Assembly (NCBI GenBank): GCA_964628065.1
Contig: CAZVLM010000001.1
Location: forward strand, 9,357-73,356
From: an uncultured Candidatus Saccharibacteria bacterium
GTDB taxonomy: Bacteria > Patescibacteriota > Minisyncoccia > Phycocordibacterales > UBA1006
Reading direction: 5' to 3'
Length of the DNA: 64,000 nucleotides
Shown here: positions 1-64,000 of the stretch, piece by piece
How positions within the stretch are numbered: the first letter of the stretch is position 1
Layout of the letters: every line of letters begins with the position of its first letter
Notes under the pieces: model-generated
The model's database searches: none
Told to the model about the DNA's origin: nothing
What the model saw: the letters and a program-made list of their open reading frames with translations, nothing else
Made by a program: the position numbers and the translations under genes

Positions 1-75
1 CATCTCGATAACAGACTGACGAATTTCATTTGCCTTTAACTCAAGGTCTTTTATTTGAGAATCAGAAAGTGACAT
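1..75 (-). CDS. Partial CDS running off the window start. The N-terminus MSLSDSQIKDLELKANEIRQSVIEM resembles a transketolase N-terminus.
   Basis: ATG at 75..73 on the minus strand. A 25-aa N-terminal fragment resembles the transketolase start (..LxxKANxIRxxxIxM). Adjacent rpe and rpiB supply pentose-phosphate context. Confidence 0.3.
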   Translation of the reverse strand, partial: MSLSDSQIKDLELKANEIRQSVIEM

Positions 76-109
76 ATGGAAATTATATCATAAACTCTCA
101 ATAAGATTA

Positions 110-195
110 CCCCGCCTTGCTGCGTCCTTCCGTAGCCTCTGGCGAAGGAGGAAATAAGGCGGGGTCGACTGGCCGTAGGCCAGCGGGGGCGGTGG
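110..195. repeat. GC-rich palindromic mini-element (copy A). CCCCGCCTT...AAGGCGGGG hairpin plus a GCGGGGGCGGTGG module.
   Basis: A ~85-nt GC-rich island in AT-rich DNA. It is an inverted copy of the element at 631..684 and shares a module with the elements at 51.2 kb. Confidence 0.6.
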
Positions 196-334
196 TTACT
201 AAAGGATCAGATAGTGAAGCATAAAAGATGCGGCGACCAAAAAATAACTTATATTCATTCAAGATTCTCCTTAATGATTTCAATTACTTTCTCTATATTA
301 TTCCTAATTGATTCATTTTTAAATCGTAATACTT

Positions 335-517
335 TTATGCCAAATCGAGAATGTATCCACTTACACTGTGCTGACGTCGAAACTTAAACCCTGTTGACGA
401 CCCTCTTAGCTCCTGCCAAAGCAGTCCCTCTTCCGGTGTTGGATTATTACGAAGATACCTTCTTCTTTGAAGAAGTCTTTTACTATTATGAACTCGTTCT
501 GGTGGTTTTTTATCCAT
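335..517 (-). pseudogene. Truncated DUF559 (Vsr-like endonuclease-domain) protein remnant
   Basis: The 60-aa ORF ..RRRYLRNNPTPEEGLLWQELRGSSTGFKFRRQHSVSGYILDLA matches the N-terminal half of DUF559 proteins and stops after ~60 aa, where full length is ~110-130 aa. It is flanked by inverted GC-rich elements. Confidence 0.45.
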
Positions 518-630
518 GTCTCCATATTAAAAAACCTTAGATAAAGAAACATCTAAGGAAAGTTAAAGTAAGTATCAAGTTTTTTGAAATACCACAATTT
601 ACTAATTTTACAAAGCTTAGCTTCACAACA

Positions 631-684
631 GCCACCGCCCCCGCCGGCTTCGCCGAGCGACCCCGCCTTATTCAAGGCGGGGTG
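631..684. repeat. GC-rich palindromic mini-element (copy B, inverted relative to A)
   Basis: CCACCGCCCCCGCCGGCTTCGCCGAGCGACCCCGCCTTATTCAAGGCGGGG. It contains a perfect CCCCGCCTT/AAGGCGGGG hairpin. The 20-mer GCTCGGCGAAGCCGGCGGGG (reverse complement) is shared with 51255..51275. Confidence 0.6.
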
Positions 685-686
685 TC

Positions 687-1367
687 TTACTCTACCAACA
701 CTGCCAATTTTTCAATATTCTCTGCGACACTTCCATCTTCAAAAATTGCTGATCCGCATACAAATCGTGTTGCTCCTGCTTTCGCCAATTTGTTAATAGT
801 ATCTTCATTGACTGAGCCATCAATTGAAATTACTTTGTCCGGATACTTCCTATGGAAGTAGGAAATCTTTTCAAGGACATGATCGTCAAATGCCTGACCC
901 TGGGATCCTATAGTTGAAATACCCATGAGCTGTATGAAATCACAGTCATCAATGTATTTTTCGAGAGTTTCATTCGGCGTATCGTTTGAAATACTTAGTC
1001 CGATTTCAATAATACCTCGTGCAAGTTCCATGGCTAAAAAAAGTTTCTGCGGATCTTCTACTGATTCCACGTGCACAACAATACGTGCGGGTTGCATACC
1101 AATCCACTTCTCAATAGAATCCTCAGGTTTATCGATCATAAGATCAAGTTCGTAGTCTAATTCATCAAGCATCGGCAGGTTTGAAAATGAAGTTTTACTT
1201 TTAACAAAAACTCCGTCGCATACATCTACTTGTACATGCGTAACAAGCCCAGCTACTTGCTTGGCTTTATTCGATAATTCAGCTTGGTTTTTTGGCAAAA
1301 TTGCCGGAATAATTTGATTCATATTTTTGAAGGCTTGTAATACATTTTTAAGAAAACAACAAGCCAC
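687..1367 (-). CDS. rpe: Ribulose-phosphate 3-epimerase (likely true start 1322)
   Basis: IIPAILPKN...VQVDVCDGVFV matches the Rpe family (xPSILSAD..HxDVMDGxFV). The ATG at 1322 overlaps the upstream gene's stop by 4 nt (ATGA). Confidence 0.75.
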   Translation of the reverse strand: MACCFLKNVLQAFKNMNQIIPAILPKNQAELSNKAKQVAGLVTHVQVDVCDGVFVKSKTSFSNLPMLDELDYELDLMIDKPEDSIEKWIGMQPARIVVHVESVEDPQKLFLAMELARGIIEIGLSISNDTPNETLEKYIDDCDFIQLMGISTIGSQGQAFDDHVLEKISYFHRKYPDKVISIDGSVNEDTINKLAKAGATRFVCGSAIFEDGSVAENIEKLAVLVE

Positions 1368-1594
1368 GAACCGAGTACGCCCGGGGCGTAACTAGTGATA
1401 ACTGGAACATTCATTTTCGATACTCCGTATATCAGCCATATCGTCGTTCCGATGGCGAATATCCCATAGGTTACCAGTGAGACGTTGTCTCCTGACTTAT
1501 TCTTATACATTGTATACGCCTGTGGGAAATGCCCCAGCGACATGATAACTCCGAATATTATTGTGAGTATTTCAATAAAGTTCATATTAATCAT
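1319..1594 (-). CDS. SemiSWEET / PQ-loop family small membrane transporter
   Basis: 91 aa, three TM helices, PQ motif (LGHFPQAYTMYKNKS). Confidence 0.5.
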   Translation of the reverse strand: MINMNFIEILTIIFGVIMSLGHFPQAYTMYKNKSGDNVSLVTYGIFAIGTTIWLIYGVSKMNVPVITSYAPGVLGSWLVVFLKMYYKPSKI

Positions 1595-2093
1595 TCAATA
1601 CTATCTTTAATGTCCATTCATGTTTTGGTGCCCGATATTCATTTAATTCTTCATTAAAGGAGAGACTACTATTTTCAATTATGGTTAAGCCATTTTCTTT
1701 TGCAAATTTTTGGAAGCTTTTAAACGCGGCCCTACTCGCAACACAATCAAGGACTAGATTTTTATTAAGGCGCTTTGCTTTTTCAAGAGCTTTCTCATAA
1801 AGAGAATACACTGCTCCACTTCCTTGGAATTCATCTTTAATTTTTATCATCTTTATTTTTACGTCATCCGTAAGTATTGGATCTTCTTCCCAGAGGGACA
1901 TTACACCGATATTTTGGCTCTGTTCATCATTTAGAAGATACTCCGTACCATGAACTCCCCAAATTAACGCGCCTTCATTCTCTATAATCTCTGATTTCGT
2001 AACATTAAAAGGTTTCTTTTCTACATCAGAAATCTTTTCTTTAATCCCTTTATAAACAATATTAATTTTTGGAGTCTCGCTATTTTCATTCAT
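1587..2093 (-). CDS. GNAT-family N-acetyltransferase-like protein
   Basis: 168 aa with a FQGSGAVYSLYEKALEKAK motif resembling the acetyl-CoA-binding Q/RxxGxG/A motif. Confidence 0.35.
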   Translation of the reverse strand: MNENSETPKINIVYKGIKEKISDVEKKPFNVTKSEIIENEGALIWGVHGTEYLLNDEQSQNIGVMSLWEEDPILTDDVKIKMIKIKDEFQGSGAVYSLYEKALEKAKRLNKNLVLDCVASRAAFKSFQKFAKENGLTIIENSSLSFNEELNEYRAPKHEWTLKIVLND

Positions 2094-2096
2094 ATA

Positions 2097-2537
2097 TTAA
2101 TCCTCCATCTTCTCTATTCTTCTTACGTAATGCTCCTTGCCTGAAAACGCTGTTCCTAGGAAAAGAGTTACTGCTTCCTCTGCTTCTGCGTCGGAAATAA
2201 ATCGCGCACCAAGCGAAAGAATATTAGCGTCATTGTGCTCACGCCCTAGCAATACAATCTCAGAGTTTCCTCCGTAATATTCAATCGCGCGCACATGCGG
2301 AAAGCGGTTTGCATCCATGGCTTCACCTTGACCGGATCCTCCTAAAATAATTCCTCGTTCTTCAGGATTCTCTGAAATGATTCGTGCTACCGGCTCGATG
2401 AAGTCTGGATAATCATCCATCGGATTTAGGTCGTACGCGCCATGATCAACAACCTCGTATCCGGCTTCGGCAAGGAATCCTTTCAAGCGTTCTTTTAAAT
2501 TATAACCTGCGTGATCTGCTCCAATATGTATTTTCAT
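2097..2537 (-). CDS. rpiB: Ribose-5-phosphate isomerase B
   Basis: MKIHIGADHAGYNLKERL...GILIGGSGQGEAM..RFPHVRA matches the RpiB/LacAB family. Confidence 0.85.
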   Translation of the reverse strand: MKIHIGADHAGYNLKERLKGFLAEAGYEVVDHGAYDLNPMDDYPDFIEPVARIISENPEERGIILGGSGQGEAMDANRFPHVRAIEYYGGNSEIVLLGREHNDANILSLGARFISDAEAEEAVTLFLGTAFSGKEHYVRRIEKMED

Positions 2538-2538
2538 A

Positions 2539-2733
2539 TTATTTAGTGTCGCTTAGTCTGGTAAAAACACTCATGAATATCGCAAGGCCGATAACACCAT
2601 CAGCAACTCTCACCCATTCAGCATTAACTAGCTGGGCTGTCACTAATCCTTCACCTGTTATCGAAGCATAGATAAACGCCAATCCTCCCGCAATCGCAAG
2701 CAATTTTATAATAAAAAAGATGAGTTTTTTCAT
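2539..2733 (-). CDS. Small membrane protein (hypothetical)
   Basis: 64 aa, two predicted TM segments, tight spacing with neighbours. Confidence 0.3.
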   Translation of the reverse strand: MKKLIFFIIKLLAIAGGLAFIYASITGEGLVTAQLVNAEWVRVADGVIGLAIFMSVFTRLSDTK

Positions 2734-2777
2734 ATGATTATTATATCAAATTTGTAGCTAAAAAAGAAAACGGCCGA

Positions 2778-3008
2778 TTAAGGTCGTTTTCTTGTTATGA
2801 GCCATATAAATGCATACCATATTAACAATAATACAATAAATGCCACGAGCTTGTGGTCTTGTACCCACGACGTATACATATGCATCGTTAATGAAAAACC
2901 TTTGAAAAAACCTATTATGTTTGCATGCAAGTTAATCAGTATCAAAGATACTGCTGCGAGAAATAGTGAAGCCGTTAATTTAATTCCGTATTTTTTATAA
3001 AAATCCAT
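2778..3008 (-). CDS. Small membrane protein (hypothetical)
   Basis: 76 aa hydrophobic ORF. Confidence 0.3.
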   Translation of the reverse strand: MDFYKKYGIKLTASLFLAAVSLILINLHANIIGFFKGFSLTMHMYTSWVQDHKLVAFIVLLLIWYAFIWLITRKRP

Positions 3009-3010
3009 AT

Positions 3011-3547
3011 TTATATAGTTAAATATCTCAAAAGAACGAGCGCGCTCCGTTCTTCACTCATTTCCTTTAGGCACATCTCTCGGGCTCTTTCTACAGACAC
3101 TACTTCGGTGACAATATCCTCTCCTTCTTCTAGTTCTTGAGTTTCTTTCTCGAATTCGTTCACGACAAAATAGAACAAGTCCCATGTTACCGTGGCGCCA
3201 CATACTGATTTATGGAAGAAAGACAGGTCTTTTACAATAATTCCCATTTCTTCTTTTGCTTCTTTGATTGCAGCAGCTTTGGCAGCCTCAATAATATCCG
3301 CTCCTGACTTAAGAAATTCATTATACTCGCCGAGCGTATCGAATACCTTTCCTCCGGGAAGATGGTAATCAAATCCATTTAATTCATGGCGAAATTCTTT
3401 CGAAAGGATGATGCCGCCTTCCGTTGGGACAATAAGTCGCACGCCTGGCGACCTGCGAGCCAACTCAAACGTCTTTTCTTTGCCGTTAACTTCAACTTTC
3501 TTTTCAACGACTTCTATTATTTTCCCTTGGTAAGTGATAGTTTCCAT
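3011..3547 (-). CDS. NUDIX hydrolase
   Basis: Nudix box GGKVFDTLGEYNEFLKSGADIIEAAKAAAIKEAKEEMG (GX5EX7REUXEEXGU-like). Confidence 0.7.
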   Translation of the reverse strand: METITYQGKIIEVVEKKVEVNGKEKTFELARRSPGVRLIVPTEGGIILSKEFRHELNGFDYHLPGGKVFDTLGEYNEFLKSGADIIEAAKAAAIKEAKEEMGIIVKDLSFFHKSVCGATVTWDLFYFVVNEFEKETQELEEGEDIVTEVVSVERAREMCLKEMSEERSALVLLRYLTI

Positions 3548-3584
3548 AATATATTTATTATAATAAAACCTGTTTCAGAGCAGA

Positions 3585-3911
3585 TTACCGAGACACCTTT
3601 TGATTAAGATTATTTCTAATAGAGGCTTCCTTTTTAAGACCAATCCATTCCCAAAGAGTTACATAGCCTACTTTTTGAACTCCTCGTTGTTTTTCAACAC
3701 ATTGATTTATGTTATCTGAATCAGAATTCATGCAATTTTCAGCAAGAATCCAATCTCCATCATTAGTTATAGGATGCTTATAAGGAATAACTGCTACATT
3801 ACTTATAAAAACAATAATTCCAATTATTAGGACAAAAATACCTATCACCCAGTATGTTAGTTTATTCATTACAAGGTAAGTATACCAAAAAACCCGCCTA
3901 ATCGCAGGCAT
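3585..3911 (-). CDS. Hypothetical membrane-anchored protein
   Basis: 108 aa with an N-terminal TM helix. Confidence 0.35.
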   Translation of the reverse strand: MPAIRRVFWYTYLVMNKLTYWVIGIFVLIIGIIVFISNVAVIPYKHPITNDGDWILAENCMNSDSDNINQCVEKQRGVQKVGYVTLWEWIGLKKEASIRNNLNQKVSR

Positions 3912-3930
3912 GTTGAATTCTCGGTGAATT

Positions 3931-4473
3931 TTACTTTAGCGTCTCAAACTGTATATTTGGAATCGTGAATAATGAAGCGTCCGCCATCCAGGTTTTGCAA
4001 TCATAATCTTTAACCATGTCGGGAGTCCAACCGGACTGTCCTGACGAAGGAGCAGTTTCTAAAGCTGGTGTCTTATATCCTGGCGTAGTTCCAGCTATCC
4101 ATGTATAAACAAAACCGTCACGCTTAATAAATGAAATTTTCATTGACTCACCTCCAGAGTTGGTCGTGAAATCCCCTCGAACTAATCCGCTCGAAAGATA
4201 AATCGTTCCATTGGTAGTAGTGGTATAACTTGGATCAATATATTGACTTACGGCACATTGATAAGAACCTCCTTGTTTTACAAAATTCCCAAATGACATC
4301 TTTTTACCAGTGGTCGCAGGTGCCAATGTTTCAACTTCTCTACTAGTAATTGGCGTACTTTCAGAAATTTCTACCACCTCTTTTTGAGTAGAAGACTGCT
4401 TAGAATAAGTTACCGCAAGGGCGATACCGACAATAATGATGATTCCTATGATTACGAAGATTATTTTTTTCAT
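3931..4473 (-). CDS. Hypothetical secreted/membrane-anchored protein
   Basis: 180 aa with an N-terminal signal anchor and a Thr/Ser-rich region. Confidence 0.4.
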   Translation of the reverse strand: MKKIIFVIIGIIIIVGIALAVTYSKQSSTQKEVVEISESTPITSREVETLAPATTGKKMSFGNFVKQGGSYQCAVSQYIDPSYTTTTNGTIYLSSGLVRGDFTTNSGGESMKISFIKRDGFVYTWIAGTTPGYKTPALETAPSSGQSGWTPDMVKDYDCKTWMADASLFTIPNIQFETLK

Positions 4474-4517
4474 AAGTTTATTATATCAAAAAACCCGCCG
4501 ATTGGCAGGTTCTAAGG

Positions 4518-5834
4518 CTATACGAACGTCAACGCAATTCCCTTCTGGTTGGCACGTCCTGTTCGGCCGATTCGGTGAACATAAGTGTCATATGACTGTG
4601 GAATTTCGTAGTTGATTACGTGCGTTACTCCAGAAATATCAAGCCCTCGAGCCGCAACGTCAGTCGCGATAAGAATCTGATTTTTTCCTGTTGAGAATGA
4701 TGCAAGCGCTCGCTGTCGTTCCCGATGACGCTTATCTCCGTGAATCGCTTCAGCCTTGAATCCATGTGACTGTAGATCTTTTTCAAGTCGGTCTACTGAT
4801 CGTTTTGTTTCAGCAAACACAAGTACTTTTGAAAATTCTGGAGAAGTAAGGAGTCCGCATAGGATTTCCAATTTCTTGGTTTTATCCTGTACTCGAACCA
4901 CGTCCTGGTCCACATTTTTCGAAGTGTCTCGAGACTTCACTGAAATCTTTACTGGACTGTTCAAGAATTCATGAACAAGCTTTTCGATAACAGGCGCCAT
5001 AGTTGCCGAGAACAACAACATCTGTCGCTTGTCAGGAATCTGTCGAAGGAAGTATCGAACATCGTCGATGAATCCCATGTCGAGCATTCGGTCAGCCTCA
5101 TCAAGAATTACTGTTGAAACATCAGAGAGGTCAAGTTTTCCCTGTTCAAAAAGATCTTTCAATCGTCCTGGAGTTCCGATAATAATGTTGTGCTTCTGAG
5201 CAAGAGCCATGATCTGAGGTCGGATTGGTGCTCCACCTACGCAGGTAACGTTGAACATTGCCAACCCCTTTGTAAGTTCGATGCACTCTCGCTGAATCTG
5301 GATCGCAAGTTCTCGTGTTGGTGTAATAATAATTGCCTTGTGCTTCTTGTCATTAAGAATTTTGTTGATTGTTGGGATCAAAAACGCAGCTGTTTTACCA
5401 GTTCCTGTATTTGCAAGACCGATAATATCTCGTCCATCCAATGCGTTTGGAATAGCCTGGTCCTGAATAGGGCTTGGAAGGATGAATCCTTTTCGTGCAA
5501 TATTCTGCTTGAGTCGGTCATCAACTTTAAAATCACTGAACGTGTGAACTGGCGTAAACACTTCCTCTACGGTTGTTGTTGCTCGGTTAATGAATTTTGA
5601 GATGTCGATATTCTCGCCAGCAAACTTTCGTCCGCCTCCTCGAGATCCACCTCCTCGATTTCCGAAGCGAGATCCTCCACCACCTCCAAATCGCGAAGGC
5701 CGTGATCCGCCAAATGATGGACGCCCTGAAGAAGACCGTGATGGTCCTGCGCTGTTAAAAGACCGCTTTCCTCCTCGTGAAGGCTTTCGGCTTGAGTAAG
5801 GGTCACCAATAGGTGCCTGTTTCATTGTATACAT
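4518..5834 (-). CDS. DEAD-box ATP-dependent RNA helicase with N-terminal RGG/Gly-Arg-rich tail
   Basis: Motifs Q, GTGKTAAF, PTRELA, DEAD (ILDEADRMLDMGF), SAT, ARGLD and HRIGRTGR. The N-terminus carries GGSRPSRFGGGGGSRFGNRGGGSRGGG. Confidence 0.9.
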   Translation of the reverse strand: MYTMKQAPIGDPYSSRKPSRGGKRSFNSAGPSRSSSGRPSFGGSRPSRFGGGGGSRFGNRGGGSRGGGRKFAGENIDISKFINRATTTVEEVFTPVHTFSDFKVDDRLKQNIARKGFILPSPIQDQAIPNALDGRDIIGLANTGTGKTAAFLIPTINKILNDKKHKAIIITPTRELAIQIQRECIELTKGLAMFNVTCVGGAPIRPQIMALAQKHNIIIGTPGRLKDLFEQGKLDLSDVSTVILDEADRMLDMGFIDDVRYFLRQIPDKRQMLLFSATMAPVIEKLVHEFLNSPVKISVKSRDTSKNVDQDVVRVQDKTKKLEILCGLLTSPEFSKVLVFAETKRSVDRLEKDLQSHGFKAEAIHGDKRHRERQRALASFSTGKNQILIATDVAARGLDISGVTHVINYEIPQSYDTYVHRIGRTGRANQKGIALTFV

Positions 5835-6296
5835 ACTAAAAATAAGTGGGCCGTAAATGACCCGAAACCACGGTAATAATAAAAGTGTGGTTCATATTCG
5901 TCATTCCGCCCTTGCTTGCCCTACCGAAGCATTAGCATAGGAGGGTCTAAAAAGAACTCTTTAAGGAGTTCATACTTAAAAATAAGAGAAAAATAACGCA
6001 CATGCAATATAGCATATGCGTTATCTTTTGTCTAGTTTTTCAAACTTTTATAAGCTAAGCAGCCTTCTTTAAGTCTTCTCGATCTTCGTAACTATCTTCT
6101 AGCTCTTTCCCAAAGTCTTCGGGCTTTACATCATTAAGTCCTTTTGGAAATGGGAACTTTTCTTCAATATTGCTGTAGTCTGTTAAATCTACGAAATTTG
6201 GTTGTTCCATGCTTAAAGCTTACCAGAGAAATTTTTATAAGACAACAAAAAGACCACCATTTTAAGGTGGCCTTATAATTGGATAAGTACTGCTCT

Positions 6297-6749
6297 TTAA
6301 AGAACAATAGTTAGCCAAAACTTGTCTGAGTTGTAAAAATAACGACTGAACATATTATTTGGTTCGTCGTCACAATAGTTCGCAATACCGCTTTTGGAAA
6401 GTAACTTCGAAACCTTCAGAAGAACTTTTTCGATATTGACGTAGAATTTACCATCGGTATTTTCACCCATTTCTTTGAAATTTGGAACTTCATTGGATGA
6501 AAGTGTGTGCCAGGCACCAACACCATTAGGTATTTCTAATACCTCTCTCCAGGTACTCTTGCCGTCGTACTTATTTTCAAGTGCTACCAGACTAAAGTCC
6601 AGCTCGCCGGGATGTACGTGGTCAATTACAAATGTTTTAACGCCCATCTTCCTCTTATATTCTATAATTTGAAGATAGTAGGCATAAATGCGATTTGCAA
6701 CTAAATCAATTCTTTCTTGCTCTGTTAGCTTAGTTTCTGTGTTTTGCAT
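6297..6749 (-). CDS. Hypothetical protein
   Basis: 150-aa ORF with a nested palindrome in its 5' region (6766..6808). Confidence 0.4.
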   Translation of the reverse strand: MQNTETKLTEQERIDLVANRIYAYYLQIIEYKRKMGVKTFVIDHVHPGELDFSLVALENKYDGKSTWREVLEIPNGVGAWHTLSSNEVPNFKEMGENTDGKFYVNIEKVLLKVSKLLSKSGIANYCDDEPNNMFSRYFYNSDKFWLTIVL

Positions 6750-6911
6750 GAGTATTCAATTTATGTGATTTAAATGGTGATAACAAATCCTTTCAAGGAT
6801 CTCTGATCACCATTCAAACATTTTGAAGAACTTATATAATATATATTATCACATTATAGTAATAAAGTCAATAGTAGCAAAAAAGCCCTTACTATAAGGC
6901 TTTTAGTGCTT

Positions 6912-7967
6912 TTATTTAATACTCTTCCCTGTCTTGATAACATGCTCAACCAAACTACTCGTATACCCCCACTCATTGTCATACCACGCCATAACTTTTA
7001 CTAAGTTTCCGCCGACAACGCGCGTCATTTCAAGGTCTGCGATTGAAGCGTGCGTGTTTCCGAGAATGTCTGATGATACAAGTGGTTCGTCTGTCACATC
7101 AAATACTGGCATCCATCGCGGATCTTTCGCTGCTTTCTTGAGAAGTTCGTTTACTTCTTCGGCTGTTGTATTTCTCTTTGCAATAAATGTTACATCCACT
7201 ATTGATCCTGCAACCACAGGAACTCGGATTGAGATTCCATCGAACAATCCTTCAAGGCTTGGATACGCTTTCGCAACGGCAATTGCTGCACCTGTTGAAG
7301 ATGGCACAATGTTCATAGCCGCTGCTCGTCCTTCACGAAGGTCTTTCTTGCTTGGTCCGTCTACTAATGCCTGTGACGCGGTATATCCATGCACCGTATT
7401 CAAAATAGCTTTTTCGATTCCGATCGCCTCGTCAAGAATACCAATAAGGGGTGACGCAGCGTTTGTAGTACATGAAGCATTTGATGTAATATCACATGTT
7501 CCAAACTGATTTTCGTTTACACCCATGAGAATGGTTGCACCTGGTACCGCTTCCGCGCCTACTAGCTCACCATCTTTTGCTGGTGCTGTAATCACCACTT
7601 TCTTTGCACCTTGATCTATATGAAACTTTGCTTTTTCATACGAAGTAAACAAACCGGTTGATTCAACAACAACATCAATATCAAGTTCCTTCCAAGGAAG
7701 TTTGGTGCTATCTTTTTCAGAAACGAATACAATCGTCTTTCCATCTACCGTCATATTTTTTCCATCATGCGAAATATCATGATTCCATGTTCGGTACACA
7801 GTGTCATGCTTAAGAAGGTAGGACAAGCTTTCTAGTGTTCCAAGGTCGTTAAACGCAACGACTTCAATATCGTTTCGCTCCCATGCAATTTTTAAAAATG
7901 CTCGCCCGATACGACCGAATCCGTTAATAGCAACTCGAATCTTTTTGTCTTTTTTGCTGAAAATCAT
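6912..7967 (-). CDS. gap: Glyceraldehyde-3-phosphate dehydrogenase (type I)
   Basis: VAINGFGRIGR NAD-binding motif and the catalytic ASCTTN motif. Confidence 0.9.
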   Translation of the reverse strand: MIFSKKDKKIRVAINGFGRIGRAFLKIAWERNDIEVVAFNDLGTLESLSYLLKHDTVYRTWNHDISHDGKNMTVDGKTIVFVSEKDSTKLPWKELDIDVVVESTGLFTSYEKAKFHIDQGAKKVVITAPAKDGELVGAEAVPGATILMGVNENQFGTCDITSNASCTTNAASPLIGILDEAIGIEKAILNTVHGYTASQALVDGPSKKDLREGRAAAMNIVPSSTGAAIAVAKAYPSLEGLFDGISIRVPVVAGSIVDVTFIAKRNTTAEEVNELLKKAAKDPRWMPVFDVTDEPLVSSDILGNTHASIADLEMTRVVGGNLVKVMAWYDNEWGYTSSLVEHVIKTGKSIK

Positions 7968-8133
7968 ATGGATCTATTGTAGCAGTTTACTCAATAAAAA
8001 ACAGCTGGCCCAGGACGGTTACCAGCTGTCGCACACTTTAAGAGAGTGAAGATTCTTTCTGATGCACATTACAGGAACATCATTTACTACGAATGTATCA
8101 CATCTACTAAAAAACGGCAATTACGCCGCTTTT

Positions 8134-8361
8134 TTAATTATAATCTTGCTTTGAATCCATCATGCCATGAACCTTCGCAAGTGCCTCATCTGGGGTAATA
8201 GTCCCAGCATTTAGCTCCATCATAATCTTCTGAAACTCCCCGCCTTCATAGTCGTTTCTCCCCATCACCATAGAATCGTTCCACAGTGCCATAATTTCTG
8301 CCTTAGGGTCTTTTCCATGGCTTCCGAATTGTTCGTAATTATTCATACTGAAAGTATACAC
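8134..8361 (-). CDS. Hypothetical small protein
   Basis: 75-aa ORF directly downstream of the helicase-nuclease gene, which may be its operon partner. Confidence 0.3.
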   Translation of the reverse strand: MYTFSMNNYEQFGSHGKDPKAEIMALWNDSMVMGRNDYEGGEFQKIMMELNAGTITPDEALAKVHGMMDSKQDYN

Positions 8362-8376
8362 CTACTTAATAATTTG

Positions 8377-11300
8377 TTAATTTCCCAAAATCACCTTCGC
8401 CCTCTTACAAAACTCACATTCGCTATTTGCCCCATAAGACTTCGCCACACAAGGTCGGTCCATCCACTCCCCGCTTGAAACAAGTGACTGATAGTCTGCA
8501 ATGTCTTTGATAAGGAGCTCTACTTCTGCATTGCTAATATGCGCAGAATACAATGCGTTTTTATCTCCTTTTTCAGATTCAAGGAAAAGCAATCGTGATT
8601 GGTCTACATGAGCATCCTTTCCTGTCCCTTCAAGAAGGTAAGAATACATGGCGAGTTGTCTCAAGTAACTCGACATGCGACCTTCATCATCACGCTTTTC
8701 AATCATGCCAGTCGTCTTACTGCTTCCTGTTTTAAAGTCGGTTACCGTCATCGTTCCATCAGGAAACCGTTCAGTAAGGTCGATCTTTCCGTACATTGTT
8801 AAATTTGAAAACTGCGGATCGCGATATGAAACGCTTCGTTCTGATTGGCGATCTTTCGCTAGATTAGGATAATAATTTTCAATCCAACCCGAGACGGCAG
8901 TCCATGCGTCTTTACCAAGTCGTGCAATATCTCGCATATCAAGCACCCCTTCACGCTGAAGCGATGTCATGATAATCTTCTTAATTTCAACCTCTGCTGG
9001 AAGCGTATTCTCTTTCAATAAATGCTCAATCGTAACATGTACCGCCGATCCAAGCGCAAGCGAAACACCTTTTACCTCGGGAAGTTTCAAAAAATTTCTA
9101 AAGTACCACTTCCAAGGACACTCAAAAAAGTTATTAAGGAGTGTTACGGATACTCGATTTTCCGCAAATGACTCTTTTACGAATTCCTTTACGGCTGTTT
9201 TTATATCTTCTTCTGGAGAAACAGCAGGTTTCAATGCGTACAATCGAGGATCATTTTCGATGATACGCTTCTCGTTTTCTTCTGCGTCAATTTTCTCAAA
9301 ATGATCTACTGGCAATTCTTCAACGATTCGCGATAGTGTAATGTCGCTTCCACTATCACTGTTTAATGCATATGAAATAGTTGCGTATCGTTTTGCACGA
9401 GTAAGTGCCACATATAACTCCCTTTTTGCGGTCATCACATCACGCGCCGCAATGCGCTCTTCTATTTTTTCAGGAAGCGTAAAGGCGCTCCTTTTTTCTG
9501 ACATCACTACTTCCTCGTTCATGTGACCGATCCATACATACTCGTACTCAAGTCCTTTTGATTTGTGCAAAGTCATGACTCGAATGCCTGATTCCGCTGC
9601 GAAAGCTGCTACGCTGATTTGGGTTCCGTACGTTGCAAGGCGCCCTAGGTACGCAATAAATTCCTTAAGGGTTCCATTAGGATGTTTTGCATACCACGCT
9701 TCCGAACTTAAAATAAGGCTTCGAACTACCTCGATAGATCTGAGTAATGCTTTATGCCCGTGTGATCGATCAATTAATAACTCATTCCCCAACGTTGAAA
9801 TAACACATGGAATCGTTTCGTGGGTTAGTTTGTTTATCCAATGACTAAGGTCTGTTCCCCATTTTACGATAGGGTCTTGATCATGGAACATGCCTGCGTC
9901 TTTTTGGTAATCAATTAAGTCTTGTACAGTTACTTTGTCTGACTTTTTTGTTACTCTTAAAAACTTGTAAGCCCTCATTGGATCGATACCGCTTGTAGCA
10001 TCAAGGAGTGACTCAGTAATTAATACTGAATCATCTGGATTGGCCAAAATTCCAAGGACTCGGATAAAGCTTTTAGCTTCGGGAAGTGTATACAGCGAAA
10101 CACTGGTTTCTGACTGTGCAGGAAGCCCCATGTCACGGAGCGTAGAAACAGCTGAGCGTACTTGGTAATTCTTAGGAAGAAGTAGTGCACATTCGTCTGG
10201 TGAAACGCCTTGGTCTATCTGCTTTTTAAAATAAAGCCCCGCACCTATTATTTCATCACGGGAAAATCGGAATTGTGAAAGATTGATCTTTTCATCACCT
10301 TTTCGATTACTTTTTAAGGCATCAGTTGTAATAGAGCTTTTTAAAAGCGTATCCGCGAGGCTTAATACGGGCGCTGTTGATCGATAGTTTTCCTGAAGCG
10401 TTATTAACTGAGCCTTTCCAAACGCGTGCCTAAACTCGGAAAAATAATCAAGTGATGCTCCGGAAAATCCATAAATAAGCTGGCGATCGTCCCCCACCAC
10501 GAAAATATTTGGAAGTTCTATTTCCTGCCATACCGCCTTCAAGAAATTATTTTGCACCAACGAAGAATCCTGATGCTCATCTACCAGCACGTATTGATAA
10601 TTTTCGTAAATATCAGCACGCACATCCTCATACTCTTCTACGAGTTGTACGACATATTCTAAGGCGTCATCATAGTCCATGAGATTCGCGTCTTTTTTGG
10701 CAGATTCATATTGTCTATAAAATGAGACGACTTCTTTGGTTCGCGACAATGATTCAATCTTTTTTTCTATTTCTTTCTTAAGTTGTCCTTTGCTTGGCCC
10801 TCGTGATGAAATACTGTCTGGATCATTCTTCAAAAATTCTATGTCGCGATCTACTTCTAATGAAAAAGATTCAGGTGAAAGTCGCTCACGCTTCATCAGG
10901 GAAATTAATTGTTTTAAGTCGCCGAAATATTTTGCAGGATCGGTTCGCGGACGAATGTATTCCCATTCTCCTTCTTGTAAAAGACTGTCCACCATTGCAA
11001 CACTTTGATTATCATCAAGGAGTTCGGGAATGTGATCGAAGCCAAGGAGGTTAAAATGCTTTTGTACGAGATCAATCGCAAATCCGTGGAAGGTTGAAAT
11101 TTTAATATCTCGAGCTGTTGTTCCGATATAGCTTTCGAGACGAGCTCGCATAGCAGCGACTCCGGATCGGGTAAACGTAAGGCAAAGAATACTTGAAGGC
11201 AATGTGTCTGTCTTCTTAAGAATATTAGCAATGCGAAGAGCCAACACCTGCGTCTTGCCGGTTCCTGGACCTGCCACAACCATTACGGGACCTTCTATGG

Positions 11301-11400
11301 CATCTACGGCCTTCTTCTGAGCGGTATTCAATTTTTCGTAGGCCTCATCAAAGTACGTTTTCATGAGTCTAGTATACCTTATCCACAGATGACTTGACAA
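8377..11400 (-). CDS. UvrD/PcrA-like superfamily-1 helicase fused to a C-terminal Cas4/AddB-type PD-(D/E)XK nuclease with a 4-Cys cluster
   Basis: Helicase motifs: GPGTGKT, VLVDEHQD, VVGDDRQLIYGFSGA, NYRS, TLHKSKGLEYEYV, VALTRAK. Nuclease motifs: C-PWKWYF..., IDLTERF...VTDFKTG, RQLAMYSYLL, C..C..C at the C-terminus. Confidence 0.8.
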   Translation of the reverse strand: MSSHLWIRYTRLMKTYFDEAYEKLNTAQKKAVDAIEGPVMVVAGPGTGKTQVLALRIANILKKTDTLPSSILCLTFTRSGVAAMRARLESYIGTTARDIKISTFHGFAIDLVQKHFNLLGFDHIPELLDDNQSVAMVDSLLQEGEWEYIRPRTDPAKYFGDLKQLISLMKRERLSPESFSLEVDRDIEFLKNDPDSISSRGPSKGQLKKEIEKKIESLSRTKEVVSFYRQYESAKKDANLMDYDDALEYVVQLVEEYEDVRADIYENYQYVLVDEHQDSSLVQNNFLKAVWQEIELPNIFVVGDDRQLIYGFSGASLDYFSEFRHAFGKAQLITLQENYRSTAPVLSLADTLLKSSITTDALKSNRKGDEKINLSQFRFSRDEIIGAGLYFKKQIDQGVSPDECALLLPKNYQVRSAVSTLRDMGLPAQSETSVSLYTLPEAKSFIRVLGILANPDDSVLITESLLDATSGIDPMRAYKFLRVTKKSDKVTVQDLIDYQKDAGMFHDQDPIVKWGTDLSHWINKLTHETIPCVISTLGNELLIDRSHGHKALLRSIEVVRSLILSSEAWYAKHPNGTLKEFIAYLGRLATYGTQISVAAFAAESGIRVMTLHKSKGLEYEYVWIGHMNEEVVMSEKRSAFTLPEKIEERIAARDVMTAKRELYVALTRAKRYATISYALNSDSGSDITLSRIVEELPVDHFEKIDAEENEKRIIENDPRLYALKPAVSPEEDIKTAVKEFVKESFAENRVSVTLLNNFFECPWKWYFRNFLKLPEVKGVSLALGSAVHVTIEHLLKENTLPAEVEIKKIIMTSLQREGVLDMRDIARLGKDAWTAVSGWIENYYPNLAKDRQSERSVSYRDPQFSNLTMYGKIDLTERFPDGTMTVTDFKTGSSKTTGMIEKRDDEGRMSSYLRQLAMYSYLLEGTGKDAHVDQSRLLFLESEKGDKNALYSAHISNAEVELLIKDIADYQSLVSSGEWMDRPCVAKSYGANSECEFCKRAKVILGN

Positions 11401-11456
11401 AATATCTTAATATGCTATATTTGTCCGGAACTATTATATAATCAGAAAAAGTAACT

Positions 11457-11780
11457 ATGTTTGTACACGGACTAGCTGTAAAAGAAGGAGATTTCGACCC
11501 TGCCGATAAAACATTAGGTAAAGTAATTAGCGATTGGAGGTTTGCATCTCCACTGGATAAGCAATCAAAAGCAACACGCATTAAGACCTATATCAATATA
11601 GCTTATCCCAAAAAAAACCTATACGGGCTTCTGATGGCTTACCAAAACGGACTTACCATTGCAGAGATAGCGGAGTATAAGAAAGATTTGAAAAAAGCGT
11701 CAAAGGGGGCCATAATAATCTCCATCAATCGCGCAACACGTGGTGGAAGCTTGCATCACACACAACCATTCCATAGCTAA
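11457..11780 (+). CDS. Hypothetical protein
   Basis: 107-aa ORF, a lone plus-strand gene between minus-strand genes. Confidence 0.3.
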   Translation: MFVHGLAVKEGDFDPADKTLGKVISDWRFASPLDKQSKATRIKTYINIAYPKKNLYGLLMAYQNGLTIAEIAEYKKDLKKASKGAIIISINRATRGGSLHHTQPFHS

Positions 11781-11848
11781 ACAAATAAAAAACTAACAGA
11801 AAAGGCGTAATGATAATTTATATCGTTACGCCTTAACTCGTGGAACAA

Positions 11849-12952
11849 TTATTTCAAAACAACCTTCCCATTTTTAAGTATCAAAAACCCCTCCCTCTCC
11901 AACCCGCTCACAATAGTTTCAATTCTATCCTTATCATCAGAAAGACTTTCCAATTTCTCTTCGAGCTTCTCAATCAAGAGCTTTTTCTTTTCTAAAAGAA
12001 TTTCCAAAATCTTTCCGCGAATCTCGCGATTACTTCCTTCAAATTTTGATTGCTTGGTATAGTGCCTACTTTTCTTATTAGGATTAGGAATCGATTTTCC
12101 TAAATACGACCCGTAGTCCATGAGCGCCCAATACCATTCACGAGGGTTTTCTTTGTCGACAGTTTTTTCTATGAGTTTTAGAAGTTCCCTATCATGCACC
12201 CCAAACACACCCCGCACTTCGTGTCGACCCTCTCTAAAAGAGAGGGTTTGCTCCGATTGGAGTTCGGTCTCGACGGAGACTGCCCTCTCTTTTAGAGAGG
12301 GTGCCACGCGAAGCGGGCGGGTGTGTTTTGACTGGGACTCCGAGAAAAAATGATGCAAGTACACTCGTCGAATATTTGTCTCAATCATCGAGACAGGCTG
12401 ATTGTATGCAAACGCAGAAATCGCTCCCGCTGTATACGGACCGATTCCTGGTAGTGAAAGAATATCTTCATACGTCTGGGGAAATTTTCCTTTAAATCTT
12501 TGCATAATAATTTCCGCTGACCTTTTCATGCGAATTGCCCTCGAATTGTATCCAAGCCCTTTCCATAGCCGAAGTACGTCCGACTGCTTAGCCTCTGCAA
12601 GTGCCTTCACTGTTGGAAATTCCTTCATCCACTTATTGAAAAAATCTACTACTCTGTCTACTTGTGTCTGCTGAAGCATAATCTCCGAAACGTACACATT
12701 GTACGGCTTCGTATTCTTTCTCCACGGCAACTCGTGGCGTCTATTTGCATGATAATAATCCCAGACAGTTTTTTGGAATTTTTTGAGGTCGGAAGGCTTC
12801 ATGTTGGCAATTATACCAGAAACGAAAATCGCCAGACTTCCTTTAGGAAGTCTGGCGATTATTTTACAGTTGTACAAAGAATTACTCAGCCAACTCCTGG
12901 CCGATAAGCGCGCCGCGTCCGCCGCTGTGCACGTAGTCGTCAGAAAACTCAA
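11849..12952 (-). CDS. HhH-GPD DNA glycosylase (MutY/Nth-like). Likely true start is the ATG at 12802. It carries a ~40-aa in-frame insertion encoded by a GC-rich palindromic element.
   Basis: LPWRKNTKPYNVYVSEIMLQQTQV...LPGIGPYTAGAISAFAYNQPVSMIETNIRRV gives the HhH-GPD signature. Residues ~209-251 (KHTRPLRVAPSLKERAVSVETELQSEQTLSFREGRHEVRGVFG) are encoded by element D. No Fe-S Cys cluster is present. Confidence 0.6.
   Translation of the reverse strand: MSFLTTTCTAADAARLSARSWLSNSLYNCKIIARLPKGSLAIFVSGIIANMKPSDLKKFQKTVWDYYHANRRHELPWRKNTKPYNVYVSEIMLQQTQVDRVVDFFNKWMKEFPTVKALAEAKQSDVLRLWKGLGYNSRAIRMKRSAEIIMQRFKGKFPQTYEDILSLPGIGPYTAGAISAFAYNQPVSMIETNIRRVYLHHFFSESQSKHTRPLRVAPSLKERAVSVETELQSEQTLSFREGRHEVRGVFGVHDRELLKLIEKTVDKENPREWYWALMDYGSYLGKSIPNPNKKSRHYTKQSKFEGSNREIRGKILEILLEKKKLLIEKLEEKLESLSDDKDRIETIVSGLEREGFLILKNGKVVLK
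12203..12329. repeat. GC-rich palindromic mini-element (copy D), in frame inside the glycosylase gene
   Basis: Terminal inverted repeats AAACACACCCCGCACTTCGTG / CACGCGAAGCGGGCGGGTGTGTTT. Two internal hairpins: CCCTCTCTAAAAGAGAGGG and CCCTCTCTTTTAGAGAGGG. Confidence 0.7.
12827..12860 (-). terminator. Perfect 15-bp stem hairpin (AATCGCCAGACTTCC-TTTA-GGAAGTCTGGCGATT) followed by a U-tract on the minus strand
   Basis: Inverted repeat read directly from the sequence. It lies downstream of the ORF ending at 12882 and ~25 nt upstream of the glycosylase ATG at 12802. Confidence 0.5.
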
Positions 12953-13414
12953 TTCGTCTTAGTCCGAGAACTCCGCTGTCGTTATGCCATACGCGCAGAC
13001 CAGGATGCACACCGTCTTTGCTGCCGCTTAGGTAAATTACAATAACAAAGTTGCTTTTTTCCAGCGCGCCAGCCTTGATAAGCTCTATCACCCTTTCAAG
13101 GGCATCGATCATTCCGAATACGAGATATTCTCCTGCAGGCTCCAAGTCGCGCAGAAGATTTTCATGCGAAACTTTTTTTGAAAAACTATCAGGCGGCTTT
13201 TTCGAAAATCTGGCTTACTGACGCGTTCGGCTACCGGACTGCTTGTGACACTAGAATCGATATTGAAGTTTAAAATCCCGCGCTTGTTTGCTTCCGCTTC
13301 AATCCTTTTCAGCTGACTCGCAATGGTTGCACCTTTTGGCGCAGCTTTACCAGGAAGCATTATCTTTGTCCTAATAAATAACTTCTGTCTTGTCTTCGAT
13401 TTAGGATGGCTCAT
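12882..13414 (-). pseudogene. Hypothetical protein split into two overlapping ORFs (frames differ by 1 nt at an A7/T7 homopolymer, 13174..13180). Possible Smr-like domain in the C-terminal part.
   Basis: ORFs 13109..13414 and 12882..13145 overlap. The second begins with TTG and is open upstream back to the homopolymer. Fused, they would give a ~178-aa product containing ..VIVIYLSGSKDGVHPGLRVWHND.., which resembles the Smr IIHGKG..LR..V..WL motif. Confidence 0.3.
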
Positions 13415-13498
13415 GAATTCGTTGTTTTTGGGTTTTAAATCAATGTAAATTTCGAAATCATATTACCATATTTTTATGATTAATCAAGTTGCCCCAAG

Positions 13499-13524
13499 CA
13501 AAAAATCCCGTAAGGGATTTTTTG
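13499..13524. terminator. Bidirectional rho-independent terminator (AAAAAATCCCGTAAGGGATTTTTT)
   Basis: Hairpin with flanking A/T tracts, directly downstream of the RRM gene. Confidence 0.6.
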
Positions 13525-13533
13525 TGATTCCGA

Positions 13534-13881
13534 TTATCGGCTCCAAGAACCTCCTCGGTCTCCGCCACGATCACCTCCTCGGTTGAAACCACCTCGGTTT
13601 CCACCTCCTGAGAATTCTCGTCGAGCTGGGCGCTCTCCTTCTGGAAGAGCTTCGTTAACTCGAATGTTTCGACCATCAAGGTCTTTTTCATTCAAGTCAG
13701 CGATTGCCTTTGCTCCTTCTTCTGCGTTAGGCATTTCAACGAAACCGAAGCCTCGTGATCGTCCTGTCATTTTGTCCATGACAACTCGAGCTGATTCAAC
13801 CTGTCCAACTTGTTCAAAGAAGGCACGTAGTGAATCATCTGTTGTTGACCATGAAAGGTTTCCTACAAACAATTTTGTCAT
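13534..13881 (-). CDS. RRM-type RNA-binding protein with C-terminal RGG tail
   Basis: RNP-1/RNP-2 motifs LFVGNLSW and RGFGFVEM. The C-terminus is GGGNRGGFNRGGDRGGDRGG. Confidence 0.8.
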   Translation of the reverse strand: MTKLFVGNLSWSTTDDSLRAFFEQVGQVESARVVMDKMTGRSRGFGFVEMPNAEEGAKAIADLNEKDLDGRNIRVNEALPEGERPARREFSGGGNRGGFNRGGDRGGDRGGSWSR

Positions 13882-14050
13882 GTGTTTTAAAAAATACTAC
13901 TCTACTAACTCCGACCCGTACCAGTCCTTGCAGTATGTCAAAACACATTACAGAGGATAATACGGAATCCAGTGTACCATACCTTTTACAAATTGCCTAA
14001 TCCCATTAAGTCCTTATTTAAAGGCATATTTATGCTACAATTATGAGCCT

Positions 14051-14614
14051 ATGGCAATGGACTCTCAGTTAAAACATAACCTGATTCAGGATGGCGCGTT
14101 AGTATTTTTAAGTATACTTATTGCCATTATTCTTGTTAGAACCGGAATCATTGGCCAAGCCATTGCATCTCTCCACCAATTCGCCCTTCTAGGAAGTTTT
14201 ATTGTTGGAATGTTTTTTACATCAGTGTTTACAACCGCGCCAGCTATCGCTGCGCTTGGCGAGATGGCAATACTGCACTCTCCTGTCATTGTGGCTCTTC
14301 TTGGTGCACTTGGTGCCGTAGTTGGCGACCTTGTTATTTTTAAGTTTGTACGTGACCGCTTCTCAAACGATCTGATGCATGCCATTAAATTGCGCGAGCC
14401 AAGCAAGCGACTTGAAAAACTGACTCACATGAAATTTTTCCGATGGTTTGTATTTTTTATTGGAGGTCTTATTATCGCTTCCCCGCTTCCGGATGAGCTT
14501 GGCATCAGCATGCTCGGATTTTCAAACATGAAACTCTCTCAATTTATTCCTATTTCGTTTACGTTTAACTTCATTGGTATTCTTATTATTGGATACGCCG
14601 CAAGAGCGCTTTAG
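14051..14614 (+). CDS. Multi-pass membrane protein (possibly DedA/VTT-like)
   Basis: 187 aa with ~5 TM helices. Family assignment is tentative. Confidence 0.35.
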   Translation: MAMDSQLKHNLIQDGALVFLSILIAIILVRTGIIGQAIASLHQFALLGSFIVGMFFTSVFTTAPAIAALGEMAILHSPVIVALLGALGAVVGDLVIFKFVRDRFSNDLMHAIKLREPSKRLEKLTHMKFFRWFVFFIGGLIIASPLPDELGISMLGFSNMKLSQFIPISFTFNFIGILIIGYAARAL

Positions 14615-15096
14615 TTTTCTGAAAATTCTATCTCGGAATCAGGATACTGCTTCTCTTTAAGTAGTTCACGTTGCTTTTCAAGTGCTCCAATAAGGAGCTC
14701 AAAATCCTGATAGGAACTCACTGCATTGTTACTTTTTGTCATTGTCATCGTAAGTCCGAACAGTTCTGTAATTGTTTTTATATACTCTTCAATCTCGCCT
14801 TTATAAGTTGGCGTATCGAAATGCTGCAAAGAGTCTTCCAAATATTCTTTCCTTGCTGATAATTGTTCAAATGTTTCATTAATGACTCCTTTCCCAATCT
14901 CAAAAGCCTCGCTTGGATACCCTTTCTTTATTCCATCTAAAACACTATCAAGTAGTTCGATTTTCTTTGAAAGTGCTGCAAGTGATTCATTTTTAACACG
15001 CTCAAAACCCTCTTGTGAAAGTTGTTCCGAAAAACTGCCGGCTCTCGGCTCAGGGTTTTTATGCTGGTCAAAGTATTTTTCTGGGTAGGGATTCAT
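14611..15096 (-). CDS. Hypothetical protein (coiled-coil/helical)
   Basis: 161-aa ORF directly upstream of htpX in the same orientation. Confidence 0.35.
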   Translation of the reverse strand: MNPYPEKYFDQHKNPEPRAGSFSEQLSQEGFERVKNESLAALSKKIELLDSVLDGIKKGYPSEAFEIGKGVINETFEQLSARKEYLEDSLQHFDTPTYKGEIEEYIKTITELFGLTMTMTKSNNAVSSYQDFELLIGALEKQRELLKEKQYPDSEIEFSEN

Positions 15097-15099
15097 ATA

Positions 15100-15990
15100 T
15101 TACTTATTAAGCAGCGCCTTCACACGTTCCTCCACCGACGGGTGCGTTGCAAATAATTTTGTGACAAAACTTGATTTTGAACCGAATGGATTTGAAATAT
15201 ACAAATGAGCCGTTGCGCTTGAGGCGTGTTTCATAGGCTGATTATATGCATGGATTTTGTGAAGCGCGGAAGCCAGCCCTTCTGGATAACGCGTAAGGAG
15301 CGCTCCTGACGCATCCGCAAGAAATTCACGTTTGCGCGAAATCGCGAGCTGAATCAGTGTTGCCACAATCGGCGCAAGAATGATGGCGACAATTCCGAGA
15401 ATCATAATCAAGCCACTTCCCCCTTCACGATCATTGTCGCGATTTCCGCCTCCGAAAATAATGCTTCTCATAAAGAAATCCGAGACCATTGCAAGAAGAC
15501 CCACTAGGACCACAACCACAGTGGCGATCAATACGTCGCGGTTTCCGATATGTGAAAGCTCATGAGCAATGACTCCTTCAAGTTCGCTTCTATCCATAAT
15601 ATCCAAAAGTCCCGTGGTAACAGCGACTGCAGAATGTTCCGGATCGCGACCAGTCGCAAATGCGTTCGGCGCGGGGTCGTGAATGACGTATACGCGAGGC
15701 TTAGGAAGACCTGCAGTAATCGAAAGATTTTCAACTATTCTATGAAGCTCTAAGTACTCAGGACCATCCGCCGGATGCGCATGCGCTTGTGACAAGGCAA
15801 TCGTGTCAGACTGCCAATACGCGATGATGTTCATCGCGATCGAAATGACTGCGAACAATACCAAAATCATCGGATTGTTATACACGTATGCAAGTGCAAA
15901 CCCAATGGCTACAAGCACCACAAAAAATACGGACATCAGAAGCCATGTTTTTCGAATATTAGAATCTTGGTGAGTATAGAGTGTTGCCAT
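15100..15990 (-). CDS. htpX: Zinc metalloprotease HtpX (M48)
   Basis: HELSHIGNRD HExxH motif, N-terminal TM helices, typical HtpX length. Confidence 0.85.
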   Translation of the reverse strand: MATLYTHQDSNIRKTWLLMSVFFVVLVAIGFALAYVYNNPMILVLFAVISIAMNIIAYWQSDTIALSQAHAHPADGPEYLELHRIVENLSITAGLPKPRVYVIHDPAPNAFATGRDPEHSAVAVTTGLLDIMDRSELEGVIAHELSHIGNRDVLIATVVVVLVGLLAMVSDFFMRSIIFGGGNRDNDREGGSGLIMILGIVAIILAPIVATLIQLAISRKREFLADASGALLTRYPEGLASALHKIHAYNQPMKHASSATAHLYISNPFGSKSSFVTKLFATHPSVEERVKALLNK

Positions 15991-16000
15991 AAATAACCTT

Positions 16001-16591
16001 TTATCTGTTTGCTAACACAAAATCTCCAAAAATGCTTATTTCACGCTGTGTGAGAGCATATCTCACGTCTTCTACACCTGCTTGTGCTCGCATTCCCTTT
16101 ACACAGGCAGTCGTTGATATTCCATATCTGAAAGAACCAAATTCATCTGGAGAACATGCGCCTTGGTGACTCCCCCAAGAAATTACCATATTGGAAATAG
16201 TAATAGTTGCTTGGGATGCGCCTTGATTCTCAGGAACACCGTTAGCTGTCTGGCCGGGCGTTAAATAATAAGACTCCGAAATCTGAGCGCCTGCCGGGTA
16301 TTTTAAACCAAACTTTGGTGACACCTTCATTGACGACTGGGTTTGAGTGGTTGTTTGAGTTGTCTGCTGTACCGTCGTAGAAGTTCCTGATGTAGATGAG
16401 GTGGGGACTGTTGTGGTTGTATTAGACGCACTTCGATCTTCATCTGCCCCTGTTTCAATCTGTCGCTGATTAATATCAACAGGAATAATAGTTGCTGTAT
16501 CTCTTCGCGCAACAAACCAAATACCTATGATAAGTAGGATGATTACAATTACGAGTAATACTGTATTAAGACTTGAGTTGTTATTTTGCAT
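16001..16591 (-). CDS. Membrane-anchored secreted protein with Thr-rich linker (paralog 1)
   Basis: Starts MQNNNSSLNTVLLVIVIILL, like its tandem neighbour. Has a TTTTVPTSSTSGTSTT linker. Confidence 0.4.
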   Translation of the reverse strand: MQNNNSSLNTVLLVIVIILLIIGIWFVARRDTATIIPVDINQRQIETGADEDRSASNTTTTVPTSSTSGTSTTVQQTTQTTTQTQSSMKVSPKFGLKYPAGAQISESYYLTPGQTANGVPENQGASQATITISNMVISWGSHQGACSPDEFGSFRYGISTTACVKGMRAQAGVEDVRYALTQREISIFGDFVLANR

Positions 16592-16625
16592 ATTTTTATA
16601 TTACTACTTCAATTAGATGATTCGA

Positions 16626-17195
16626 CTAAATATGAGCATTAATTATAATTTGATCTGGATTAAACTTTGCACGCTCAATTTCACAAGCGTTTTTTTGTGC
16701 CCCATCATAATTAGTACATTGAGAGAAACGAAGAGTAAATGTAATCTGGGTTGTGTCCGTACTGTAGGTGAAATCAGTAAAAATACTTCCACTGGCCCTT
16801 TGGGCTTTCATGTCAACACAATACATTTTTCCGTTTATTGTCCGTGGCCCAGGAATTCCGGGACAGTTATAGGGTTCGGAAAGCATCGAAACCTTTGGCG
16901 GCCAATTTTGAGCTGTAATATATGTTGTGGTAAGGGGTGCGAAAGTATATGAACCCGCTTGATTTGAGCTCGTAGAATTTTGTATAGGAGCTGGCGGAAT
17001 ATATGCTTCTTCCGTAAGAAACGGACCTGTCGGAACTTCATGAGTTCCAACTACCTCCTCGTTTGAGGTAAGCGGTATGAAGGCATCATCTTTCGGCCGA
17101 TCAGTTTTTACAGCAATCAGTATGATTCCGAAAACCACAAGAATAATCAGGACGAGTAGGAGAACCGTATTTATTTTTGAGTTGTTATTTTGCAT
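16626..17195 (-). CDS. Membrane-anchored secreted protein (paralog 2)
   Basis: Starts MQNNNSKINTVLLLVLIILV, a tandem paralog of 16001..16591. Confidence 0.4.
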   Translation of the reverse strand: MQNNNSKINTVLLLVLIILVVFGIILIAVKTDRPKDDAFIPLTSNEEVVGTHEVPTGPFLTEEAYIPPAPIQNSTSSNQAGSYTFAPLTTTYITAQNWPPKVSMLSEPYNCPGIPGPRTINGKMYCVDMKAQRASGSIFTDFTYSTDTTQITFTLRFSQCTNYDGAQKNACEIERAKFNPDQIIINAHI

Positions 17196-17200
17196 ATAAA

Positions 17201-17770
17201 TTAAAATTTAACTTCTACAACATTCCGCGCTGCATCATCTTCCCCAAGCTGGAACAATTCCTTTGCGCCAAAATGAAATATATTTGCGATAATGCTTCCC
17301 GGAAAGACTTCACGCATCGTGTTGTAATCTTTCACGTTACCATTGTAGAATCGTCGTGATGATTGAATTTTATTTTCTGTATCAGATAGTTCTCGCTGAA
17401 GTTCGAGGAAGTTGGTGTTTGCCTTTAGGTCAGGATAATTTTCAGAAAGCGCAAAAATAGATTTAAGAGACGTTGAAAGTTGGTTTTCTGCTGCTACCTT
17501 TTCCGTAAGTGACCCAGAGCCCGACATGGTTGCCATAGCACTGTTTCGAGCCACAATCACCTTTTCCAAGGTTCCAGACTCATGAGCCGCATATCCCTTA
17601 ACGGTATTTACCAAGTTAGGAATAAGGTCATATCGACGCTTTAACTGCACGTCAATGTCCGCCCACGCCTCAGAAACGCGGTTTTTAAGCGTTATAAATC
17701 TGTTATAAGACGCAATAGCCCAAAGAATGAGCGCTGCCACAATCGCGATAAGAATCCATAGAATAATCAT
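17201..17770 (-). CDS. LemA family protein
   Basis: N-terminal TM helix and the LemA signature ...DIDVQLKRRYDLIPNLVNTVKGYAAHE...RRFYNGNVKDYNT. Confidence 0.8.
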   Translation of the reverse strand: MIILWILIAIVAALILWAIASYNRFITLKNRVSEAWADIDVQLKRRYDLIPNLVNTVKGYAAHESGTLEKVIVARNSAMATMSGSGSLTEKVAAENQLSTSLKSIFALSENYPDLKANTNFLELQRELSDTENKIQSSRRFYNGNVKDYNTMREVFPGSIIANIFHFGAKELFQLGEDDAARNVVEVKF

Positions 17771-17886
17771 AATAGTAAGGTTAAGTTAGGTGTAACTTAA
17801 CCATTATACCACTTTTAAAAGACTATGGAGAAATATTGACAAAAAATAAAATATCTGTATGATGCATACGAATCAAATCTAAAACC

Positions 17887-18294
17887 ATGCAATTAGCACA
17901 ACTGAACATTCCCAATTATGACTCTATTCTTGAGGAAAAAACTCAAGATGCGAAAAACATCGTAAAGACCCAATCGAGAAACTTCTACGGAAAACTTGAA
18001 AAGGCACTTCAGCCGCTAGGCTACGCCTGTGGCTCACTCAGCTTTAAAGGAGGCCCCGTCGCTGCAAGAGAACTTATGGACTCTATTCCCTCTTTTGATA
18101 TCTTAAAGATTTTTAAAAAAGATAACGAGGAAAAACAGGACGAAAAAATAGCAACCCTCGAGATTATTAAAGGGCGATTGTTTATTTCACCTGAGCACTT
18201 AGAGCCTGATGACTTCGACGACTGGGCAACAGACCATGAGAATTTGAGCCCCGCCACTATTGTAGACTTTATAAAAAAATACTTTGGTGAGTAA
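17887..18294 (+). CDS. Hypothetical protein
   Basis: 135-aa acidic ORF followed by a strong terminator at 18304..18332. Confidence 0.35.
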   Translation: MQLAQLNIPNYDSILEEKTQDAKNIVKTQSRNFYGKLEKALQPLGYACGSLSFKGGPVAARELMDSIPSFDILKIFKKDNEEKQDEKIATLEIIKGRLFISPEHLEPDDFDDWATDHENLSPATIVDFIKKYFGE

Positions 18295-18303
18295 CAAATG
18301 AAT

Positions 18304-18332
18304 AAAAGCCGGACACTGTGTGTCCGGCTTTT
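18304..18332. terminator. Bidirectional terminator (AAAAGCCGGACAC-TGT-GTGTCCGGCTTTT)
   Basis: 13-bp stem with A/T flanks between convergent genes. Confidence 0.65.
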
Positions 18333-18358
18333 ATCGTACTTACATAGTACTTGGCTTA

Positions 18359-19246
18359 TTATGCTTTCTTGTTTTTCCAATTATTCCACACTACCAAGAG
18401 TGGGCTTGCAAGGAAAATACTTGAATATGTTCCGAAGAACATTCCGAGGAACATGGCAATCGAAAGGTTTCGAGTTGCTTCTGGTCCAAACACCCAAAGC
18501 GCTGCAAGTGCGATAAGAACAGTAAGCGATGTCATAATCGATCGCACAAACGTCTGATTAATAGACTTTCCTACTGTGTAAGAGAAATCTTCCTTAATCT
18601 TCTTTGTTTCATTCGTATGAAGGTTTTCTCGGATTCGGTCAAACACCACAATCGTATCGTTGATTGAAACACCGAGAATGGTAAGTAATCCTACAACGAA
18701 GAGCGTATCAACTTGCAATCCCAAGATTGCAAAGAATCCTGCAGGGATAACCACGTCGTGAACAAGTACCACAATTGCGATAAGTCCGTATGCCCATGAT
18801 GAAATCGGCTTAGATACTTTTCGGAATGCGAATGCGATAAAGAGGATGATCACCAGTGACATGATAATCACAGAAAGAATCGCCTTTGATCGTAACTCCT
18901 TTCCTACTGAAGGACCAATCGTGTTAAATCGCTTCTCTGTTGCATGAGAATCGTCAAATGAGAGTGCTGAGAGAATAACATCCTTACCAGCCTGATCAAC
19001 AGGCTCTGTTCGAACCATAAGGTCATTTGTTCCCACTTCCTGAATTTGAGCATCAGGACGAATTGGAAGAATGTGACCCTTAATGACTTCGGTACTTGGT
19101 CGCTTGTCATACGACACTTCTAGGACTGAGCCTCCGGTAAAATCAACACCGAGTTTGAATCCGTTAATTGCCATGGCAACAATAGATCCAGCCACAAGTA
19201 TGAATGCGAGCGCGAAGAATATTTTTTTGTACTTAATGATAAACAT
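18359..19246 (-). CDS. secF: Protein translocase subunit SecF
   Basis: GVDFTGGSVLEVSY motif and multi-TM topology, immediately downstream of secD. Confidence 0.85.
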   Translation of the reverse strand: MFIIKYKKIFFALAFILVAGSIVAMAINGFKLGVDFTGGSVLEVSYDKRPSTEVIKGHILPIRPDAQIQEVGTNDLMVRTEPVDQAGKDVILSALSFDDSHATEKRFNTIGPSVGKELRSKAILSVIIMSLVIILFIAFAFRKVSKPISSWAYGLIAIVVLVHDVVIPAGFFAILGLQVDTLFVVGLLTILGVSINDTIVVFDRIRENLHTNETKKIKEDFSYTVGKSINQTFVRSIMTSLTVLIALAALWVFGPEATRNLSIAMFLGMFFGTYSSIFLASPLLVVWNNWKNKKA

Positions 19247-19288
19247 ATAATTTTGAAATAGATACTCTTAGTAAATTACCTAAGTGGA

Positions 19289-20659
19289 TTATTTAGAAAT
19301 GCCACTAGAGTACAAGAATCGCTTCACTCGACCATTTCCAAGACCTGCAACAGCGTACAAAAATGTTCTTGTTACCACAATTGCTGAGATCATAGAAATA
19401 ATAACTCCAAGTCCAAAGGTGAGGGCAAATCCCTGAATAAGAGTAGAGCCAAACCAGAAAAGGATAATCGCTGTAAGAATACTTGAAGTATTTCCATCTC
19501 GAATTGAGTTCCATGCTCGGTCAAAACCAATCTTAATAGCTTCCATGATTGATTTTCCATCATGCATTTCTTCCTTCATTCGTTCAAAGATCAGAATATT
19601 TGCATCCACTGCCATACCAAGACTAATAATAAATCCTGCCATTCCTGCTGATGTAAGCGTGATAGGAATAAGTTTAAAGAGAGCAAGTGAAATAATAGCG
19701 TAAATTACCAATGAGATTGCTCCAAGGAGTCCTGGAAGTCGGTACCAGAAAATAAGAAGGAATGCGATCGCAAGGAATCCAATAAGTCCTGCAAGAATTC
19801 CCGCATGGATAGCACCCGTACCAAGTGTAGGTCCGATCGTGTCTGTTGAAATGAGTGCAACAGGCACTGGAAGCGCCCCTGAATTAAGTCGTCCTACCAA
19901 CTGCTTTGCTTCTGTTGCAGTAAAATTTCCTGTAATCACAGCCTGTCCTCCTGCAATTTTCTGATTCACGGTTGGCGTAGAAATAGCTGCTCCGTCTAAG
20001 TAAATAGCAACTGACTTTCCTACGTTTTTTGCAGTAATATCTTCGAAGATTTTTGCACCTTCTGAATTAAACTGGAGTGAAACAATGGGAGCTTGCGTTG
20101 TTGGATCAAACTGAACTGAGGCTCGAGAAAGGTACTGCCCTGTCAAAGGTGTTGGAGCTGAAACGAATCGTTCTGAGGCCCCTACTGCGGCCGAAATATC
20201 AATTTTACCATCCTTAATTGAAGCTGCATCAAGGGTAATCTCCTGAACACCATCCTTGGGTGCTTTATAGTTAGGGTTTTCCACTTTGAATTCTAGGAGT
20301 GGTGTCTGACCAATCATAGCAATCGCCTGCTTTACATCAGTCACACCAGGAAGTTCCACAACCAAATGGTATTCCTTATTTCCTGAAAGGCTTGAGGTTT
20401 CCGTTGAAACGCGAGGCTCAGAAACTCCAAACAAGTTTACTCGTCGTTCAATAATATCTCTAAGTGAGTTCATTGAATTACCAACATCCCCTGCTGGAAC
20501 CTTAGAAACATCTGCGTTGTACACCAAATAACTTCCACCTGAAAGGTCGAGTCCTAGCTTAAAAGGCTTTTTATTTGTTACCTGAGACCAATAAACAAAG
20601 TATCCAATAGCTGCTGCAATGATTAATAAAAGTAATGCTAAAATTCGTTTTTTCCACAT
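19289..20659 (-). CDS. secD: Protein translocase subunit SecD
   Basis: LGLDLSGGSYLVY motif, large periplasmic loop, C-terminal TM bundle. Confidence 0.85.
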   Translation of the reverse strand: MWKKRILALLLLIIAAAIGYFVYWSQVTNKKPFKLGLDLSGGSYLVYNADVSKVPAGDVGNSMNSLRDIIERRVNLFGVSEPRVSTETSSLSGNKEYHLVVELPGVTDVKQAIAMIGQTPLLEFKVENPNYKAPKDGVQEITLDAASIKDGKIDISAAVGASERFVSAPTPLTGQYLSRASVQFDPTTQAPIVSLQFNSEGAKIFEDITAKNVGKSVAIYLDGAAISTPTVNQKIAGGQAVITGNFTATEAKQLVGRLNSGALPVPVALISTDTIGPTLGTGAIHAGILAGLIGFLAIAFLLIFWYRLPGLLGAISLVIYAIISLALFKLIPITLTSAGMAGFIISLGMAVDANILIFERMKEEMHDGKSIMEAIKIGFDRAWNSIRDGNTSSILTAIILFWFGSTLIQGFALTFGLGVIISMISAIVVTRTFLYAVAGLGNGRVKRFLYSSGISK

Positions 20660-20666
20660 AGTAGGC

Positions 20667-21170
20667 CTATTTTACAGGTTTTTTCCTCAAAAGATAGCCT
20701 TGACAAAGGAGTGAAATGTATCTATGCGCAAGGTATCCGATGCCAATTCCAATCAAAGCACCTACTGAAATATCCAGCGAGTAATGAACACCAGCAACTA
20801 CTCTTGCAATAACGATCAGCGCTGCGCAGATATATAAGAAAATCCCCATCGATTTTTCATACAATAACACCACCGTAGCCAGCGCAAAAAACACTGCAGC
20901 GTGACCTGATGGGAATGATGCAAAACTATTTACGAAAAAGCTTCCTTGTATTCCCTGCTCGACAAACGGTCGCGGCATATGAGTAAGTATTTTTATCAAA
21001 CCAGAAAGCCCCCAAGCAACCGATATGGAAACGGTTACTACCAAAAGCTCCATACCCAACTTCTTTTTATGATGCTTGTACTGACTATAAAAAAAGATAA
21101 GGGTGACTAAAATAACAACCCATGGAAACCATCGCGCAAAAAATATAATTATTGGGTAAGGTAGATTCAT
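20667..21170 (-). CDS. PAP2-family phosphatase
   Basis: SFPSGHAAVFFALA (PAP2 motif C3) in a multi-TM protein. Confidence 0.55.
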   Translation of the reverse strand: MNLPYPIIIFFARWFPWVVILVTLIFFYSQYKHHKKKLGMELLVVTVSISVAWGLSGLIKILTHMPRPFVEQGIQGSFFVNSFASFPSGHAAVFFALATVVLLYEKSMGIFLYICAALIVIARVVAGVHYSLDISVGALIGIGIGYLAHRYISLLCQGYLLRKKPVK

Positions 21171-21171
21171 A

Positions 21172-22002
21172 CTATTTTATGATGAAAAAAATTATTAAAA
21201 AGACAACACCTGCAATAATTCGATACCAGCCAAATACTTTAAAATTTGATCGAGATACGAACCTAATAAGCCACTTGGTAGAGATGTACGCTACAACACA
21301 TGACACGAATGCGCCCACCAGAATCAGGAGCCACTCTGTACCTGAAAATGAAAATCCTGTTTTTAGTAAATCATATCCCGTTGCAGCAGCCATCGTAGGA
21401 ATAGCAAGCAGGAATGCTGTTTCTACAATAACACTTCGAGGAATCCCCATACTCATACCTCCGATAATAATCGCTCCCGATCGTGAAACTCCTGGAATAG
21501 TTGCAACAGCCTGAATAACACCAAGTTTTAACATCTCAACAATGGAAAGGTCTTCGATTGATTTAACAGAATAGGACTCTTCTGCTTTCCTCGAAAACTT
21601 TTTCTCTACGATTAAGATTATAATTCCCCCGAGGATGAGCATGATTGCCGCAATCCAAACATTACCAAGAAGAAACTGTTTGATAAGTTTATAGAGAATA
21701 AACCCTATAATTCCTGTTGGTATAAAACCAACAATGATATTTCGCCATGCTTTTGCTGACTGAAAAAATCGCTTAAAGTATACGATGACCACCGCTAAAA
21801 TGGCACCCAACTGAATGGCAATGGTAAAGCTTTTTACGAACTCACTTTGAGCAATACCAAGTAAATGACTTGCAAATTCAAGGTGCGCCGTTGAGGAAAT
21901 TGGCAAAAACTCTGTAATTCCTTCGACAATTCCGAGGATTATGACGTGTAAAAAATTCATGAGATGAGTATAGCATATCGCCAAGTAGGCAATTGTTGGC
22001 AA
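21172..22002 (-). CDS. uppP: Undecaprenyl-diphosphatase (BacA/UppP)
   Basis: ILGIVEGITEFLPISSTAHL N-terminal signature in an 8-TM protein. Confidence 0.85.
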   Translation of the reverse strand: MPTIAYLAICYTHLMNFLHVIILGIVEGITEFLPISSTAHLEFASHLLGIAQSEFVKSFTIAIQLGAILAVVIVYFKRFFQSAKAWRNIIVGFIPTGIIGFILYKLIKQFLLGNVWIAAIMLILGGIIILIVEKKFSRKAEESYSVKSIEDLSIVEMLKLGVIQAVATIPGVSRSGAIIIGGMSMGIPRSVIVETAFLLAIPTMAAATGYDLLKTGFSFSGTEWLLILVGAFVSCVVAYISTKWLIRFVSRSNFKVFGWYRIIAGVVFLIIFFIIK

Positions 22003-22114
22003 TCGAGTTTTAAAGCCTTAAGAAATCCCTTTGTATTGACAAAGGGATAATCTTGCATATAATTAACTTATGTGTTATAATATTAACGATTTATTTCACC
22101 TTAAAACAAAATGA

Positions 22115-22444
22115 ATGTTGAACCCTCCTATCAAACAAGTAATCTCTGATGATGATGCTAAGATGTTAAAATTTGCAGATTCGCTAATGCGTACATTGAA
22201 TAATCCGATGCGCCAAAGAATTCTTCAATTATTGTTAGAGTCTCCTGGTATAACCGTGACTGAGATTTACTCGAAACTAAGAATGACCCAGTCTATGGGC
22301 TCAGAACAGCTTCGAATTTTAAGAAAGCTGAATGTGGTAACCGTGGAGATGGATGGAAGAAAAAGAAAATATTCCATTAACAATCACGTACTGGATACTG
22401 CACTCGAAAAAATTAAAGATCTGACTTCTTTATTTCCTCAATAA
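22115..22444 (+). CDS. ArsR/SmtB-family winged-HTH transcriptional regulator
   Basis: LNNPMRQRILQLLLESPGITVTEIYSKLRMTQSMGSEQLRILRKLNVV matches the ArsR-type wHTH pattern. Confidence 0.55.
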   Translation: MLNPPIKQVISDDDAKMLKFADSLMRTLNNPMRQRILQLLLESPGITVTEIYSKLRMTQSMGSEQLRILRKLNVVTVEMDGRKRKYSINNHVLDTALEKIKDLTSLFPQ

Positions 22445-22448
22445 GAAC

Positions 22449-22476
22449 TAAAGCCTCTTCAAACGAAGAGGCTTTA
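22449..22476. terminator. Bidirectional terminator (AAAGCCTCTTC-AAACG-AAGAGGCTTT)
   Basis: 10-bp stem between convergent genes. Confidence 0.55.
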
Positions 22477-22479
22477 TTG

Positions 22480-23601
22480 TTACATTCCAAGAAATTCATT
22501 CTTTGTTTCATCTCTGTGAATCGATCGGTTATATCCTCGCATACTCATAAGGATTCCGAGCGCTGCGAACTCGGTAAGAAGATGCGAACCACCGTACGAC
22601 ATAAACGGAAGTGCGATACCAGTAACCGGCATAATCCCAATGTTCATACCAATGTTTACAATAATATGACTCATGAAGAATATGGAAATACCGAGCGAAT
22701 ATAAAATCTCAAAATTTGATGACCCAAGCATTCCGATTTTAAACATTCTCCATATAACAACACTAAAGCAAAGCAGGAGGACAAGGCATCCTATAAGTCC
22801 CCACTCTTCCGCAAATGCTGCAAAAATAAAGTCAGTTTTATATTCTGGCAAGAAGTTGAGTCGCGACTGAGTTCCGTATCCCACCCCTTTTCCAAGCACC
22901 TGCCCTGACCCTACAGCAATTACAGATTGGTACACGTTATAACCTGTCTTTCGAATATCGGCCATCGGATTTACAAAGTTTATGATTCGAGCTTTTTGAT
23001 AAGGCTTAAAGATGAAAAGCCACAAACTTCCAAATGCAATAAGACCGATCGCAAACAAAATTGAAAGGTGTTTTTTAGAGATACCTGATACCAGCATCAT
23101 TCCCAACCAAATAACTCCCAAGATCATAGCTGATCCGAAGTCTGGCTGAAGAAGTACCAAAACGAGCGGTAGTGCGCAATACGCAAACGTAATGAAGATA
23201 TGCTTAAAGTTTGCAATTTCAATATGGCGACGAGACAAGTATTTTGCCAATACTAGAATGAGCACCATCTTCATCGGATCAGCAGGCTGCAGAGAGAATC
23301 CGCCGAACTGGAGCCATGAGGTGGCGCCTTTTGCAGTGTGACCCAATAGGAACGTAATAATTAGAAGAATGATTCCAAAAAGGAAAATCCAGACAAGCGT
23401 CTTGGTCTTCTTAAAAATTTGAGCGTCAATACCTGAAAGAAAAAACATCACTATAAATGCTACCACTATCCAAATAGACTGCTTAAGCAAATAGGACGTT
23501 TGTACACCAAAAGAAGACATCGTAACAAGTCCCGCAAGCAAAATAGGCACCAAAAAGGCGCACATGACCCAATCTACGTTTTTAAAGATTCGCGCGAACA
23601 T
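22480..23601 (-). CDS. SEDS-family peptidoglycan glycosyltransferase (FtsW/RodA)
   Basis: DFIFAAFAEEWGLIG and GIALPFMSYGGS signatures in a 10-TM protein. Confidence 0.85.
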   Translation of the reverse strand: MFARIFKNVDWVMCAFLVPILLAGLVTMSSFGVQTSYLLKQSIWIVVAFIVMFFLSGIDAQIFKKTKTLVWIFLFGIILLIITFLLGHTAKGATSWLQFGGFSLQPADPMKMVLILVLAKYLSRRHIEIANFKHIFITFAYCALPLVLVLLQPDFGSAMILGVIWLGMMLVSGISKKHLSILFAIGLIAFGSLWLFIFKPYQKARIINFVNPMADIRKTGYNVYQSVIAVGSGQVLGKGVGYGTQSRLNFLPEYKTDFIFAAFAEEWGLIGCLVLLLCFSVVIWRMFKIGMLGSSNFEILYSLGISIFFMSHIIVNIGMNIGIMPVTGIALPFMSYGGSHLLTEFAALGILMSMRGYNRSIHRDETKNEFLGM

Positions 23602-23651
23602 GGGGAGATTCTAGCATAATTTACCTATTTATTCCTCCTTAAATTACAGCC

Positions 23652-24431
23652 TTATTCTTGCTCAAATGGATTAATCCGAGGAATAATTTCTATTCGCCCA
23701 ACCGGCCGGTTAAATTTTTGTGGCCATGTAAAATAGACCGTTTCTGAAGACTGTTGCTCAATTGATTCTAGGTAAGTTTGACTTGCATTTAAAGCATTTC
23801 CGTCGGTATCATACACAATAGCAACCACAGAAATATTTTTGTAATTAAATAGCGTGTCATTAACAACCTCTGCGGAAAGCTTTGGCGCTGTGTCCTCATG
23901 TGCTAAAAGTGTGTTTGATGCTTTCAATTGTGGAACCTGGTATCTGACATCGGTTGTGATCCAGTCCGGTACGGTTGTAAATTTGAAAAACACCGTCTTT
24001 GGGATTCGATTCCCTGTTTGAACAGGCGACTCAAAGATTGCAGTTTTATCATTTGGACCAATGAATGTACTTCCTGTAATTGGCTCGCTTGTAAGAATGT
24101 TTTCGTCATCGTACACACGAAACTCGTAATTAATTTTCTTTACTCCGGCTGTCACATTCTGGTTTTCAACATATGCAACAACCCCGTAAACACCCTTTGT
24201 AACCTGAAATACCTGTGACCATAGAGGGACAATGGTCTTTGCCTGGAACGCACATACACGACTGCATACACCGCTACAATCGATTCCCTGCTCGTTTTGG
24301 TTTTGTATACCATCAAAGCACGTCTGTGGCTTTGAAAGAATTGTTTTGTAGACTACGTAGCCCACTATTACTATAAATACTACTACAAGAATAGTAATGC
24401 ATCCTAATTTTTTGCGAGTAGACCAATCCAT
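23652..24431 (-). CDS. Hypothetical membrane-anchored extracytoplasmic protein
   Basis: 259 aa with an N-terminal TM helix and a Cys-rich segment. Confidence 0.4.
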   Translation of the reverse strand: MDWSTRKKLGCITILVVVFIVIVGYVVYKTILSKPQTCFDGIQNQNEQGIDCSGVCSRVCAFQAKTIVPLWSQVFQVTKGVYGVVAYVENQNVTAGVKKINYEFRVYDDENILTSEPITGSTFIGPNDKTAIFESPVQTGNRIPKTVFFKFTTVPDWITTDVRYQVPQLKASNTLLAHEDTAPKLSAEVVNDTLFNYKNISVVAIVYDTDGNALNASQTYLESIEQQSSETVYFTWPQKFNRPVGRIEIIPRINPFEQE

Positions 24432-24481
24432 GTTGTGTTAAGTATACCACAGCATTCCTAAATGAATAAAATATTTGCAAA

Positions 24482-24507
24482 CAAAAAATCCCCGCGAACG
24501 GGTTTTT
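24482..24507 (-). terminator. Terminator downstream of 5S rRNA (AAAATCCCCGCGAACGGGTTTTT)
   Basis: Short GC stem with A/T flanks downstream of the rRNA operon. Confidence 0.4.
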
Positions 24508-24511
24508 CCTG

Positions 24512-24534
24512 ATTCTGCCTTGCGGCAGATCATT
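24512..24534 (-). promoter_or_regulatory. 3' half of the pre-rRNA processing stem. GCAGATCATTGTCAAC here is complementary to 28500..28515.
   Basis: A 16-nt perfect complement brackets the 23S-5S unit, as expected of an RNase III processing stem. Confidence 0.5.
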
Positions 24535-24574
24535 GTCAACAGAAATGCTTTTGATTGAGAAAAGGTTAACATTA

Positions 24575-24690
24575 AGTTCTCAGTTCTGGCGACACCTACT
24601 CTCCCTCTTACGAAGTACCATTGGTGTAGCGGCGCTTAACGACTCTGTTCGAAATGGGAAGAGGTGTGACCACCGTACTAAATCACCAGA
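24575..24690 (-). rRNA. rrf: 5S ribosomal RNA
   Basis: The reverse complement reads ..GGTGGTCACACCTCTTCCCATTTCGAACAGAGTCGTTAAGCGCCGCTACACCAATGGTACTTCGTAAGAGGGAGAGTAGGTGTCGCCAGAAC, with helix I closing as GTTCTGGTG / CGCCAGAAC. Confidence 0.75.
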
Positions 24691-24799
24691 ACAGAGAACT
24701 TAATGAGAATTGTGTATAATACAGACTTATATTTTCATACTGACACATTGTGAAAATGTGTTTACTAGAATTTCTTTAACTCTTTACCCTTTGATAAAA

Positions 24800-28205
<3,406 letters not shown>

Positions 28206-28496
28206 CAAGTAAACACATTTTCAAGTTTGTGTCGCCTTTCTATAACCATATAGAAAGGACTTTTTTAATTTGTTCAAAATTCTATTTTGAACTGTCTTAT
28301 TTGCTTGCCCTCCGTAGCTTTATGCGTAGGAGGGCTTTATGTGAAAATACAATTCATAAGTACTTGCGTACTTAATCCTGTATTATACGAACCCGAATTT
28401 CCCGTAGGAAATCCGAGCCCCTTTTCTCAATCGTTCTCGCACGGATAACAGTTCTCCATCACCGAAGTGACCGAGAAAATTTTGTGCGGAACGCAT

Positions 28497-28518
28497 TCCT
28501 GTTGACAATGATCTGCTG
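28497..28518 (-). promoter_or_regulatory. 5' half of the pre-rRNA processing stem (GTTGACAATGATCTGC)
   Basis: Complementary to 24519..24534. Confidence 0.5.
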
Positions 28519-28589
28519 GCCACCCACTCACTCTTTAGCTGAGCTTCTTGCGAAATTCAGACTACGGAGAAATTTGTGTGACGGGGCAT

Positions 28590-28618
28590 AGTATATACGA
28601 TTGAAAATCAAAGTCAAG
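28590..28618 (-). promoter_or_regulatory. Candidate sigma70-like rRNA promoter (TTGACT...TATATA on the minus strand)
   Basis: -35/-10-like hexamers ~90 nt upstream of the processing stem. Judged by eye only. Confidence 0.3.
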
Positions 28619-28669
28619 CATTTATCCTAGCTTAATTATTGGGGATAACTTCTCCCTCGAGAACCCACG

Positions 28670-28698
28670 AAAAAACCACCTTTTTAGGGGTGGTTTTT
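28670..28698. terminator. Terminator hairpin (AAAAACCACC-TTTTTA-GGGGTGGTTTTT)
   Basis: Downstream of the 28703..29551 gene. Confidence 0.5.
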
Positions 28699-28702
28699 AG
28701 AG

Positions 28703-29551
28703 CTAATTTTGGGCAGTAATTTCATGGGCTGGGGCACCTGGAATATTAAGAAGCTTTTCGAGTTCCTTATTTGTTCCATCCAGCTGATACTGCGCTTTTA
28801 CAATCTGAAGCGAGGTCTCGACGATAGACTTTGGAAGATTTCCAAGCGCTCCATGCTGATCAAGGTCTTCATTAAACCCTCCCACTGTTACGCCATACTT
28901 CAAATGCGTCGCTTTCTGCTCCATAAGTCGCTTTATATCTGGAGGATTTGTAGCATCAAGTTTATCTCCTGTTTGTACATTGGCTTCCCGCTGATGAGTC
29001 GTCGCACCCATTGGTCCACTTAGTAAGCCATTAAGTGTTGCAACTTCTTTTCCGAGAAAGCCATCTTCTGCAAGTAGCATTCCAGCAAGACCACTCACAT
29101 TGTCTTTTGAGGTAATGTCAGCCCTGCCAGCGACGTGCTCCCTTCCTGCATTCATAGCCGAGTCTGCAAGCATGGCGGGAAAATTGATAAGTGATGCATT
29201 GCCCTTTCTTCCTTTTCCTTTTGGAATTTCTTTTCCGAGGAACGCCATTACTTCTTCATAACGCTGCGAGAAATCGGCTTTTTGCCCCTCGAGCTTGCCT
29301 GTCAAGTTCTGCAACTCTAATTCAAGTCTCGCCTTCCTCTGTTCAAGTTTTTGAATCAAGATCTGCTCATGTTGATCTGCAGCAAAATTAACCACTTCTG
29401 CATTATTTGCATAATCAGTCTTGATTTCAGGTGTACTGATAGGTGTGGGATTCATCTGCTCTGCTTTAGGAATTGGATTTTTCTCACCAGCATGTACCCC
29501 CAGAGAGCCAACCAGTCCTAAACCAAGCATTGCTTTTTTAAATGGATTCAT
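28703..29551 (-). CDS. Secreted coiled-coil protein (hypothetical)
   Basis: Signal peptide MNPFKKAMLGLGLVGSLGVHA followed by a coiled-coil region. Confidence 0.4.
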   Translation of the reverse strand: MNPFKKAMLGLGLVGSLGVHAGEKNPIPKAEQMNPTPISTPEIKTDYANNAEVVNFAADQHEQILIQKLEQRKARLELELQNLTGKLEGQKADFSQRYEEVMAFLGKEIPKGKGRKGNASLINFPAMLADSAMNAGREHVAGRADITSKDNVSGLAGMLLAEDGFLGKEVATLNGLLSGPMGATTHQREANVQTGDKLDATNPPDIKRLMEQKATHLKYGVTVGGFNEDLDQHGALGNLPKSIVETSLQIVKAQYQLDGTNKELEKLLNIPGAPAHEITAQN

Positions 29552-29585
29552 ATACTTATATTATACCAAACTCCCCTTCCAAAAG

Positions 29586-29610
29586 AAAACCCCGACTTTT
29601 GTGGGGTTTT
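29586..29610. terminator. Terminator hairpin (AAAACCCC...GGGGTTTT)
   Basis: Downstream of the 29641..30327 gene. Confidence 0.45.
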
Positions 29611-29640
29611 CTTAAGAGTTATGATTCTACTTCCATATAA

Positions 29641-30327
29641 TTAATCGTGAGAAATCTTATTAAGTACTTTGTCCATGATTCGTGCTGCATGATCTCGGCA
29701 CCCAAGTCCGAATGCAAGTGCAAACGCAAGTCCGAATGACGCAAGAATTGCGATCCAAAGTGGCTTAATAAATCCATCAGCGATTCCAAGCTGACCAAGC
29801 GCAAACAAGATAGTGGTAACCCAGATTGCCCAGTGAGCGACTGTTCCTGCAAGGTTTGCAGACATAATGTTTGCTACGCGAGCAGATCCCGTTACCAGCT
29901 TTCCTGCAAGGTTTGCAAGCACTGACCCAATAATAAGGATGATTACCGCTGCAAGTACTCGAGAGAAGAAGAACGTAATGATTAATCCTAGGAATGAACT
30001 TGCTCCATCAAGATTAAGCAATCCGAGTAGCGCAAATAGGAATCCAACAATCAATGACCATTTGATAAGCCATCCAATGAGTCCGCCAACATCCAAATGA
30101 TATCCTGACTTGTTCACTGCGTTTTTGAAGGCGCTTCCTTCAAGGGCTCGATTGATCTTTGTTAGGTTAATAACATGAGCCACCGCCTTGCCAATATAAT
30201 GTGCAAGAGCAACGCCAATAATAAAGAGAATAATCGCCAAGAGAATCGCTGGCAAAAACTGCCAAATGTTCACCCAAAACGATGCGAGTGATCCTACGAA
30301 TACTTGACCCTGCTGAACTGCTAACAT
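29641..30327 (-). CDS. Integral membrane protein with duplicated conserved-TM-helix motif
   Basis: 228 aa with an internal repeat of ..IILxIGxxLAxxxGK.. helices. Confidence 0.4.
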   Translation of the reverse strand: MLAVQQGQVFVGSLASFWVNIWQFLPAILLAIILFIIGVALAHYIGKAVAHVINLTKINRALEGSAFKNAVNKSGYHLDVGGLIGWLIKWSLIVGFLFALLGLLNLDGASSFLGLIITFFFSRVLAAVIILIIGSVLANLAGKLVTGSARVANIMSANLAGTVAHWAIWVTTILFALGQLGIADGFIKPLWIAILASFGLAFALAFGLGCRDHAARIMDKVLNKISHD

Positions 30328-30486
30328 ACGTTGTATTGAAATAACTTAAAAATAGTAAATGACAGCTGGCCCCGGACAGGTCGGCATATCAGGGTTTATT
30401 ATATCATTTTTAAAAATCTTGGACTACGCCATTTGTAAAAGGATCGACTTTGTGGCATAGTCAAAAAGAACTTAAATTTAAAAACT

Positions 30487-30990
30487 ATGAGCAAATTAGA
30501 CTATAAGTATCTTCTCATGAAGATGAAGCGCCACAACATTGAAGAAGCGCTCGGAAAGACCCTCATCCTCCAGGATAATCCCATCCTCAAAGCCAATCGG
30601 GAGGCAGGAGGCATTCTGATTGAACTTATTATTATAATAGCCTTTATAAGTCAGAATGACGATGAGCCGGATTTTTTCGAAATGTTAAAAGAACTTTCTT
30701 CGTCAGAAAAAGTTTCCAACTTGCTTGAATGCTGGAAATACAATTTCCCAGATCTTCAAATTCGGTTTTCCGCCTCACCGGTCCTTTCAGGGCCTGATAA
30801 GGATGATGCACTCGCTCTTTTAGAGATTGTGAGGACTCAATCTGAACACACTGAAATTAAGAACTTGTTAGAACTTATTCAACAAGAAACCCTTCTTGCA
30901 CCTTACGCAATATCCGTTGTTCTGGATGAACCGATTAAGGCTGACGCCGGAATCTTTCCTACGGAAAAAACCTATTCGTTTCTTGAATAA
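30487..30990 (+). CDS. Hypothetical protein
   Basis: 167-aa ORF followed by the terminator at 31004..31031. Confidence 0.35.
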   Translation: MSKLDYKYLLMKMKRHNIEEALGKTLILQDNPILKANREAGGILIELIIIIAFISQNDDEPDFFEMLKELSSSEKVSNLLECWKYNFPDLQIRFSASPVLSGPDKDDALALLEIVRTQSEHTEIKNLLELIQQETLLAPYAISVVLDEPIKADAGIFPTEKTYSFLE

Positions 30991-31003
30991 AAAATTTAAA
31001 ACA

Positions 31004-31031
31004 GAATTCCCTGCTGTGCGGCAGGGAATTT
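31004..31031. terminator. Bidirectional terminator (GAATTCCCTGC-TGTGCG-GCAGGGAATT)
   Basis: 10-bp stem between convergent genes. Confidence 0.6.
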
Positions 31032-31038
31032 TAATTAA

Positions 31039-32574
31039 TTAAGGCAAAACTGTTATCTGCTTAACAAGTGAATTGTTCGCTTCATTCGATTCATTTACTA
31101 AATTGTATCCCCCAGTTGTGCCCATTGCATAGTCATCCACTCGAACTGTAAGTCCAAAAGTTCCACTTACTCCTAATATGTTTGGCGTCGTAGACTGATA
31201 CACGTCCACATCATACGTCTGCCCCACCGCCAGCGTAACAGGATTCATTAATTGCTGTGCGCCATAACTTACGCCATTTTTAAGGAAACTAATCTGAGTT
31301 CCGCGCGGAAGGGTTGCCGTCGCACTGCCAATATTTTTAATCGTTGCATGCACCTTAAAGTTGGTATTAGGTGTTGGTTCTTTCGTCGGGTCGATGATAA
31401 CTCGTACATGCGGAGATGAGGGGGTCCATGTGAAGTCTTCTACGATTAGGTCGGGTTTTGTGATCGAAACAGGGAAATTTGTACATGGTGCAAACTTTTG
31501 AATGCGAGTATTTCCTCCGTCCCCCACATAAACATTTCCATAACTATCTATGGCAACACTAAACGCTCCCCTGAACTGCCCGTCTGCTGAACCATACGTT
31601 CCAAATTGAGTAAGGTAAATACCATTTCCTGTAAATTTTTGGATACGTGAATTATTCCTATCCACAACATACACATTGCCGACTTGGTCTGTCGCAATAC
31701 CGAATGGTTGATTAAATTGACCATTGCCACTACCGTATGTTCCCCATTTACTTATGTATGCTCCGGAAGATGTAAATTTTTGGATACGGTTATTTCCCGT
31801 ACCAACACTATCTGCAACAAAAATATTTCCGAAGATGTCTGCGGCAATACCGAGATTTCCTTGAAACTGACCGTTTCCAGTACCGTACGTTCCCCACTTA
31901 CTTAAATAAACTCCATTTGAATTAAATTTCTGAATTCTGTAATTACCTGTATCTGATACATAAATATTTCCCATGGAATCAATTGCAATTCCCCAGGGAT
32001 TTTTAAACTGTCCATCTGCAGAACCATAAGTTCCCCACTGGGTTATATAGGTACCAGTAGAAGAAAACTTCTGAATACGATGATTAGCACTATCTACAAC
32101 GAAGATATTTCCAAAAGAGTCTACTGCAATACCTTCCGGCATGGCAAATTGACCATTTCCGGAACCACTTCCTCCAAACTGACTAAGATATGTACCTCCT
32201 GAGGAAAACTTTTGAATAAACCCCGTGGTACTGTTATCTGATACATAAACATTATTTGTTTGGTCAACAAAAACCGCACCAACGGAACCAGGGAACAATC
32301 CATTTCCAGAAAACCCAACTCCTCCCCACTTTGTAACAAACTTATACCCACTCGCCGGACATGATAACGGAGCAGTAACCACCGGCCCAGTTGGAATACC
32401 TGCCGGTGTCGGCGTGTTTTGAATAGAGGCAATCTGATTATCCGACAATTTTGTAACTGCGACAGCCCGGTATAACGAAGCGGCATTACTCCCCTGGTAA
32501 TTTTTAACTACTAAAAACGCTCCAGCCGTGATGACTGCGAGCGCAAAAACTGCGAGTGTTAGTTTCTTTTTCAT
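31039..32574 (-). CDS. Secreted NHL-repeat beta-propeller protein with C-terminal CARDB-like domain (paralog 1)
   Basis: Signal peptide, repeated ..GNIYV.D..N.RIQKF.. NHL motifs, and a C-terminal PDLIVEDFTWTPS...NTNFKVHATIKNIGSATA (CARDB-like). Confidence 0.65.
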   Translation of the reverse strand: MKKKLTLAVFALAVITAGAFLVVKNYQGSNAASLYRAVAVTKLSDNQIASIQNTPTPAGIPTGPVVTAPLSCPASGYKFVTKWGGVGFSGNGLFPGSVGAVFVDQTNNVYVSDNSTTGFIQKFSSGGTYLSQFGGSGSGNGQFAMPEGIAVDSFGNIFVVDSANHRIQKFSSTGTYITQWGTYGSADGQFKNPWGIAIDSMGNIYVSDTGNYRIQKFNSNGVYLSKWGTYGTGNGQFQGNLGIAADIFGNIFVADSVGTGNNRIQKFTSSGAYISKWGTYGSGNGQFNQPFGIATDQVGNVYVVDRNNSRIQKFTGNGIYLTQFGTYGSADGQFRGAFSVAIDSYGNVYVGDGGNTRIQKFAPCTNFPVSITKPDLIVEDFTWTPSSPHVRVIIDPTKEPTPNTNFKVHATIKNIGSATATLPRGTQISFLKNGVSYGAQQLMNPVTLAVGQTYDVDVYQSTTPNILGVSGTFGLTVRVDDYAMGTTGGYNLVNESNEANNSLVKQITVLP

Positions 32575-32609
32575 ACCTCTATCATATCCCTAAGCTTTTA
32601 TAGAGTCAA

Positions 32610-34181
32610 TTAAGGCAAAACTGTTATCTGCTTAACAAGTGAATTGTTCGCTTCATTCGATTCATTTACTAAATTGTATCCCCCAGTTGTACCCATTGCA
32701 TAGTCATCAACTCGAACTGTAAGTCCAAACGTGCCAGCTGTTCCGAGAATGTTCGGAGTCGTAGACTGGTACACATCTACATCAAACGTTTGACCCACCG
32801 GAAGCGTAACAGGATTCATCAATTGCTGCGCACCGTGACTTACTCCATTTTTAAGGAAACTTATCTGAGTTCCACGCGGAAGCGTTGCAGTCGCACTACC
32901 GATATTTTTAATCGTTGCATGCACCTTAAAGTTAGTGTTCGGGGTCGGTTCTTTTGTTGGATCAGTAATAATTCGTACGTGAGGAGATGAGGGAGTCCAT
33001 GTAAAGTCTTCTACAATTAGGTCAGGTTTAGTAATACTTAATGGAACTGAAGGGATTCGAACGGGAGTACACGGAGAAAATTTTTCAATTCGGTTATTAG
33101 CTGAATCTGAAACATATATATCTCCTTGGGGACTAACAGCAATACCTACAGGAGCTCTAAACTGACCATTACCATAACCACTACTTCCCAACTGAGCTAT
33201 ATAAGCTCCATTCTGATCAAATTTCTGGACGCGCTCTTGATAATTATCCACCACATAAATATTTCCATAAGAATCAACATCGATACCTACTGGATCCATA
33301 AATTTTCCATTTCCAACATATCCCCTGCTACCGATCTGTGAAAGATATTGCCCTGTTGAGTTAAACTTTTTAACCCCATAACCAGTAAGGCTCGTGATAT
33401 AAATGTTTCCCGCTGTATCAAGAAATACATCGTTGTCTACACCTGTTGGATTTGAAAATTGCCCGCTTGCAGAACTTCCCGTCCCAAACTGGCTTAAATA
33501 TCCTCCATTCGACTTAAACTTTTGAACACGATTATTATACCTATCAACAACATAAATATTTCCCGCTGTATCGATCGCAATACCTCCGGGGCCATTAAAT
33601 TGTCCATTATTAGCGCCAAGCGTTCCCCATTGGGTAATATAATTTCCCTGAGAATCAAATTTTTCAACTCTATTGTTACCAGTATCAACTACATAAACAT
33701 TTCCTGTCATATCAATTGCAATGCCTCCTAAAGAGTCACCTAATGCGAAATTTGGAACCTGAAATTGTCCATTCGCTGATCCTTGCGTTCCCCACTGTAA
33801 TATATATTGACCACTTGAATTAAACTTCTGAATACGATTGTTACGAGCATCATGAACATAAACATCCCCCGATGAATTAACGGCTATATATCCGGGGATA
33901 GCGAACTGGCTATTGCCTGAACCATAGACGCCCCACTGAGAAACATAATTATACCCGCTCGCCGGACATGATAACGGAGCAGTAACCACCGGCCCAGTTG
34001 GAATACCTGCCGGTGTCGGCGTGTTTTGAATAGAGGCAATCTGATTATCCGACAATTTTGTAACTGCGACAGCCCGGTATAACGAAGCGGCATTACTCCC
34101 CTGGTAATTTTTAACTACTAAAAACGCTCCAGCCGTGACGACTGCGATCGCAAAAACTGCGAGTGTTAGTTTCTTTTTCAT
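32610..34181 (-). CDS. Secreted NHL-repeat beta-propeller protein with C-terminal CARDB-like domain (paralog 2)
   Basis: Same architecture as paralog 1. The first ~78 aa and last ~140 aa are near-identical to it at the nucleotide level, while the central repeats are divergent. Confidence 0.65.
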   Translation of the reverse strand: MKKKLTLAVFAIAVVTAGAFLVVKNYQGSNAASLYRAVAVTKLSDNQIASIQNTPTPAGIPTGPVVTAPLSCPASGYNYVSQWGVYGSGNSQFAIPGYIAVNSSGDVYVHDARNNRIQKFNSSGQYILQWGTQGSANGQFQVPNFALGDSLGGIAIDMTGNVYVVDTGNNRVEKFDSQGNYITQWGTLGANNGQFNGPGGIAIDTAGNIYVVDRYNNRVQKFKSNGGYLSQFGTGSSASGQFSNPTGVDNDVFLDTAGNIYITSLTGYGVKKFNSTGQYLSQIGSRGYVGNGKFMDPVGIDVDSYGNIYVVDNYQERVQKFDQNGAYIAQLGSSGYGNGQFRAPVGIAVSPQGDIYVSDSANNRIEKFSPCTPVRIPSVPLSITKPDLIVEDFTWTPSSPHVRIITDPTKEPTPNTNFKVHATIKNIGSATATLPRGTQISFLKNGVSHGAQQLMNPVTLPVGQTFDVDVYQSTTPNILGTAGTFGLTVRVDDYAMGTTGGYNLVNESNEANNSLVKQITVLP

Positions 34182-34190
34182 ACACTTATC

Positions 34191-34820
34191 TTACTTCCTT
34201 AATTCAGGATGGTCAATCTTATTGATCAACTTCTCATGAGGATAATCAAGCATATCCCGAAGCAATTTGTCATACATGTTAAGTCGGTAAATGAATTCTT
34301 CTGTTTCGAAAACGGCGTATCGCAACTCCTTTCCGATTTCTGATTCAAGTTCCTTAATCTTTCGATCAATCGCTTTTCGTTCCAGTCGATCTCCGACAAT
34401 CATAAGATCCATTGTTCGGTCGTTGTCATGCAAGAAAATTCCAGAAACTACGAAGAGTCCAATCTTGCCAATCTTATTAAATCGAGGAAGCAAATCAGGA
34501 ATATGAGTTCCTGCAGCATCAACCAGAAGACTTCGAAGGGGTTCGCTGAGCGTAAACTCTTTTACAGCGACATATCCTGGATACTTCTTTCTCTTTGTGC
34601 TTTTTCCTTTAACTATTACTTTTGTGACAACCTTTGGCTTGATCATACCCACTTTTGCAAGCTCCAAAAGATCGCTTTTAATAAGTTTAGGCTGGACTCG
34701 TAATCGCTCCGCCAAGTCCTCAATAGATATTGCAATATCTTGATTCAATAAGAAAAACTTCATCAGTTTCACCCGAGTCATCGATCCAAACAATCTTCCT
34801 AAAATATCAAGCTGTTTCAT
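34191..34820 (-). CDS. wHTH protein with C-terminal minimal nucleotidyltransferase-like region (hypothetical regulator)
   Basis: N-terminal ..ISIEDLAERLRVQPKLIKSDLLELAKVGMI.. wHTH. C-terminal ..GLFVVSGIFLHDNDRTMDLMIVGD.. resembles the GS..D.D of minimal NTases. Confidence 0.35.
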   Translation of the reverse strand: MKQLDILGRLFGSMTRVKLMKFFLLNQDIAISIEDLAERLRVQPKLIKSDLLELAKVGMIKPKVVTKVIVKGKSTKRKKYPGYVAVKEFTLSEPLRSLLVDAAGTHIPDLLPRFNKIGKIGLFVVSGIFLHDNDRTMDLMIVGDRLERKAIDRKIKELESEIGKELRYAVFETEEFIYRLNMYDKLLRDMLDYPHEKLINKIDHPELRK

Positions 34821-34852
34821 ATGCGGGCATTATACAGGAATTTATAGAAAGC

Positions 34853-34878
34853 AAAAAAGCTCCCAAGGGAGCTTTTTT
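34853..34878. terminator. Bidirectional terminator (AAAAAAGCTCCC-AAG-GGAGCTTTTTT)
   Basis: Perfect hairpin with A/T flanks. Confidence 0.6.
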
Positions 34879-34904
34879 GTGGTGAAATGTGAATTATTTC
34901 AATT

Positions 34905-35555
34905 CTACCTTTCCTTATAAGGATTAGTAATGATTCCAATATTATCTATTAATTCATCGGAAAACTGACTTAATTTTATAACACCTTTTCTCAATTCCCT
35001 CTTTGAGGTTGCAACCTTGCCCAATTCGTAAGATTTCCCCTTAACTGGAGTAACCACAATAACTTCTTTCTGCAATTTTACAGTAACAATTCGAACCGCT
35101 TCAACCAGATCAGAGTCGGCAGATAACACGATAGCAACATCATAACAATCTTCATGCGCATCATGCACAATATGAACCGCAAGGCTTACATCTGTTCCCT
35201 TCTCTTCGGTTTTAATAACGGGAACCTGCTCATGGGTTTGTGCATGAGTCATTTGAATGATGTGCGACGAGAAATATCCTTCAATGATCTCAAGATTTTC
35301 AATAGTTTTAAGCGCTCGCCAATATATCTGCTGATTAATAGGTCGATCTTCCTTTCCAGTGTCGTGGATTCGAATTTTTATCTGAGCCGTAAAAAACTTA
35401 ATCATGACAATTTCATATTCCGGAAACATCAAAGCCGTCAGCTTGCTGTAATCAAGCCATTTGTAAGGAGTTCCCTTGAGTCTTCCGTAGAAAATATTAA
35501 AGCTGTCGATGTATATGAACGCTCTTTTCATGCAAAAAAACGATAACACATCCAA
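34905..35555 (-). CDS. NYN-domain (LabA-like) ribonuclease. Likely start is the ATG at 35531.
   Basis: AFIYIDSFNIFYG...KGTDVSLAVHIVHDAHEDCYDVAIVLSADSDLVEAV matches the NYN/LabA pattern. Confidence 0.55.
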   Translation of the reverse strand: MDVLSFFCMKRAFIYIDSFNIFYGRLKGTPYKWLDYSKLTALMFPEYEIVMIKFFTAQIKIRIHDTGKEDRPINQQIYWRALKTIENLEIIEGYFSSHIIQMTHAQTHEQVPVIKTEEKGTDVSLAVHIVHDAHEDCYDVAIVLSADSDLVEAVRIVTVKLQKEVIVVTPVKGKSYELGKVATSKRELRKGVIKLSQFSDELIDNIGIITNPYKER

Positions 35556-35681
35556 ATAAAGTTTTTATCAATTTAAAAGTTTTATTCAGCAGAAAAGCCC
35601 CCGAGAGAGCTTTTCGCGTCCCACCACCGAAGCAATGGGAGGGTTAAGATAAGTATAATTTATCTTGTTTTGGATGTCAAA

Positions 35682-36074
35682 TTATTTCAATTCTACCTTT
35701 CCTCCTGCGTCTTCGATCTGCTTCTTAAGAGCTTCAGCATCTTCCTTCTTCATTCCCTCTTTCAAGGTTGCTGGAAGGTTGTCTACCAAGTCCTTAGCTT
35801 CTTTCAATCCAAGCCCGAGAGCCTCCTTCGCAACTTTCATCATTGCAATTTTAGCACCTCCGTCAGAGACCAATACTACGGTGTAGTCAGTCTTTTCTTC
35901 AGCTGCCGCTGCTGCAGGACCTGCAACCGCTACTGCTGCTGCAGAAACGCCGAACTTCACTTCAAATAATTTTACCAACTCGTTCAAGTCAAGAACTGAC
36001 ATTTCTTCGATTGCCTTAACAATTGAAGCGAACTTTGCTGGAACTTCAACATTAACTTTGTTTTCTTCAGACAT
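35682..36074 (-). CDS. rplL: 50S ribosomal protein L7/L12
   Basis: [49 protein letters not shown]...KEAKDLV..GGKVELK. The ORF track start at 36116 is an upstream extension. Confidence 0.9.
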
Positions 36075-36088
36075 AAATATGATTTCCC

Positions 36089-36114
36089 GTGTTCGCCGCG
36101 GACGCGGCGAACAC
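36089..36114 (-). promoter_or_regulatory. Perfect 12-bp GC-rich hairpin (GTGTTCGCCGCG-GA-CGCGGCGAACAC) in the rplJ-rplL spacer
   Basis: Palindrome read directly from the sequence. Unusually GC-rich for this genome. Confidence 0.4.
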
Positions 36115-36139
36115 AAAGAATAGATTACTTTTTAATAAA

Positions 36140-36631
36140 TTATGCAGACTTCTTTTCTGCGATCGCATTAAGCGCCAATACCAATCCCTGGATAGGGCTG
36201 TTGATGACGTTAACGAACATTCCTCGAAGAACTGGAGTAGCAGGAATCATAGCGATTGCCATGATTTCAGACTTGTCCATGAATCGTCCTTCGAATACTC
36301 CACCTACCATCGATAGCTTGTCAGCGAATTTCTTTGTAAATGCGTACACTTCTCGTGCAGGAGCTGTAAGATCAGATGAATACGCAACTGCGATTTCACC
36401 ATCAAGTACTGGCATGTCACCGGTAATACCAGCTGATACCAATGCTCGCTTAAGGAGTGTCTTCTTTACAACTTTTAGGCTTGCACCTGCTTCTGCCAAC
36501 GCGTTTCGCAACATCGTTGTATCAGCAACTGACAATCCTTTCGCATGGACAAACACAATCGATCCTGAATCTTTGGTAATTTTTTCAAATCCACCGAGAA
36601 GTTCAGCTTTCTTTTGTTTCGTAAGAGCCAT
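36140..36631 (-). CDS. rplJ: 50S ribosomal protein L10
   Basis: MALTKQKKAELLGGFEKITKDSGSIVFVHAKGLSVADTTMLRNALAEAG.. matches the L10 family. Gene order is rplJ-rplL. Confidence 0.9.
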   Translation of the reverse strand: MALTKQKKAELLGGFEKITKDSGSIVFVHAKGLSVADTTMLRNALAEAGASLKVVKKTLLKRALVSAGITGDMPVLDGEIAVAYSSDLTAPAREVYAFTKKFADKLSMVGGVFEGRFMDKSEIMAIAMIPATPVLRGMFVNVINSPIQGLVLALNAIAEKKSA

Positions 36632-36785
36632 AACAAAAATTGACTAGTCTTATAAAATTTTGCACACAAATGAGATTTACCTCGGTAGCTAATTAAGTTC
36701 GCCCTTCGACAAGCTCAGGGTAAACAGCTACTGTCTTTGATGTACAACGGGTTCTATATTACTCATATTTATGAATAAGTCAAGA

Positions 36786-36813
36786 AAACACCCCCGACTA
36801 ATCGGGGGTGTTG
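36786..36813. terminator. Terminator hairpin (AACACCCCCG-ACTAAT-CGGGGGTGTT)
   Basis: Downstream of 36814..37410 and upstream of the rplJ leader. Confidence 0.55.
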
Positions 36814-37410
36814 TTACTGAATTTTAAGGGCTGAAATACGGGCACGCCTGATGTAGGAAGTCGTGCCGGTGGGCCATGAGCCCCACATCAGCGAATACGT
36901 TGTCGTAGTGGTCGGACTAATTTGTTGCATATCACTCCATGATCCATAGGTGCCAGTATTTGAATACGCGATACTGTAGGCTATTTCTATTGCTCCCTCA
37001 TTAAGTTGGACCCTCGCACCTGCATCAATAGAACTATTGAATACATCGCAGTTTGAAAAAAGCAGATAGGTACCTGGTGGAAGCGTAAGCGACACACGAG
37101 TCTGCATGACGCTTGTAGACGTACTCATTTGAGCATTACTTGAAATGTAATAAGTAATCGGATTAGAACTTATTCCTTGAAATACTCTTTTAAGCGTGTC
37201 TACATCTACCGCACAAAGCATTCCTGCGGAATCTACCACTGCAACCCTCTTAACGCTTGCCAATTTTTTTACAGAATCCACTTTAAAGGTTCCTGCAACA
37301 TGAAGTGTAGCCTGAGGATTGTTCGTTCCGATCCCCACCCCGCCTCTTTGTGAAAATCCGTTCATACTTATTAATAGTAATAAGCAACATGAGATTACGT
37401 TCTGTTTCAT
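36814..37410 (-). CDS. Secreted protein sharing a C-terminal domain with the collagen-like protein
   Basis: Signal peptide. The C-terminal ...[13 protein letters not shown]...DAGARVQ...EIAYSIAYSNTGTYGSW...[27 protein letters not shown] is alignable with the C-terminus of 37434..38402. Confidence 0.45.
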   Translation of the reverse strand: MKQNVISCCLLLLISMNGFSQRGGVGIGTNNPQATLHVAGTFKVDSVKKLASVKRVAVVDSAGMLCAVDVDTLKRVFQGISSNPITYYISSNAQMSTSTSVMQTRVSLTLPPGTYLLFSNCDVFNSSIDAGARVQLNEGAIEIAYSIAYSNTGTYGSWSDMQQISPTTTTTYSLMWGSWPTGTTSYIRRARISALKIQ

Positions 37411-37433
37411 TCTTACATTATTTAAGTAAAAAA

Positions 37434-38402
37434 TTATTGAGTCTTAACAGCCACAAGTCGCGCTCTCCGAATATATGAAGTTCCATTTGGCCACGAACCC
37501 CAAAGTAAGTCATAAGTACTTACGGTAGTAACTTGAACTTTTTTTAATGCATACCACGAACCAAACGTGCTGGTATTTGAATACACTATTCCATAAGCAA
37601 TCTCAGAAGTATCCCTCATGATTTGTGCGCGCACTCCTGCGTCAACCGTTGGATTGTATGCTTCCAAATAACCTTGGAGTAAGTAATTGCCTGGTGGAAG
37701 AGTTAACGATACGCGCACTTGAAGAGTTTGCGTAGTAATACTAGAGATTGGCTCCATTTCCGCGTAATAAACTTGAGGAATAGCATCAGCCCCTGTCGGA
37801 CCAGTAACGCCAATTGCGCCACTCAATCCAGTATTGCCTGGCAATCCTTGAGGGCCGGTTGGGCCTTGGATTCCTGCAATACCGGTCGGTCCTGTCGGAC
37901 CGACCGAGCCAGCTAATCCGTCCGTTCCGGACGGACCCGTTGCGCCAGTAATACCAGTTGCACCAGTTGGGCCTTGGGCACCCATTGGACCGATTGCACC
38001 CGTAGGTCCCACCATGCCATTACCTGAAAAAAGTGCATACGGAACACTCAGAAGTTCTGTGGTTCCCATATCCATAAAATTCCCTCCCCCATTTTGATCA
38101 AGAAATACCTGTAAATATTTAAATCCTGATCCCCAATCAACCGTTGCAAGATTGCCACTACTACCAATTTGGGTCGTCACCAATCCGAACTGGTTAGTGA
38201 TACTAGAAACAATTTCACTGTAGACAATCGTTCCTGTTGATGATGCTTCATGAATAACAAATTTCAGTGTGATCACGCGATTTGCAATAATAACACCTTG
38301 TGCATCCCGCACTACTGCTTGATAATTCATTTTTTGAGGAATCTGAGATTTTAGAAGAATATGCAACATTCCCAATAAGGCGACAAATGTAATTTTTTTC
38401 AT
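37434..38402 (-). CDS. Collagen-like triple-helix-repeat protein with globular N-terminal and C-terminal domains
   Basis: A ~75-aa run of uninterrupted G-X-Y triplets ([74 protein letters not shown]) and a signal peptide. Confidence 0.6.
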
Positions 38403-38535
38403 ATTTTAGTTTTTTTAAATGAACAATTTCTCGACCAGTAAACCAAACACCCTCTCAAGAAATTACTAAGAAAAAGTAAAGCCTAGATAAAACCAATCCG
38501 CTGGAAAAAGTGTCAAAAATCCGTATACTGGAACT

Positions 38536-39831
38536 ATGAAAAACTACCGAAAACAAGCCCTCTTTTTGGGAGACGTTCTCTCATTTATTGCAGGATTCTT
38601 CCTGTTTGCCCTCATTGTTTACGGAACTGCTCGTTTTACAGAAGGCGTTTCTCTCCATGCCCTTCCATTGGCAATCCTTGCCATTATATGGATTGCGGTT
38701 TTCTTCATCTTTAACTTTTACGATATTCAGAAATCGAAACCAAACTTAATTTTCTTGAGAAATTTTTTCATTGCCGCACTCATCATGCTTGGTATTGGAT
38801 TTATTTTCTTTTATATCAACCCTGTCACAAAGATCAGTCCTAAAACAAACCTTCTGATTTTCGAAGGTGTCTCACTCGCTCTTATTCTAGGATGGCGCCG
38901 ATTATTCTATTCTGCAACATCAAATATTTTTAGAAGCCGTTTTGCGATTGTGTGCTCCGATGAACGACATCAGACATTGGTCGATGAAGTTTCAAAAAAC
39001 CCTCACTTGGGATTCATATGCGTCGGTACCTACTTAACCCTAGCTGATTTTCATGCGAGTAATGTTGCTGTCGACCTGCTTATTATTCATAAGACAGCTA
39101 TGGAGGAAACAGAACTTTTGGAAAAAACACTGGCGAGCAACATTGATGTAATCGACCTTGCGGAAGCTTATGAAAACATTCTATATAAAATTCCCGTGAA
39201 CTTTATTAACAGTAATTGGGTTATTCACTCTATTAAAAAACAAGGAGATTTTTTCTACTATGCCATTTCACGAGTCATTTCAATCGTGTTTGCGATTGCT
39301 GTATTAATAGTCACTTCTCCTATTTGTCTCGCTATCGTGATTGCTATGAAAATCGAAGACGGTGGACCTATTATTTTCAAAAATGACCGCGTGGGACTTA
39401 ACGGAAAAGTATTTTATCTGTATAAGTTCAGATCCATGATTGTGAACGCTGAAAAAAATGGCGCTGAATGGGCAAAGGTAAACGATTCTCGAATTACAAA
39501 AGTTGGAGCGATTACCCGAAAACTCCATGTTGATGAAATCCCTCAAATGATTAATTTACTTAAAGGAGATTTAACACTGGTAGGACCACGACCTGAACGT
39601 CCAGACTTTGTGGCCGATCTCGAAAAGCAGATCCCCTATTACTTCATGCGACATACGATCAAACCTGGCTTTACCGGATGGGCACAAATTAAATTCCGAT
39701 ATGCTCGAACCATCATGGACTCTCAGGAAAAATTTGAGTACGATTTGTATTACATTAAAAATAGAAACTTTTTCTTGGATGTTGGTATTATTTTGAAGAC
39801 CGCCCAGATCGTGTTCACCCACCTTGAATAA
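38536..39831 (+). CDS. Polyprenyl-phosphate sugar phosphotransferase (bacterial sugar transferase / WbaP-like)
   Basis: N-terminal TM helices. The C-terminal catalytic domain reads ..PIIFKNDRVGLNGKVFYLYKFRSM....DEIPQMINLLKGDLTLVGPRPE. Confidence 0.8.
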   Translation: MKNYRKQALFLGDVLSFIAGFFLFALIVYGTARFTEGVSLHALPLAILAIIWIAVFFIFNFYDIQKSKPNLIFLRNFFIAALIMLGIGFIFFYINPVTKISPKTNLLIFEGVSLALILGWRRLFYSATSNIFRSRFAIVCSDERHQTLVDEVSKNPHLGFICVGTYLTLADFHASNVAVDLLIIHKTAMEETELLEKTLASNIDVIDLAEAYENILYKIPVNFINSNWVIHSIKKQGDFFYYAISRVISIVFAIAVLIVTSPICLAIVIAMKIEDGGPIIFKNDRVGLNGKVFYLYKFRSMIVNAEKNGAEWAKVNDSRITKVGAITRKLHVDEIPQMINLLKGDLTLVGPRPERPDFVADLEKQIPYYFMRHTIKPGFTGWAQIKFRYARTIMDSQEKFEYDLYYIKNRNFFLDVGIILKTAQIVFTHLE

Positions 39832-41092
39832 TATGATTGCGTACCTGAAGAAAAGATTTCTAGAACGAAGCGCAACTGAACATACGGTAATAAAAAATAC
39901 CGGCTGGCTTTTTGTTGGTGAAGTTGGAAGTCGTATTGCACGAGGCGCGCTTGCAATCATTGCGGCACGAATGCTGGGTGTGTCAGGACTAGGAGCATGG
40001 TCATACGCTGTTGCTCTTTCTGGGTTCTTTACCTTCTTTGAAGATGCTGGCATCGGCATGTTCGTAACACGTGAGTTTGCAAAAGGAAGCGATTCGAAAG
40101 AGTCTATTTTCAGTACTGCGATTGTTCTAAAATTAGGACTACTTGCCCTTGCAATTGCTCTATTCCTCGGTATTGGACCACTCATCAGTGATATTCCTGA
40201 GGCCACAGCAATTCTTCCTATTGTTGCATTGGTATTTGTTTTCGATTCGCTACGAGGATTCTTTTTCTCTATTAGTAGAGCCGAGCAGAAAATGGACACT
40301 GAGTCGAAAGTTCAAATTGTAACGAGCTTGCTGGTAGTGGGACTCGGCGTACTGTTCATGCTCATTTCTCCCACCCCGCTGTCTCTCGCGCTTGGGTATG
40401 CGGCAGGTGGTGGCATTGGCTGTCTGCTTATTTTCCTATCAGTCAAAAAATACATTCCTAACTTGGTTACTTTTTTTTCAAAACAATTGTTTGTACATAT
40501 TTTTAAATCGGCATGGCCTTTTACCATTCTTGCGATTTCAAACATTGTTATCTTTAGTACGGACACCATCCTCCTTGGACATTTTGCGAGCGTGCATGAA
40601 GTGGGTCTGTATGGTGCCGCGAGTCGACTGGTTCAAATTTTTTATATCCTTCCTGCACTCTTTGCAACAGTTACGTTTCCAGTATTCGTTAAAAAATCTG
40701 TCGGTGAAACCGGGATTTGGTTTGCACTTAGAAAGTCGCTCCTCCTTATGACGGCGGTCATGATTCCATTGGTTCTGGTAATGATGTTTGGATCGCATCT
40801 TATTATTAAAATTTTGTTCGGCGCTGAATATGCTCCTGCGGGAATATTATTAGCGGTCCTCTCCCTTTCCTATATTCCTGTATTCATCGGAACCTTATTG
40901 AACAATGTGGTATTTGCGGAGAATAAGCAAAAACAATTTGTGGTCGCGAATATTATTGGAATGGTTATTAACTTAATTCTTAACTTGATCCTTATTCCTA
41001 AGTATCACGCTCTTGGGGCATGTGTATCAACAGTTACCGCCCTTTCGGTAATTACGGCTATTACGGCAATTAAGATGAGATTTTCTAAGTAA
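39824..41092 (+). CDS. Wzx-like oligosaccharide flippase (MOP superfamily)
   Basis: 422 aa with ~12-14 TM helices. Overlaps the preceding gene by 8 nt. Confidence 0.65.
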   Translation: MNNMIAYLKKRFLERSATEHTVIKNTGWLFVGEVGSRIARGALAIIAARMLGVSGLGAWSYAVALSGFFTFFEDAGIGMFVTREFAKGSDSKESIFSTAIVLKLGLLALAIALFLGIGPLISDIPEATAILPIVALVFVFDSLRGFFFSISRAEQKMDTESKVQIVTSLLVVGLGVLFMLISPTPLSLALGYAAGGGIGCLLIFLSVKKYIPNLVTFFSKQLFVHIFKSAWPFTILAISNIVIFSTDTILLGHFASVHEVGLYGAASRLVQIFYILPALFATVTFPVFVKKSVGETGIWFALRKSLLLMTAVMIPLVLVMMFGSHLIIKILFGAEYAPAGILLAVLSLSYIPVFIGTLLNNVVFAENKQKQFVVANIIGMVINLILNLILIPKYHALGACVSTVTALSVITAITAIKMRFSK

Positions 41093-41104
41093 GTATAAAT
41101 TGAC

Positions 41105-41134
41105 AAATACACTTAAATGGTGTATTTTGTTTTT
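41105..41134 (+). terminator. Terminator hairpin (AAATACAC-TTAAATG-GTGTATTT, then TGTTTTT)
   Basis: Immediately downstream of the flippase gene. Confidence 0.5.
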
Positions 41135-41152
41135 GAAACTAAAAACTGAATA

Positions 41153-41761
41153 ATGAGATACAAAACATTACTAACACTCATCTACGGCGAGACGCGAGAC
41201 CGTAAAAGGTCGGCATCGTGGGTTGTATTTTCAACCAACAAGCCGAATTATATCGTGCTCTACCTTGCAGCAGGGAAACTTCCCTTCTCAAGAATACTCC
41301 CACTTAAGGAATTGATGCTTAACGATATTCGAAAGATGCTCGCAGCGAAAGGTTATGTTGAATCTGTGAAGCGGGATCAGGTTTACACCTTCAATAAAGG
41401 CACTCACGAAATACACATCATCCTGCTCGGCGGAAACGCGTGGGGAACGATCGAAGAAACGTACTTGCTTATCAAGCATCTTTTGCTGGATTACCGAGAA
41501 ACCATCCATGTTTTCTCCTCACGCAGCCACTTGCCGAGAATAAAGAGAATATGGGCGCTGTTCGCACCAGAATGGAATGTGGAATGCATTTCAGCAGACG
41601 AAGATATGAGCGACAACCTGAAGTCATTTGAATCGAAAAAAGATACTCAGACGACCGTGTTCTATTGGGTGTATCGTCATTTCGGCGAAACAGGCTTCCA
41701 TATCATTTCGTACTTGAAAAACTTAATCGTAAACCGGATATTGAACCTTCAGGGCGAATGA
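41153..41761 (+). CDS. Hypothetical protein (possibly DUF218/YdcF-like)
   Basis: 202-aa ORF in the glycan locus. The family call is tentative. Confidence 0.3.
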   Translation: MRYKTLLTLIYGETRDRKRSASWVVFSTNKPNYIVLYLAAGKLPFSRILPLKELMLNDIRKMLAAKGYVESVKRDQVYTFNKGTHEIHIILLGGNAWGTIEETYLLIKHLLLDYRETIHVFSSRSHLPRIKRIWALFAPEWNVECISADEDMSDNLKSFESKKDTQTTVFYWVYRHFGETGFHIISYLKNLIVNRILNLQGE

Positions 41762-41781
41762 CCAACTTACAACAAAACATT

Positions 41782-41808
41782 AAGCCGCCTTAGAAAAAGG
41801 CGGCTTTC
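41782..41808. terminator. Bidirectional terminator (AAGCCGCCTT-AGAAA-AAGGCGGCTT)
   Basis: 10-bp stem between convergent genes. Confidence 0.6.
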
Positions 41809-41832
41809 TTATGAAAAAATTATTTAACAAGA

Positions 41833-43041
41833 TTATTTAACAAGTCTGTGGAAAATATTCCTAAACTCTTGCTGTGACTGTTCCGATGAATAATTTTTCT
41901 CTGCAAAGACTCGAGCATTGTTCCCTATCGTCTTCCGGAAAGACTCATCATCAAACACCTTGTTTATGTCGGCCACCCATTTTTTTGTATCCTGCTCCGG
42001 CGCAATCAAAATATTCTTTTCATGCTCCAAGCCTGGAATGCCTGCGGTAGCTGCAGGTGTTGTAATAACTGGAATTCCCATCGCCATTGCTTCCAAAATT
42101 TTTGATGGAGTTCCTCCGGCAAAGCGGATTGGCGCAATCATCAAATTACACCTCTTTGCAACATCCCACACTTCCGGAACAAATCCAGTAAAAACAATTT
42201 GCGAATCTTCAGGATAATTTTGAAGCGATCCTTTTTTTCCAAGCACGTAGAGCATTACCCCGGGAATATTCTTTTTAAGATCTGCCCAAATATCATTCAG
42301 GAAGAACAGGAGCGCGTCTCGATTCGGCTCATATCCCAATCGCCCCATAAAGAAAATATTTTTCTCAGTCGAATCAAGGAGTGACTGATTCCCTATCTTT
42401 GGGCCATGATGAATACATGCAAATTCTATTTCATGTTTATGAGTGTAAAACTTAGAATCGAGGAGGTAGTGGCGGTCGTGTTCTGATACCACATTGAACT
42501 GGTAAAAAGACTCCAGAACTTTAGCTTCATACTTTGTAACACGGTACCCCTCGAAAAGATAAAAGAGTTTTTTAGGAAGCATCAACTGCTTGAGTGATGT
42601 CTTATAATTAAGAGAAATCGCATCGTTAAAATCTATAAGCATTTTCTTTTTAAGATCTGGATCGTACTTGATAAAGTATTCAGTCATGCGAATTTCATGC
42701 ACATAAAAAGCGTCATAGTTTCCAACATTCGTGTCTAACCATTTTTGCGCGTTTCTGAAATGAAACGATTCTGCTTGGAATGGAAGTCCTGACCAAAGCG
42801 CAGGAATAGCACTCATGCCAAACTCTATGAGAGAATACTTAAACAAATGCACCTTTCCAAAATTCTTCTCTAAGTATTCAACCTGATCTGCTGTAACCGC
42901 ATCAATCGTTACAATAAAAAACTCAAGTGAAAAATCCTTCGCAAGTCCTTCGATGACATTGTCCAATATTTTATATCGCGTACCATCAATCGCGGGATAC
43001 GGCATTCGAAATAATGAAATAAGAAGCTTAGGCTTTTGCAT
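41833..43041 (-). CDS. Glycosyltransferase family 1 (GT4-like)
   Basis: The C-terminal ..EAMAMGIPVITTPAATAGIPGLEHEKNILIAPE.. matches the GT-B E-x7-E region. Confidence 0.7.
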   Translation of the reverse strand: MQKPKLLISLFRMPYPAIDGTRYKILDNVIEGLAKDFSLEFFIVTIDAVTADQVEYLEKNFGKVHLFKYSLIEFGMSAIPALWSGLPFQAESFHFRNAQKWLDTNVGNYDAFYVHEIRMTEYFIKYDPDLKKKMLIDFNDAISLNYKTSLKQLMLPKKLFYLFEGYRVTKYEAKVLESFYQFNVVSEHDRHYLLDSKFYTHKHEIEFACIHHGPKIGNQSLLDSTEKNIFFMGRLGYEPNRDALLFFLNDIWADLKKNIPGVMLYVLGKKGSLQNYPEDSQIVFTGFVPEVWDVAKRCNLMIAPIRFAGGTPSKILEAMAMGIPVITTPAATAGIPGLEHEKNILIAPEQDTKKWVADINKVFDDESFRKTIGNNARVFAEKNYSSEQSQQEFRNIFHRLVK

Positions 43042-43924
43042 ACAATTTACGATGATTATTTTGGCCTATGCGTCGCTCAATAAAATAGGTATAGCGACCA
43101 ATAATGCAACGAATGAGAAACCAATAAATATTTTTTACACCGAATTTCCTTCTGAAAATATCTTTATTTTTAATAAGAAGTCGTGCAGTATTTTTCCATA
43201 CCTGCCATTCATACACGTGTCGCTTTTTACGAGAACCTCCCGATTGATTCACGGCTGTATTTTTCAAATGAAATGATAACGTATCTGGAATAAGCCATAG
43301 CTTAAATCCCGCATCCCATGCGCGTAAAAAGAAATCTGTTTCCTCACGGAATGCATTACCACCAAACAACGGGTCGTATTGAACCGACTTAAAGACCTCT
43401 CGCTTCATAAGCATATTCGAATGAAGGCGACTTACCTCTTCTGGTTTTTCTACAACACGTTCAAAATACCCTTCGAAAGGAATATGAGTAAAAATAGGGT
43501 CACGATCGAAATCAGCAAGCTTTTTTGCTGCTTCCATGGTCTGATCTGCATACATATTTACTCTTCGTCCAGCGATAATATCAGCACCATGCTCTTTCAT
43601 TTTTTCAAGCAATATCTTGAAATGATTTTCAGGAAGCAGTACATCATCTTCTCCCATAAAAATATACTCTGCGGATGACAGACTGATACCAACATTTCGA
43701 ATATTAGGAAGCGTCGACTTTTCAGTCATACGGTGGTAAATAATTTGTCCTGGGTGAAGTCGAGATAGCTCATTCACATACTCTGTGGTGTTATCCGTAC
43801 TACAATCGTCAACAAAAATGATCTTCCCTACACCCTCTTGGGAGAAATAAGAATCCATTACCTTGGTTAAGGCTTTGGCTCGGTTATACGTGGGCATTAC
43901 CACATCAATAAGGCCTTGTTTCAT
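43028..43924 (-). CDS. Glycosyltransferase family 2
   Basis: VVMPTYNRAKAL...IIFVDDCSTDNT..FMGEDDVLLP gives the GT-A DxD signature. Confidence 0.7.
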   Translation of the reverse strand: MKQGLIDVVMPTYNRAKALTKVMDSYFSQEGVGKIIFVDDCSTDNTTEYVNELSRLHPGQIIYHRMTEKSTLPNIRNVGISLSSAEYIFMGEDDVLLPENHFKILLEKMKEHGADIIAGRRVNMYADQTMEAAKKLADFDRDPIFTHIPFEGYFERVVEKPEEVSRLHSNMLMKREVFKSVQYDPLFGGNAFREETDFFLRAWDAGFKLWLIPDTLSFHLKNTAVNQSGGSRKKRHVYEWQVWKNTARLLIKNKDIFRRKFGVKNIYWFLIRCIIGRYTYFIERRIGQNNHRKLYAKA

Positions 43925-43964
43925 AGGCTTATTATATCAGAAAATATGATAAGCTGTACTTACT

Positions 43965-44897
43965 ATGAAATCAGCCATCTGCCCCATTTGCCAATCAAAA
44001 ACAACGCCCCTCCTTACAAAAAGCAGCCATCCGTTGACGCAGTGTCCCTCATGCGACCTTATTATGATGGATCCGCAGCCAACTCCAGAGGAACTTAATC
44101 GCTTTTATTCCCCGGAGGCGGGCTACCACGCCGAATATTCGGATGCGTTTATCGCAAAACAGCGCGCGCAGTTCAAGCTTCGCATTAATGCAACCGAAAA
44201 ACTTATTCCTGGGTCATTACGACCTGTAAGAGTTCTTGATATTGGTGCTGCGAACGGACTATTCCTTAATGTGGCAAAAGAGCATAATTGGAACACTGAA
44301 GGTATCGAAATGAATCGATCAAACGCCGACCATTGCCGAAAAAATGGCCATATTATGACAACAGGAAGCTTTGATGATTATACCGCTACACCTGATTCTT
44401 TTTCAGTTGTTCACATGGGAGATGTTATTGAGCACATGCTTGATCCACGTGCTGCTGTAAAAAAATCTCATACTATTCTTGCGCAAAAGGGTCTCCTTGT
44501 TATGGCAACACCAGATGCCGATTCACTTTTTGCAAAACTAAGTTTGCCGATCGCTCGACTTCTTCACATCAGCTGGCCACATGCCCTCCCTCCTGCGCAC
44601 ACATTTCAATTCTCAGAAGATAATCTTACGCTCATGCTGAAACAGGAAGGTTTCGAACCTGTTCATCGCCACTCGCTTCCAATTGGGTTCATGGAAGAAA
44701 TGCGAGAAACAGAATATTTTGAAACGATTTATACTTATATTAAAAAACGCCGAGGCACTCTCGGAGAATTTATTAAAGCCTCTATCATGTTCTGTGTTTC
44801 TGCTGTTATTTATTTCATCCCTTGGGCCATCGGAGAAATCACCTTCCCTCTTACTAGAAAAGGTGCCCATGTTACCGTCTGGTATCAGAAGAAGTAA
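43965..44897 (+). CDS. Class I SAM-dependent methyltransferase with N-terminal Cys4 zinc-ribbon
   Basis: CPICQSK...CPSCDL, then motif I VLDIGAANGLF. Confidence 0.65.
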   Translation: MKSAICPICQSKTTPLLTKSSHPLTQCPSCDLIMMDPQPTPEELNRFYSPEAGYHAEYSDAFIAKQRAQFKLRINATEKLIPGSLRPVRVLDIGAANGLFLNVAKEHNWNTEGIEMNRSNADHCRKNGHIMTTGSFDDYTATPDSFSVVHMGDVIEHMLDPRAAVKKSHTILAQKGLLVMATPDADSLFAKLSLPIARLLHISWPHALPPAHTFQFSEDNLTLMLKQEGFEPVHRHSLPIGFMEEMRETEYFETIYTYIKKRRGTLGEFIKASIMFCVSAVIYFIPWAIGEITFPLTRKGAHVTVWYQKK

Positions 44898-45888
44898 TCT
44901 CATTAAGTAGTGCACTGTACTTTTGATTGAACTGGTCGATGCTGTGATATTCAATAATGTAATTGCGTAGCTCTTGCGAGAGCTGCGCTTTTTCTTGTTC
45001 ACTTTTATGCACCAGCTTTTTAAACGCTTCAAAGTATGCGTCCCCTGTTTGGATATGTACAATACAATCAGCAAATAATCCCTTTTCCTTGAGCTCCGGC
45101 ACGAGCCCTACAGGACTCGCCAGGAACGGCAATCCGCACGCCATAGCATCCATGAGCGCGTACGAACATCCTTCATGAAGACTCGGCAATAAAAACACTT
45201 GAGATTCTTTATAAAGCACCGAAAGTTCTTCCTGTGATTTTCCCTGTGGAACCACCAAATCCCATCCTATACTTCTCAAATAAATGTCCATCTGCTCGAG
45301 TATTTCTTTTCCTTTTGCAATTTCAAAACGACCCACAAAGAGTGCTTGGTTTTTCTTTGTTTTGTCTGAGGGGGCGAAAAGATTTGTATCTACGGCATTA
45401 AGGATGACTCCTACATCTTTTCTTCCGTAAAACATACTCACACTTTTTGCGGTCTCTTTTGATACAGCAATACATTTTATCGCGCGTCGTGCGGCCAATC
45501 CTTCAAAAGATCCCCAAATATAGCGCTTCATAACATACTTAAAAATATTCCTGCTTCTATCAATACGCACCGCAGCGCGCGCAAAGGTGCCATGCTGTAC
45601 GTTTATGGTTGGCTTTCCCGCAATATTCCAACCAAGCATTCCATTAGTAACACAAACATCGAAGCCTTGTTGGAGCGCTTTCCTTCCAAGGAAATACCCT
45701 AACGCCGGCTGCTCAAAGCCTGCATATTTTTTAAGTCTTACTATTAAAGCTTGTAACGGACTCAGATCTTCTTTTGAAAGAATGGATACCTTGTGTCCAT
45801 TCTTAATAAAACAATCTTGCAAGTAAAAACTGAAGCGCTCTACGCCCCCAGACTGAGACTTTGAAGATGAGAGAATGATAATATTCAT
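44872..45888 (-). CDS. Glycosyltransferase family 1
   Basis: ..FVGRFEIAKGKEIL...EGCSYALMDAMACGLPFLASPVG.. matches GT-B. Confidence 0.7.
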   Translation of the reverse strand: MNIIILSSSKSQSGGVERFSFYLQDCFIKNGHKVSILSKEDLSPLQALIVRLKKYAGFEQPALGYFLGRKALQQGFDVCVTNGMLGWNIAGKPTINVQHGTFARAAVRIDRSRNIFKYVMKRYIWGSFEGLAARRAIKCIAVSKETAKSVSMFYGRKDVGVILNAVDTNLFAPSDKTKKNQALFVGRFEIAKGKEILEQMDIYLRSIGWDLVVPQGKSQEELSVLYKESQVFLLPSLHEGCSYALMDAMACGLPFLASPVGLVPELKEKGLFADCIVHIQTGDAYFEAFKKLVHKSEQEKAQLSQELRNYIIEYHSIDQFNQKYSALLNEITSSDTRR

Positions 45889-46853
45889 TACTTGTACTCA
45901 GGAATTTTCCCGAGTGTTCCCGTTAAAATACGAAATACGTTTTTAGCATGCGCCATTGCAATAGCTCTGTAAGGATATTTTTTGAAGAGTGACATAGGAA
46001 ATGCGATAAGCACTTTAATTGACGAAGTAACTACATAAATAATCTTTGCGGCAAGCACCGTTGGCCAGCCGTAATAATTCTTGAAGTAGAACAATGTTCC
46101 GATGTATGAAGCCCGAAGCACTGCATCGCGATCGCGCACTGACGACTTTCCACCCGCATGCACCACTGATGTTGGCGCGTAAAGAATGATCTTTTTCCCA
46201 TTGTTTTTCATTTTCTTCGCAAGGTCAATCATGTCTGCATACGACATGAAATACTGCGGATGAATGCCTCCCACCTTAAGGAATTCTGCCTTTCGTGCCA
46301 TAAAGCACGCACCTCCAATCCAACCCACTTCTGTTGGCTCTGTAATCTTTAGTCGTGCCTGCTTTCGTTTTTTAATCCACGGAAAGATTTCTAGATACTT
46401 TGACTCAAGCGTCTTTCCTAATAGCTCATTCCAAGGCGTAAGATCTTGTCCATACGTTTCTTGCGCTACGCCATATTCATCGGTAATTTTTGGGCCAATA
46501 ATTCCAATCTCTTGATGCTGTTCAAAATATTCAAGCATGCTCAGCATTCCGGGCACCGAAAGTGTCGTGTCGGGATTGATCGAAAGTGCAATATCTGCCT
46601 TTGCAAGGTCAAAGCCCTGAGTAATGCCCACAGCAGAGCCCACATTTTTATCATTAAAATAAAGTCGATATCGGGGATCGTTTTCACAGTGCTCTTTTAA
46701 GTAAGCAATCGTTCCATCTTTTGAAGCATTATCAATGATAATTACCTCTACTTGATCCTTATCAAATTTTTCAACCGCCGCAAGGCATTCCCCTATTTCC
46801 TTCTCAGAAAAGTACGTAACAATGATAATAGACAACCGTTTCGATTCGTTCAT
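45888..46853 (-). CDS. Glycosyltransferase family 2
   Basis: LSIIIVTYFSEKEIGECL...IIDNASKDGT matches GT-A. Confidence 0.7.
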   Translation of the reverse strand: MNESKRLSIIIVTYFSEKEIGECLAAVEKFDKDQVEVIIIDNASKDGTIAYLKEHCENDPRYRLYFNDKNVGSAVGITQGFDLAKADIALSINPDTTLSVPGMLSMLEYFEQHQEIGIIGPKITDEYGVAQETYGQDLTPWNELLGKTLESKYLEIFPWIKKRKQARLKITEPTEVGWIGGACFMARKAEFLKVGGIHPQYFMSYADMIDLAKKMKNNGKKIILYAPTSVVHAGGKSSVRDRDAVLRASYIGTLFYFKNYYGWPTVLAAKIIYVVTSSIKVLIAFPMSLFKKYPYRAIAMAHAKNVFRILTGTLGKIPEYK

Positions 46854-46869
46854 ATATAAGCCGATTTTA

Positions 46870-47676
46870 TCACAGCCCTACTACCTTAGCAACGCGCTTG
46901 ACGCTATATCGAATGCGGTATATAAGCCAGCCCACAATATAGACAAGGTTCATTGGAAACGCTGAATGTTTTGCTCGATCCCATATAATCCTGAGGACTC
47001 GCTCATAATTCTTAAAAATACTCTCATACGAAACATCTCGGCGGAACCGATAAAACGCCAACGGCATAGTTATGGCATAAAAATTACCTAATGCTGACAG
47101 CTTCAGCCACATATCGTAATCCGCAACCATCATAAGATCATAGACTTCAGTAAAGCCTCCTATGCGATCAAACGCCCATTTTGGAACTACCGCTGTCGAT
47201 AAAGTAATCATGTTTCGAAACGGAAGAACCCACAGTAAATTTCCCGAGTATGGCTTACCCAATTCTTTTTGCATCGTCTCCCAAATAAGGTTTGAATATT
47301 GGTCCACCAAATAAGGATCGGTATAACACATGACACATGTTGGATTTGATTCTAATGCGTCAACTTGTCGCGCAAGTTTCTCATCATGCCAATAATCATC
47401 AGCGTCTAGAAACGCCAAATACTTCCCTTTCGAAAGTTTTGCACCATTATTTCGAGCAACTCCACATCCTGCATTTTTTTGAAAAAGGTAAATAATACTG
47501 CCGTCTTTTATATAAGAATCTAGAACCTGTCGTGTATTATCAGTTGATTCATCGTCTACTACAATAACTTCTCGGTGTTTATAGGTCTGGTTGAAAACAC
47601 TTTCAATTGCCTGTATAATCGTAGCACTACTGTTGTATGTTGGAATAATGACACTTACCCACGGTTCCTGTTTCAT
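46870..47676 (-). CDS. Glycosyltransferase family 2
   Basis: VSVIIPTYNSSATI...VVDDESTDNT...FLDADDYW matches GT-A. Confidence 0.75.
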   Translation of the reverse strand: MKQEPWVSVIIPTYNSSATIIQAIESVFNQTYKHREVIVVDDESTDNTRQVLDSYIKDGSIIYLFQKNAGCGVARNNGAKLSKGKYLAFLDADDYWHDEKLARQVDALESNPTCVMCYTDPYLVDQYSNLIWETMQKELGKPYSGNLLWVLPFRNMITLSTAVVPKWAFDRIGGFTEVYDLMMVADYDMWLKLSALGNFYAITMPLAFYRFRRDVSYESIFKNYERVLRIIWDRAKHSAFPMNLVYIVGWLIYRIRYSVKRVAKVVGL

Positions 47677-48951
47677 ATGAATTATTTACCTATTATGCCT
47701 TCTTGGCTCAAAATTGCAACCTGGTTTTTGCTCCTCTCTATTGCAACCATTTTTATTAAGAAGCCCGCTCTCGTCTTTCCAGTGAATATCAATGATGTTT
47801 TTTTAGCGGTAAGTTTCTTGAGTTTTTGTATTGCTGCTTATAAAAAAGAATTGCATATTACTATTTCAAAGAAGAGTTGGATACTTACTGCCCTGATCGC
47901 CTTTTTTCTTATTATAGGATCTATTATTACTTATATCGTTTTCCATAAGCTTACTACAGGAGCGCTGATTGCCTATGCAAGAATTATATCTGTAGGAATC
48001 ATATTTTTTGAGTTGTATATCATCGCGCGAAACGATACCTCTTTTACTTACAAGGCTTTTCTAGCACTTTGTTTTTCGAGCTTCTTTCTTCCTTTAATGT
48101 TTTACATGCCAATGCCAATACGTTCATTTTTTCTTGATCCAAGCGGCCACCGACTTGTAGGACTTCTCGTCGATCCAAACTATTTCGCAAGTTTTCAATT
48201 GGTAGTTACCGCTCTATTGTTTTGGTTTACGATTAGGCCAACAGCTGCAACCATGGGGTTTGTTGGTAAAATTTTATCGTTCGTTCTTTTGTGTTTTTCT
48301 ATCGGATCAATCCTTTGGTCTGGTTCACGAGGAGGATTTTTGGGCTTAGTAGTCATGCTTGTTATGCTTATTGGGTTTGCGGTCTGGAGACTTCCTGTTA
48401 AAAAAAGCTTGTTATCTGTTTTTCTCATTTTCATAGCGTGTATTGGAGGATACTTCGTACTTCCCTCTTATGCGAAAAATAGCGTTGCGCTTCGGATATA
48501 TAATATTCAAAATCCTTATTATGCGCCGACAAAAGAGGTTCCTTTCTTGGAAAAAGTTTCTGGGCAGCAAGACCGTTTCGCATTATGGCAAAGTTCACTG
48601 GTAACAATAATTCACAATCCTTTTGGTTACGGTCCTTCGTATCATGAGGCTGTTAATATTTATGGCGAGCCCAATGATCCCCACCGTGTAGCCCATAACA
48701 CTCTACTAGAAATACTCCTTACGGGAGGTATTGGACTCTTATTAGTTATCGGCATTGCATTATGGCTTATCTTTGCAAATGTTTCTATTAGAAACTCGTT
48801 TGGATCACTGCATGTATTAATTGCTCTACTAGTGGGACTGGGAGCCTCTTCTCTCCTTCTAGATTCCTTATGGACACGGTGGATTTGGATTGTACTGGCA
48901 CTAATTGCAGCAGTCATCTATAATTCCAAGAAGTATTCCGAGAAAAATTAA
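47677..48951 (+). CDS. O-antigen ligase / Wzy-like polymerase family membrane protein. The ORF track start at 47575 would overlap the divergent gene.
   Basis: Multi-TM protein with a Wzy_C-like WSGSRGGFLGLVVMLVML motif. The ATG at 47677 abuts the divergent start at 47676 (CATATG). Confidence 0.55.
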   Translation: MNYLPIMPSWLKIATWFLLLSIATIFIKKPALVFPVNINDVFLAVSFLSFCIAAYKKELHITISKKSWILTALIAFFLIIGSIITYIVFHKLTTGALIAYARIISVGIIFFELYIIARNDTSFTYKAFLALCFSSFFLPLMFYMPMPIRSFFLDPSGHRLVGLLVDPNYFASFQLVVTALLFWFTIRPTAATMGFVGKILSFVLLCFSIGSILWSGSRGGFLGLVVMLVMLIGFAVWRLPVKKSLLSVFLIFIACIGGYFVLPSYAKNSVALRIYNIQNPYYAPTKEVPFLEKVSGQQDRFALWQSSLVTIIHNPFGYGPSYHEAVNIYGEPNDPHRVAHNTLLEILLTGGIGLLLVIGIALWLIFANVSIRNSFGSLHVLIALLVGLGASSLLLDSLWTRWIWIVLALIAAVIYNSKKYSEKN

Positions 48952-48988
48952 AATAAAAAACATCCTTTTAAAAGGATGTTTTTTATTT

Positions 48989-51061
48989 TTACTGCTGATT
49001 TGGAACAAGGTCTTCTTTGCTTACATTTGTCTGAAGTCCTTTTACGGCTTCTTCGAATGACTTTTGGTCTCCCGCAAGTTTAGCTAGTTCCATAAGAGCG
49101 GTATATGATTCCGGGATTTTCGGATTGATGGCAAGAGCCTGCTTAAAGACTGCTTTTGCCTCATCAAATTTTCCTTCATACGCATATGCCTGTCCCAGGA
49201 TCCAATATCCTTGAGGATTTGTTGGAGAAAGTTTAATAGCAAGATTTCCTCCATCAATCATCATTTTTAGACTTTTTTCATCAAGGGCATTTAAAAGCGC
49301 AATTTTAACACTTCCCAATCGCCCGTATGCAATAGCGCCCTGTGCACTTACTGGATACTTATCAAAACTGATTTCGAGCGCGCGGGCAAGCGAATCAACA
49401 TCTTTCATAACAAGCACCTGAGAATCCTTACTGCTCGCAAGTACTTCGTTCAGGTGACCAAGATAGTTCTGGGTATACACATCAGCTCGTTGTGCAAGAG
49501 TAACTCCCGATCCGTAAGGCGATGCCTTTTCTGATATCTCATAGCTTCCAGCACGAATATTCAATGGCGCGTACATCTCTACTAGGATTCGCTTCAGTTT
49601 CACTATCTCTGGGATTGTTGTTGCGAAAGCAATGACCATAATTGCAACTCCTACGGCAATCATTCCATATCGTCTCACTGGCTTGTCAGTCTCATTATTC
49701 GATACTATCAACTGCTTTACCTCCTCTAATCCTAAGAGTGCAAGTAGTACAAAGAATAATAAGAAACTAATATTTACATCAAACAGAATAAAGTTATTTA
49801 CTAAGTACGCAAGGAGCATTCCTGAAAACGCTGCAACAACATACTTATTTTCTTCGTTTTTTGCCTTCTTTACCAATACCCAAATTGTAGCTCCAATTAA
49901 GAATACGTACGCCGCTAGTCCGAGAATTCCCTGTGTGGCAAGCATTTCGAGATAAGCATTGTGCGGTTTATCTGCCCACAATTCACGCTTGTAGGTATTT
50001 CGCATGAAGTCAGAGTTGAAATACCGTTCATTGGCATATCGGAATGTTTCAGGTCCAGTTCCCAAAATTGGATGCGCTTTTATCGAAGTAAGTGCCACAT
50101 TCCAATACAAGAATCGCGTGCCCGATGCCTTCTCTACAAAGGTGTTATGAATAGCATTGTTTGGAATACACACCAATAATACAACGACTGCAGTAATAGT
50201 AATGATTCCTGTTGCAAGCGTTTTTCCAATCCATTTAATACTGTCTTTTTTATTAAATGACAAGTAAATACCTGCAGATAGAACGAGACCGATGATGAGC
50301 GAGAATACTGCTCCTCGTGCGTCACCAATAATACTAATGAATCCGTTCCAATTCCCCTTCAGCATTCCGTATCCGAAAATAACTGGGTTGAAAATAGATA
50401 AAAATCCCATGATTGCAATTAATATCTTTTTCCATCGAATGTTTGTTGTGAAGAACAAGTAAGCGATTACAAAGAAGCTCATCATCAAATAGGTTCCTGC
50501 AAACGAAGAATTTCCCGTAAGTCCTCCTCCGTATGAAATATTTGAAAGAAAAGGTGCTTTAATAATATTAAATCCTGTGAATCCTAACATTGTAGAAATC
50601 GCGATGATTGAACTTCCTGCAGCAATGGGATAGAGAATCGCTTTTCGTATTGTCTTAGTGTGATACGCAAGAAGCACTGACATGATCGCGCCTAATGCCG
50701 TAATGGTTACGAAAAATGTTCCGGTTCCGCGCTCCAGGTGTCCAAACCAAGAAATAGTTCCATCTACTCCGAAAATGGTAGCAAGGATCATCACCACAAT
50801 CGTTGCCCCTATTCCCCAGGCAATTTTCGATTTGGCATACGACTTGAATGACTGCCACGGAATAGCAATGAGGCCCAGAAGTATTACCAACGAAAACCCT
50901 AACTGAATAATTATAGATTTTGAGTTAGCATAGTTATAAGAAAGTTTCGGAAACACCATCACTGATCCGAAGAAGATCGTTATCGCAATAAGCCACGGTG
51001 CCATCTTCAAAGCAATGGCCTGTAATTTTTCTATGGTTTTCATATGGGGGTATTCTAGCAT
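48989..51061 (-). CDS. Large polytopic membrane protein (O-antigen-ligase-like core) with C-terminal TPR repeats
   Basis: 690 aa with ~12 TM helices, a ..GDARGAVFSLIIGLVL.. motif and a C-terminal TPR (..GYWILGQAYAYEGKFDEAKAVFKQALAINPK..). Confidence 0.5.
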   Translation of the reverse strand: MLEYPHMKTIEKLQAIALKMAPWLIAITIFFGSVMVFPKLSYNYANSKSIIIQLGFSLVILLGLIAIPWQSFKSYAKSKIAWGIGATIVVMILATIFGVDGTISWFGHLERGTGTFFVTITALGAIMSVLLAYHTKTIRKAILYPIAAGSSIIAISTMLGFTGFNIIKAPFLSNISYGGGLTGNSSFAGTYLMMSFFVIAYLFFTTNIRWKKILIAIMGFLSIFNPVIFGYGMLKGNWNGFISIIGDARGAVFSLIIGLVLSAGIYLSFNKKDSIKWIGKTLATGIITITAVVVLLVCIPNNAIHNTFVEKASGTRFLYWNVALTSIKAHPILGTGPETFRYANERYFNSDFMRNTYKRELWADKPHNAYLEMLATQGILGLAAYVFLIGATIWVLVKKAKNEENKYVVAAFSGMLLAYLVNNFILFDVNISFLLFFVLLALLGLEEVKQLIVSNNETDKPVRRYGMIAVGVAIMVIAFATTIPEIVKLKRILVEMYAPLNIRAGSYEISEKASPYGSGVTLAQRADVYTQNYLGHLNEVLASSKDSQVLVMKDVDSLARALEISFDKYPVSAQGAIAYGRLGSVKIALLNALDEKSLKMMIDGGNLAIKLSPTNPQGYWILGQAYAYEGKFDEAKAVFKQALAINPKIPESYTALMELAKLAGDQKSFEEAVKGLQTNVSKEDLVPNQQ

Positions 51062-51069
51062 ATTTTAAA

Positions 51070-51300
51070 CCTCACCCCCAGCCCCTCTCCAACACACCCG
51101 TCACTCGCTCCGCTCGTGTACACCCTCTCTAAAAGAGAGGGTTGGCTCCGTCGAGATTATGTACCAATAGAAACTACCGCTTATCTCATAGAGTTAAGCG
51201 GTAGTTTCATTTCAAAATTGAGTCTCGATGTCTACCCTCTCTTTTAGAGAGGGACGCTCGGCGAAGCCGGCGGGGTGTGTTTGTCCGTCGGGTGAGGACA
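51070..51300. repeat. GC-rich composite palindromic element (copy E) with nested inverted repeats
   Basis: Outer IR CCTCACCC / GGGTGAGG. Inner TIR ACACACCCG.. / ..CGGGGTGTGT. Hairpins CCCTCTCTAAAAGAGAGGG, CCCTCTCTTTTAGAGAGGG and AAACTACCGCTTA..TAAGCGGTAGTTT. Confidence 0.7.
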
Positions 51301-51303
51301 AAC

Positions 51304-51330
51304 AAAAAACCGCCCGAAGGCGGTTTTTTG
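51304..51330 (-). terminator. Terminator of the S-layer-like gene (AAAAAACCGCC-CGAA-GGCGGTTTTTT)
   Basis: Perfect hairpin with U-tract immediately downstream of the gene end. Confidence 0.65.
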
Positions 51331-51360
51331 GCACATATAAGTGAGTTATTAATCCGAAGA

Positions 51361-53292
51361 TTAGTAAGCTCCCTGTGGCTGTGTTTTGAACGCGTTAGAG
51401 TTCAATCCAGCTGTGTATGTGTTCCATGATCCTGTGTATGCTGTTGCATCAGATGCAGACCAGTTAACGTTGATCAATGTAGCTCGAGTAGTGATAGCAC
51501 TTGCTGGCTGGTATGTAACTACCAACTGGAAGTTCTTTGTCTGTCCTACTGGAACCTGGAAGTTTCCATTAGCTGTTGTAATTGTGTCGTTTCCTGTGTA
51601 GTAAACAGTTCCTGATCCTGCTGCTGCACATGCTGTTGTAGCATCGATGCAGAACTGGATAGCCTGAGCTGCTGAAGCTGTTGTAGCAGCTGCTGCAACT
51701 GTAGGAACGTATGCTGTAGATCCGAACGCAGTTACTGAGAATGGAATTGTGTATGTAACGAATGTATGTGTGTTAGCTCCTCCTGGATTACCTACGTTTG
51801 TTGTAGCCATTCCTGTAGAAGAAACACTAATACCATTTACGTATACATATACCTTGCTTCCTGTTGTAGAACCAGTCAAGTATGTAGATCCTGAAAGCAC
51901 GTTGCTTCCTGAATCGTAAGCCTGGATGTTAGAAACATCTCCTGAGGCAACACTTACCTGAGCGTATTCACCTGCTGGGAAGTTTGCAGATCCTACAGTG
52001 TTGAAGTCACCCTTGATTGTAAGAGTTGTTGTTGTTCCTGTAGCAACATTCAAGTTCAAGTTCTGGAACGTAATTGTCTGAGAACCGTATCCTGAAGCTA
52101 CTGCCTGAGAATCAAGCTGTACTCCTGATGCGTCGTACAATCGAAGTGTGTTTACAACAGCACTTGGAACTGTAGCTGAAGCACCAACTGTCAATGTTAC
52201 AGGAAGTCGTCGAACGTTAATTGTAGATCCCTGTGCATTTAGGTCAATCTTAGCCAACTGTACTCCGTTTGTATTAGCTGATGCGCTACCAGAAACTACT
52301 GAGTCGTTAGAATCAGAAAGGTTCTTTGTAACTGTCAACTTGATGCTCTGAGCTGAAGCTGCAGAAGCAAAACTGAAGTATGTGTTAGAAGATGAGTAAG
52401 TTGTTCCAGACAATGGAACGTTTCCGAAGATGTTAGAAGGTGTGTATGTAAACACTCCTGTTGCATCTGAGTATCGGATAGATGTTACATCAAGTCCCCA
52501 AACATCTCCAGACATGTTGTTAGAATCGATTACAGGAAGTGCTGTAACTGAGATAACAATGTTGTTTGTAGAGTTAGCAGTAAGCTGAGCTCCTGAAACT
52601 GGAACGTATGCAGAGTAAACTGAGTTGTACTGTGCGAACTGTCCAGCGTCAAGTGATCCAACCTTTACTCCGTTTAGCCAAACTCCAACGTTTGAAGCGT
52701 ACTTTGTGAACTGGTAATCAGTTCCTGATCCAAAGTTGTAGAATGAAAGGTTCAACCCTGTAAGCTGAGCTGCTCCACCTGCACCTGTAACCATTCGAAT
52801 GTTAGCAATTGGTTTGTCAACCTGACCAACACCTACTGATGTGTTCAAGTTTCCAGAAACTGCTGAAACATTGTTAATGCTCAAAGGAGCTGATGAATTG
52901 TTTGTTGGAACTCCAGATGGAGACAATGTGCAGTTAGATGCAAGTGTCATTCCATTTGGACATAGACCTGCTGAAGGTGTTGTTGGAACTGCAGGTGTAC
53001 CACAGTTGTTCAATGCTACCTTAGTCATGTTTCCTACTAGTCCATCAGCTGGCAATCCCTTTAGGGTCTGGAAAGCCTTAGCTGCTGCAACTGACATAGA
53101 ACCGAAGTTCCCGTCAACTACTAGATTTGCACCGTTGCAAGCGTTCAAAGCTGCCTGAACATTTCGTGCGTATGGTCCCATTGATCCCTTCTTGATCGTT
53201 GTCGATCCGAAATCAAATGTTGCTGCTGAAGCTGAAACTGTAACCGCCATAGCGATTGCAAATGCAGCGACTGCGATAAATTTCTTAATCAT
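51361..53292 (-). CDS. Abundant secreted surface protein (S-layer-like). N-terminal peptidoglycan-binding (PG_binding_1-like) domain followed by a long Ser/Thr/Ala/Gly/Val/Asn-rich beta-rich region.
   Basis: Signal peptide. ..ARNVQAALNACNGANLVVDGNFGSMSVAAAKAFQTLKGLPADGLVGNMT.. matches the PG-binding pattern. Codon usage is strongly biased (GCT/GTT/TCT/ACT/GGA/AAC/TAC), unlike neighbouring genes. The 5' UTR is 667 nt. Confidence 0.55.
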   Translation of the reverse strand: MIKKFIAVAAFAIAMAVTVSASAATFDFGSTTIKKGSMGPYARNVQAALNACNGANLVVDGNFGSMSVAAAKAFQTLKGLPADGLVGNMTKVALNNCGTPAVPTTPSAGLCPNGMTLASNCTLSPSGVPTNNSSAPLSINNVSAVSGNLNTSVGVGQVDKPIANIRMVTGAGGAAQLTGLNLSFYNFGSGTDYQFTKYASNVGVWLNGVKVGSLDAGQFAQYNSVYSAYVPVSGAQLTANSTNNIVISVTALPVIDSNNMSGDVWGLDVTSIRYSDATGVFTYTPSNIFGNVPLSGTTYSSSNTYFSFASAASAQSIKLTVTKNLSDSNDSVVSGSASANTNGVQLAKIDLNAQGSTINVRRLPVTLTVGASATVPSAVVNTLRLYDASGVQLDSQAVASGYGSQTITFQNLNLNVATGTTTTLTIKGDFNTVGSANFPAGEYAQVSVASGDVSNIQAYDSGSNVLSGSTYLTGSTTGSKVYVYVNGISVSSTGMATTNVGNPGGANTHTFVTYTIPFSVTAFGSTAYVPTVAAAATTASAAQAIQFCIDATTACAAAGSGTVYYTGNDTITTANGNFQVPVGQTKNFQLVVTYQPASAITTRATLINVNWSASDATAYTGSWNTYTAGLNSNAFKTQPQGAY

Positions 53293-53483
53293 AATTAAAA
53301 TTAATTTTAATCATCCTTCCTTATTAAGGGGAAAGAAGTCGTACACGATTCAACGTCGACTTATTAGTGTTGAATCATATGTGTACTATTTTATATTTCT
53401 ATGTTTTGAGACCCACCACTATTATTTGCATAATACTGATCGATAACACAGAAACATTGTGAAGTGTATCTAACCCGTCGGTT

Positions 53484-53600
53484 AGAACACATCACAAGAA
53501 CACACCCGCCCGCTTCGCGAGGCACCCTCTCTAAAAGAGAGGGTAGACCATCGAGATTTTTTTCAGGAAGGAACATTCTTGTGATGTGTTCTTTTCTGAC
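53484..53600. repeat. GC-rich palindromic half-element (copy F) bracketed by a 16-bp inverted repeat
   Basis: ACACACCCGCCCGCTTCGCGAGGCACCCTCTCTAAAAGAGAGGG, flanked by GAACACATCACAAGAA ... TTCTTGTGATGTGTTC. Confidence 0.6.
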
Positions 53601-53959
53601 GCGAAAAGAAACACCGTTAATAACAAAATAAACAAAAGCTAAAAAACTTCTAAGTTTCATTTATTTCTATCTATTTTGTTATCAAGGAATTGGTTTCCAA
53701 CAGATTGAAATCTATCGGAAATCCACAAGCACCGGACCATCATACCATAATCGACCATTCCTTTGCAATACCTAGCCATAAAAGGATTTACGCGAGATAT
53801 TGTCGCAGGAATTGACGCTATGAAATGTGTGGAGTTCGGATAGTATATCGTGCCTATAAAAACACGCAACTTACTTGTCTATACCAGATGACGCACAAAT
53901 GCCCCGCACATTACGGGACATTTGCTAATAACATTCTTTACATTTATGTCAAGTATCTC

Positions 53960-54817
53960 CTAGTTTTTTGAAATCTGATAGGTTGTCCATCTCTTGTTCC
54001 CCTCTTTCCTGACCACATTCATTTCAACTAATGTATTCACTTCTCGTTGGAGGGTCTTATCACTGCAATCGGTCACCATCGACTTGATATCTGCCAACGT
54101 ACAAACTCCTTTCGATTTAATGACATTTAGAATTTCCTGCTTTCTATCGAGCTTATCACTTATTTTTAAAGGTGATTTTATGGTGTCTTTTTGAAATGTC
54201 GTTTTAATTTTAGATATATCTTTTGATATGTCGTTTTGATGTAATAATGTCGTTTTGATGTCGTTTTGATGTCGTTTTGATTGATACCGAGCAACCACTT
54301 CATCAAAGGCGGTGTCGCGCATGATATCTCCGGAAATTAATGGTTGAGACATGGGCACCGATGAAACGATAAATGCTTGTTCTTGCGTGGCTAATTTTGA
54401 TGCTTCGTCAGAAAATATATCTACCAACTTTGTCAATTCGTTTACAATGATATCGGCGTTCATTTGTGATATGTGGTGTGAAATTGATCCGATATGAACC
54501 AGTGATATCACTTGATCAAGTCGTATTGAAACACGTGTTAACGAACCTCGAGAAACACCCTCTTTTGATGTTAATAACCCATACGCGGTTGTGAGTAACT
54601 CCAGCGAATCTTTCCGCAATGACTCTGTAAGGGCTAATGATTTATCCATCACGTCTGTAACCAGATAAATGGCCGCCACAATTTTCTCGATCTTTTTAAC
54701 GGATACAAAGAGCGTCTTTTCTAACGGATTAACGAATAAACCATATAAAATATGAGATTTATTAGAAATGTCGTTTTGATTATTCGCATGTCCTTTTGTA
54801 ATGTCGTTTTGATTCAT
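53960..54817 (-). CDS. Hypothetical DNA-binding protein with C-terminal winged HTH and QNDI peptide repeats. Its gene carries iterated 11-13-bp DNA motifs.
   Basis: C-terminal ..VCTLADIKSMVTDCSDKTLQREVNTLVEMNVVRKEGNKRWTTY.. is wHTH-like. HQNDI repeats are encoded by ATGTCGTTTTG repeats. Confidence 0.45.
   Translation of the reverse strand: MNQNDITKGHANNQNDISNKSHILYGLFVNPLEKTLFVSVKKIEKIVAAIYLVTDVMDKSLALTESLRKDSLELLTTAYGLLTSKEGVSRGSLTRVSIRLDQVISLVHIGSISHHISQMNADIIVNELTKLVDIFSDEASKLATQEQAFIVSSVPMSQPLISGDIMRDTAFDEVVARYQSKRHQNDIKTTLLHQNDISKDISKIKTTFQKDTIKSPLKISDKLDRKQEILNVIKSKGVCTLADIKSMVTDCSDKTLQREVNTLVEMNVVRKEGNKRWTTYQISKN
54196..54281. repeat. Iteron-like direct repeats of ATGTCGTTTTG(AT): 5 copies, including 3 perfect tandem 11-mers at 54247..54279
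   Basis: Copies at 54196, 54228, 54247, 54258 and 54269, read directly from the sequence. Confidence 0.6.
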
Positions 54818-54844
54818 ATGGAGCGTAAAAAATGTCCTTTTGTT
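54768..54844. repeat. Second cluster of the ATGTCSTTTTG motif (4 copies) spanning the start codon of the wHTH gene and its upstream region
   Basis: Copies at 54768 and 54801 (ATGTCGTTTTGAT), and at 54788 and 54832 (ATGTCCTTTTGT). The last copy lies upstream of the start codon at 54817. Confidence 0.55.
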
Positions 54845-54886
54845 CTATAAACGACACTATAAACTTAAAATGTCTTTTATGCAATG

Positions 54887-55013
54887 CCCTCATCCGCCCT
54901 TCGGGCACCTTCTCCCTTTGGGAGAAGGCTACACTTTCGACTTCAGTTGGCACCAATAAAAATGTCTGCCCCTCTCCCTTTGGGAGAGGGTGCCCGAAGG
55001 GCGGGAGAGGGTT
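54887..55013. repeat. GC-rich palindromic mini-element (copy G) immediately upstream of ftsK
   Basis: TIRs CCGCCCTTCGGGCACC / GGTGCCCGAAGGGCGG. Internal hairpins CTTCTCCCTTTGGGAGAAGG and CCCTCTCCCTTTGGGAGAGGG. Confidence 0.65.
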
Positions 55014-55051
55014 GGAATATAAGGGTTTTTACTGATATACTTATAGGACAA

Positions 55052-57313
55052 ATGGCAAAAAAAGATCTGAAACAAAAGAAAAATTCTGTTGAAAAAGCTC
55101 CAGAGGAATCTAGCAATCCTCGTATTAAGCGATCTATTATCGCGATCATTTTACTTGCGATTACGGTAGTTATTATCCTCGGAGCCTTTGATGCGGCAGG
55201 TATTGCCGGTCATTTTATCTATCATTCGGTGCTTAAATTTTTGGTAGGATTTGGTGTTATCTTAGTGCCTATCTTCCTTGTCGTTTATGCGGTAAACCTT
55301 CTTAAGAACCAGCCTCACGAGTGGTCATGGGTTGAGTATGTTAGCTCTTCCCTTTTGATGATTTCCATCCTTGGTTTCATCCAAATTATTTCTCCAGGAA
55401 TTAAAGGCGGTGGCGTTATTGGGTACGGCATAGGAACCGTTATGACGAAGATTTTTGATGTCTATGCCGGCGCAACAATATTAGGTGCCGTTGCACTTAT
55501 TTCGACATTGGTACTTATTGATGAGGAATTAAGAATGCCTGCGTTCCTTAAAAATATGTTTTCTAAGTCTTCAAAAGAAGAGTCATTTGTTGATGAAGAT
55601 TTTGTACTCACAAAAGCAGATTTGAATGAATTACCACCAGCTCCAATAGCGGACCCTCTCCTTGCAGGAGAGGGTGGACGGCGCCAGCCGCCGGGTGAGG
55701 TTGTGAAAGCTGAAGTACCCGAAGAACCTCGGATTGCTAAAAAAGAAAAAGTTGAGGACGAGTTCATTACTGCAAATGCCGTATTTTCAGAAACATATGA
55801 ATACCCTCCAACCAGCCTCCTTGGTCAGTCATCAGGCAAGCCATCCGTTGGAGACATCAAAGCGAACGCGAACTTGATCAAGCGAACCCTTTTGAACTTT
55901 GGAATTGATGTGGAAATGGATGAAGTTTCAATCGGGCCAACCGTGACTCGCTACGCTTTGAAACCAGCGGAAGGTATTAAGCTGACCCGAATTCTCGCAC
56001 TCAAATCTGACCTTGCACTCGCCCTTGCCGCCCACCCTATTCGAATCGAAGCCCCTATCCCTGGCAAGTCATTAGTAGGTATCGAAATTCCGAACAGAAC
56101 TCTTGAGAATGTAGGTCTTGGAACCCTGCTTGATGAAGACTCATTCCAGAATTCTCCTAACCGTCTTCAGGTTGCCCTTGGAAAGGGGGTGGCTGGAAAG
56201 TCTTACTTTGCAAACTTAGCAAAAATGCCGCACCTTTTGATTGCCGGAACTACAGGATCAGGAAAGTCGGTTACTATGCACAACTTAATCCTGTCGCTCT
56301 TATATAAGAACGGACCTGAAGACCTCCGGGTTATTATGATCGACCCAAAACGAGTAGAACTTACTCTTTATAATGATATCCCCCACCTTCTAACACCTGT
56401 TATTAAAGAATCAAAGAAGGCTATCCTTGCCCTTAAATGGGCCGCGAAGGAAATGGAACGACGGTATGACATTCTTGAAAATTGCTCATGCCGAGACATT
56501 CAGTCCTATCATGCAAATATCCAAGACCCCTACTATGCTAAGACCAAGAAAAAAAGTCGCGATGACGATGATACAGATACCAAGGCGCCGGAGCGAATGC
56601 CTTACATCGTAGTATTTATTGAAGAGTTGGCCGACATCATGCAGGCATATCCTCGCGAATTGGAAGCCGGTATTGTCCGACTTGCCCAAATGTCCCGAGC
56701 CGTGGGTATTCACCTCATCCTTTCAACCCAGCGACCATCCGTGAACGTTATTACCGGACTTATTAAAGCCAATATTCCATCACGATTAGCACTTCAAGTA
56801 GCCTCTCAGATTGACTCTCGAACAATTTTGGATGCGCCAGGCGCCGAATCGCTTCTTGGTAAGGGAGATATGCTCTATCAAGGTGCTGACATGTCTAAGC
56901 CTGAACGTATGCAGTGTGCAAACGTAGATGAAAACCAAGTTAAGAAAGTCGTTGCCTTTATTAAGAAGCACAACGTTTCCCTTCCTGACGAAATCGCCTT
57001 GGGCGAAGTATTGGATGATGACCGATCAATTGTTTCAGCTAATCTTGAAAGCGACGAGGACGACGAACTTTATGAAGATGCTCGAGCCTGCGTTATTGAG
57101 GCCGGCAAAGCTTCAACCAGCTATATTCAGCGAAAATTGAAGGTTGGCTACTCTCGAGCAGCGCGCCTCATCGACCTTTTGGAGGAACGCGGAGTGGTTG
57201 GTCCTGCGGACGGCGCGAAACCTAGAGAAGTACTTAGTGGTGGATCTTCTCCTGAAATTGGGTTATCCACAACCGATGTTATTGATAGATTAAACGAGGA
57301 GAGCGAGGTATAA
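55052..57313 (+). CDS. ftsK: DNA translocase FtsK (start reassigned to the ATG at 55052)
   Basis: N-terminal TM helices, Walker A GTTGSGKS, Walker B/RecA-like motor, C-terminal gamma wHTH (..YIQRKLKVGYSRAARLIDLLEERGVVGP..). The track ORF start at 54884 reads through repeat element G. Confidence 0.9.
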   Translation: MAKKDLKQKKNSVEKAPEESSNPRIKRSIIAIILLAITVVIILGAFDAAGIAGHFIYHSVLKFLVGFGVILVPIFLVVYAVNLLKNQPHEWSWVEYVSSSLLMISILGFIQIISPGIKGGGVIGYGIGTVMTKIFDVYAGATILGAVALISTLVLIDEELRMPAFLKNMFSKSSKEESFVDEDFVLTKADLNELPPAPIADPLLAGEGGRRQPPGEVVKAEVPEEPRIAKKEKVEDEFITANAVFSETYEYPPTSLLGQSSGKPSVGDIKANANLIKRTLLNFGIDVEMDEVSIGPTVTRYALKPAEGIKLTRILALKSDLALALAAHPIRIEAPIPGKSLVGIEIPNRTLENVGLGTLLDEDSFQNSPNRLQVALGKGVAGKSYFANLAKMPHLLIAGTTGSGKSVTMHNLILSLLYKNGPEDLRVIMIDPKRVELTLYNDIPHLLTPVIKESKKAILALKWAAKEMERRYDILENCSCRDIQSYHANIQDPYYAKTKKKSRDDDDTDTKAPERMPYIVVFIEELADIMQAYPRELEAGIVRLAQMSRAVGIHLILSTQRPSVNVITGLIKANIPSRLALQVASQIDSRTILDAPGAESLLGKGDMLYQGADMSKPERMQCANVDENQVKKVVAFIKKHNVSLPDEIALGEVLDDDRSIVSANLESDEDDELYEDARACVIEAGKASTSYIQRKLKVGYSRAARLIDLLEERGVVGPADGAKPREVLSGGSSPEIGLSTTDVIDRLNEESEV
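55652..55700. repeat. GC-rich palindromic mini-element (copy H), in frame within the ftsK linker region
   Basis: GGACCCTCTCCTTGCAGGAGAGGGTGGACGGCGCCAGCCGCCGGGTGAGG encodes ..DPLLAGEGGRRQPPGEV.. Confidence 0.6.
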
Positions 57314-57318
57314 TATAT

Positions 57319-57732
57319 ATGTCGATGCATTTCACCAAACAAGAAAAAAACTATCGTCTAGCGAAAAAAGTCTGCTTGGGCATATTCACTGTCGCCCTTG
57401 TAGGGTTTGTCGGCATAAAAATGTACCCTCTCTTCCATGGACCCGATATTCACATCGACACTCTTTCTGATGGGGCTACCCTTAATGAGCCAATGATTCG
57501 TATTTCAGGAAAAGCTCGCTTTACCAAAGACCTTCTTGTAAATGGAACCGTGCTCCCTACTTCACCTGATGGGTCTTTTGATGAGAAACTGATTCTTACT
57601 CCTGGGTACAATATTATTGCGGTTTCTGGTACCGATCGATTCGGAACAAAAAAAGCTACCACTTACTCAGTTGTTCTTCATGAAGAAAAGAACCAAACTT
57701 TTACCATGGCTTCGTATTTAAAGACCAACTAA
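57319..57732 (+). CDS. Hypothetical membrane-anchored protein
   Basis: 137 aa with an N-terminal TM helix, 5 nt downstream of ftsK. Confidence 0.4.
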   Translation: MSMHFTKQEKNYRLAKKVCLGIFTVALVGFVGIKMYPLFHGPDIHIDTLSDGATLNEPMIRISGKARFTKDLLVNGTVLPTSPDGSFDEKLILTPGYNIIAVSGTDRFGTKKATTYSVVLHEEKNQTFTMASYLKTN

Positions 57733-57823
57733 CCTTTATTGTTTCATTATTATTCCTTAGCGGTTTCTTTATCTTCGTTCGCGTATGATGAGATCGTTAT
57801 CAACTTAAATTACCTACAACCTT

Positions 57824-58909
57824 ATGGCAAAGAAAAAACCAGAATCTAAAGATACGAACGACCTAAAAGATACGATTAAGATGATCCAGACCAAGTTCGG
57901 CGAAGGCGCGATTATGAAACTTGGAGAAACTGCTAAAGTAAACGTCGGCAGTATTTCAACAGGATCTATTGGGCTTGATTTCGCACTCGGTGTCGGAGGA
58001 CTTCCTCAGGGACGTATCGTCGAAATCTTTGGTCCTGAATCATCAGGAAAGACAACCCTTACCCTTCATGTTATTGCAGAAGCGCAGAAGAAAGGCGGTA
58101 TTTGCGCATTCATCGATGCTGAACATGCAATGGACCCTGAATACGCGAAGAAGCTTGGCGTAAAAATTGATGAACTCCTTATCTCTCAGCCAGATACTGG
58201 AGAGCAAGCTCTTGAAATTACAGAAACATTGGTTCGGTCTGGAAAGATTGACGTTATTGTCGTTGACTCCGTGGCTGCTCTTACTCCGAAAGATGAAATT
58301 GAAGGAGACATGGGTGCCTACCATGTTGGTAAGCAGGCTCGATTAATGTCACAGGCGCTTCGAAAACTTACCGCAATCGTTGCAAAGTCTAAAACTATTG
58401 TTATCTTCATCAACCAGATCCGAATGCAGATCGGTGTTATGTTTGGAAATCCTGAAACAACTCCAGGAGGAAAAGCCCTTAAGTTCTACACGTCTGTTCG
58501 ATTGGATATTCGAAGTATTGCCAAAATCAAGAAAGGTGAAGACGTAGTAGGTTCTCGAACTCGAGTAAAGGTGGTGAAAAACAAGGTTGCCTCCCCTTTC
58601 AAGCAAACTGAATTTGATATTATGTATAACGAAGGTATTTCTGCTGAAGGAGAACTTCTTGCGCTTGGAGAAAAATTTGAATTAATTGAAAAATCAGGTG
58701 CATCTTACAGCTACACAACGACTGACAAAGCCGGAAAGAAGGAAAAAATCTCTCTTGGTCGAGGTTATGATGCTGCACGAACTTTCTTGAAAGATTCCGC
58801 AAACAAAGAGGTTCGAGCTAAACTACTTAAGGAGATTCTTGAAGTCATGAAATCTGGCGGACTTGCCTTTGCGGGAAAAGAAGAGCCTGACGAAGCTCCT
58901 GAAGAATAA
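57824..58909 (+). CDS. recA: Recombinase RecA
   Basis: ..[30 protein letters not shown]... matches the canonical RecA motifs. Confidence 0.95.
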
Positions 58910-58911
58910 TT

Positions 58912-59133
58912 ATGGACAAATTTTTTAACAATAAAAACGAAACTAAGGGTCAGCCGGCTCCTGCACAGGGTACCCGAGAAGCACCTCCTATTCCAGGCGG
59001 TATTTCAGCCATGCTCGACAGGCTTCCTATTACAAAGCCATCCAAGCTCCAGGAGACCCTCGATAAAGCAGTTGCAGACGGACTGTTGAGTGTGACCGAG
59101 GAACCTGATCAACCTTATATTGACGAGCAATAG
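58912..59133 (+). CDS. Small hypothetical protein downstream of recA
   Basis: 73 aa, located 2 nt after the recA stop. Confidence 0.3.
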   Translation: MDKFFNNKNETKGQPAPAQGTREAPPIPGGISAMLDRLPITKPSKLQETLDKAVADGLLSVTEEPDQPYIDEQ

Positions 59134-59220
59134 GCTGCTTTTAAACCTCTTTGGCTTGATTTTTAGCCTAAAAATGCTACTCTCTACCCACTAATAGATA
59201 ACATTATCCCCTATTTTCCT

Positions 59221-59811
59221 ATGGCAATTATTTCATACAACGAAGCTACTGTCCGAAAGATCATCATGCACGATGGAGAACCTTACGAAGTGCTCGCATC
59301 CCATGTATTCCGAAAGCAGCAACGAAAACCGGTAAATGCAACCAAGCTTAAAAACCTCCTTTCAGGACGTGTTGTTGAGCATTCATTCCAGGTTTCAGAT
59401 AAAATCGACGAGGCCGACATTGGCAAGAAGTTGGTAAAATTTATCTATGAAGCTAAGGGTGAATTCTGGTTTCACCCAGATGGAACTCCTGCCGAGCGAT
59501 TTACTATTGCTGGAGAACTTATCGGAGATAAGAAGCAGTGGATGAAGCCAAACGATGTTTATAATGCCATTGTTTGGACCAACGAAGATGATGAAGAGCA
59601 GATTATCGGCGTGGATCTTCCTGTTAAAATGGACCTTAAGGTTAAGGAAGCGGCTCCCGCAGTTAAAGGAAACACCTCTTCAGGTGCCTCTAAGATCGTT
59701 AAATTGGAGACTGGCGCAGAAGTCACGGTTCCCCTCTTCATCAACGAAGGCGACATCGTACGCATTAACACCGAGACAGGTGAATATGTAGGGCGAGCTG
59801 AGAAGAACTAA
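59221..59811 (+). CDS. efp: Elongation factor P
   Basis: MAIISYNEATVRKIIMHDGEPYEVLASHVFRKQQRKP..TKLKNLLSGRVVEHSF matches the EF-P KOW/OB pattern. Confidence 0.85.
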   Translation: MAIISYNEATVRKIIMHDGEPYEVLASHVFRKQQRKPVNATKLKNLLSGRVVEHSFQVSDKIDEADIGKKLVKFIYEAKGEFWFHPDGTPAERFTIAGELIGDKKQWMKPNDVYNAIVWTNEDDEEQIIGVDLPVKMDLKVKEAAPAVKGNTSSGASKIVKLETGAEVTVPLFINEGDIVRINTETGEYVGRAEKN

Positions 59812-59817
59812 TGAGTT

Positions 59818-59850
59818 AAAAGACCGCATCGAAAGAGGCGGTCTTTTATT
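59818..59850 (+). terminator. Terminator after efp (AAAAGACCGC-ATCGAAAGAG-GCGGTCTTTT)
   Basis: 10-bp stem followed by a T-tract. Confidence 0.6.
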
Positions 59851-59877
59851 TTATCTTTATTTTCTCCTGATCAGTTC

Positions 59878-60342
59878 TTGATGAGCGATTGCTATCCTTT
59901 CTACATGAGATATGAACCACTATCGAGATTCATAGAAAGATACCAAGCAGTCCTTAACAATAAGGATTTCGCGCGCTGGAGCTTACTTAAGGAAAAAATT
60001 CAGACTTCGGAACGCAACATCATTTGCAAACCTGGAATGGTTTGGTGGTGTCTCCTTGGCCTTAATATTGGACATGAACAAGATGGCAAGCAAGCTAGCT
60101 TCGAGCGCCCTGTTTTAATTATTAAAGTTTTTAGCAACGATACATGTCTCTGTATTCCCTTGAGTACATCGAAACAGTCTCATCCATTCTTCTTAAGATT
60201 TAAGTTAAATCAGAAAACCGTATATGCCATTACTTCGCAAATTCGCACACTCAGCATAAAAAGACTCGTGCGAGAAATGAGTACCGCTTCTGAAGAAGAT
60301 CTCAGGCTGATTAAGGACAAAGTCCGCTGGACACTTGATTAA
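59878..60342 (+). CDS. MazF/PemK-family endoribonuclease toxin-like protein with a ~48-aa N-terminal extension. No cognate antitoxin ORF is evident.
   Basis: ..CKPGMVWWCLLGLNIGHEQDGKQASFERPVLIIKVFS...CIPLSTSKQ..YAITSQIRTLSIKRLVREMSTASEEDLRLIKDKV matches the PemK/MazF signature. Confidence 0.5.
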   Translation: MMSDCYPFYMRYEPLSRFIERYQAVLNNKDFARWSLLKEKIQTSERNIICKPGMVWWCLLGLNIGHEQDGKQASFERPVLIIKVFSNDTCLCIPLSTSKQSHPFFLRFKLNQKTVYAITSQIRTLSIKRLVREMSTASEEDLRLIKDKVRWTLD

Positions 60343-60548
60343 ATCCCGCCAGACGAAAACCCAAGAGTTATTACTTGGGCTTTCTCGGCTGGCATGCCTT
60401 TTGCAAGGCTACCTATGGTGAATTAATTGTATCAAAATGAAGATCTCTGTCAAATGACTTAATTTATCATTACTTTATTCTCTAAACAGGAGTATACTTA
60501 TAATGGACACACTGTTCAGTTTACTAACCAATTACTCTAAACTATTTT

Positions 60549-61055
60549 ATGGAAACAAACAACAAGTATCTTGTCCCTGGGATTATTATCGCAGCTCTCG
60601 TTATTGTTATAATTATCATTTTATCCGTACGCGCAAGTAAAAAACCAGAAGTTATTGTAACTCCTGCATCTACCACAACTACACAGACAACGACCACAAC
60701 TCCTTCAACGAATACGGTTCCCGACTCTAAAGTTAACCCTAAAGTAATGGATGCGACGGTTACCAACCAGTCTATTGTCGTAGCATTTCCTACAAAAAGC
60801 TCTATCCTTACCCGAGGTAAAGCATACGACATCAAGTGGAGCGGTGCCGCAGAATGTTATGACGTAAGTTATGCATTAAGCGCAACCAACGCTACATCAA
60901 GCTCTATCGGCAAGTCATGCCAGGACGCTTCAGCAGGTCTCGAGCTTCACTGGACTGTTCCCCTTAACATCAAGCCAGGTAATTACATTATCAGGTTTGC
61001 TGGACAAGGAGCAGGAGCCTCAAGTGGAACAAGTGCTACATTCATCATTAACTAA
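60549..61055 (+). CDS. Secreted Thr-rich protein (hypothetical)
   Basis: N-terminal TM/signal anchor and a TTTTQTTTTTPSTNT linker. Confidence 0.4.
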   Translation: METNNKYLVPGIIIAALVIVIIIILSVRASKKPEVIVTPASTTTTQTTTTTPSTNTVPDSKVNPKVMDATVTNQSIVVAFPTKSSILTRGKAYDIKWSGAAECYDVSYALSATNATSSSIGKSCQDASAGLELHWTVPLNIKPGNYIIRFAGQGAGASSGTSATFIIN

Positions 61056-61061
61056 TGAATT

Positions 61062-61088
61062 AAAAAATCCCCTCTTGGGGATTTTTTA
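61062..61088. terminator. Bidirectional terminator (AAAAAATCCCC-TCTT-GGGGATTTTTT)
   Basis: Perfect hairpin between convergent genes. Confidence 0.6.
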
Positions 61089-61095
61089 ATGGTGA

Positions 61096-61302
61096 CTATG
61101 CTTCGATAAATGGAAGTAATCCCATGAATCGAGCATACTTGATCGCTGTAGAAAGCTTTCGCTGGTTCTTTTTGCAAACACCTGTTCGTTTTGAAGCCAT
61201 GATCTTGCCATTTGGCGTAAGGAACTTTCGAAGAATTTCGATATCCTTGTAGTCAATGTGCTTGATATTGTTTGACTTGAAGTAACACTGCTGTGTAGAC
61301 AT
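61096..61302 (-). CDS. rpsR: 30S ribosomal protein S18
   Basis: ..RKFLTPNGKIMASKRTGVCKKNQRKLSTAIKYARFMGLLPF matches the S18 family. Confidence 0.85.
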   Translation of the reverse strand: MSTQQCYFKSNNIKHIDYKDIEILRKFLTPNGKIMASKRTGVCKKNQRKLSTAIKYARFMGLLPFIEA

Positions 61303-61310
61303 AATTTTAA

Positions 61311-61745
61311 TTAAAACGGAATGTCATTTGGGTTTAGCTCTTCTGTAGGATACTCAATCGTGTCTACTTCAGGAGCCTGTGAAGACTGCTCTGAAGCACC
61401 AGACTGGGCACTAGACCCGCCCTTAGGACCGAACTGGAAATTCTCACCGACAATTTCTGTGCGGTAATTTTTCTTTCCATCTGGACCGTCCCATGATCGG
61501 GTTGAAATACGCCCTTCTACCATCAAACCATTTCCTTTGTGCATCCACTGGGCAATGGTTTCTGCCTGTTTTCCGAAGAAAACGACATTGTGGTAGTCGG
61601 TAGACTCTTGCTTCTTCCCTGACTGGTCTTTCCAGCTTCGGTTGGTAGCGATCGCGAAGTTACAGACTTTGCTTCCTGACGGAAGGGCCTTCAATTCGGG
61701 ATCGCGAGTCAGATTTCCATAGATGATTGCTTTGTTGATATACAT
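61311..61745 (-). CDS. ssb: Single-stranded DNA-binding protein (start at the internal ATG, 61745)
   Basis: MYINKAIIYGNLTRDPELK...HNVVFFGKQAE...DIPF acidic tail. The track start at 61808 adds 21 unsupported residues. Confidence 0.85.
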   Translation of the reverse strand: MYINKAIIYGNLTRDPELKALPSGSKVCNFAIATNRSWKDQSGKKQESTDYHNVVFFGKQAETIAQWMHKGNGLMVEGRISTRSWDGPDGKKNYRTEIVGENFQFGPKGGSSAQSGASEQSSQAPEVDTIEYPTEELNPNDIPF

Positions 61746-61880
61746 ATACTGCTTTAAGTTTAGGCTGTTAACCTCGACGGTTATAAGCCGAGTATAGCAT
61801 ACGTTCAATCCCCGTAAACTATTCCGCTTTGTTTTTATTGATTGTTTATTGATAAGGGCTTTAGGGAATCTTTAGGATCC

Positions 61881-62414
61881 TTAAGCTTCCTTTACCAATT
61901 CCTTGATTTCTTCATCAAGAACTTCATCGAGTTTTTCGACCGGAATTTCTGGTTCAGCTTCTGGAGCTACAGAAACTTCTCCCATTGCTTCCTTGTCATA
62001 CTCCTGGCGTTCTCCCTTAAGGATTTTTCCAAGTGACTTTTTGCCAATAATGGTGTTTTCCCGAACAGCGCTGATCAAAAGGTATCGGATGATAAGTACA
62101 TTACTATCAAGGAATTCCTTAAGAGCGGTCATCTGAGCAGGATTAATTTCGAACTTAACCCATCCGAAGTATCCCTGGTTGAATCGTGTTCGCTTGTTTT
62201 CGATCACTCGTGACATTTCGTACGCGAGGTCGATGAATTCAGGTGCTCCTTCAGAAATGAAAGTTGCGCCTAGTTTTGTAAGAGATTCCTTCATCTCGTC
62301 TACACGAGATGCAAGGTCTTCATCCCGCACGCTTGGTGACATTAGGTAGCCCACTTCATAAATGCGGGGCTCCAGCGTTTCGGTAGAAGCTATTGTTGTT
62401 GCCTTTTTTGCCAT
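61881..62414 (-). CDS. rpsF: 30S ribosomal protein S6 with acidic C-terminal tail
   Basis: ..PRIYEVGYLMSP... matches the S6 fold signature. Conserved rpsF-ssb-rpsR order. Confidence 0.85.
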   Translation of the reverse strand: MAKKATTIASTETLEPRIYEVGYLMSPSVRDEDLASRVDEMKESLTKLGATFISEGAPEFIDLAYEMSRVIENKRTRFNQGYFGWVKFEINPAQMTALKEFLDSNVLIIRYLLISAVRENTIIGKKSLGKILKGERQEYDKEAMGEVSVAPEAEPEIPVEKLDEVLDEEIKELVKEA

Positions 62415-62549
62415 GTTTATAGTTAAAAACTTGGATTAATTTGATAATAAAACAAGGCTTTTAAGCCTTGCTTAACGGGGCAACTATAGCACGACAGGCC
62501 TTAAAAGTCCAGACTCTTCATTACTCGTACTTCTTTCGATTCTATTACA

Positions 62550-62578
62550 AAAATATCCGCTCTTTTGGAGCGGATATT
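62550..62578 (-). terminator. Terminator (AATATCCGCTC-TTTT-GGAGCGGATATT)
   Basis: 11-bp stem with a U-tract on the minus strand, downstream of 62580..63056. Confidence 0.55.
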
Positions 62579-62579
62579 A

Positions 62580-63056
62580 TCACGGACGCCATTTGTCGTT
62601 TTCAAAATGTGTAATAAGGCACGTTTTAGTTCTTTCGATCATTATCTTAGTCATTCTAAACTCATCTGGGCTACAATCTATATTATCTAAATATTGAGTG
62701 AAAGCGTTCATTACAAGCTTAAAATCTTCGTCTTTTTCAGACTCTTTAATCGCAAGGAGAAGTGCATCGCGTATTAATTTGAAGCAGTTCTTTGACTCTT
62801 CTGAAAGATCGATAAATTCTTCGGAATCCATGTCACACAACTGGTCAAGTTTCTTTTGCAAGAAGAGAAGACAACCGTCTTCAAGTGCCAGGATTGTCAT
62901 ATTGTTTATTTTGCCACTATTTGGAAATTTACATAAAAGAATATTTTCTATTACTTCATCCAAAAGAACGTTCGCCCAATAATAGCTATCTTCTATGGAT
63001 TTCTCCATTTCTAATGCAAGTCTTTCCAAGTACTTACCAATCTTTTTTCTATCCAT
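62580..63056 (-). CDS. Hypothetical protein
   Basis: 158-aa helical ORF. Confidence 0.35.
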   Translation of the reverse strand: MDRKKIGKYLERLALEMEKSIEDSYYWANVLLDEVIENILLCKFPNSGKINNMTILALEDGCLLFLQKKLDQLCDMDSEEFIDLSEESKNCFKLIRDALLLAIKESEKDEDFKLVMNAFTQYLDNIDCSPDEFRMTKIMIERTKTCLITHFENDKWRP

Positions 63057-63121
63057 GTTTTTTTATTTTTTATTTCATAAGTTAATATAAAATAAGAAAC
63101 TCTATAAGTCAAATTATCAAC

Positions 63122-63931
63122 TTAAACACTTAGATTAAAGAATTTTTGTGTATTTTTAAGGAGTTGCTGGCGCACATCTTCCTCATCCATATTTTTAAGT
63201 TCCGCAACCTTCTTCGCAACTTCTATCACCATCCATGGCTCGCACGGTTTTCCTCGATACGGTGCAGGCGCTGCAAATGGCGCATCTGTTTCTATCATGA
63301 GTGATTCAAGTGGTACTGCCTTTATCATTTCGTCATAATCTCGTGAAAAAGTAATCGGTCCATCAACGGAAACAGTAAAACCTGCGGAAACAATTGCTTC
63401 CATACATTCTTTTGATCCTGAGAAGAAATGGAAATTGGCACGCAGTGGTGCGGAATCCTCCTCTTGCCAAGAGGAGGTGCCGAGGCTCTGCGAGGCGGAG
63501 GAGTTTTCAAGAATTTTTAATGCATCATAATACGCATTATCACTCCCCTTCGATGCGCGCACATGAAGCATCAGTGGCTTGTTTACTTTCTTTGCGAGGG
63601 TAATATGCTTCTTAAAAATATCTTCTTGAATCTTTCGAGATTCGGGAGTGTCTTCATGAAAATAGTCGAGTCCGGTTTCGCCAATGGCGACTACTTTAGG
63701 ATTGAGGGCAAGTTTTTCTAGTTCACTCCAGCCACCATCCTCACCCGGTTCGCTGCGCGAACCACCCTCTCCACTATCGTGGAGAGGGTTACTGCAATAG
63801 CATGGATGGATTCCCACTGTTGCCCAGCAGGTGTCAGGATACGCCTCAGCGATCTCAACCGCTGTTTTGGAGGTCTCAAGCCCTGTTCCAACCGTGATCG
63901 TCGCCACACCCAAATCTTTCATTTTAGCCAC
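63122..63931 (-). CDS. TatD-family metal-dependent hydrolase carrying two in-frame GC-rich palindromic insertions
   Basis: ..TVGIHPCY...VVAIGETGLDY...LMLHVRAS...FHFFSGS...IETDAPF.. are TatD motifs. Extra segments SNPLHDSGEGGSRSEPGEDGGW and NSSASQSLGTSSWQEEDSAPLRA are encoded by the elements at 63737..63790 and 63448..63505. Confidence 0.8.
   Translation of the reverse strand: MAKMKDLGVATITVGTGLETSKTAVEIAEAYPDTCWATVGIHPCYCSNPLHDSGEGGSRSEPGEDGGWSELEKLALNPKVVAIGETGLDYFHEDTPESRKIQEDIFKKHITLAKKVNKPLMLHVRASKGSDNAYYDALKILENSSASQSLGTSSWQEEDSAPLRANFHFFSGSKECMEAIVSAGFTVSVDGPITFSRDYDEMIKAVPLESLMIETDAPFAAPAPYRGKPCEPWMVIEVAKKVAELKNMDEEDVRQQLLKNTQKFFNLSV
63448..63505. repeat. GC-rich palindromic mini-element (copy I1), in frame inside TatD
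   Basis: CCTCCTCTTG-CCAAGAGGAGG hairpin plus GCCGAGGCTCTGCGAGGCGGAGG. Confidence 0.6.
63737..63790. repeat. GC-rich palindromic mini-element (copy I2), in frame inside TatD
   Basis: CCTCACCC GGTTCGC-TGC-GCGAACC A CCCTCTCC-ACTATCGT-GGAGAGGG. Confidence 0.6.
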
Positions 63932-64000
63932 AATAGCCTCCTTATTTTCAGAAAGTGGTGAGAGGTTTAGGTGGGAGTGAATATCGAAATACTTGATAGT

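Follow-up and report, generated by a model that had tools for sequence, protein, structure and literature searches.

How does a GC-rich palindrome come to be read in frame inside a glycosylase gene of a Patescibacterium, and what kind of element is it? The question arises in a stretch of 64,000 nucleotides (hereafter the window, to which all coordinates refer), for which a sequence-only reading had claimed that a glycosylase gene reads through a GC-rich palindrome in frame and that this palindrome ends in terminal inverted repeats. Both claims were borne out, since a 126-nt element occupies positions 12203-12328 of a minus-strand gene and perfect 10-nt termini were seen at both of its ends. 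The gene and the parts of the element are as follows.

11849-12802, minus strand: host gene, encoding a clusterless MutY-type HhH-GPD adenine glycosylase of 317 aa.
12203-12328: palindromic mini-element of 126 nt, bounded by perfect termini AAACACACCC...GGGTGTGTTT and in frame in the glycosylase gene.
12204-12255, plus strand: left half-unit, with terminus AACACACC, small variable hairpin cgcac-ttc-gtgtcg, conserved hairpin CCCTCTCTAAAAGAGAGGG and inner segment TTTGCTCCG.
12274-12327, minus strand: right half-unit, inverted, with AACACACC, gcccgc-ttc-gcgtggc, CCCTCTCTAAAAGAGAGGG and CAGTCTCCGTCGAGA.

The glycosylase ORF runs from an ATG at 12802 to a stop at 11849-11851 and stays open across the palindromic element. 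Its product matches HhH-GPD (E = 6.8e-18) and HHH in Pfam and lacks the Cys4 Fe-S motif; 8uuc is both its best PDB sequence match (8uuc_A, 2.7e-62) and its top Foldseek match ("clusterless MutYX"). Synteny with a UvrD/PDDEXK helicase gene is kept in homologous loci. The GC content of the element is 57%, against 43% for the glycosylase gene and 41% for the 64-kb window. In the AlphaFold model the insert is predicted to be a low-confidence surface loop without ordered structure (pLDDT below 50 at residues 156-199, against ~87-97 in the core).

Two half-units of ~55 nt, inverted relative to each other, make up the element. Both follow the same plan: the terminus AACACACC, a small hairpin that covaries and has TTC or TAC as its loop, the conserved CCCTCTCT-AAA-AGAGAGGG hairpin and a short inner segment. 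The 10-nt termini are AAACACACCC at 12203-12212 and GGGTGTGTTT at 12319-12328, and longer imperfect arms (12227-12255 and 12274-12302) are 86% complementary. Of the two hairpins with 4-nt loops that had been proposed, the hairpins themselves are present (CCCTCTCT-loop-AGAGAGGG at 12228-12246 and 12283-12301), but the loop is 3 nt long (AAA/TTT) and the NNNN pattern had 0 matches. Single-strand folding, suggested earlier as a check, gave -84.6 / -89.1 kcal/mol (z = -8.8 / -9.8), far more stable than shuffled sequence, with 0 of 200 shuffles as stable. One reading frame in three is stop-free on each strand, and the glycosylase gene uses one of these, giving the translation KHTRPLRVAPSLKERAVSVETELQSEQTLSFREGRHEVRGVF. 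Among the copies compared, stem changes in the small hairpin are fully compensatory, and the bases directly 5′ of the conserved stem are CGTC in some (51-kb right arm, L254, L019) and TCGA, GGCA, TACA or TGTCG elsewhere; none has a conserved GTAG tag at the hairpin. The flanks of the window copies (AA/TT, CA/TT or GA) show no consistent repeat or target sequence. At 126 nt, with terminal inverted repeats and without an ORF of its own, the element has the size and ends of a MITE.

The search for further copies that had been recommended found the element to be multi-copy in the 64-kb window and to lie within other genes as well. The 19-nt hairpin motif occurs exactly 5 times, against 0.12 expected, and the window holds at least three copies of the element's own subtype, together with related subtypes and solo half-units. 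At least four in-frame intragenic copies lie in three genes. The further members of the family are listed here.

639-690: related module directly after a gene end, with small hairpin cgccggcttcgccgagcg and a different GC hairpin, ACCCCGCCTTATTCAAGGCGGGGT.
51071-51298: intergenic family copy (inner element 51091-51281) between ORFs 48989-51061 and 51361-53292.
53484-53592: intergenic solo half-unit (53499-53560) within a 17-nt inverted repeat (53484-53500 / 53576-53592).
54887-55011: related-subtype palindrome with hairpins GCCC-TTC-GGGC and CCTTCTCCC-TTT-GGGAGAAGG / CCCTCTCCC-TTT-GGGAGAGGG.
55654-55700, plus strand: solo half-unit, in frame, within the linker of a gene called FtsK/SpoIIIE-like on its motifs; encodes PLLAGEGGRRQPPGE.
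63452-63502 (approximate), minus strand: in-frame hairpin insert, the second of two in a TatD-family DNase gene, encoding SASQSLGTSSWQEEDS.
63739-63788, minus strand: solo half-unit, also in frame, in the same TatD-family DNase gene, which spans 63125-63931; encodes PLHDSGEGGSRSEPGE.

The 51-kb copy contains at its centre an extra ~64 nt with a hairpin of its own (51170-51208), and fragments of a CCTCACCC-type module lie on both sides of this copy, whose small hairpin is identical to that at 639-690 (21 nt, 100%). The element's right half-unit matches the half copy at 53499-53543 over 45 nt with 97.8% identity. The palindrome at 54887-55011, with arms of 51 nt that are 78% complementary, lies directly upstream of the probable ftsK start (55054), and an ATG that precedes it, at 54884, opens a frame that runs through it without a stop. 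In the TatD-family protein, the best alignments to solved TatD structures begin right after the half-unit 63739-63788. The second insert in that gene, with the hairpin CCTCCTCTT-GGC-AAGAGGAGG at 63457-63477, forms a 14-aa block that is missing from the solved TatD/YcfH structures 2gzx and 6l25, and its peptide resembles the glycosylase inserts of homologues P0102 and P0058. GC hairpins in the gene at 37437-38402 were also considered as elements and were rejected as Gly-X-Y codon repeats of a collagen-like protein.

Alignment with homologues identified the glycosylase block as an indel. The linker grows from 5 residues in empty homologues to 48 in the window glycosylase, a net gain of 43 aa or 129 nt; the earlier estimate of ~40 added residues is therefore close, whereas the ~20-residue linker ascribed to homologues is in fact one of 5 residues. 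The closest empty-site homologues, P0003 and P0004, have a 15-nt linker (FF|KDQEN|IHD), and the alignment with 8uuc falls into two blocks, with query residues 157-201 opposite 2 residues of the structure. Among distant homologous loci with a measurable linker, which came from a metagenome scan and are mostly distant relatives, 49 of 57 have a 5-codon linker and none exceeds 8 codons. These comparisons indicate that the empty 5-codon linker is the ancestral state. The sequence-only reading had named homologues carrying the segment without a palindrome as contrary evidence; the single close homologue with part of the insert peptide in common, P0002 (85% identity), has a nucleotide palindrome as well.

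The same linker has been used repeatedly. Differing palindromic inserts occupy it in 23 of 91 close homologues, requiring at least 13 gain or loss events, and four palindromes that are distinct at the DNA level all have CACCC...GGGTG termini. Insert lengths range from +10 to +49 aa, sequences and exact positions within the linker vary widely, and inserts of widely differing length are all in frame within called homologous proteins. On this comparative evidence, the glycosylase linker is an insertion hotspot. Its inserts also match family copies in other genes of the window: the TatD-gene half-unit 63739-63788 is identical at 46 of 50 nt to the glycosylase-linker insert of P0029 (L184), and the half-unit 55654-55700 of the FtsK-like gene at 45 of 47 nt to the right arm of that of P0030 (L185).

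What might move such a repeat is suggested by units in which the half-units flank a gene. DUF559, a "domain of unknown function", is a very large family whose members are commonly annotated as Vsr-like repair nucleases. At a Saccharibacteria locus, L014, both half-units flank a DUF559 ORF (PF04480, E = 8.6e-24), and relatives of this unit, 72-81% identical and with the same repeats, occur at L254-257 and L261 with a total length of 551-552 bp. In these full units, ~60-nt inverted repeats bracket one gene, which encodes a 123-aa DUF559 (Vsr-like PD-(D/E)xK) endonuclease; the repeats reach the very ends and unit size is constant at 551-552 bp. The ends read TAACAC...GTGTTA, where a TA duplication might be hidden. 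The full units of related Saccharibacteria occupy two different chromosomal sites, and these two contexts suggest that they are mobile. The left end of the window element is identical to the left repeat of the L014 unit at 51 of 58 aligned positions, and its other end to the unit end at 40 of 49. Because its arms match the repeats of DUF559 units, the element can be read as a gene-less, MITE/REPIN-like derivative, one that would correspond to a full unit minus the ~430-bp gene-bearing interior.

The terminus-plus-hairpin module also flanks DUF559 genes in Bacteroidota and Clostridia; Clostridiales GWE2_32_10 is one example of a genome rich in the hairpin. In a 703-kb set of loci retrieved with the hairpin as the sole query, all five DUF559 matches lie 5-216 nt from a hairpin, although DNA within 250 nt of a hairpin makes up 7.3% of this set (chance of 5/5 proximity, ~2e-6), and no gene except DUF559 was found compactly enclosed by inverted modules. 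In the other direction, the closest DUF559 relatives from viral contigs have GC hairpins on at least one available flank in every case, with CCCTCACCCC termini in L192 and L193, and more distant DUF559-like genes had no such GC hairpins on their flanks. The association between the module and DUF559 is thus two-way, statistical as well as structural, and spans phyla; it is equally compatible with a homing gene aimed at the palindrome centre. A tblastn search of the 64-kb window found no DUF559 gene. In keeping with the association, DUF559 genes are reported to be 14-fold enriched among predicted inversion targets, that is, among genes flanked by inverted repeats (PMC9881135), and a homing endonuclease belongs to the Vsr/DUF559 clan (PMC3424549). 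Against a role in mobilisation, those DUF559/Vsr-like proteins that have been characterised act as nucleases in mismatch repair and are not transposases (PMC12907096).

We therefore read the insert as a non-autonomous palindromic mobile element, MITE- or REP-doublet-like and linked to DUF559, that interrupts, in frame, a surface linker of a Patescibacteria (CPR) glycosylase, and we assign this reading a probability of about 0.6. The DUF559 nuclease would act in trans from another place in the genome, or would have been active in the past. It would recognise the hairpin-bearing ends as structures and, by analogy with RAYT and REPINs, might mobilise full units and gene-less derivatives alike. 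Insertions into coding DNA would persist only where the frame stays open and the loop they enter is disordered and tolerant, and we propose that inserts are found in linkers of the glycosylase, TatD-like and FtsK-like genes because only such insertions survive. The glycosylase insert, to judge from its open frame, is probably translated and may be neutral or nearly so. A broader proposition, to which we would give somewhat less than even odds, is that the proteins of one DUF559 subclade are nucleases dedicated to a superfamily of selfish elements with hairpin ends that spans several phyla. This would be a second, independent partnership of the REPIN-RAYT kind, with a Vsr-like PD-(D/E)xK enzyme instead of HUH, whose derivatives and solo ends give rise to recurrent in-frame P-L-x3-GEGG...PGE loops at preferred sites such as the clusterless-MutY linker.

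A first alternative keeps the repeat and replaces the enzyme. A REP/REPIN- or MITE-type repeat could be moved by a conventional transposase outside view (a RAYT/IS200-like Y1 enzyme reading subterminal hairpins, or another IS), with DUF559 as a passenger or as a free-standing homing-type nuclease gene landing by preference in palindrome centres, of which each genome offers many identical targets. The unrelated 64-nt insert in the centre of the 51-kb copy implies that palindrome centres accept insertions, and the Vsr/DUF559 clan does include a homing endonuclease (PMC3424549). The doublet-of-hairpins design is that of REPINs (10.1101/2021.07.10.451892), and CGTC stands directly 5′ of the stem in some copies, as in CGTC REPs. 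However, CGTC REPs differ from the element's hairpins in having stems that start with AT and loops of 4-5 nt, and the conserved GTAG tag is not seen. Moreover, no transposase gene was found enclosed by modules in the 703 kb of hairpin loci, only DUF559, and a constant 551-552 bp with repeats to the very ends is expected of a unit that moves whole. We consider this alternative rather unlikely.

It is still less probable that the inserts are selected rather than just tolerated, the family serving as a source of modules for exaptation, whether as a flexible Pro/Gly/Glu/Arg-rich loop that tunes the glycosylase or as a regulatory mRNA or DNA hairpin. The number of events at one 5-codon linker would fit this idea, as would palindromes that are intact and not decaying, and in four genes the solo half-units share one orientation and one reading frame (P-L-x3-G-E-G-G-x-R-x2-P-G-E) though other frames are open. 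The variability of the inserts in sequence, length and exact position nevertheless argues against it, as do the 5-residue linker of most homologues, distant ones included, the predicted lack of ordered structure and the presence of the same modules in unrelated genes and intergenic DNA; moreover, no terminator or promoter was predicted on the coding strand inside the element. That the segment is an intervening sequence removed before the final product (intein, intron or translational bypass) is very improbable: a GC-rich, strongly folded block within an AT-rich gene might suggest it, and CPR genomes carry introns, including a group I intron in the 23S rRNA gene of the window, but the segment is just 129 nt long, lacks intein-like length and motifs, is stop-free in exactly the frame used with stops in the other two frames of the coding strand, has homologous counterparts of very different lengths all in frame in called proteins, and, in an Rfam scan that also covered the DUF559 flanks, matched no intron or other family, with sub-threshold microRNA noise matches only.

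CPR/Patescibacteria have reduced genomes that are usually regarded as poor in mobile DNA, and the element alone adds this host group to those with in-frame palindromic repeats. The sequence-only reading had described it as an undescribed selfish repeat family analogous to Rickettsia palindromic elements (RPEs). The analogy holds, and the literature search found no description of such repeats in Patescibacteria or of the element's family; "undescribed" does not extend to the in-frame behaviour, as in-frame palindromic repeats, often in DNA-repair genes, are documented for RPEs and for GTAG/CGTC REPs (PMC10969869, PMC3733652). What is new here is the DUF559 link of the element arms and the recurrent use of the glycosylase linker; literature on a link of DUF559/Vsr to repeats, on MITEs in CPR or on a glycosylase-linker hotspot was not found. 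If DUF559 nucleases mobilise hairpin repeats, part of the family would gain a testable function, and palindromic repeats that "lack a dedicated transposase" (PMC3733652) would have a candidate enzyme in DUF559. With a dozen or more independent occupations by differing subtypes, the linker offers a natural experiment on where selfish DNA can live inside proteins, and on whether the element picks its landing sites or selection filters them.

Among known systems, homing endonucleases are, to our knowledge, not normally bounded by long hairpin-bearing inverted repeats, nor do we know of any that scatter gene-less palindromic derivatives through a genome. Free-standing or intron-borne homing endonucleases of Vsr-like fold such as I-Bth0305I, as cited in PMC3424549, are alike in that a small, selfish gene encodes a nuclease from the structural clan to which DUF559 belongs. 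Bacterial MITEs (Coxiella QMITE1, intragenic ERIC, Anabaena MITEs; PMC5896051, PMC10969869) resemble the element in being small, non-coding and multi-copy with terminal inverted repeats, in occasional in-frame fusion with host ORFs, and in deriving by deletion from a longer element that carries a gene and shares their ends. Classical MITEs, however, derive from IS with DDE or other known transposases and have target-site duplications, whereas the parent unit here carries a DUF559 nuclease only, without a recognised transposase, and no consistent duplication is seen.

RPEs are palindromic repeats found in frame in genes (Ogata et al. 2000, as summarised in PMC10969869). They share with the window family a length of ~100-150 bp, a division into several families, in-frame positions in unrelated housekeeping genes of a small-genome bacterium, and an added peptide predicted to be compatible with the host protein fold. 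We treat the element as an RPE analogue rather than a member because its host is a Patescibacterium, of a different phylum. The window family further differs in being built of two separable half-units that are also found singly, in hitting one linker repeatedly in different lineages and in having a gene-carrying version (DUF559); we know of no partner gene for RPEs.

The REPIN-RAYT system also has short GC-rich hairpins that occur as singlets and as inverted doublets folding into long hairpins (10.1101/2021.07.10.451892), here represented by the doublet 12203-12328 and the singlets 53499-53560, 55654-55700 and 63739-63788, and a small nuclease gene flanked by the same repeats. Intragenic REP singlets and dimers encode 20-30 aa, many of them in DNA replication or repair genes, and CGTC REPs are reported without a dedicated enzyme (PMC3733652). 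In contrast to REPs, the window family has no conserved GTAG, and its hairpins have a stem beginning with CC, not AT, and a 3-nt loop. Nearly all REPINs are extragenic, whereas several copies of the window family are intragenic and in frame. Finally, judged from the genes enclosed by modules, the flanked gene encodes a PD-(D/E)xK Vsr-like DUF559 protein where the REPIN-RAYT system has an HUH tyrosine transposase.

The palindromic element that the sequence-only reading had placed at 12203-12329 agrees in sequence with its description and occupies 126 nt (12203-12328). Its termini, AAACACACCC and GGGTGTGTTT, are perfect over 10 nt (12203-12212 and 12319-12328), complementarity is 86% across the longer imperfect arms, and the hairpin CCCTCTCT-loop-AGAGAGGG occurs twice (12228-12246 and 12283-12301). 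The loop measures 3 nt, not the 4 nt claimed: the pattern with a 4-nt loop gave no match, and that with a 3-nt loop matches the window exactly five times, where 0.12 copies would be expected. GC content is 57% in the element, 41% in the window and 43% in the glycosylase gene. For each strand of the element the predicted fold is a single long hairpin, at -84.6 and -89.1 kcal/mol with z-scores of -8.8 and -9.8, and the proposed folding check yielded no equally stable shuffle for either strand; neither terminators nor promoters were predicted on the coding strand within the element.

The glycosylase ORF lies on the minus strand (ATG at 12802, stop at 11849-11851; 317 aa) and, as had been stated, continues across the element, in which only one frame per strand is free of stops, the gene occupying one of these. 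Pfam assigns the encoded protein to the HhH-GPD glycosylases. Among solved structures, sequence and fold both rank 8uuc first, an adenine glycosylase described as 'clusterless MutYX'; the alignment to it falls into two blocks, with query residues 157-201 set against just two residues of the structure. Most of the 120 best database homologues are 274-284 aa long. Aligned at the DNA level, the insert proved to be an indel: the ..HHFF and VHD.. codons are separated by 15 nt in the homologues P0003 (KDQEN) and P0004 (RGKEK) and by 144 nt in the window, a net gain of 129 nt (43 aa). The linker could be measured at 57 homologous loci of more distant relation: it has five codons in 49 and never more than eight, so that the empty five-codon site is, on this comparison of sequences, ancestral. 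AlphaFold pLDDT is ~87-97 in the core and below 50 at residues 156-199, and the model suggests that the insert forms a loop leaving the glycosylase fold undisturbed.

The linker is an insertion hotspot. Extra residues (+10 to +49) lie exactly between FF and VHD in 23 of 91 parsable close homologues and represent at least eight unrelated sequence types; a tree inferred after masking the linker requires at least 13 changes of presence or absence. At the DNA level, the inserts of the window and of the homologues P0002, P0008 and P0030 are GC-rich palindromes, each unlike the other three, and that of P0029 is a solo half-unit (the ~55-nt module of which the element contains two, inverted); CACCC...GGGTG-type termini and a hairpin resembling CCCTCTCC are common to all of these. 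The protein P0002, found in three samples, is 85% identical to the host protein; its insert has the left half seen in the window and a different centre and right half, a comparison that suggests an ancestral insertion partly replaced since. Inserts directly follow FF in P0029 and P0010 and directly precede VHD in P0100 and the window; position within the linker thus varies, and there is therefore no single target nucleotide. The hotspot may reflect either selection, if this loop tolerates inserts, or a preference for the local DNA. The P0008 gene contains, at L183 10218-10243, a perfect palindrome, CGGTGCGGTCGCTTGCGACCGCACCG, whose stem is 11 bp; it falls in conserved coding sequence (FPTVRSLATAPQ) that is as long as in homologues. 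Traces of other mobile elements near the glycosylase gene are a reverse-transcriptase-like ORF (weak RVT_1 match) and a serine recombinase, at syntenic loci of other Patescibacteria (L185 5803-6867, L184 6272-7615).

The copy search that had been suggested, run over the window, returned several relatives, both intergenic and in frame within genes. In-frame hairpin peptides also occur at loci of related and unrelated bacteria, in a methyltransferase, a prepilin leader, an IscS-like ORF and a MutS2-like ORF.

Relatives of the element in the window, and hairpin modules in frame at other loci (L numbers)
639-690, partial module
~51091-51281, intergenic copy whose centre has acquired an extra 64 nt
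53499-53560, solo half copy
54887-55011, related palindrome of 125 nt, subtype akin to the element's, just 5' of the probable start of an FtsK-like gene
55654-55700, in-frame half-unit in the linker of the FtsK-like gene, PLLAGEGGRRQPPGE
about 63452-63502, second in-frame hairpin insert in the TatD-family gene, a 14-aa block missing from solved TatD structures
63739-63788, in-frame half-unit in a TatD-family DNase gene (63125-63931, minus strand), PLHDSGEGGSRSEPGE
L047 1-1062, long ORF resembling cysteine desulfurase
L050, Prevotellaceae ORF resembling MutS2, SPLLKRGAGGES
L093 about 2600-2700, prepilin leader, MKTIKKHTPTLSKREGAAPRG then FTLIELL
L096 3842-4741, SAM methyltransferase, SLSFREGDSRQAAGRV

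The palindrome at 54887-55011 has an open frame in phase with an upstream ATG (54884). The TatD half-unit (63739-63788) is identical at 46 of 50 nt to the P0029 linker insert of another genome, and the FtsK half-unit at 45 of 47 nt to the right arm of the P0030 insert; the same DNA module thus stands in different genes of different genomes, which is direct sequence evidence for a mobile repeat family colonising coding sequence in frame. The element's terminal motif also makes up two tiny intergenic palindromes (36089-36114 and 36787-36812; GTGTTCGCCGCGGACGCGGCGAACAC, whose termini point outward, and AACACCCCCGACTAATCGGGGGTGTT), which could be either footprints or minimal elements. GC hairpins in 37437-38402 (minus strand), whose product is collagen-like, with Gly-X-Y repeats and a probable signal peptide, were rejected as family members, since they arise from codon repetition. 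The window also holds a 23S rRNA gene (24826-28189, minus strand; 3364 nt against a 2925-position model) with a group I intron (Rfam) at 25122-25338 and an adjoining 5S rRNA gene (24584-24690).

A Saccharibacteria contig fetched solely through the 19-nt hairpin (L014) carries two window-type half-units, inverted and 453 nt apart, that enclose a single ORF of 123 aa encoding a DUF559 protein of the Vsr-like nuclease family (PF04480, E 8.6e-24). Aligned with the L014 repeats, the element is identical at 51 of 58 positions at its left end, where the agreement takes in 9 nt past the hairpin, and at 40 of 49 at its right end. DUF559 relatives 72-81% identical, found by a protein-based search (L254-257, L261), likewise each lie between two of these repeats, in units of 551-552 bp counted end to end. 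These units occupy two chromosomal sites: one adjoins xth, and the other has a beta-CASP nuclease gene on one side and rplT on the other. Terminus and conserved hairpin are separated by a small hairpin whose stem and TTC/TAC loop persist while the stem sequence is wholly different from copy to copy (among them gcaggac/gtcctgt, gctttgc/gcaaagt and gtccgcc/ggcggat); such compensatory changes argue for recognition by structure.

Hairpins and DUF559 genes are associated outside Patescibacteria too. All five DUF559 matches in 703 kb of hairpin loci lie 5-216 nt from a hairpin core; the zone up to 250 nt from a core makes up only 7.3% of this DNA, and all five would fall in it by chance with a probability of ~2e-6. 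No other gene was compactly enclosed by modules at these loci. An (A)CTCACCCC motif stands on exactly one side in 45 of the 106 cores of the genome scan. In Bacteroidales and Clostridiales the DUF559 gene is bracketed by GACTCACCCC-N3-5-CCCTCTCT-loop-AGAGAGGG repeats. The DUF559 ORFs at L020 7034-7393 (C-terminus ..PLSFREGLGVSPR before the stop) and L049 125-436 extend into the flanking repeats, so the gene occupies nearly the whole unit; in two Bacteroidales (L041, L049) the unit lies at the same place, adjoining a map-like gene. An independent sample came from viral contigs and was picked by similarity of the protein: there, all of the closest DUF559 relatives have GC hairpins on one or more of the flanks available, with CCCTCACCCC termini in L192 and L193, and the more distant DUF559-like genes have no flanking GC hairpins. 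About 20 of the 96 hairpin loci (L001-L096) come from one MAG, Clostridiales GWE2_32_10 (MGOW01 contigs), with many gene-less doublets (hairpins ~70 nt apart, ACTCACCCC termini) and one DUF559 unit (L020), which is the pattern of a single enzyme gene with many non-autonomous copies.

The element is a gene-less doublet of DUF559-unit ends, exists in multiple copies, lands in frame in genes, and entered a site that was ancestrally empty. We give a probability of about 0.6 to the account as a whole, in which the element derives from such units, a DUF559 nuclease would mobilise the ends by recognising hairpin structures and would serve gene-less copies in trans, and persistence in coding DNA would require an open frame and a tolerant loop. 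The role of DUF559 as the mobilising enzyme, taken by itself, is judged somewhat less likely than not. Characterised DUF559/Vsr-like proteins are repair nucleases (PMC12907096), and a homing-type DUF559 gene that targets palindrome centres fits equally well. The trans-acting partner in this organism is putative, because the 64-kb window, only part of the genome, contains no DUF559 gene.

Our literature search found no paper tying DUF559 to repeats, nor any on MITEs in CPR. A survey of predicted inversion targets reported a 14-fold enrichment of DUF559 genes (PMC9881135), which fits genes bracketed by inverted repeats. The element is a real in-frame selfish palindrome and gives a credible lead to a nuclease partner of which we found no description. 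Its doublet design is that of REPINs (10.1101/2021.07.10.451892). It falls outside REPIN-RAYT systems in that the gene between the repeats is not a RAYT, no GTAG is conserved, and copies are not confined to extragenic DNA, and outside classical MITEs in that the full units carry no recognised transposase gene. In its manner of working, it is like both REPIN-RAYT systems and MITEs.

Follow-up and report, generated by a model that had tools for sequence, protein, structure and literature searches.

In other bacteria, families of surface-protein paralogues are well known to evolve in concert at their ends. At the pilE/pilS loci of Neisseria and at vlsE of Borrelia, one expression site is accompanied by many promoterless partial cassettes, and switching occurs at high frequency. 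With regard to NHL propellers, that of the Mycobacterium tuberculosis sensor PknD is extracytoplasmic and is thought to bind a ligand. In the Helicobacter pylori paralogues babA, babB and babC, a type-specific middle is flanked by homology regions at the N-terminus and at the C-terminus, the latter with an identity of above 90%; Bab chimeras arise by gene conversion in the first 60–240 bp and in the 3′ region, and the assignment of paralogue to locus differs between strains (PMC4552749). In the Saccharibacteria strain TM7x, the beta-propeller minor pilin PilX2 is needed for host binding (PMC11623550). A literature search on NHL or CARDB together with Saccharibacteria yielded nothing relevant.

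Here, we analyzed a 64-kb stretch of DNA (the window) which carries two adjacent paralogous genes, g1 and g2, whose products are predicted to be exported, surface-located and ligand-binding. The pair is a mosaic, the parts of which differ in age; its modules are phylogenetically incongruent, and the array that it forms turns over between related genomes. These observations make it probable that g1 and g2 belong to a tandem exported NHL-propeller/CARDB family evolving by birth-and-death and by homologous recombination between paralogues. The comparison set comprised a single close relative (L001) and a single distant one (L002), and all sequences are metagenome assemblies, in which repeats of about 235 nt can lead to wrong joins.

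Layout of the locus and architecture of the proteins

The two genes are arranged head-to-tail on the minus strand, as follows:

34191..34820, minus strand: gene for a 209-aa protein upstream of the array, ending 9 nt before g1
32610-34181, minus strand: g1, the upstream paralogue with a core of type A, complete ORF of 523 aa
32575..32609, minus strand: spacer of 35 nt between g1 and g2, with the promoter-like element TTGACT-17-TATGAT
31039-32574, minus strand: g2, the downstream paralogue with a core of type B, complete ORF of 511 aa
31005..31030, minus strand: intrinsic-terminator-like hairpin closing the array, AATTCCCTGC-cgcaca-GCAGGGAATT, then a T-run

Both copies are full length, and neither shares its promoter-like element or start codon with the other. 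The promoter scan of the spacer gave 10 of 12 matches, and the −10 hexamer stops 6 nt short of the g2 ATG, a distance also seen for the −10-like hexamer of every other family member inspected. This match to the consensus suggests a promoter function, and g1 and g2 are possibly transcribed separately, leaderless transcripts being conceivable. In L001, a near-identical spacer lies between the paralogues L1_a and L1_b. Elsewhere in the window, the 23S rRNA contains an intron, and no 16S rRNA gene adjoins it there. Together with the occurrence of the related CARDB module in two Saccharibacteria MAGs (see below), these features are indirect signs of a Saccharibacteria-like origin.

The 209-aa protein combines a winged-helix N-terminus (weak Pfam HTH_11; PDB match to an Lrs14-like regulator, E 7e-4) with a nucleotidyltransferase-like C-terminus, and partially matches PADLOC PDC-M05A (E 1.2e-10). 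Its assignment as a PDC-M05 defence gene was rejected, given that only the nucleotidyltransferase half matches and that it has no HEPN partner. Similarly, g1 and g2 were not retained as PADLOC PD-T4-6 defence proteins, since they match only about 65–80 of the 452 profile positions, at its NHL-like C-terminal end (E 5e-11 and 5e-8).

Both proteins begin with a signal or anchor helix, which a Pro/Thr-rich linker connects to a six-bladed NHL propeller; a CARDB module forms the C-terminus. The boundaries of the last two parts are as follows:

33036..33950, minus strand: propeller core of g1, six NHL blades flanked by Cys72 and Cys371
31465..32343, minus strand: propeller core of g2, six NHL blades flanked by Cys72 and Cys364
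32613..33035, minus strand: CARDB-like C-terminal module of g1, 141 aa, based on Pfam CARDB and an all-beta AF2 model
31042..31464, minus strand: CARDB-like C-terminal module of g2, 141 aa, on the same basis

The NHL repeat (PF01436) was detected by Pfam in g1 (E 5e-36, 121.4 bits) and in g2 (E 1.7e-38, 129.2 bits), well beyond the cut-off of 20. A closed propeller of six blades was found on three grounds, namely the six xKF blade anchors present in each protein, the AF2 model of g1, in which residues 77–370 form about 24 strands, and matches of g1 to the sequences of solved NHL propellers (Pizza designs, TRIM71 and PknD 1rwi; E down to 2e-54). In that model, a helix (residues 2–28) and a low-confidence linker (23–70) precede the propeller, which spans residues 77–370 at a pLDDT of about 87–96. 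The two Cys that bracket the propeller, the only ones in g1, are invariant, and the proteins have a single N-terminal hydrophobic segment. The latter (aa 5–23, Kyte-Doolittle score 2.6) is associated with a KKK n-region, and a [GSN]-x-A|S motif conserved in all family members lies after the helix, at aa 30–33. From these features, the helix could be a cleavable Sec-type signal or an uncleaved anchor.

For CARDB (PF07705), g1 and g2 scored 27.7 and 31.7 bits, respectively, above the Pfam gathering cut-off of 22.7. The module was modelled by AF2 as an all-beta structure (pLDDT 69) of the Ig-like beta-sandwich kind, and its top PDB fold match was the CARDB domain of PF1109 (2kl6), although this match was weak (E 4e-3, TM 0.45–0.55). 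This 141-aa version is very rare: an exhaustive HMMER search found 5 cluster representatives at E < 1e-30 among 1.84 billion, which confirmed as true the rarity suggested by a word-indexed search with the CARDB alignment, in which two fragments were recovered. Outside the family described here, the module was found only on Kelch propellers, in two Saccharibacteria MAGs.

Divergence along the two genes

When the two genes were compared, near-identity was confined to a block at each end, referred to below as head and tail:

33949..34183, minus strand: 5′ shared block of g1, running from 2 nt ahead of the start codon through the signal/anchor helix and the Pro/Thr-rich linker to SCPASGY (codons 1–77)
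32342..32576, minus strand: counterpart of this block in g2
32608..32690, minus strand: identical tail of g1, 83 nt with zero mismatches
31037..31119, minus strand: identical tail of g2, 83 nt with zero mismatches

In line with the original prediction, in which the first ~235 nt were described as essentially identical and the central NHL blades as strongly diverged, we counted 3 mismatches over the 235 nt of the head (longest identical run, 181 nt; dS 0.017, dN 0.012), with copy-specific differences persisting inside the shared block, while the propeller cores shared 49% aa identity, with a saturated dS of about 2.3–2.4 and a dN of 0.45–0.46. By contrast, the 3′ region had been overestimated: the last ~420 nt, taken to be essentially identical, showed 87.6% nucleotide identity over 428 nt (53 mismatches, mostly synonymous; 95% aa identity). 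Within the CARDB body (codons 389–500), 42 differences were synonymous (dS about 0.8–0.86, dN 0.04), and the resulting dN/dS of about 0.05 points to conservation mainly by purifying selection, together with older exchanges, and not by recent conversion. Nor was there an identical 80-nt downstream flank or 3′ UTR. The stretch in question is the 83-nt tail, which consists of the last 78 coding nucleotides, the TAA stop codon and 2 nt (TT); beyond it, the flanks are unrelated, with the spacer following g1 and the terminator hairpin following g2. Synonymous divergence of the tail was about 0 (dS 0.05 over the last 29 codons), and the tail carries a genome-specific TGGY segment, in place of which both L001 genes have GNVF.

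These differences in rate were supported statistically. Synonymous differences affected 1 of 60 sites in the head and 1 of 20 in the tail, compared to 42 of 82 in the CARDB body (Fisher p = 7e-12 and p = 9e-5, respectively). Flanking single-copy genes of the window and L001 differed by a dS of 0.15–0.67 and a dN of 0.012–0.02, so that, as is characteristic of gene conversion, dS in both tracts was far below that of the rest of the gene and also below the divergence between genomes. Furthermore, synonymous sites of the head do vary between genomes (dS 0.33 between g1 and its L001 counterpart L1_b), which, together with the low dS of head and tail relative to the neighboring genes, indicates recent copying rather than constraint at the nucleotide level. 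Recent gene conversion, as originally proposed for the mosaic, therefore holds for the head and the tail, but not for the CARDB body. Uniform divergence along the gene, the pattern named beforehand as incompatible with that proposal, was not seen; head, core, CARDB body and tail differ sharply in divergence.

The limits of the exchanged tracts were apparent in an alignment of four sequences, in which site patterns switched abruptly between grouping by genome and grouping by type (runs test P < 5e-5). In the head, codons 32–65 grouped by genome and those from codon 80 onward by type; in the C-terminal module, a run by type at alignment codons 492–505 was followed by one by genome at codons 522–533. 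The 12 tail sites that grouped by genome all lie inside one 4-codon replacement and probably reflect a single event rather than 12 independent ones. The head itself is chimeric, with a signal-peptide part matching L1_a and a linker part matching L1_b, and both window genes carry this same chimera, which indicates that the block was copied as one unit.

Related arrays and the origin of the mosaic

An array was present in the same slot in three other metagenomic genomes, in the order rplJ-rplL-209aa-[array]-MscS-like gene, and the 209-aa gene was directly upstream of it in L001, L002, L011 and L014. Core types were A and B in the window, C and A in L001, and A, D and E in L002, where the type E paralogue ends in an SdrD_B domain, not CARDB. 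Relative to L001, the window carries g2 and an orphan ORF within a 2.2-kb segment absent from that genome. Scans of metagenomes with CARDB profile patterns or with an exact 50-nt head pattern revealed no further arrays. An independent assembly of the L001 strain, L013, was 100% identical to it over the array, and another, L011, was 99.96% identical, its contig breaking 54 nt into the second head. From rplL onward, L014 matched L002 at 99.6% identity, compared to about 75% across rplJ; this discontinuity stems from a chimera or from a recombination breakpoint, and L014 provided no variant of the array beyond those already listed. P0121, considered initially as a short CARDB-only protein, was rejected as such because it is the 3′ half of the L002 paralogue L2_b, cut by a nonsense SNP; this nonsense polymorphism was seen in two assemblies.

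Cores grouped by type across genomes, whereas heads and tails grouped by genome. Thus, the g1 core shared 91% aa identity with L1_b (dS 0.45, dN 0.05), 74% with L2_a and 44–51% with all other cores, and a dN/dS of 0.11 showed that purifying selection has kept the type-A core conserved in three genomes. The g2 core had no close relative or ortholog in the searched databases; its best full-length relatives came from its own family only, at 61–67% overall identity. CARDB modules followed the genome, with 95% identity between g1 and g2 versus 86% between g1 and L1_b, and 81% between L2_a and L2_b versus 64% between L2_a and g1. The phylogenies are therefore incongruent, the converted parts grouping by genome and the remainder by orthology. 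In the orthologous pair g1/L1_b, the C-terminal dS (1.27) exceeded that of the core (0.45; p = 2.6e-5), which indicates that the C-terminal module was replaced in one lineage. Moreover, L001 contains a near-identical junction of C-terminus, spacer and head between different cores.

In the evolutionary course that we consider probable, the propeller cores would be ancient, distinct types kept by purifying selection (for which dN/dS was measured in type A), probably with different ligand specificities. Non-reciprocal copying (gene conversion) between g1 and g2 would have overwritten the head and the extreme 3′ tail recently, after the split from the nearest sampled relative, and the CARDB body would be kept near-constant in protein sequence by strong purifying selection, its exchange between paralogues being older. 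The conserved ends may act as homology patches, so that recombination breakpoints would pile up at domain boundaries. The set and order of cores differ between related genomes.

An alternative course, which we regard as unlikely, is a recent tandem duplication after which, in one copy, codons ~78 to ~503 (the interior, comprising the propeller and most of CARDB) were exchanged for DNA of another strain by homologous recombination with a different paralogue, the conserved ends serving as crossover sites. One continuous diverged segment is indeed bracketed by an identical head and an identical tail, and the isolation of the g2 core in the searched collections, the 2.2-kb segment missing from L001 and the differing array content of the relatives would all fit. 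However, the g2 core shares the unusual composition of the g1 core (GC 0.40 and 0.39, GC3 0.27 and 0.26, respectively; window mean 0.376), so that composition gives no support to a foreign origin. The small separate tracts of differing affinity revealed by L001 are also better explained by recurrent short conversions than by a single double crossover, and the near-identical junction of that genome joins different cores.

Programmed antigenic or host-range variation, in which the conserved ends would be handles for frequent cassette exchange in the manner of pilE/pilS or vlsE, was part of the original prediction and appears very unlikely. In its favor are the conserved ends with variable middles, the probable nature of the proteins as exported binding proteins, and the nonsense polymorphism in the paralogue of the relative, which amounts to on/off variation in nature. 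Nonetheless, a system of this kind is not indicated by the locus. The silent cassettes whose search had been advised were not found, as tblastn and blastn detected no third copy or fragment of g1 or g2 within the 64-kb window, and both genes are complete, each with its own promoter-like element. Slipped-strand and invertible-promoter switching were rejected because the 5′ region has no repeat tract or invertible segment and no inverted repeats were found locally near the genes; the tandem-repeat search gave only a 9-nt unit of 2.2 copies inside the CARDB coding region. A diversity-generating retroelement was likewise discarded, with no template repeat in the window and with differences that are not limited to one small region. 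In addition, the type-A core is stable across the three genomes, the CARDB body lacks recent exchange and the same-strain assemblies are (nearly) identical.

That the near-identical ends arose when a mixture of strains was collapsed or wrongly joined during assembly is most improbable. The wholly metagenomic data, the break of the L011 contig as expected at a repeat, and the L014 discontinuity, if it is a chimera, are points in favor of such an artefact; against it, neither ORF is interrupted or loses its frame at any junction, the shared head retains copy-specific differences, and the same two-gene architecture and spacer were assembled independently in three other samples. Finally, an old duplication with ends conserved purely by purifying selection, a description that suits the CARDB body of g1 and g2, is scarcely tenable and was refuted for head and tail, whose synonymous identity is unobtainable by selection at the protein level, whose same sites vary between genomes, and whose module trees conflict with those of other parts.

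Comparison with known systems

Evolution by birth-and-death and inter-paralogue recombination is an ordinary route for bacterial surface-protein families, and nothing at this locus points to a programmed variation system; our result mainly corrects and bounds the earlier claim. If the two proteins do bind ligands at the surface of an ultrasmall episymbiont, the locus would offer a compact, trackable marker of surface-repertoire diversification. Its three tiers, with ends recently converted, a CARDB body under selection and ancient, type-specific cores, would then tell interchangeable from fixed parts, and propeller types A to E on a common frame would provide constructs for binding tests. More doubtfully, the conserved head and CARDB/tail might be fixed handles for swapping propeller modules in one slot, by which recognition of the host surface would be re-tuned; in episymbiotic Saccharibacteria-like strains, this would parallel, on the chromosome, the modular exchange of phage receptor-binding proteins. 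At deeper levels, such swapping is supported by the same CARDB module on Kelch propellers in other Saccharibacteria, by SdrD_B in place of CARDB in one paralogue and by the different core set in each of three genomes.

As to individual domains, the propellers resemble the six-bladed NHL domains of PknD (1rwi), TRIM71 and Brat (E from 6e-22 for PknD to 5e-53 for TRIM71), but g1 and g2 have no kinase or TRIM module and are predicted to be stand-alone exported proteins with CARDB. Their C-terminal modules pass the Pfam threshold, have PF1109 of Pyrococcus furiosus (2kl6/3idu) as best fold match and show the typical terminal ExNExNN motif, while differing from CARDB in general in the rarity of their 141-aa version. 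PilX2 sets a precedent for a surface beta-propeller in host attachment of an episymbiotic Saccharibacterium, and a role of g1 and g2 in host attachment of an episymbiotic CPR cell would be plausible; the RCC1 propeller of PilX2, however, has seven blades and sits on a type IV pilin, whereas g1 and g2 are six-bladed NHL proteins and not pilins.

With Neisseria pilE/pilS and Borrelia vlsE, the locus shares conserved flanks, variable middles and non-reciprocal recombination, but a single expression site with promoterless donor cassettes was not found in the 64-kb window. The closest analogue is the Bab family of H. pylori. The Bab proteins are demonstrated adhesins, being outer-membrane Hop proteins of a Gram-negative bacterium, encoded at dispersed loci and subject to CT-repeat phase variation, whereas g1 and g2, known here from sequence, are adjacent genes that combine an NHL propeller with a CARDB fold and have no repeat tract. 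Both families nevertheless consist of paralogous genes with homologous ends and type-specific middles, in which the ends undergo conversion and the placing of the paralogues varies, between strains for Bab and between related genomes for the array described here.

Architecture of the tandem genes and their relatives

Genes of the array (window coordinates)
32610-34181, minus strand: g1, complete gene, 523 aa
31039-32574, minus strand: g2, complete gene, 511 aa

The two paralogues are separated by a spacer of 35 nt. In both products, NHL repeats (E 5e-36 in g1, 1.7e-38 in g2) and a C-terminal CARDB domain were found above Pfam thresholds, and a sequence search of solved structures returned NHL propellers only (Pizza designs, TRIM71, Brat and the PknD sensor domain 1rwi). 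Each protein has a single hydrophobic segment (aa 5-23), a linker rich in Pro, Thr and Ala, and six xKF blade anchors. The only two cysteines of each protein, C72 and C371 in g1 and C72 and C364 in g2, are invariant across the family and lie on either side of the propeller. The AlphaFold model of g1 comprised an N-terminal helix (residues 2-28), a low-confidence linker (23-70), a confident propeller (77-370, pLDDT about 87-96) and, less confidently modelled, a C-terminal domain rich in beta structure. When modelled separately, this last domain was all-beta (pLDDT 69), with the PF1109 CARDB domain as its best, though weak, PDB fold match. The g2 blades are internally more repetitive than those of g1, with adjacent 144-nt units sharing 63-70% DNA identity (31658-32092), which may reflect blade duplication or exchange inside the gene.

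A search among 5.8 billion proteins yielded only a handful of full-length relatives, on contigs syntenic with the window.

Relatives of the array
L001 (JGI sample 3300045311): rplJ-rplL-209aa-L1_a-L1_b-MscS-like gene
L002 (GCA_964451545.1): rplJ-rplL-195aa-L2_a-L2_b-L2_c-MscS-like gene
L003 (short contig): single gene

L001 is the close relative, with flanking DNA 86-90.6% identical to the window (flanking genes, dS 0.15-0.67, dN 0.012-0.02). Module-wise identities were mutually conflicting. The core of g1 (type A) was 91% identical to that of L1_b and 74% to that of L2_a, the remaining cores being 44-52% identical among themselves, whereas CARDB modules clustered by genome (g1-g2 95% vs g1-L1_b 86%; L2_a-L2_b 81% vs L2_a-g1 64%). 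For g1 and L1_b, the orthologous cores showed a dS of 0.45 and a dN of 0.05 (dN/dS 0.11), and the C-terminal modules a dS of 1.27 (p = 2.6e-5 vs core); since identity falls at the propeller/CARDB boundary, the C-terminal module was replaced in one lineage.

Two further observations concern L002. Contig L014 is about 99.6% identical to it from rplL through the array and only about 75% across rplJ (L014 1186-1790 against L002 288-887), a sharp break attributable to either recombination or an assembly chimera. In two ENA assemblies, codon 226 of L2_b is changed from GGA (Gly) to TGA by a G-to-T substitution (L007:55 and L008:1097, equivalent to L002:4149), the gene being intact in the NCBI MAG; unless TGA is read as Gly in that lineage, one array member thus has a naturally occurring knock-out polymorphism. 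Among 64 long ORFs of the window, only 4 end in TGA.

Recombination between g1 and g2

Substitution rates between g1 and g2 by module (codon-aligned, Nei-Gojobori)
Head, codons 1-77: dS 0.017, dN 0.012
Core: dS about 2.4 (saturated), dN 0.46
CARDB body, codons 389-500: dS 0.86, dN 0.04
Last 29 codons: dS 0.05, dN 0

The original prediction of near-identical first ~235 nt and strongly diverged cores was borne out: direct comparison of the 5' blocks (32342-32576 vs 33949-34183) gave 3 mismatches in 235 nt, and the cores are saturated at synonymous sites. Essential identity over the last ~420 nt had been overstated, the 3' similar region being 428 nt long and 87.6% identical (53 mismatches). The terminal identical run spans 83 nt (31037-31119 vs 32608-32690), made up of the final 78 coding bases, the TAA stop and two bases beyond it; what had been taken for an identical downstream flank of 80 nt is therefore coding, and the actual flanks, the spacer after g1 and a terminator hairpin after g2, are unrelated.

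Synonymous differences were far fewer in the head (Fisher p = 7e-12) and in the tail (p = 9e-5) than in the CARDB body, and from these uneven rates it follows that three processes are superimposed. The head and extreme tail appear to have been homogenised very recently, the CARDB body to be under strong purifying selection (dN/dS about 0.05), and the cores to have diverged anciently. The proposed recombination between the two genes thus holds for the head and extreme tail, where the comparison supports gene conversion, and not for the CARDB body, where recent conversion is not supported (dS 0.86).

A site-by-site comparison of g1, g2, L1_a and L1_b showed that informative sites are arranged in runs (runs test on the order of pattern classes, P < 5e-5). 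In head codons 1-31, g1, g2 and L1_a are nearly the same and L1_b is diverged; codons 32-65 contain 10 sites grouping by genome. In linker codons 39-60, L1_a differs strongly from the other three, which agree with one another. Starting at codon 80, g1 matches L1_b and g2 matches L1_a. Within the C-terminal module, alignment codons 492-505 cluster g1 with L1_b and g2 with L1_a, and codons 522-533 cluster by genome (TGGY in g1 and g2, GNVF in L1_a and L1_b). The window head is a chimera of an L1_a-like signal-peptide part and an L1_b-like linker part. As the same chimeric head is present in g1 and g2, a block of at least about 231 nt was copied from one to the other after the chimera formed, and the data support a conversion of head and extreme tail younger than the split from L001. 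Synonymous sites of the head vary between genomes (dS 0.33 against L1_b), and nucleotide-level constraint therefore cannot explain the g1/g2 head identity.

The same mosaic could arise if the interior of a recent duplicate were replaced by DNA of another strain; however, composition gave no sign of foreign origin, with GC3 values of 0.26-0.27 in both cores, compared with 0.42-0.43 for the heads and 0.376 for the window on average. In our reading, biased conversion would at least fit with GC3 being higher in the exchanged parts. Assembly error is an unlikely source, given that reading frames are unbroken at every junction, the shared head retains copy-specific differences and the architecture was recovered independently in other samples.

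Turnover, expression and neighbourhood of the array

Features around the array
34191-34820: 209-aa gene, directly upstream of the array
34852-34879: strong terminator ahead of the 209-aa gene
31005-31030: terminator 3' of g2
30487-30990, plus strand: orphan ORF, 167 aa, convergent with g2 (region 30407-31036)
34905-35555, minus strand: NYN-domain gene (Pfam NYN, E 4.7e-10)
within 36814-48951: gene for a 198-aa protein with an N-terminal hydrophobic segment
37434-38402: collagen-repeat protein gene
within 36814-48951: polysaccharide-synthesis cluster (sugar transferase, flippase-like protein, glycosyltransferases)
48989-51061: Wzy_C/TPR protein gene
51361-53292: PG_binding_1 protein gene
24826-28189, minus strand: 23S rRNA gene, 3364 nt vs a 2925-position model
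25122-25338: group I intron inside the 23S rRNA gene
24584-24690: 5S rRNA gene, after the 23S rRNA gene

The type-A core occupies the first position in the window and L002 and the second in L001. A 2.2-kb segment with g2 and the orphan ORF is present in the window and absent from L001, and the first gene of the L001 array is absent from the window. The orphan ORF had no match in Pfam, NCBIfam or PADLOC and clustered with no other sequence of the protein collection. Between window and L001, the C-terminus/spacer/head junction is collinear, at 83% identity, despite connecting different cores. In L2_c, an SdrD_B-like domain replaces CARDB, and the rare CARDB version (only 5 cluster representatives at E < 1e-30 among 1.84 billion) also occurs in two Saccharibacteria MAGs, where Kelch propellers are its fusion partners. 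The shuffled cores, the SdrD_B swap and the Kelch fusions therefore indicate that modules recombine at several evolutionary depths.

A programmed variation system, as suggested by the original prediction, was not supported. No further copy or fragment of g1 or g2, silent cassettes included, was found in the 64-kb window, neither invertible repeats nor repeat tracts were found at the array, and the type-A core, which is under purifying selection, is stable. For the L001 strain, the same array was recovered in independent assemblies at 99.96-100% identity.

With regard to expression, g1 begins 9 nt after the 209-aa gene. TTGACC-17-TAAGAT precedes g1 (34188-34216) and TTGACT-17-TATGAT precedes g2 (32581-32609), the -10-like hexamer ending 6 nt before the ATG in both; the same geometry occurs upstream of L1_a, L1_b, L2_a, L2_b (7 nt) and L2_c. 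These consensus matches suggest that each paralogue is transcribed separately, as a leaderless or near-leaderless mRNA. The 209-aa gene, whose homologues in L001, L002, L011 and L014 likewise immediately precede the array, could be a regulator of the array; its product showed a weak N-terminal winged-helix match (Lrs14-like, E 7e-4) and a C-terminal match to nucleotidyltransferase PDC-M05A (E 1.2e-10), and no HEPN partner is present. In L002, an element of 34 nt that combines a GC-rich palindrome with a -10-like box (ACTTGCACCCCCTTTCAAGGGGGTGTTATA...) lies upstream of L2_c (4975-5008) and again downstream of it, before the MscS-like gene (6381-6414), and may be a repeated promoter/operator.

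The array adjoins envelope genes (36814-48951). The NYN-domain gene, a full-length match to PADLOC HEC-09 (E 1e-38), lies within a segment of about 765 nt (region 34892-35703) absent from L001 and L002 and flanked by a perfect 24-nt direct repeat, AATTATTTCAATTCTACCTTTCCT (34892-34915 and 35680-35703), that duplicates the rplL 3' end. The segment resembles a small insertion carrying a candidate defence gene, with target duplication; the rplL-NYN arrangement also occurs in Logan contig L012, and HEC-09 gave no protection in published tests (bioRxiv 10.1101/2024.01.29.577857). No 16S rRNA gene adjoins the 23S rRNA gene and no tRNA genes were found in the 64-kb window. Unlinked, intron-bearing rRNA genes are typical of CPR/Patescibacteria.

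Putative function and comparison with known systems

The architecture of g1 and g2 is consistent with an exported binding protein. The N-terminus would be either a signal peptide of Gram-positive length, with its conserved small-x-A|S motif, or an anchor that stays uncleaved; the flexible linker rich in Pro and Thr, the propeller and the Ig-like domain follow. CARDB is the most conserved part of the proteins and may serve a role shared by all paralogues, for example own-envelope attachment or oligomerisation, in which case the propellers would provide different specificities. The proposed role in host attachment seems reasonable because in Saccharibacteria TM7x a propeller on pilin PilX2 contributes to host binding (PMC11623550), although that propeller belongs to a different family (RCC1 rather than NHL).

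The closest behavioural analogue is the Bab family of H. pylori, which has an unrelated fold, is encoded by dispersed rather than adjacent genes and, unlike g1 and g2, shows repeat-based phase variation. In Bab proteins, a middle region specific to each type lies between an N-terminal homology region and a C-terminal one, the latter above 90% identity; their gene conversion sites are the first 60-240 bp and the 3' region, and the assignment of paralogues to loci varies among strains (PMC4552749).

Follow-up and report, generated by a model that had tools for sequence, protein, structure and literature searches.

Mosaic adhesive trimer (MAT) fibres were described in the predatory diderm Bdellovibrio bacteriovorus (Caulton et al. 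2024, PMC10769870; NF053851; PDB 8ond, 8ojn, 8okw). These proteins are approximately 600–1,100 aa in length, have beta-helical or coiled shafts, often include an S74 chaperone-protease and end in exchangeable C-terminal tips. [quoted passage not shown] TNF-like MAT tips include Bd2439, for which a crystal structure with bound GlcNAc and glycan-array screening are reported, and Bd2734, whose pocket was modelled to fit a terminal monosaccharide; collagen is never mentioned in that paper (PMC10769870). The combination of a collagen stalk with a C-terminal C1q/TNF-like head is known from Bacillus BclA/F-BclA and from the C1q family, with BclA/ExsJ having an exosporium-targeting N-terminus in a sporulating host. 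TNF-like lectins such as Photorhabdus PLTL (9ib6), a glycan-binding lectin (PMC12914763), and the N-terminal domain of Burkholderia BC2L-C, together with the C-terminal domain of Chlamydia Pgp3, are soluble or occur as stand-alone proteins, and they have neither a collagen stalk nor MAT parts. Our search of the literature for work linking collagen-like proteins with Patescibacteria found no relevant paper.

Here we describe two adjacent genes, ORF2 and ORF1 (Table 1), located in the window, by which is meant the whole 64,000-nt stretch of DNA that was analysed. The host of the gene pair is a member of the Patescibacteria of Paceibacteria type, as indicated by taxonomy and by synteny established via an L10 alignment. 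The encoded proteins resemble MAT fibres in a distant homology of the ORF2 N-terminal domain, in a shaft repeat of the type GxVGIGT...LHVxG in ORF1 and in exchangeable C-terminal tips. They differ in that ORF2 is far shorter and has a collagen shaft, in that ORF1 has a single repeat and lacks the N-terminal domain, and in the envelope of the host, MAT N-domains having been described in a diderm. ORF2 resembles BclA and C1q in its stalk and head, but in place of an exosporium-targeting N-terminus it has a signal peptide and a MAT-type domain, in a non-sporulating organism. We consider it probable that both are secreted, fibre-like surface proteins, most likely trimeric, of adhesive or lectin type.

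Table 1. Features of the fibre locus, numbered from the first nucleotide of the window
Feature	Position	Strand	Basis or remark
ORF2, collagen-stalked fibre protein, 322 aa	37434..38402 (end coordinate includes stop codon)	minus	ORF list
ORF2 putative signal peptide, residues 1-19, then Q	38346..38402	minus	Read from the sequence by eye; presumed cleavage site
ORF2 N-terminal beta-sandwich domain, residues 20-128, relative of the MAT fibre N-domain	38019..38345	minus	
ORF2 collagen-like stalk, residues 129-206, 26 G-X-Y triplets	37785..38018	minus	Pfam Collagen, sequence, orthologue
ORF2 C-terminal TNF/C1q-like head, residues 207-322	37437..37784	minus	Fold taken from the ORF1 model
ORF2-ORF1 spacer, 23 bp	37411..37433	minus	Sequence; no hairpin visible by eye
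ORF1, short fibre protein without stalk, 198 aa	36814..37410 (end coordinate includes stop codon)	minus	ORF list
ORF1 putative signal peptide, residues 1-20, ends ...NGFS, then Q	37351..37410	minus	Presumed cleavage site
ORF1 N-terminal module, residues 21-78, one shaft repeat GxVGIGTxxPxxxLHVxG plus linker	37177..37350	minus	
ORF1 C-terminal TNF/C1q-like jelly-roll head, residues ~85-198	36817..37158	minus	
Intrinsic-terminator-like hairpin and U-run	36782..36812	minus	Begins 2 nt past the ORF1 stop codon
Divergent intergenic region between ORF2 and the Bac_transf gene, 133 bp	38403..38535		Presumed promoter region

ORF1 and ORF2 are chromosomal genes at a syntenic position, in a slot bounded by a surface-glycan cluster (Bac_transf/flippase genes) and rplJ-rplL. 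In independent NCBI, JGI and Logan assemblies the short gene was always found between these boundaries, and the order Bac_transf, fibre gene(s), rplJ, rplL was observed in GCA_964952885.1 (NCBI), in 3300045311, 3300045315 and 3300059832 (JGI), in DRR274965 and SRR23702490 (Logan) and in the GTDB representative genomes behind loci L009 and L011. Flanking genes encode rRNA, L10, L7/L12, SecDF, FtsW, NHL proteins and the glycan cluster. From their arrangement in the sequence, ORF2 and ORF1 are probably co-transcribed as one small operon. The hairpin 3' of ORF1 has a G+C-rich 11-bp stem and a 4-nt loop followed by UUUUCUU; a 56-nt stretch folded with a predicted energy of -21.3 kcal/mol (z -4.96), and none of 200 shuffled sequences was as stable. 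This operon shape, a 23-bp spacer together with a strong terminator hairpin, was counted in favour of the preferred explanation. The hairpin, clear by folding, was not flagged by a terminator pattern scanner. A promoter scan of the divergent intergenic region detected no promoter for ORF2, the sole promoter-like match lying on the plus strand at 38502-38529 and pointing to the Bac_transf gene; promoter-like matches in the scanned region were no more numerous than in shuffled sequence.

The leader of ORF2 has a basic N-terminus, a hydrophobic core and Ser-Gln at its end. Residues 20–128 matched the Bdello_MAT_N model NF053851 with an E value of 2.6e-5 and 24 bits against a curated cut-off of 60, and 42 of the 43 members of the ORF2 N-domain family matched the same model (best E 1.7e-14). 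By these profile matches the domain is a distant homologue of the MAT N-domain, outside the curated Bdellovibrio subfamily, and both its place in the protein and its beta-rich model agree with the description of that domain. Its closest relatives are Bacteroidota collagen-like proteins (for example P0177, 'collagen-like protein [Bacteroidetes bacterium]', and L095), with up to 60% identity over the full length of the domain. Like ORF2, these proteins have an AQ/SQ leader junction and Thr-rich G-X-Y repeats directly after the N-domain. In L095, which comprises two ORFs and is the sole example read to its end, fibre repeats and an unrelated C-terminal domain follow, and none of the Bacteroidota proteins carrying the N-domain was found to have the window's TNF-like head.

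The collagen run of ORF2 matched Pfam Collagen PF01391 with 51.1 bits (cut-off 27.2). The first-pass annotation, made from the sequence of the window, had reported approximately 25 uninterrupted G-X-Y triplets rich in Pro and Thr, and this description is borne out: 26 triplets were counted, and among 25 tallied X is Pro in nine and Y is Thr in 11, with GPT occurring six times. In the orthologue at locus L007, whose stalk has 25 triplets rather than 26, every Gly is kept and 65% of collagen residues are identical; dN/dS against this locus is 0.15 for ORF2 and 0.08 for ORF1, and the other two reading frames of the stalk region are full of stops. These data indicate that the G-X-Y run is coding and conserved and does not stem from a frameshift, an artefact that the first-pass annotation had named as damaging to its reading, and that both genes are under purifying selection. 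Near-identical ORF2 proteins are encoded in other assemblies (P0013 and the L006–L008 genes). The collagen triple helix rises 0.286 nm per residue, from which the stalk would be approximately 22 nm long if a triple helix forms; bacterial collagen stalks require stabilising features. The Scl1/Scl2 and Lcl models scored 38–46 bits against cut-offs of 325–500, over the G-X-Y run only, an LPXTG motif is absent from the ORF2 sequence and BclA-type NCBIfam models matched neither protein. The proposed parallel with BclA concerns the architecture of stalk and head; the N-terminus is of MAT type.

The C-terminal 118–120 or so residues of ORF1 and ORF2 are 50% identical (BLASTP E 1e-38) and contain all of the shared motifs previously quoted, which confirms a domain common to both proteins. 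This domain is predicted to be ordered, with AlphaFold2 pLDDT values of 93–97 over ORF1 residues ~85–198 in a monomer model. The modelled fold is a compact beta-sandwich of jelly-roll type that superposes on TNF and C1q domains; its best fold matches are lectins, and PLTL, the BC2L-C N-terminal domain and the Pgp3 C-terminal domain are among the proteins that the model resembles. The suggestion of a C1q/TNF-like head is therefore upheld at the level of predicted fold, although neither ORF1 nor ORF2 matched the Pfam C1q/TNF families at E values up to 1. The window head has no sequence similarity to the MAT tips Bd2439 and Bd2734, and the one match of the head profile among PDB sequences was weak (E 0.07), spanning the full domain and falling on the gp47 tail fibre tip of PhiM1 (8vbx_R). 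The head is a new sequence family within the TNF/C1q fold. As this fold is also found in non-adhesive proteins such as capsids and signalling ligands, it is no proof of lectin activity. The head is the best-conserved part of ORF2, being 94% identical to that of the L007 orthologue. Origin of ORF1 by a recent tandem duplication of the ORF2 head was ruled out by an identity matrix and a neighbour-joining tree: the ORF2 head is 50% identical to that of ORF1 and up to 56% identical to orthologues in other genomes, and forms its own branch. A T9SS sorting domain, suggested by LPPGxYLL and ...KIQ end motifs, was likewise rejected, there being no C-terminal Pfam or NCBIfam match at E values up to 1 and the predicted head fold being a TNF-like jelly-roll rather than the Ig-like CTD of the Por_Secre_tail type.

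Residues 2–20 of ORF1 form a helix in the AlphaFold2 model, and among 28 proteins encoded in this genomic slot 27 have a leader that ends in a small residue followed by Q. Positions 18–62 of the ORF1 family profile (A5) matched the Bd2133 MAT fibre (8ond) at an E value of 4.8e-9 and over three repeats, and the same segment matched 8ojn (E 6.6e-6) and MYRF 7dc3 (E 0.031). On this profile evidence the N-terminal module of ORF1 is one MAT shaft repeat; it is of low confidence in the monomer model. No anchoring domain was recognisable in ORF1 or in most of its orthologues, which counts against the preferred explanation. The full-length profile of the short family matched 49,008 proteins of a representative library, in the short shaft repeat only, which occurs in up to 51 copies in giant proteins; being swamped by this repeat, the search says little on the spread of the head, and a subsequent check found the TNF-like head in none of the giant proteins listed. 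Homologues of ORF1 numbered 13 in 5.8 billion protein clusters. ORF1 as the sole query gave no match in genome contigs, and a scan of metagenomes for DNA patterns encoding WP.G..SYIRRAR returned six loci, one of them real and already known.

Among relatives the slot is empty, holds the short form alone or holds the same N-terminal module with another head. The N-terminal module and TNF-like head are present together in the window and at loci L001–L009 and L011, L010 and L012 have the same module in the same slot joined to an unrelated head of approximately 300 aa, and at L013 the slot is empty. The second head type had no match in Pfam or PDB. Related genomes thus swap heads at one and the same position.

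A prophage-derived fibre had also been proposed for this locus, and a tail fibre remnant or phage-derived cassette would account for several matches: PHROGs tail-fibre families matched ORF2, almost entirely in the collagen run (residues ~128–206), Foldseek returned numerous C1q-like heads in proteins of phages and giant viruses (10–20% identity), and the weak match to the gp47 tip points in the same direction. Podophage fibre tips, those of cyanophages A-1(L) and A4 included alongside PhiM1 gp47 (8vbx), nevertheless have a non-significant sequence match to the head, and phage context is absent here. Scanned ORFs over approximately 35 kb (19–53 kb of the window) were housekeeping, envelope or glycan synthesis genes or were unmatched, with no phage genes in the flanks, and the position beside rplJ is identical in independent assemblies of related genomes. 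Searching 50,697 phage genomes by tblastn with either globular domain gave no match, nor did whole ORF1 or the ORF2 head in scans of viral contigs from IMG/VR; no tRNA is present in the 64,000 nt and the 2-kb GC profile has no marked shift at the locus. We consequently regard a phage origin as very improbable and drop this part of the earlier proposal. An assembly chimera, in which Bacteroidota DNA was mis-joined into a Patescibacteria contig, would explain why the signal peptides follow the Q-rule, a feature of Bacteroidetes signal peptides (PMC5837995), and why the closest relatives of the ORF2 N-domain are Bacteroidota proteins. The gene order recurs in contigs whose samples and assemblers are unrelated (NCBI, JGI, Logan and GTDB representatives), and GC content is unremarkable, which makes such an artefact scarcely credible.

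Two further explanations concern the role of the proteins. They may be passive and structural, coating the cell in a hair-like nap, comparable to that of BclA on the Bacillus exosporium, or in a surface layer, and the head would then serve only for trimerisation and stability, with no specific ligand. The homology of both N-terminal parts to adhesive MAT components, rather than to the exosporium-targeting region of BclA, speaks against a coat, as do the lectins found as best fold matches of the head. Exchange of heads among close relatives, in a slot that can be empty, is more in keeping with a variable device for recognition than with a coat that is essential, and we consider a coat unlikely. 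Alternatively the proteins, the short form above all, may be released as soluble factors, a secreted TNF-like lectin or effector comparable to Photorhabdus PLTL or Chlamydia Pgp3. The MAT-type N-domain of ORF2, with its literature role as anchor, and the fibre-typical shaft repeat retained by ORF1 argue otherwise, and we hold release to be quite improbable.

The interpretation as fibre-like surface proteins of adhesive or lectin type is thus preferred, and ORF1 and ORF2 are likely attachment devices rather than phage remnants. This agrees with the surface filament or adhesin that the first-pass annotation had named as one possibility, both proteins being built of MAT fibre parts, though the function itself is presumptive. 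We infer signal-peptide cleavage, trimer formation, surface display, an anchored end and a ligand. By analogy with C1q, BclA and collagen VIII NC1 heads, the head may nucleate and register the trimer. It may also provide the distal face for binding, the target probably being a glycan or some other epitope at the surface of a partner cell, as suggested by comparison with TNF-like lectins and with the Bdellovibrio fibre tips. The fibre would be fixed to the envelope of its producer by the ORF2 N-terminal domain. A more speculative extension, which we put forward as doubtful, is that a small, presumably episymbiotic clade of Patescibacteria took MAT-type modules from Bacteroidota, swaps heads at the rplJ hot-spot, with a TNF-like sequence family of its own and a collagen-stalked long version among them, and uses the fibres to recognise and hold a host, perhaps a member of the Bacteroidota. 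The proposed transfer is based on the up to 60% identity of the N-domain and on the Q-rule signal peptides, which are absent from the other exported proteins of this genome, and within this scenario the source of the modules would itself point to Bacteroidota as the host.

Little is known of the means by which ultra-small CPR/Patescibacteria cells locate their hosts and stay attached to them, or of which organisms serve as hosts for most Paceibacteria. If the proteins were mere coat components, the finding would be an ordinary bacterial collagen-like protein. As an attachment system, the locus would offer a compact candidate fibre of 198–322 aa that should express easily, and its lectin-type head fold would make it a concrete, testable reagent. 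Within this family of bacterial fibres, recognition of other cells has been studied by experiment only in the prey-seizing MATs of Bdellovibrio, and parts of ORF1 and ORF2 are homologous to them. The locus would also widen the building-block principle of MATs, adding collagen as a shaft, a phylum whose envelope is very different and a new sequence family of the TNF/C1q fold, and the modules' apparent origin in Bacteroidota may provide a testable hint about the partner organism.

Both genes described in the first-pass annotation are present, with ORF2 encoding a collagen-stalked protein and the adjoining ORF1 a stalk-less short form (see table). The two are separated by 23 bp and a strong hairpin with a U-run lies 3' of ORF1 (-21.3 kcal/mol, z -4.96), a layout resembling that of a two-gene operon. 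Residues 129-206 of ORF2 consist of 26 uninterrupted G-X-Y triplets, close to the approximately 25 originally claimed, and the protein scores 51 bits against the Pfam Collagen model (cut-off 27.2). Among 25 triplets tallied, X is Pro in nine and Y is Thr in 11, with GPT accounting for six. The collagen triple helix rises 0.286 nm per residue, so that the 78-residue stalk would be approximately 22 nm long as a triple helix. No G-X-Y run is present in ORF1, whose C-terminal 118-120 or so residues share 50% identity with ORF2 (E 1e-38), confirming the common C-terminal domain. An origin of the G-X-Y run as a frameshift artefact, a possibility raised in that annotation, is ruled out because the remaining two reading frames are stop-rich, because an orthologue from another metagenome (locus L007, which carries both genes) retains every stalk glycine, and because comparison of the two loci gives dN/dS values of 0.15 (ORF2) and 0.08 (ORF1). 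The L007 stalk has 25 triplets, and identity between the two ORF2 proteins is highest in the head (94%), lower in the N-domain (76%) and only 65% in the stalk.

Coordinates of features in the window and in related loci
Feature	Position	Strand	Remarks
ORF1	36814..37410	minus	198 aa
ORF2	37434..38402	minus	322 aa
Surface-glycan cluster	38536-51061		13 kb; directly adjoins fibre genes
23S rRNA gene	24826-28189	minus	group I intron inside; ~440 nt longer than model
Group I intron in 23S rRNA gene	25122-25338		Rfam RF00028, 57 bits
rRNA region (23S and adjoining 5S rRNA genes)	24584-28189	minus	
NHL paralogue	31039-32574	minus	tandem pair; C-terminal CARDB domain
NHL paralogue	32610-34181	minus	tandem pair; C-terminal CARDB domain
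Small paralogue	16001-16591	minus	tandem pair; 196 aa
Small paralogue	16626-17195	minus	tandem pair; 189 aa
Longest window ORF	8377-11400	minus	1,007 aa
Second-head gene	L010 2657-3757		upstream of rplJ; ORF1-like signal peptide and fibre-repeat module, unrelated C-terminus
Second-head gene	L012 4700-5812		upstream of rplJ; ORF1-like signal peptide and fibre-repeat module, unrelated C-terminus
Homologous fibre gene, Bacteroidota	L095 4001-5850		called as two ORFs, 154 and 456 aa

An AlphaFold2 model built from a 24-sequence alignment shows ORF1 residues ~85-198 as an ordered, all-beta domain (pLDDT 93-97). Structure comparison of this model placed it with a Photorhabdus TNF-like lectin (score 12.8), the Chlamydia Pgp3 C-terminal domain (12.5), EDA-A1 (11.6), Caprin-2 C1q (10.9), C1QL1 (10.6), the F-BclA tip (10.4), ExsFA (10.2), collagen VIII NC1 (9.8), BclA (9.7 and 9.4) and the Bdellovibrio Bd2734 tip (9.5), so that the suggested C1q/TNF jelly-roll is borne out at the level of fold. 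Pfam and NCBIfam gave no match to the head, and the sole match among PDB sequences, the tip of PhiM1 tail fibre gp47, aligned over its full length at a non-significant E of 0.07; at the sequence level the head is new. Among viral models, Foldseek picked out numerous C1q-like fibre heads (identity 10-20%), which represent likeness of fold and are no evidence for phage origin. The family is rare, with 13 proteins matched by ORF1 among 5.8 billion clusters and likewise 13 by a head-only profile, each a short form of 190-210 aa or a collagen form; in word-seeded searches the head was found in this clade alone.

For ORF2 residues 20-128, 75 homologues were recovered (39-66% identical), and all those with names are from Bacteroidota (Chitinophagales, Sediminibacterium, Odoribacter, 'collagen-like protein [Bacteroidetes bacterium]'); in these the N-domain is followed by G-X-Y repeats, as in ORF2, or by the fibre repeat described below for ORF1. 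In one Bacteroidota genome (GCA_947475165.1) the homologous gene is split by a frame change within the G-X-Y run, which is either genuine or the result of misassembly of the repeat. Splits of this type may account for the short, fragmentary form of most homologues in databases. NCBIfam NF053851 'Bdello_MAT_N' was matched by 42 of 43 N-domain family members (best E 1.7e-14), whereas the domain of the window ORF2 itself, with 24 bits (E 2.6e-5), falls short of the cut-off of 60. Several features of the mosaic adhesive trimer (MAT) fibres of Bdellovibrio match those of the window proteins: the MAT N-terminal domain, without a structural homologue in the PDB, is thought to be placed beside the cell surface, and the tips are exchangeable, with TNF-like domains among them (Caulton et al., PMC10769870). 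ORF1 carries at residues ~21-78 a single copy of the motif GxVGIGTxxPxxxLHVxG, and its family profile matches the solved MAT fibre sequences Bd2133 (8ond; E 4.8e-9, three repeats) and 8ojn (E 6.6e-6), as well as MYRF. When the full-length short-family profile was used to search representative proteins, this motif explained 49,008 matches, and at least that number of representative proteins carry it; the head was absent from the proteins listed among these matches. Giant proteins with the motif (in the range P0014-P0160) reach 7,920 aa and 51 copies. In the two giants scanned, P0042 and P0093, no Pfam model covers the fibre repeat, and P0093 resembles a virus-type fibre protein.

Unlinked rRNA operons that carry introns are a typical trait of CPR bacteria, and neither 16S rRNA nor tRNA genes were found in the whole 64 kb. 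An L10 search with one genome per species returned Patescibacteria only (labelled Paceibacteria, Nomurabacteria or Kaiserbacteria), with six close loci at 77-82% identity and the next best at 58%. Other window genes encode RplJ, RplL, SecDF, FtsW, two NHL-repeat proteins and an NYN-domain protein. The NHL beta-propeller proteins form a second duplicated surface-protein pair just past rplL, and their first ~50 residues, including an N-terminal membrane anchor, differ by two conservative changes only. Two further small paralogues start MQNNNS followed by a membrane helix. The surface-glycan cluster encodes Bac_transf, a Polysacc_synt flippase, five glycosyltransferases, a methyltransferase and two Wzy_C proteins, one with TPR repeats; its enzymes might glycosylate the Thr-rich stalk of ORF2, as occurs in BclA, or produce a ligand for the N-terminal domain.

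On all contigs of sufficient length, from NCBI, JGI and Logan assemblies and GTDB representative genomes, the short gene lies in the same slot, between divergently transcribed Bac_transf/flippase genes and rplJ-rplL. The collagen gene is present only in the nearest relatives of the window (L006-L008; P0011, P0013). The slot holds the short form in L009 and L011, among the six closest genomes, and an ORF1-type N-terminal module with a different head of ~300 aa in L010 and L012; it is empty (185 bp) in L013 and contains other small genes in L014. The second heads share 27% identity (E 4e-37), with no Pfam match for either and no PDB match for L010, the one searched. Recent copying of the ORF1 head into ORF2 is ruled out by the identities of the latter (50% to ORF1, up to 56% to short forms of other genomes) and by its separate branch in the tree.

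Leaders of 27 of 28 slot proteins end in a small residue then Gln, 1-5 residues ahead of the fibre motif, and ORF2 and its Bacteroidota relatives share this ending. The arrangement corresponds to the 'Q-rule', described as Bacteroidetes-specific (PMC5837995). No such leader ends were found in the remaining proteins of the window that are exported or membrane-bound. Identity of the ORF2 N-domain to Bacteroidota proteins reaches 60%, as high as that of L10 to its counterparts in the next Paceibacteria genera. Q-rule leaders unlike those of the other exported proteins, together with this N-domain identity, indicate from sequence comparison that the fibre modules were probably gained horizontally from Bacteroidota.

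The best-supported interpretation is that ORF1 and ORF2 encode a pair of secreted trimeric fibres, with leader cleavage, trimerization and surface display all predicted. The stalk plus C1q/TNF head and the surface fibre originally proposed are supported. ORF2 comprises an anchor-type N-domain, the collagen stalk and a TNF-like head, and ORF1 one shaft repeat plus head; trimer assembly would begin at the head, which would also supply a binding surface, by analogy with C1q, BclA and TNF-like lectins. The dN of the fibre genes is 5-7 times that of adjoining housekeeping genes, and this, together with exchange of heads in the slot and lectin-type structural neighbours, fits a MAT-type fibre used in adhesion or recognition. 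A rival to this is a passive BclA-like nap. Alternatively the products, ORF1 above all, may be released as a soluble lectin or effector, consistent with ORF1 having no recognizable anchor. The earlier suggestion of a prophage-derived fibre is rejected, as no phage gene was present among ORFs scanned over ~35 kb (19-53 kb) and the locus is syntenic across assemblies; gene context and synteny speak against the locus being a remnant of a phage or a chimera of the assembly.

What is new is a miniature fibre of MAT parts in a Patescibacteria genome, encoded in a variable slot beside rplJ, that combines a collagen shaft with a new family of TNF-fold heads. Should this fibre prove to be a host-attachment device, and its probable Bacteroidota ancestry point to the host, the interest of the system would rise.
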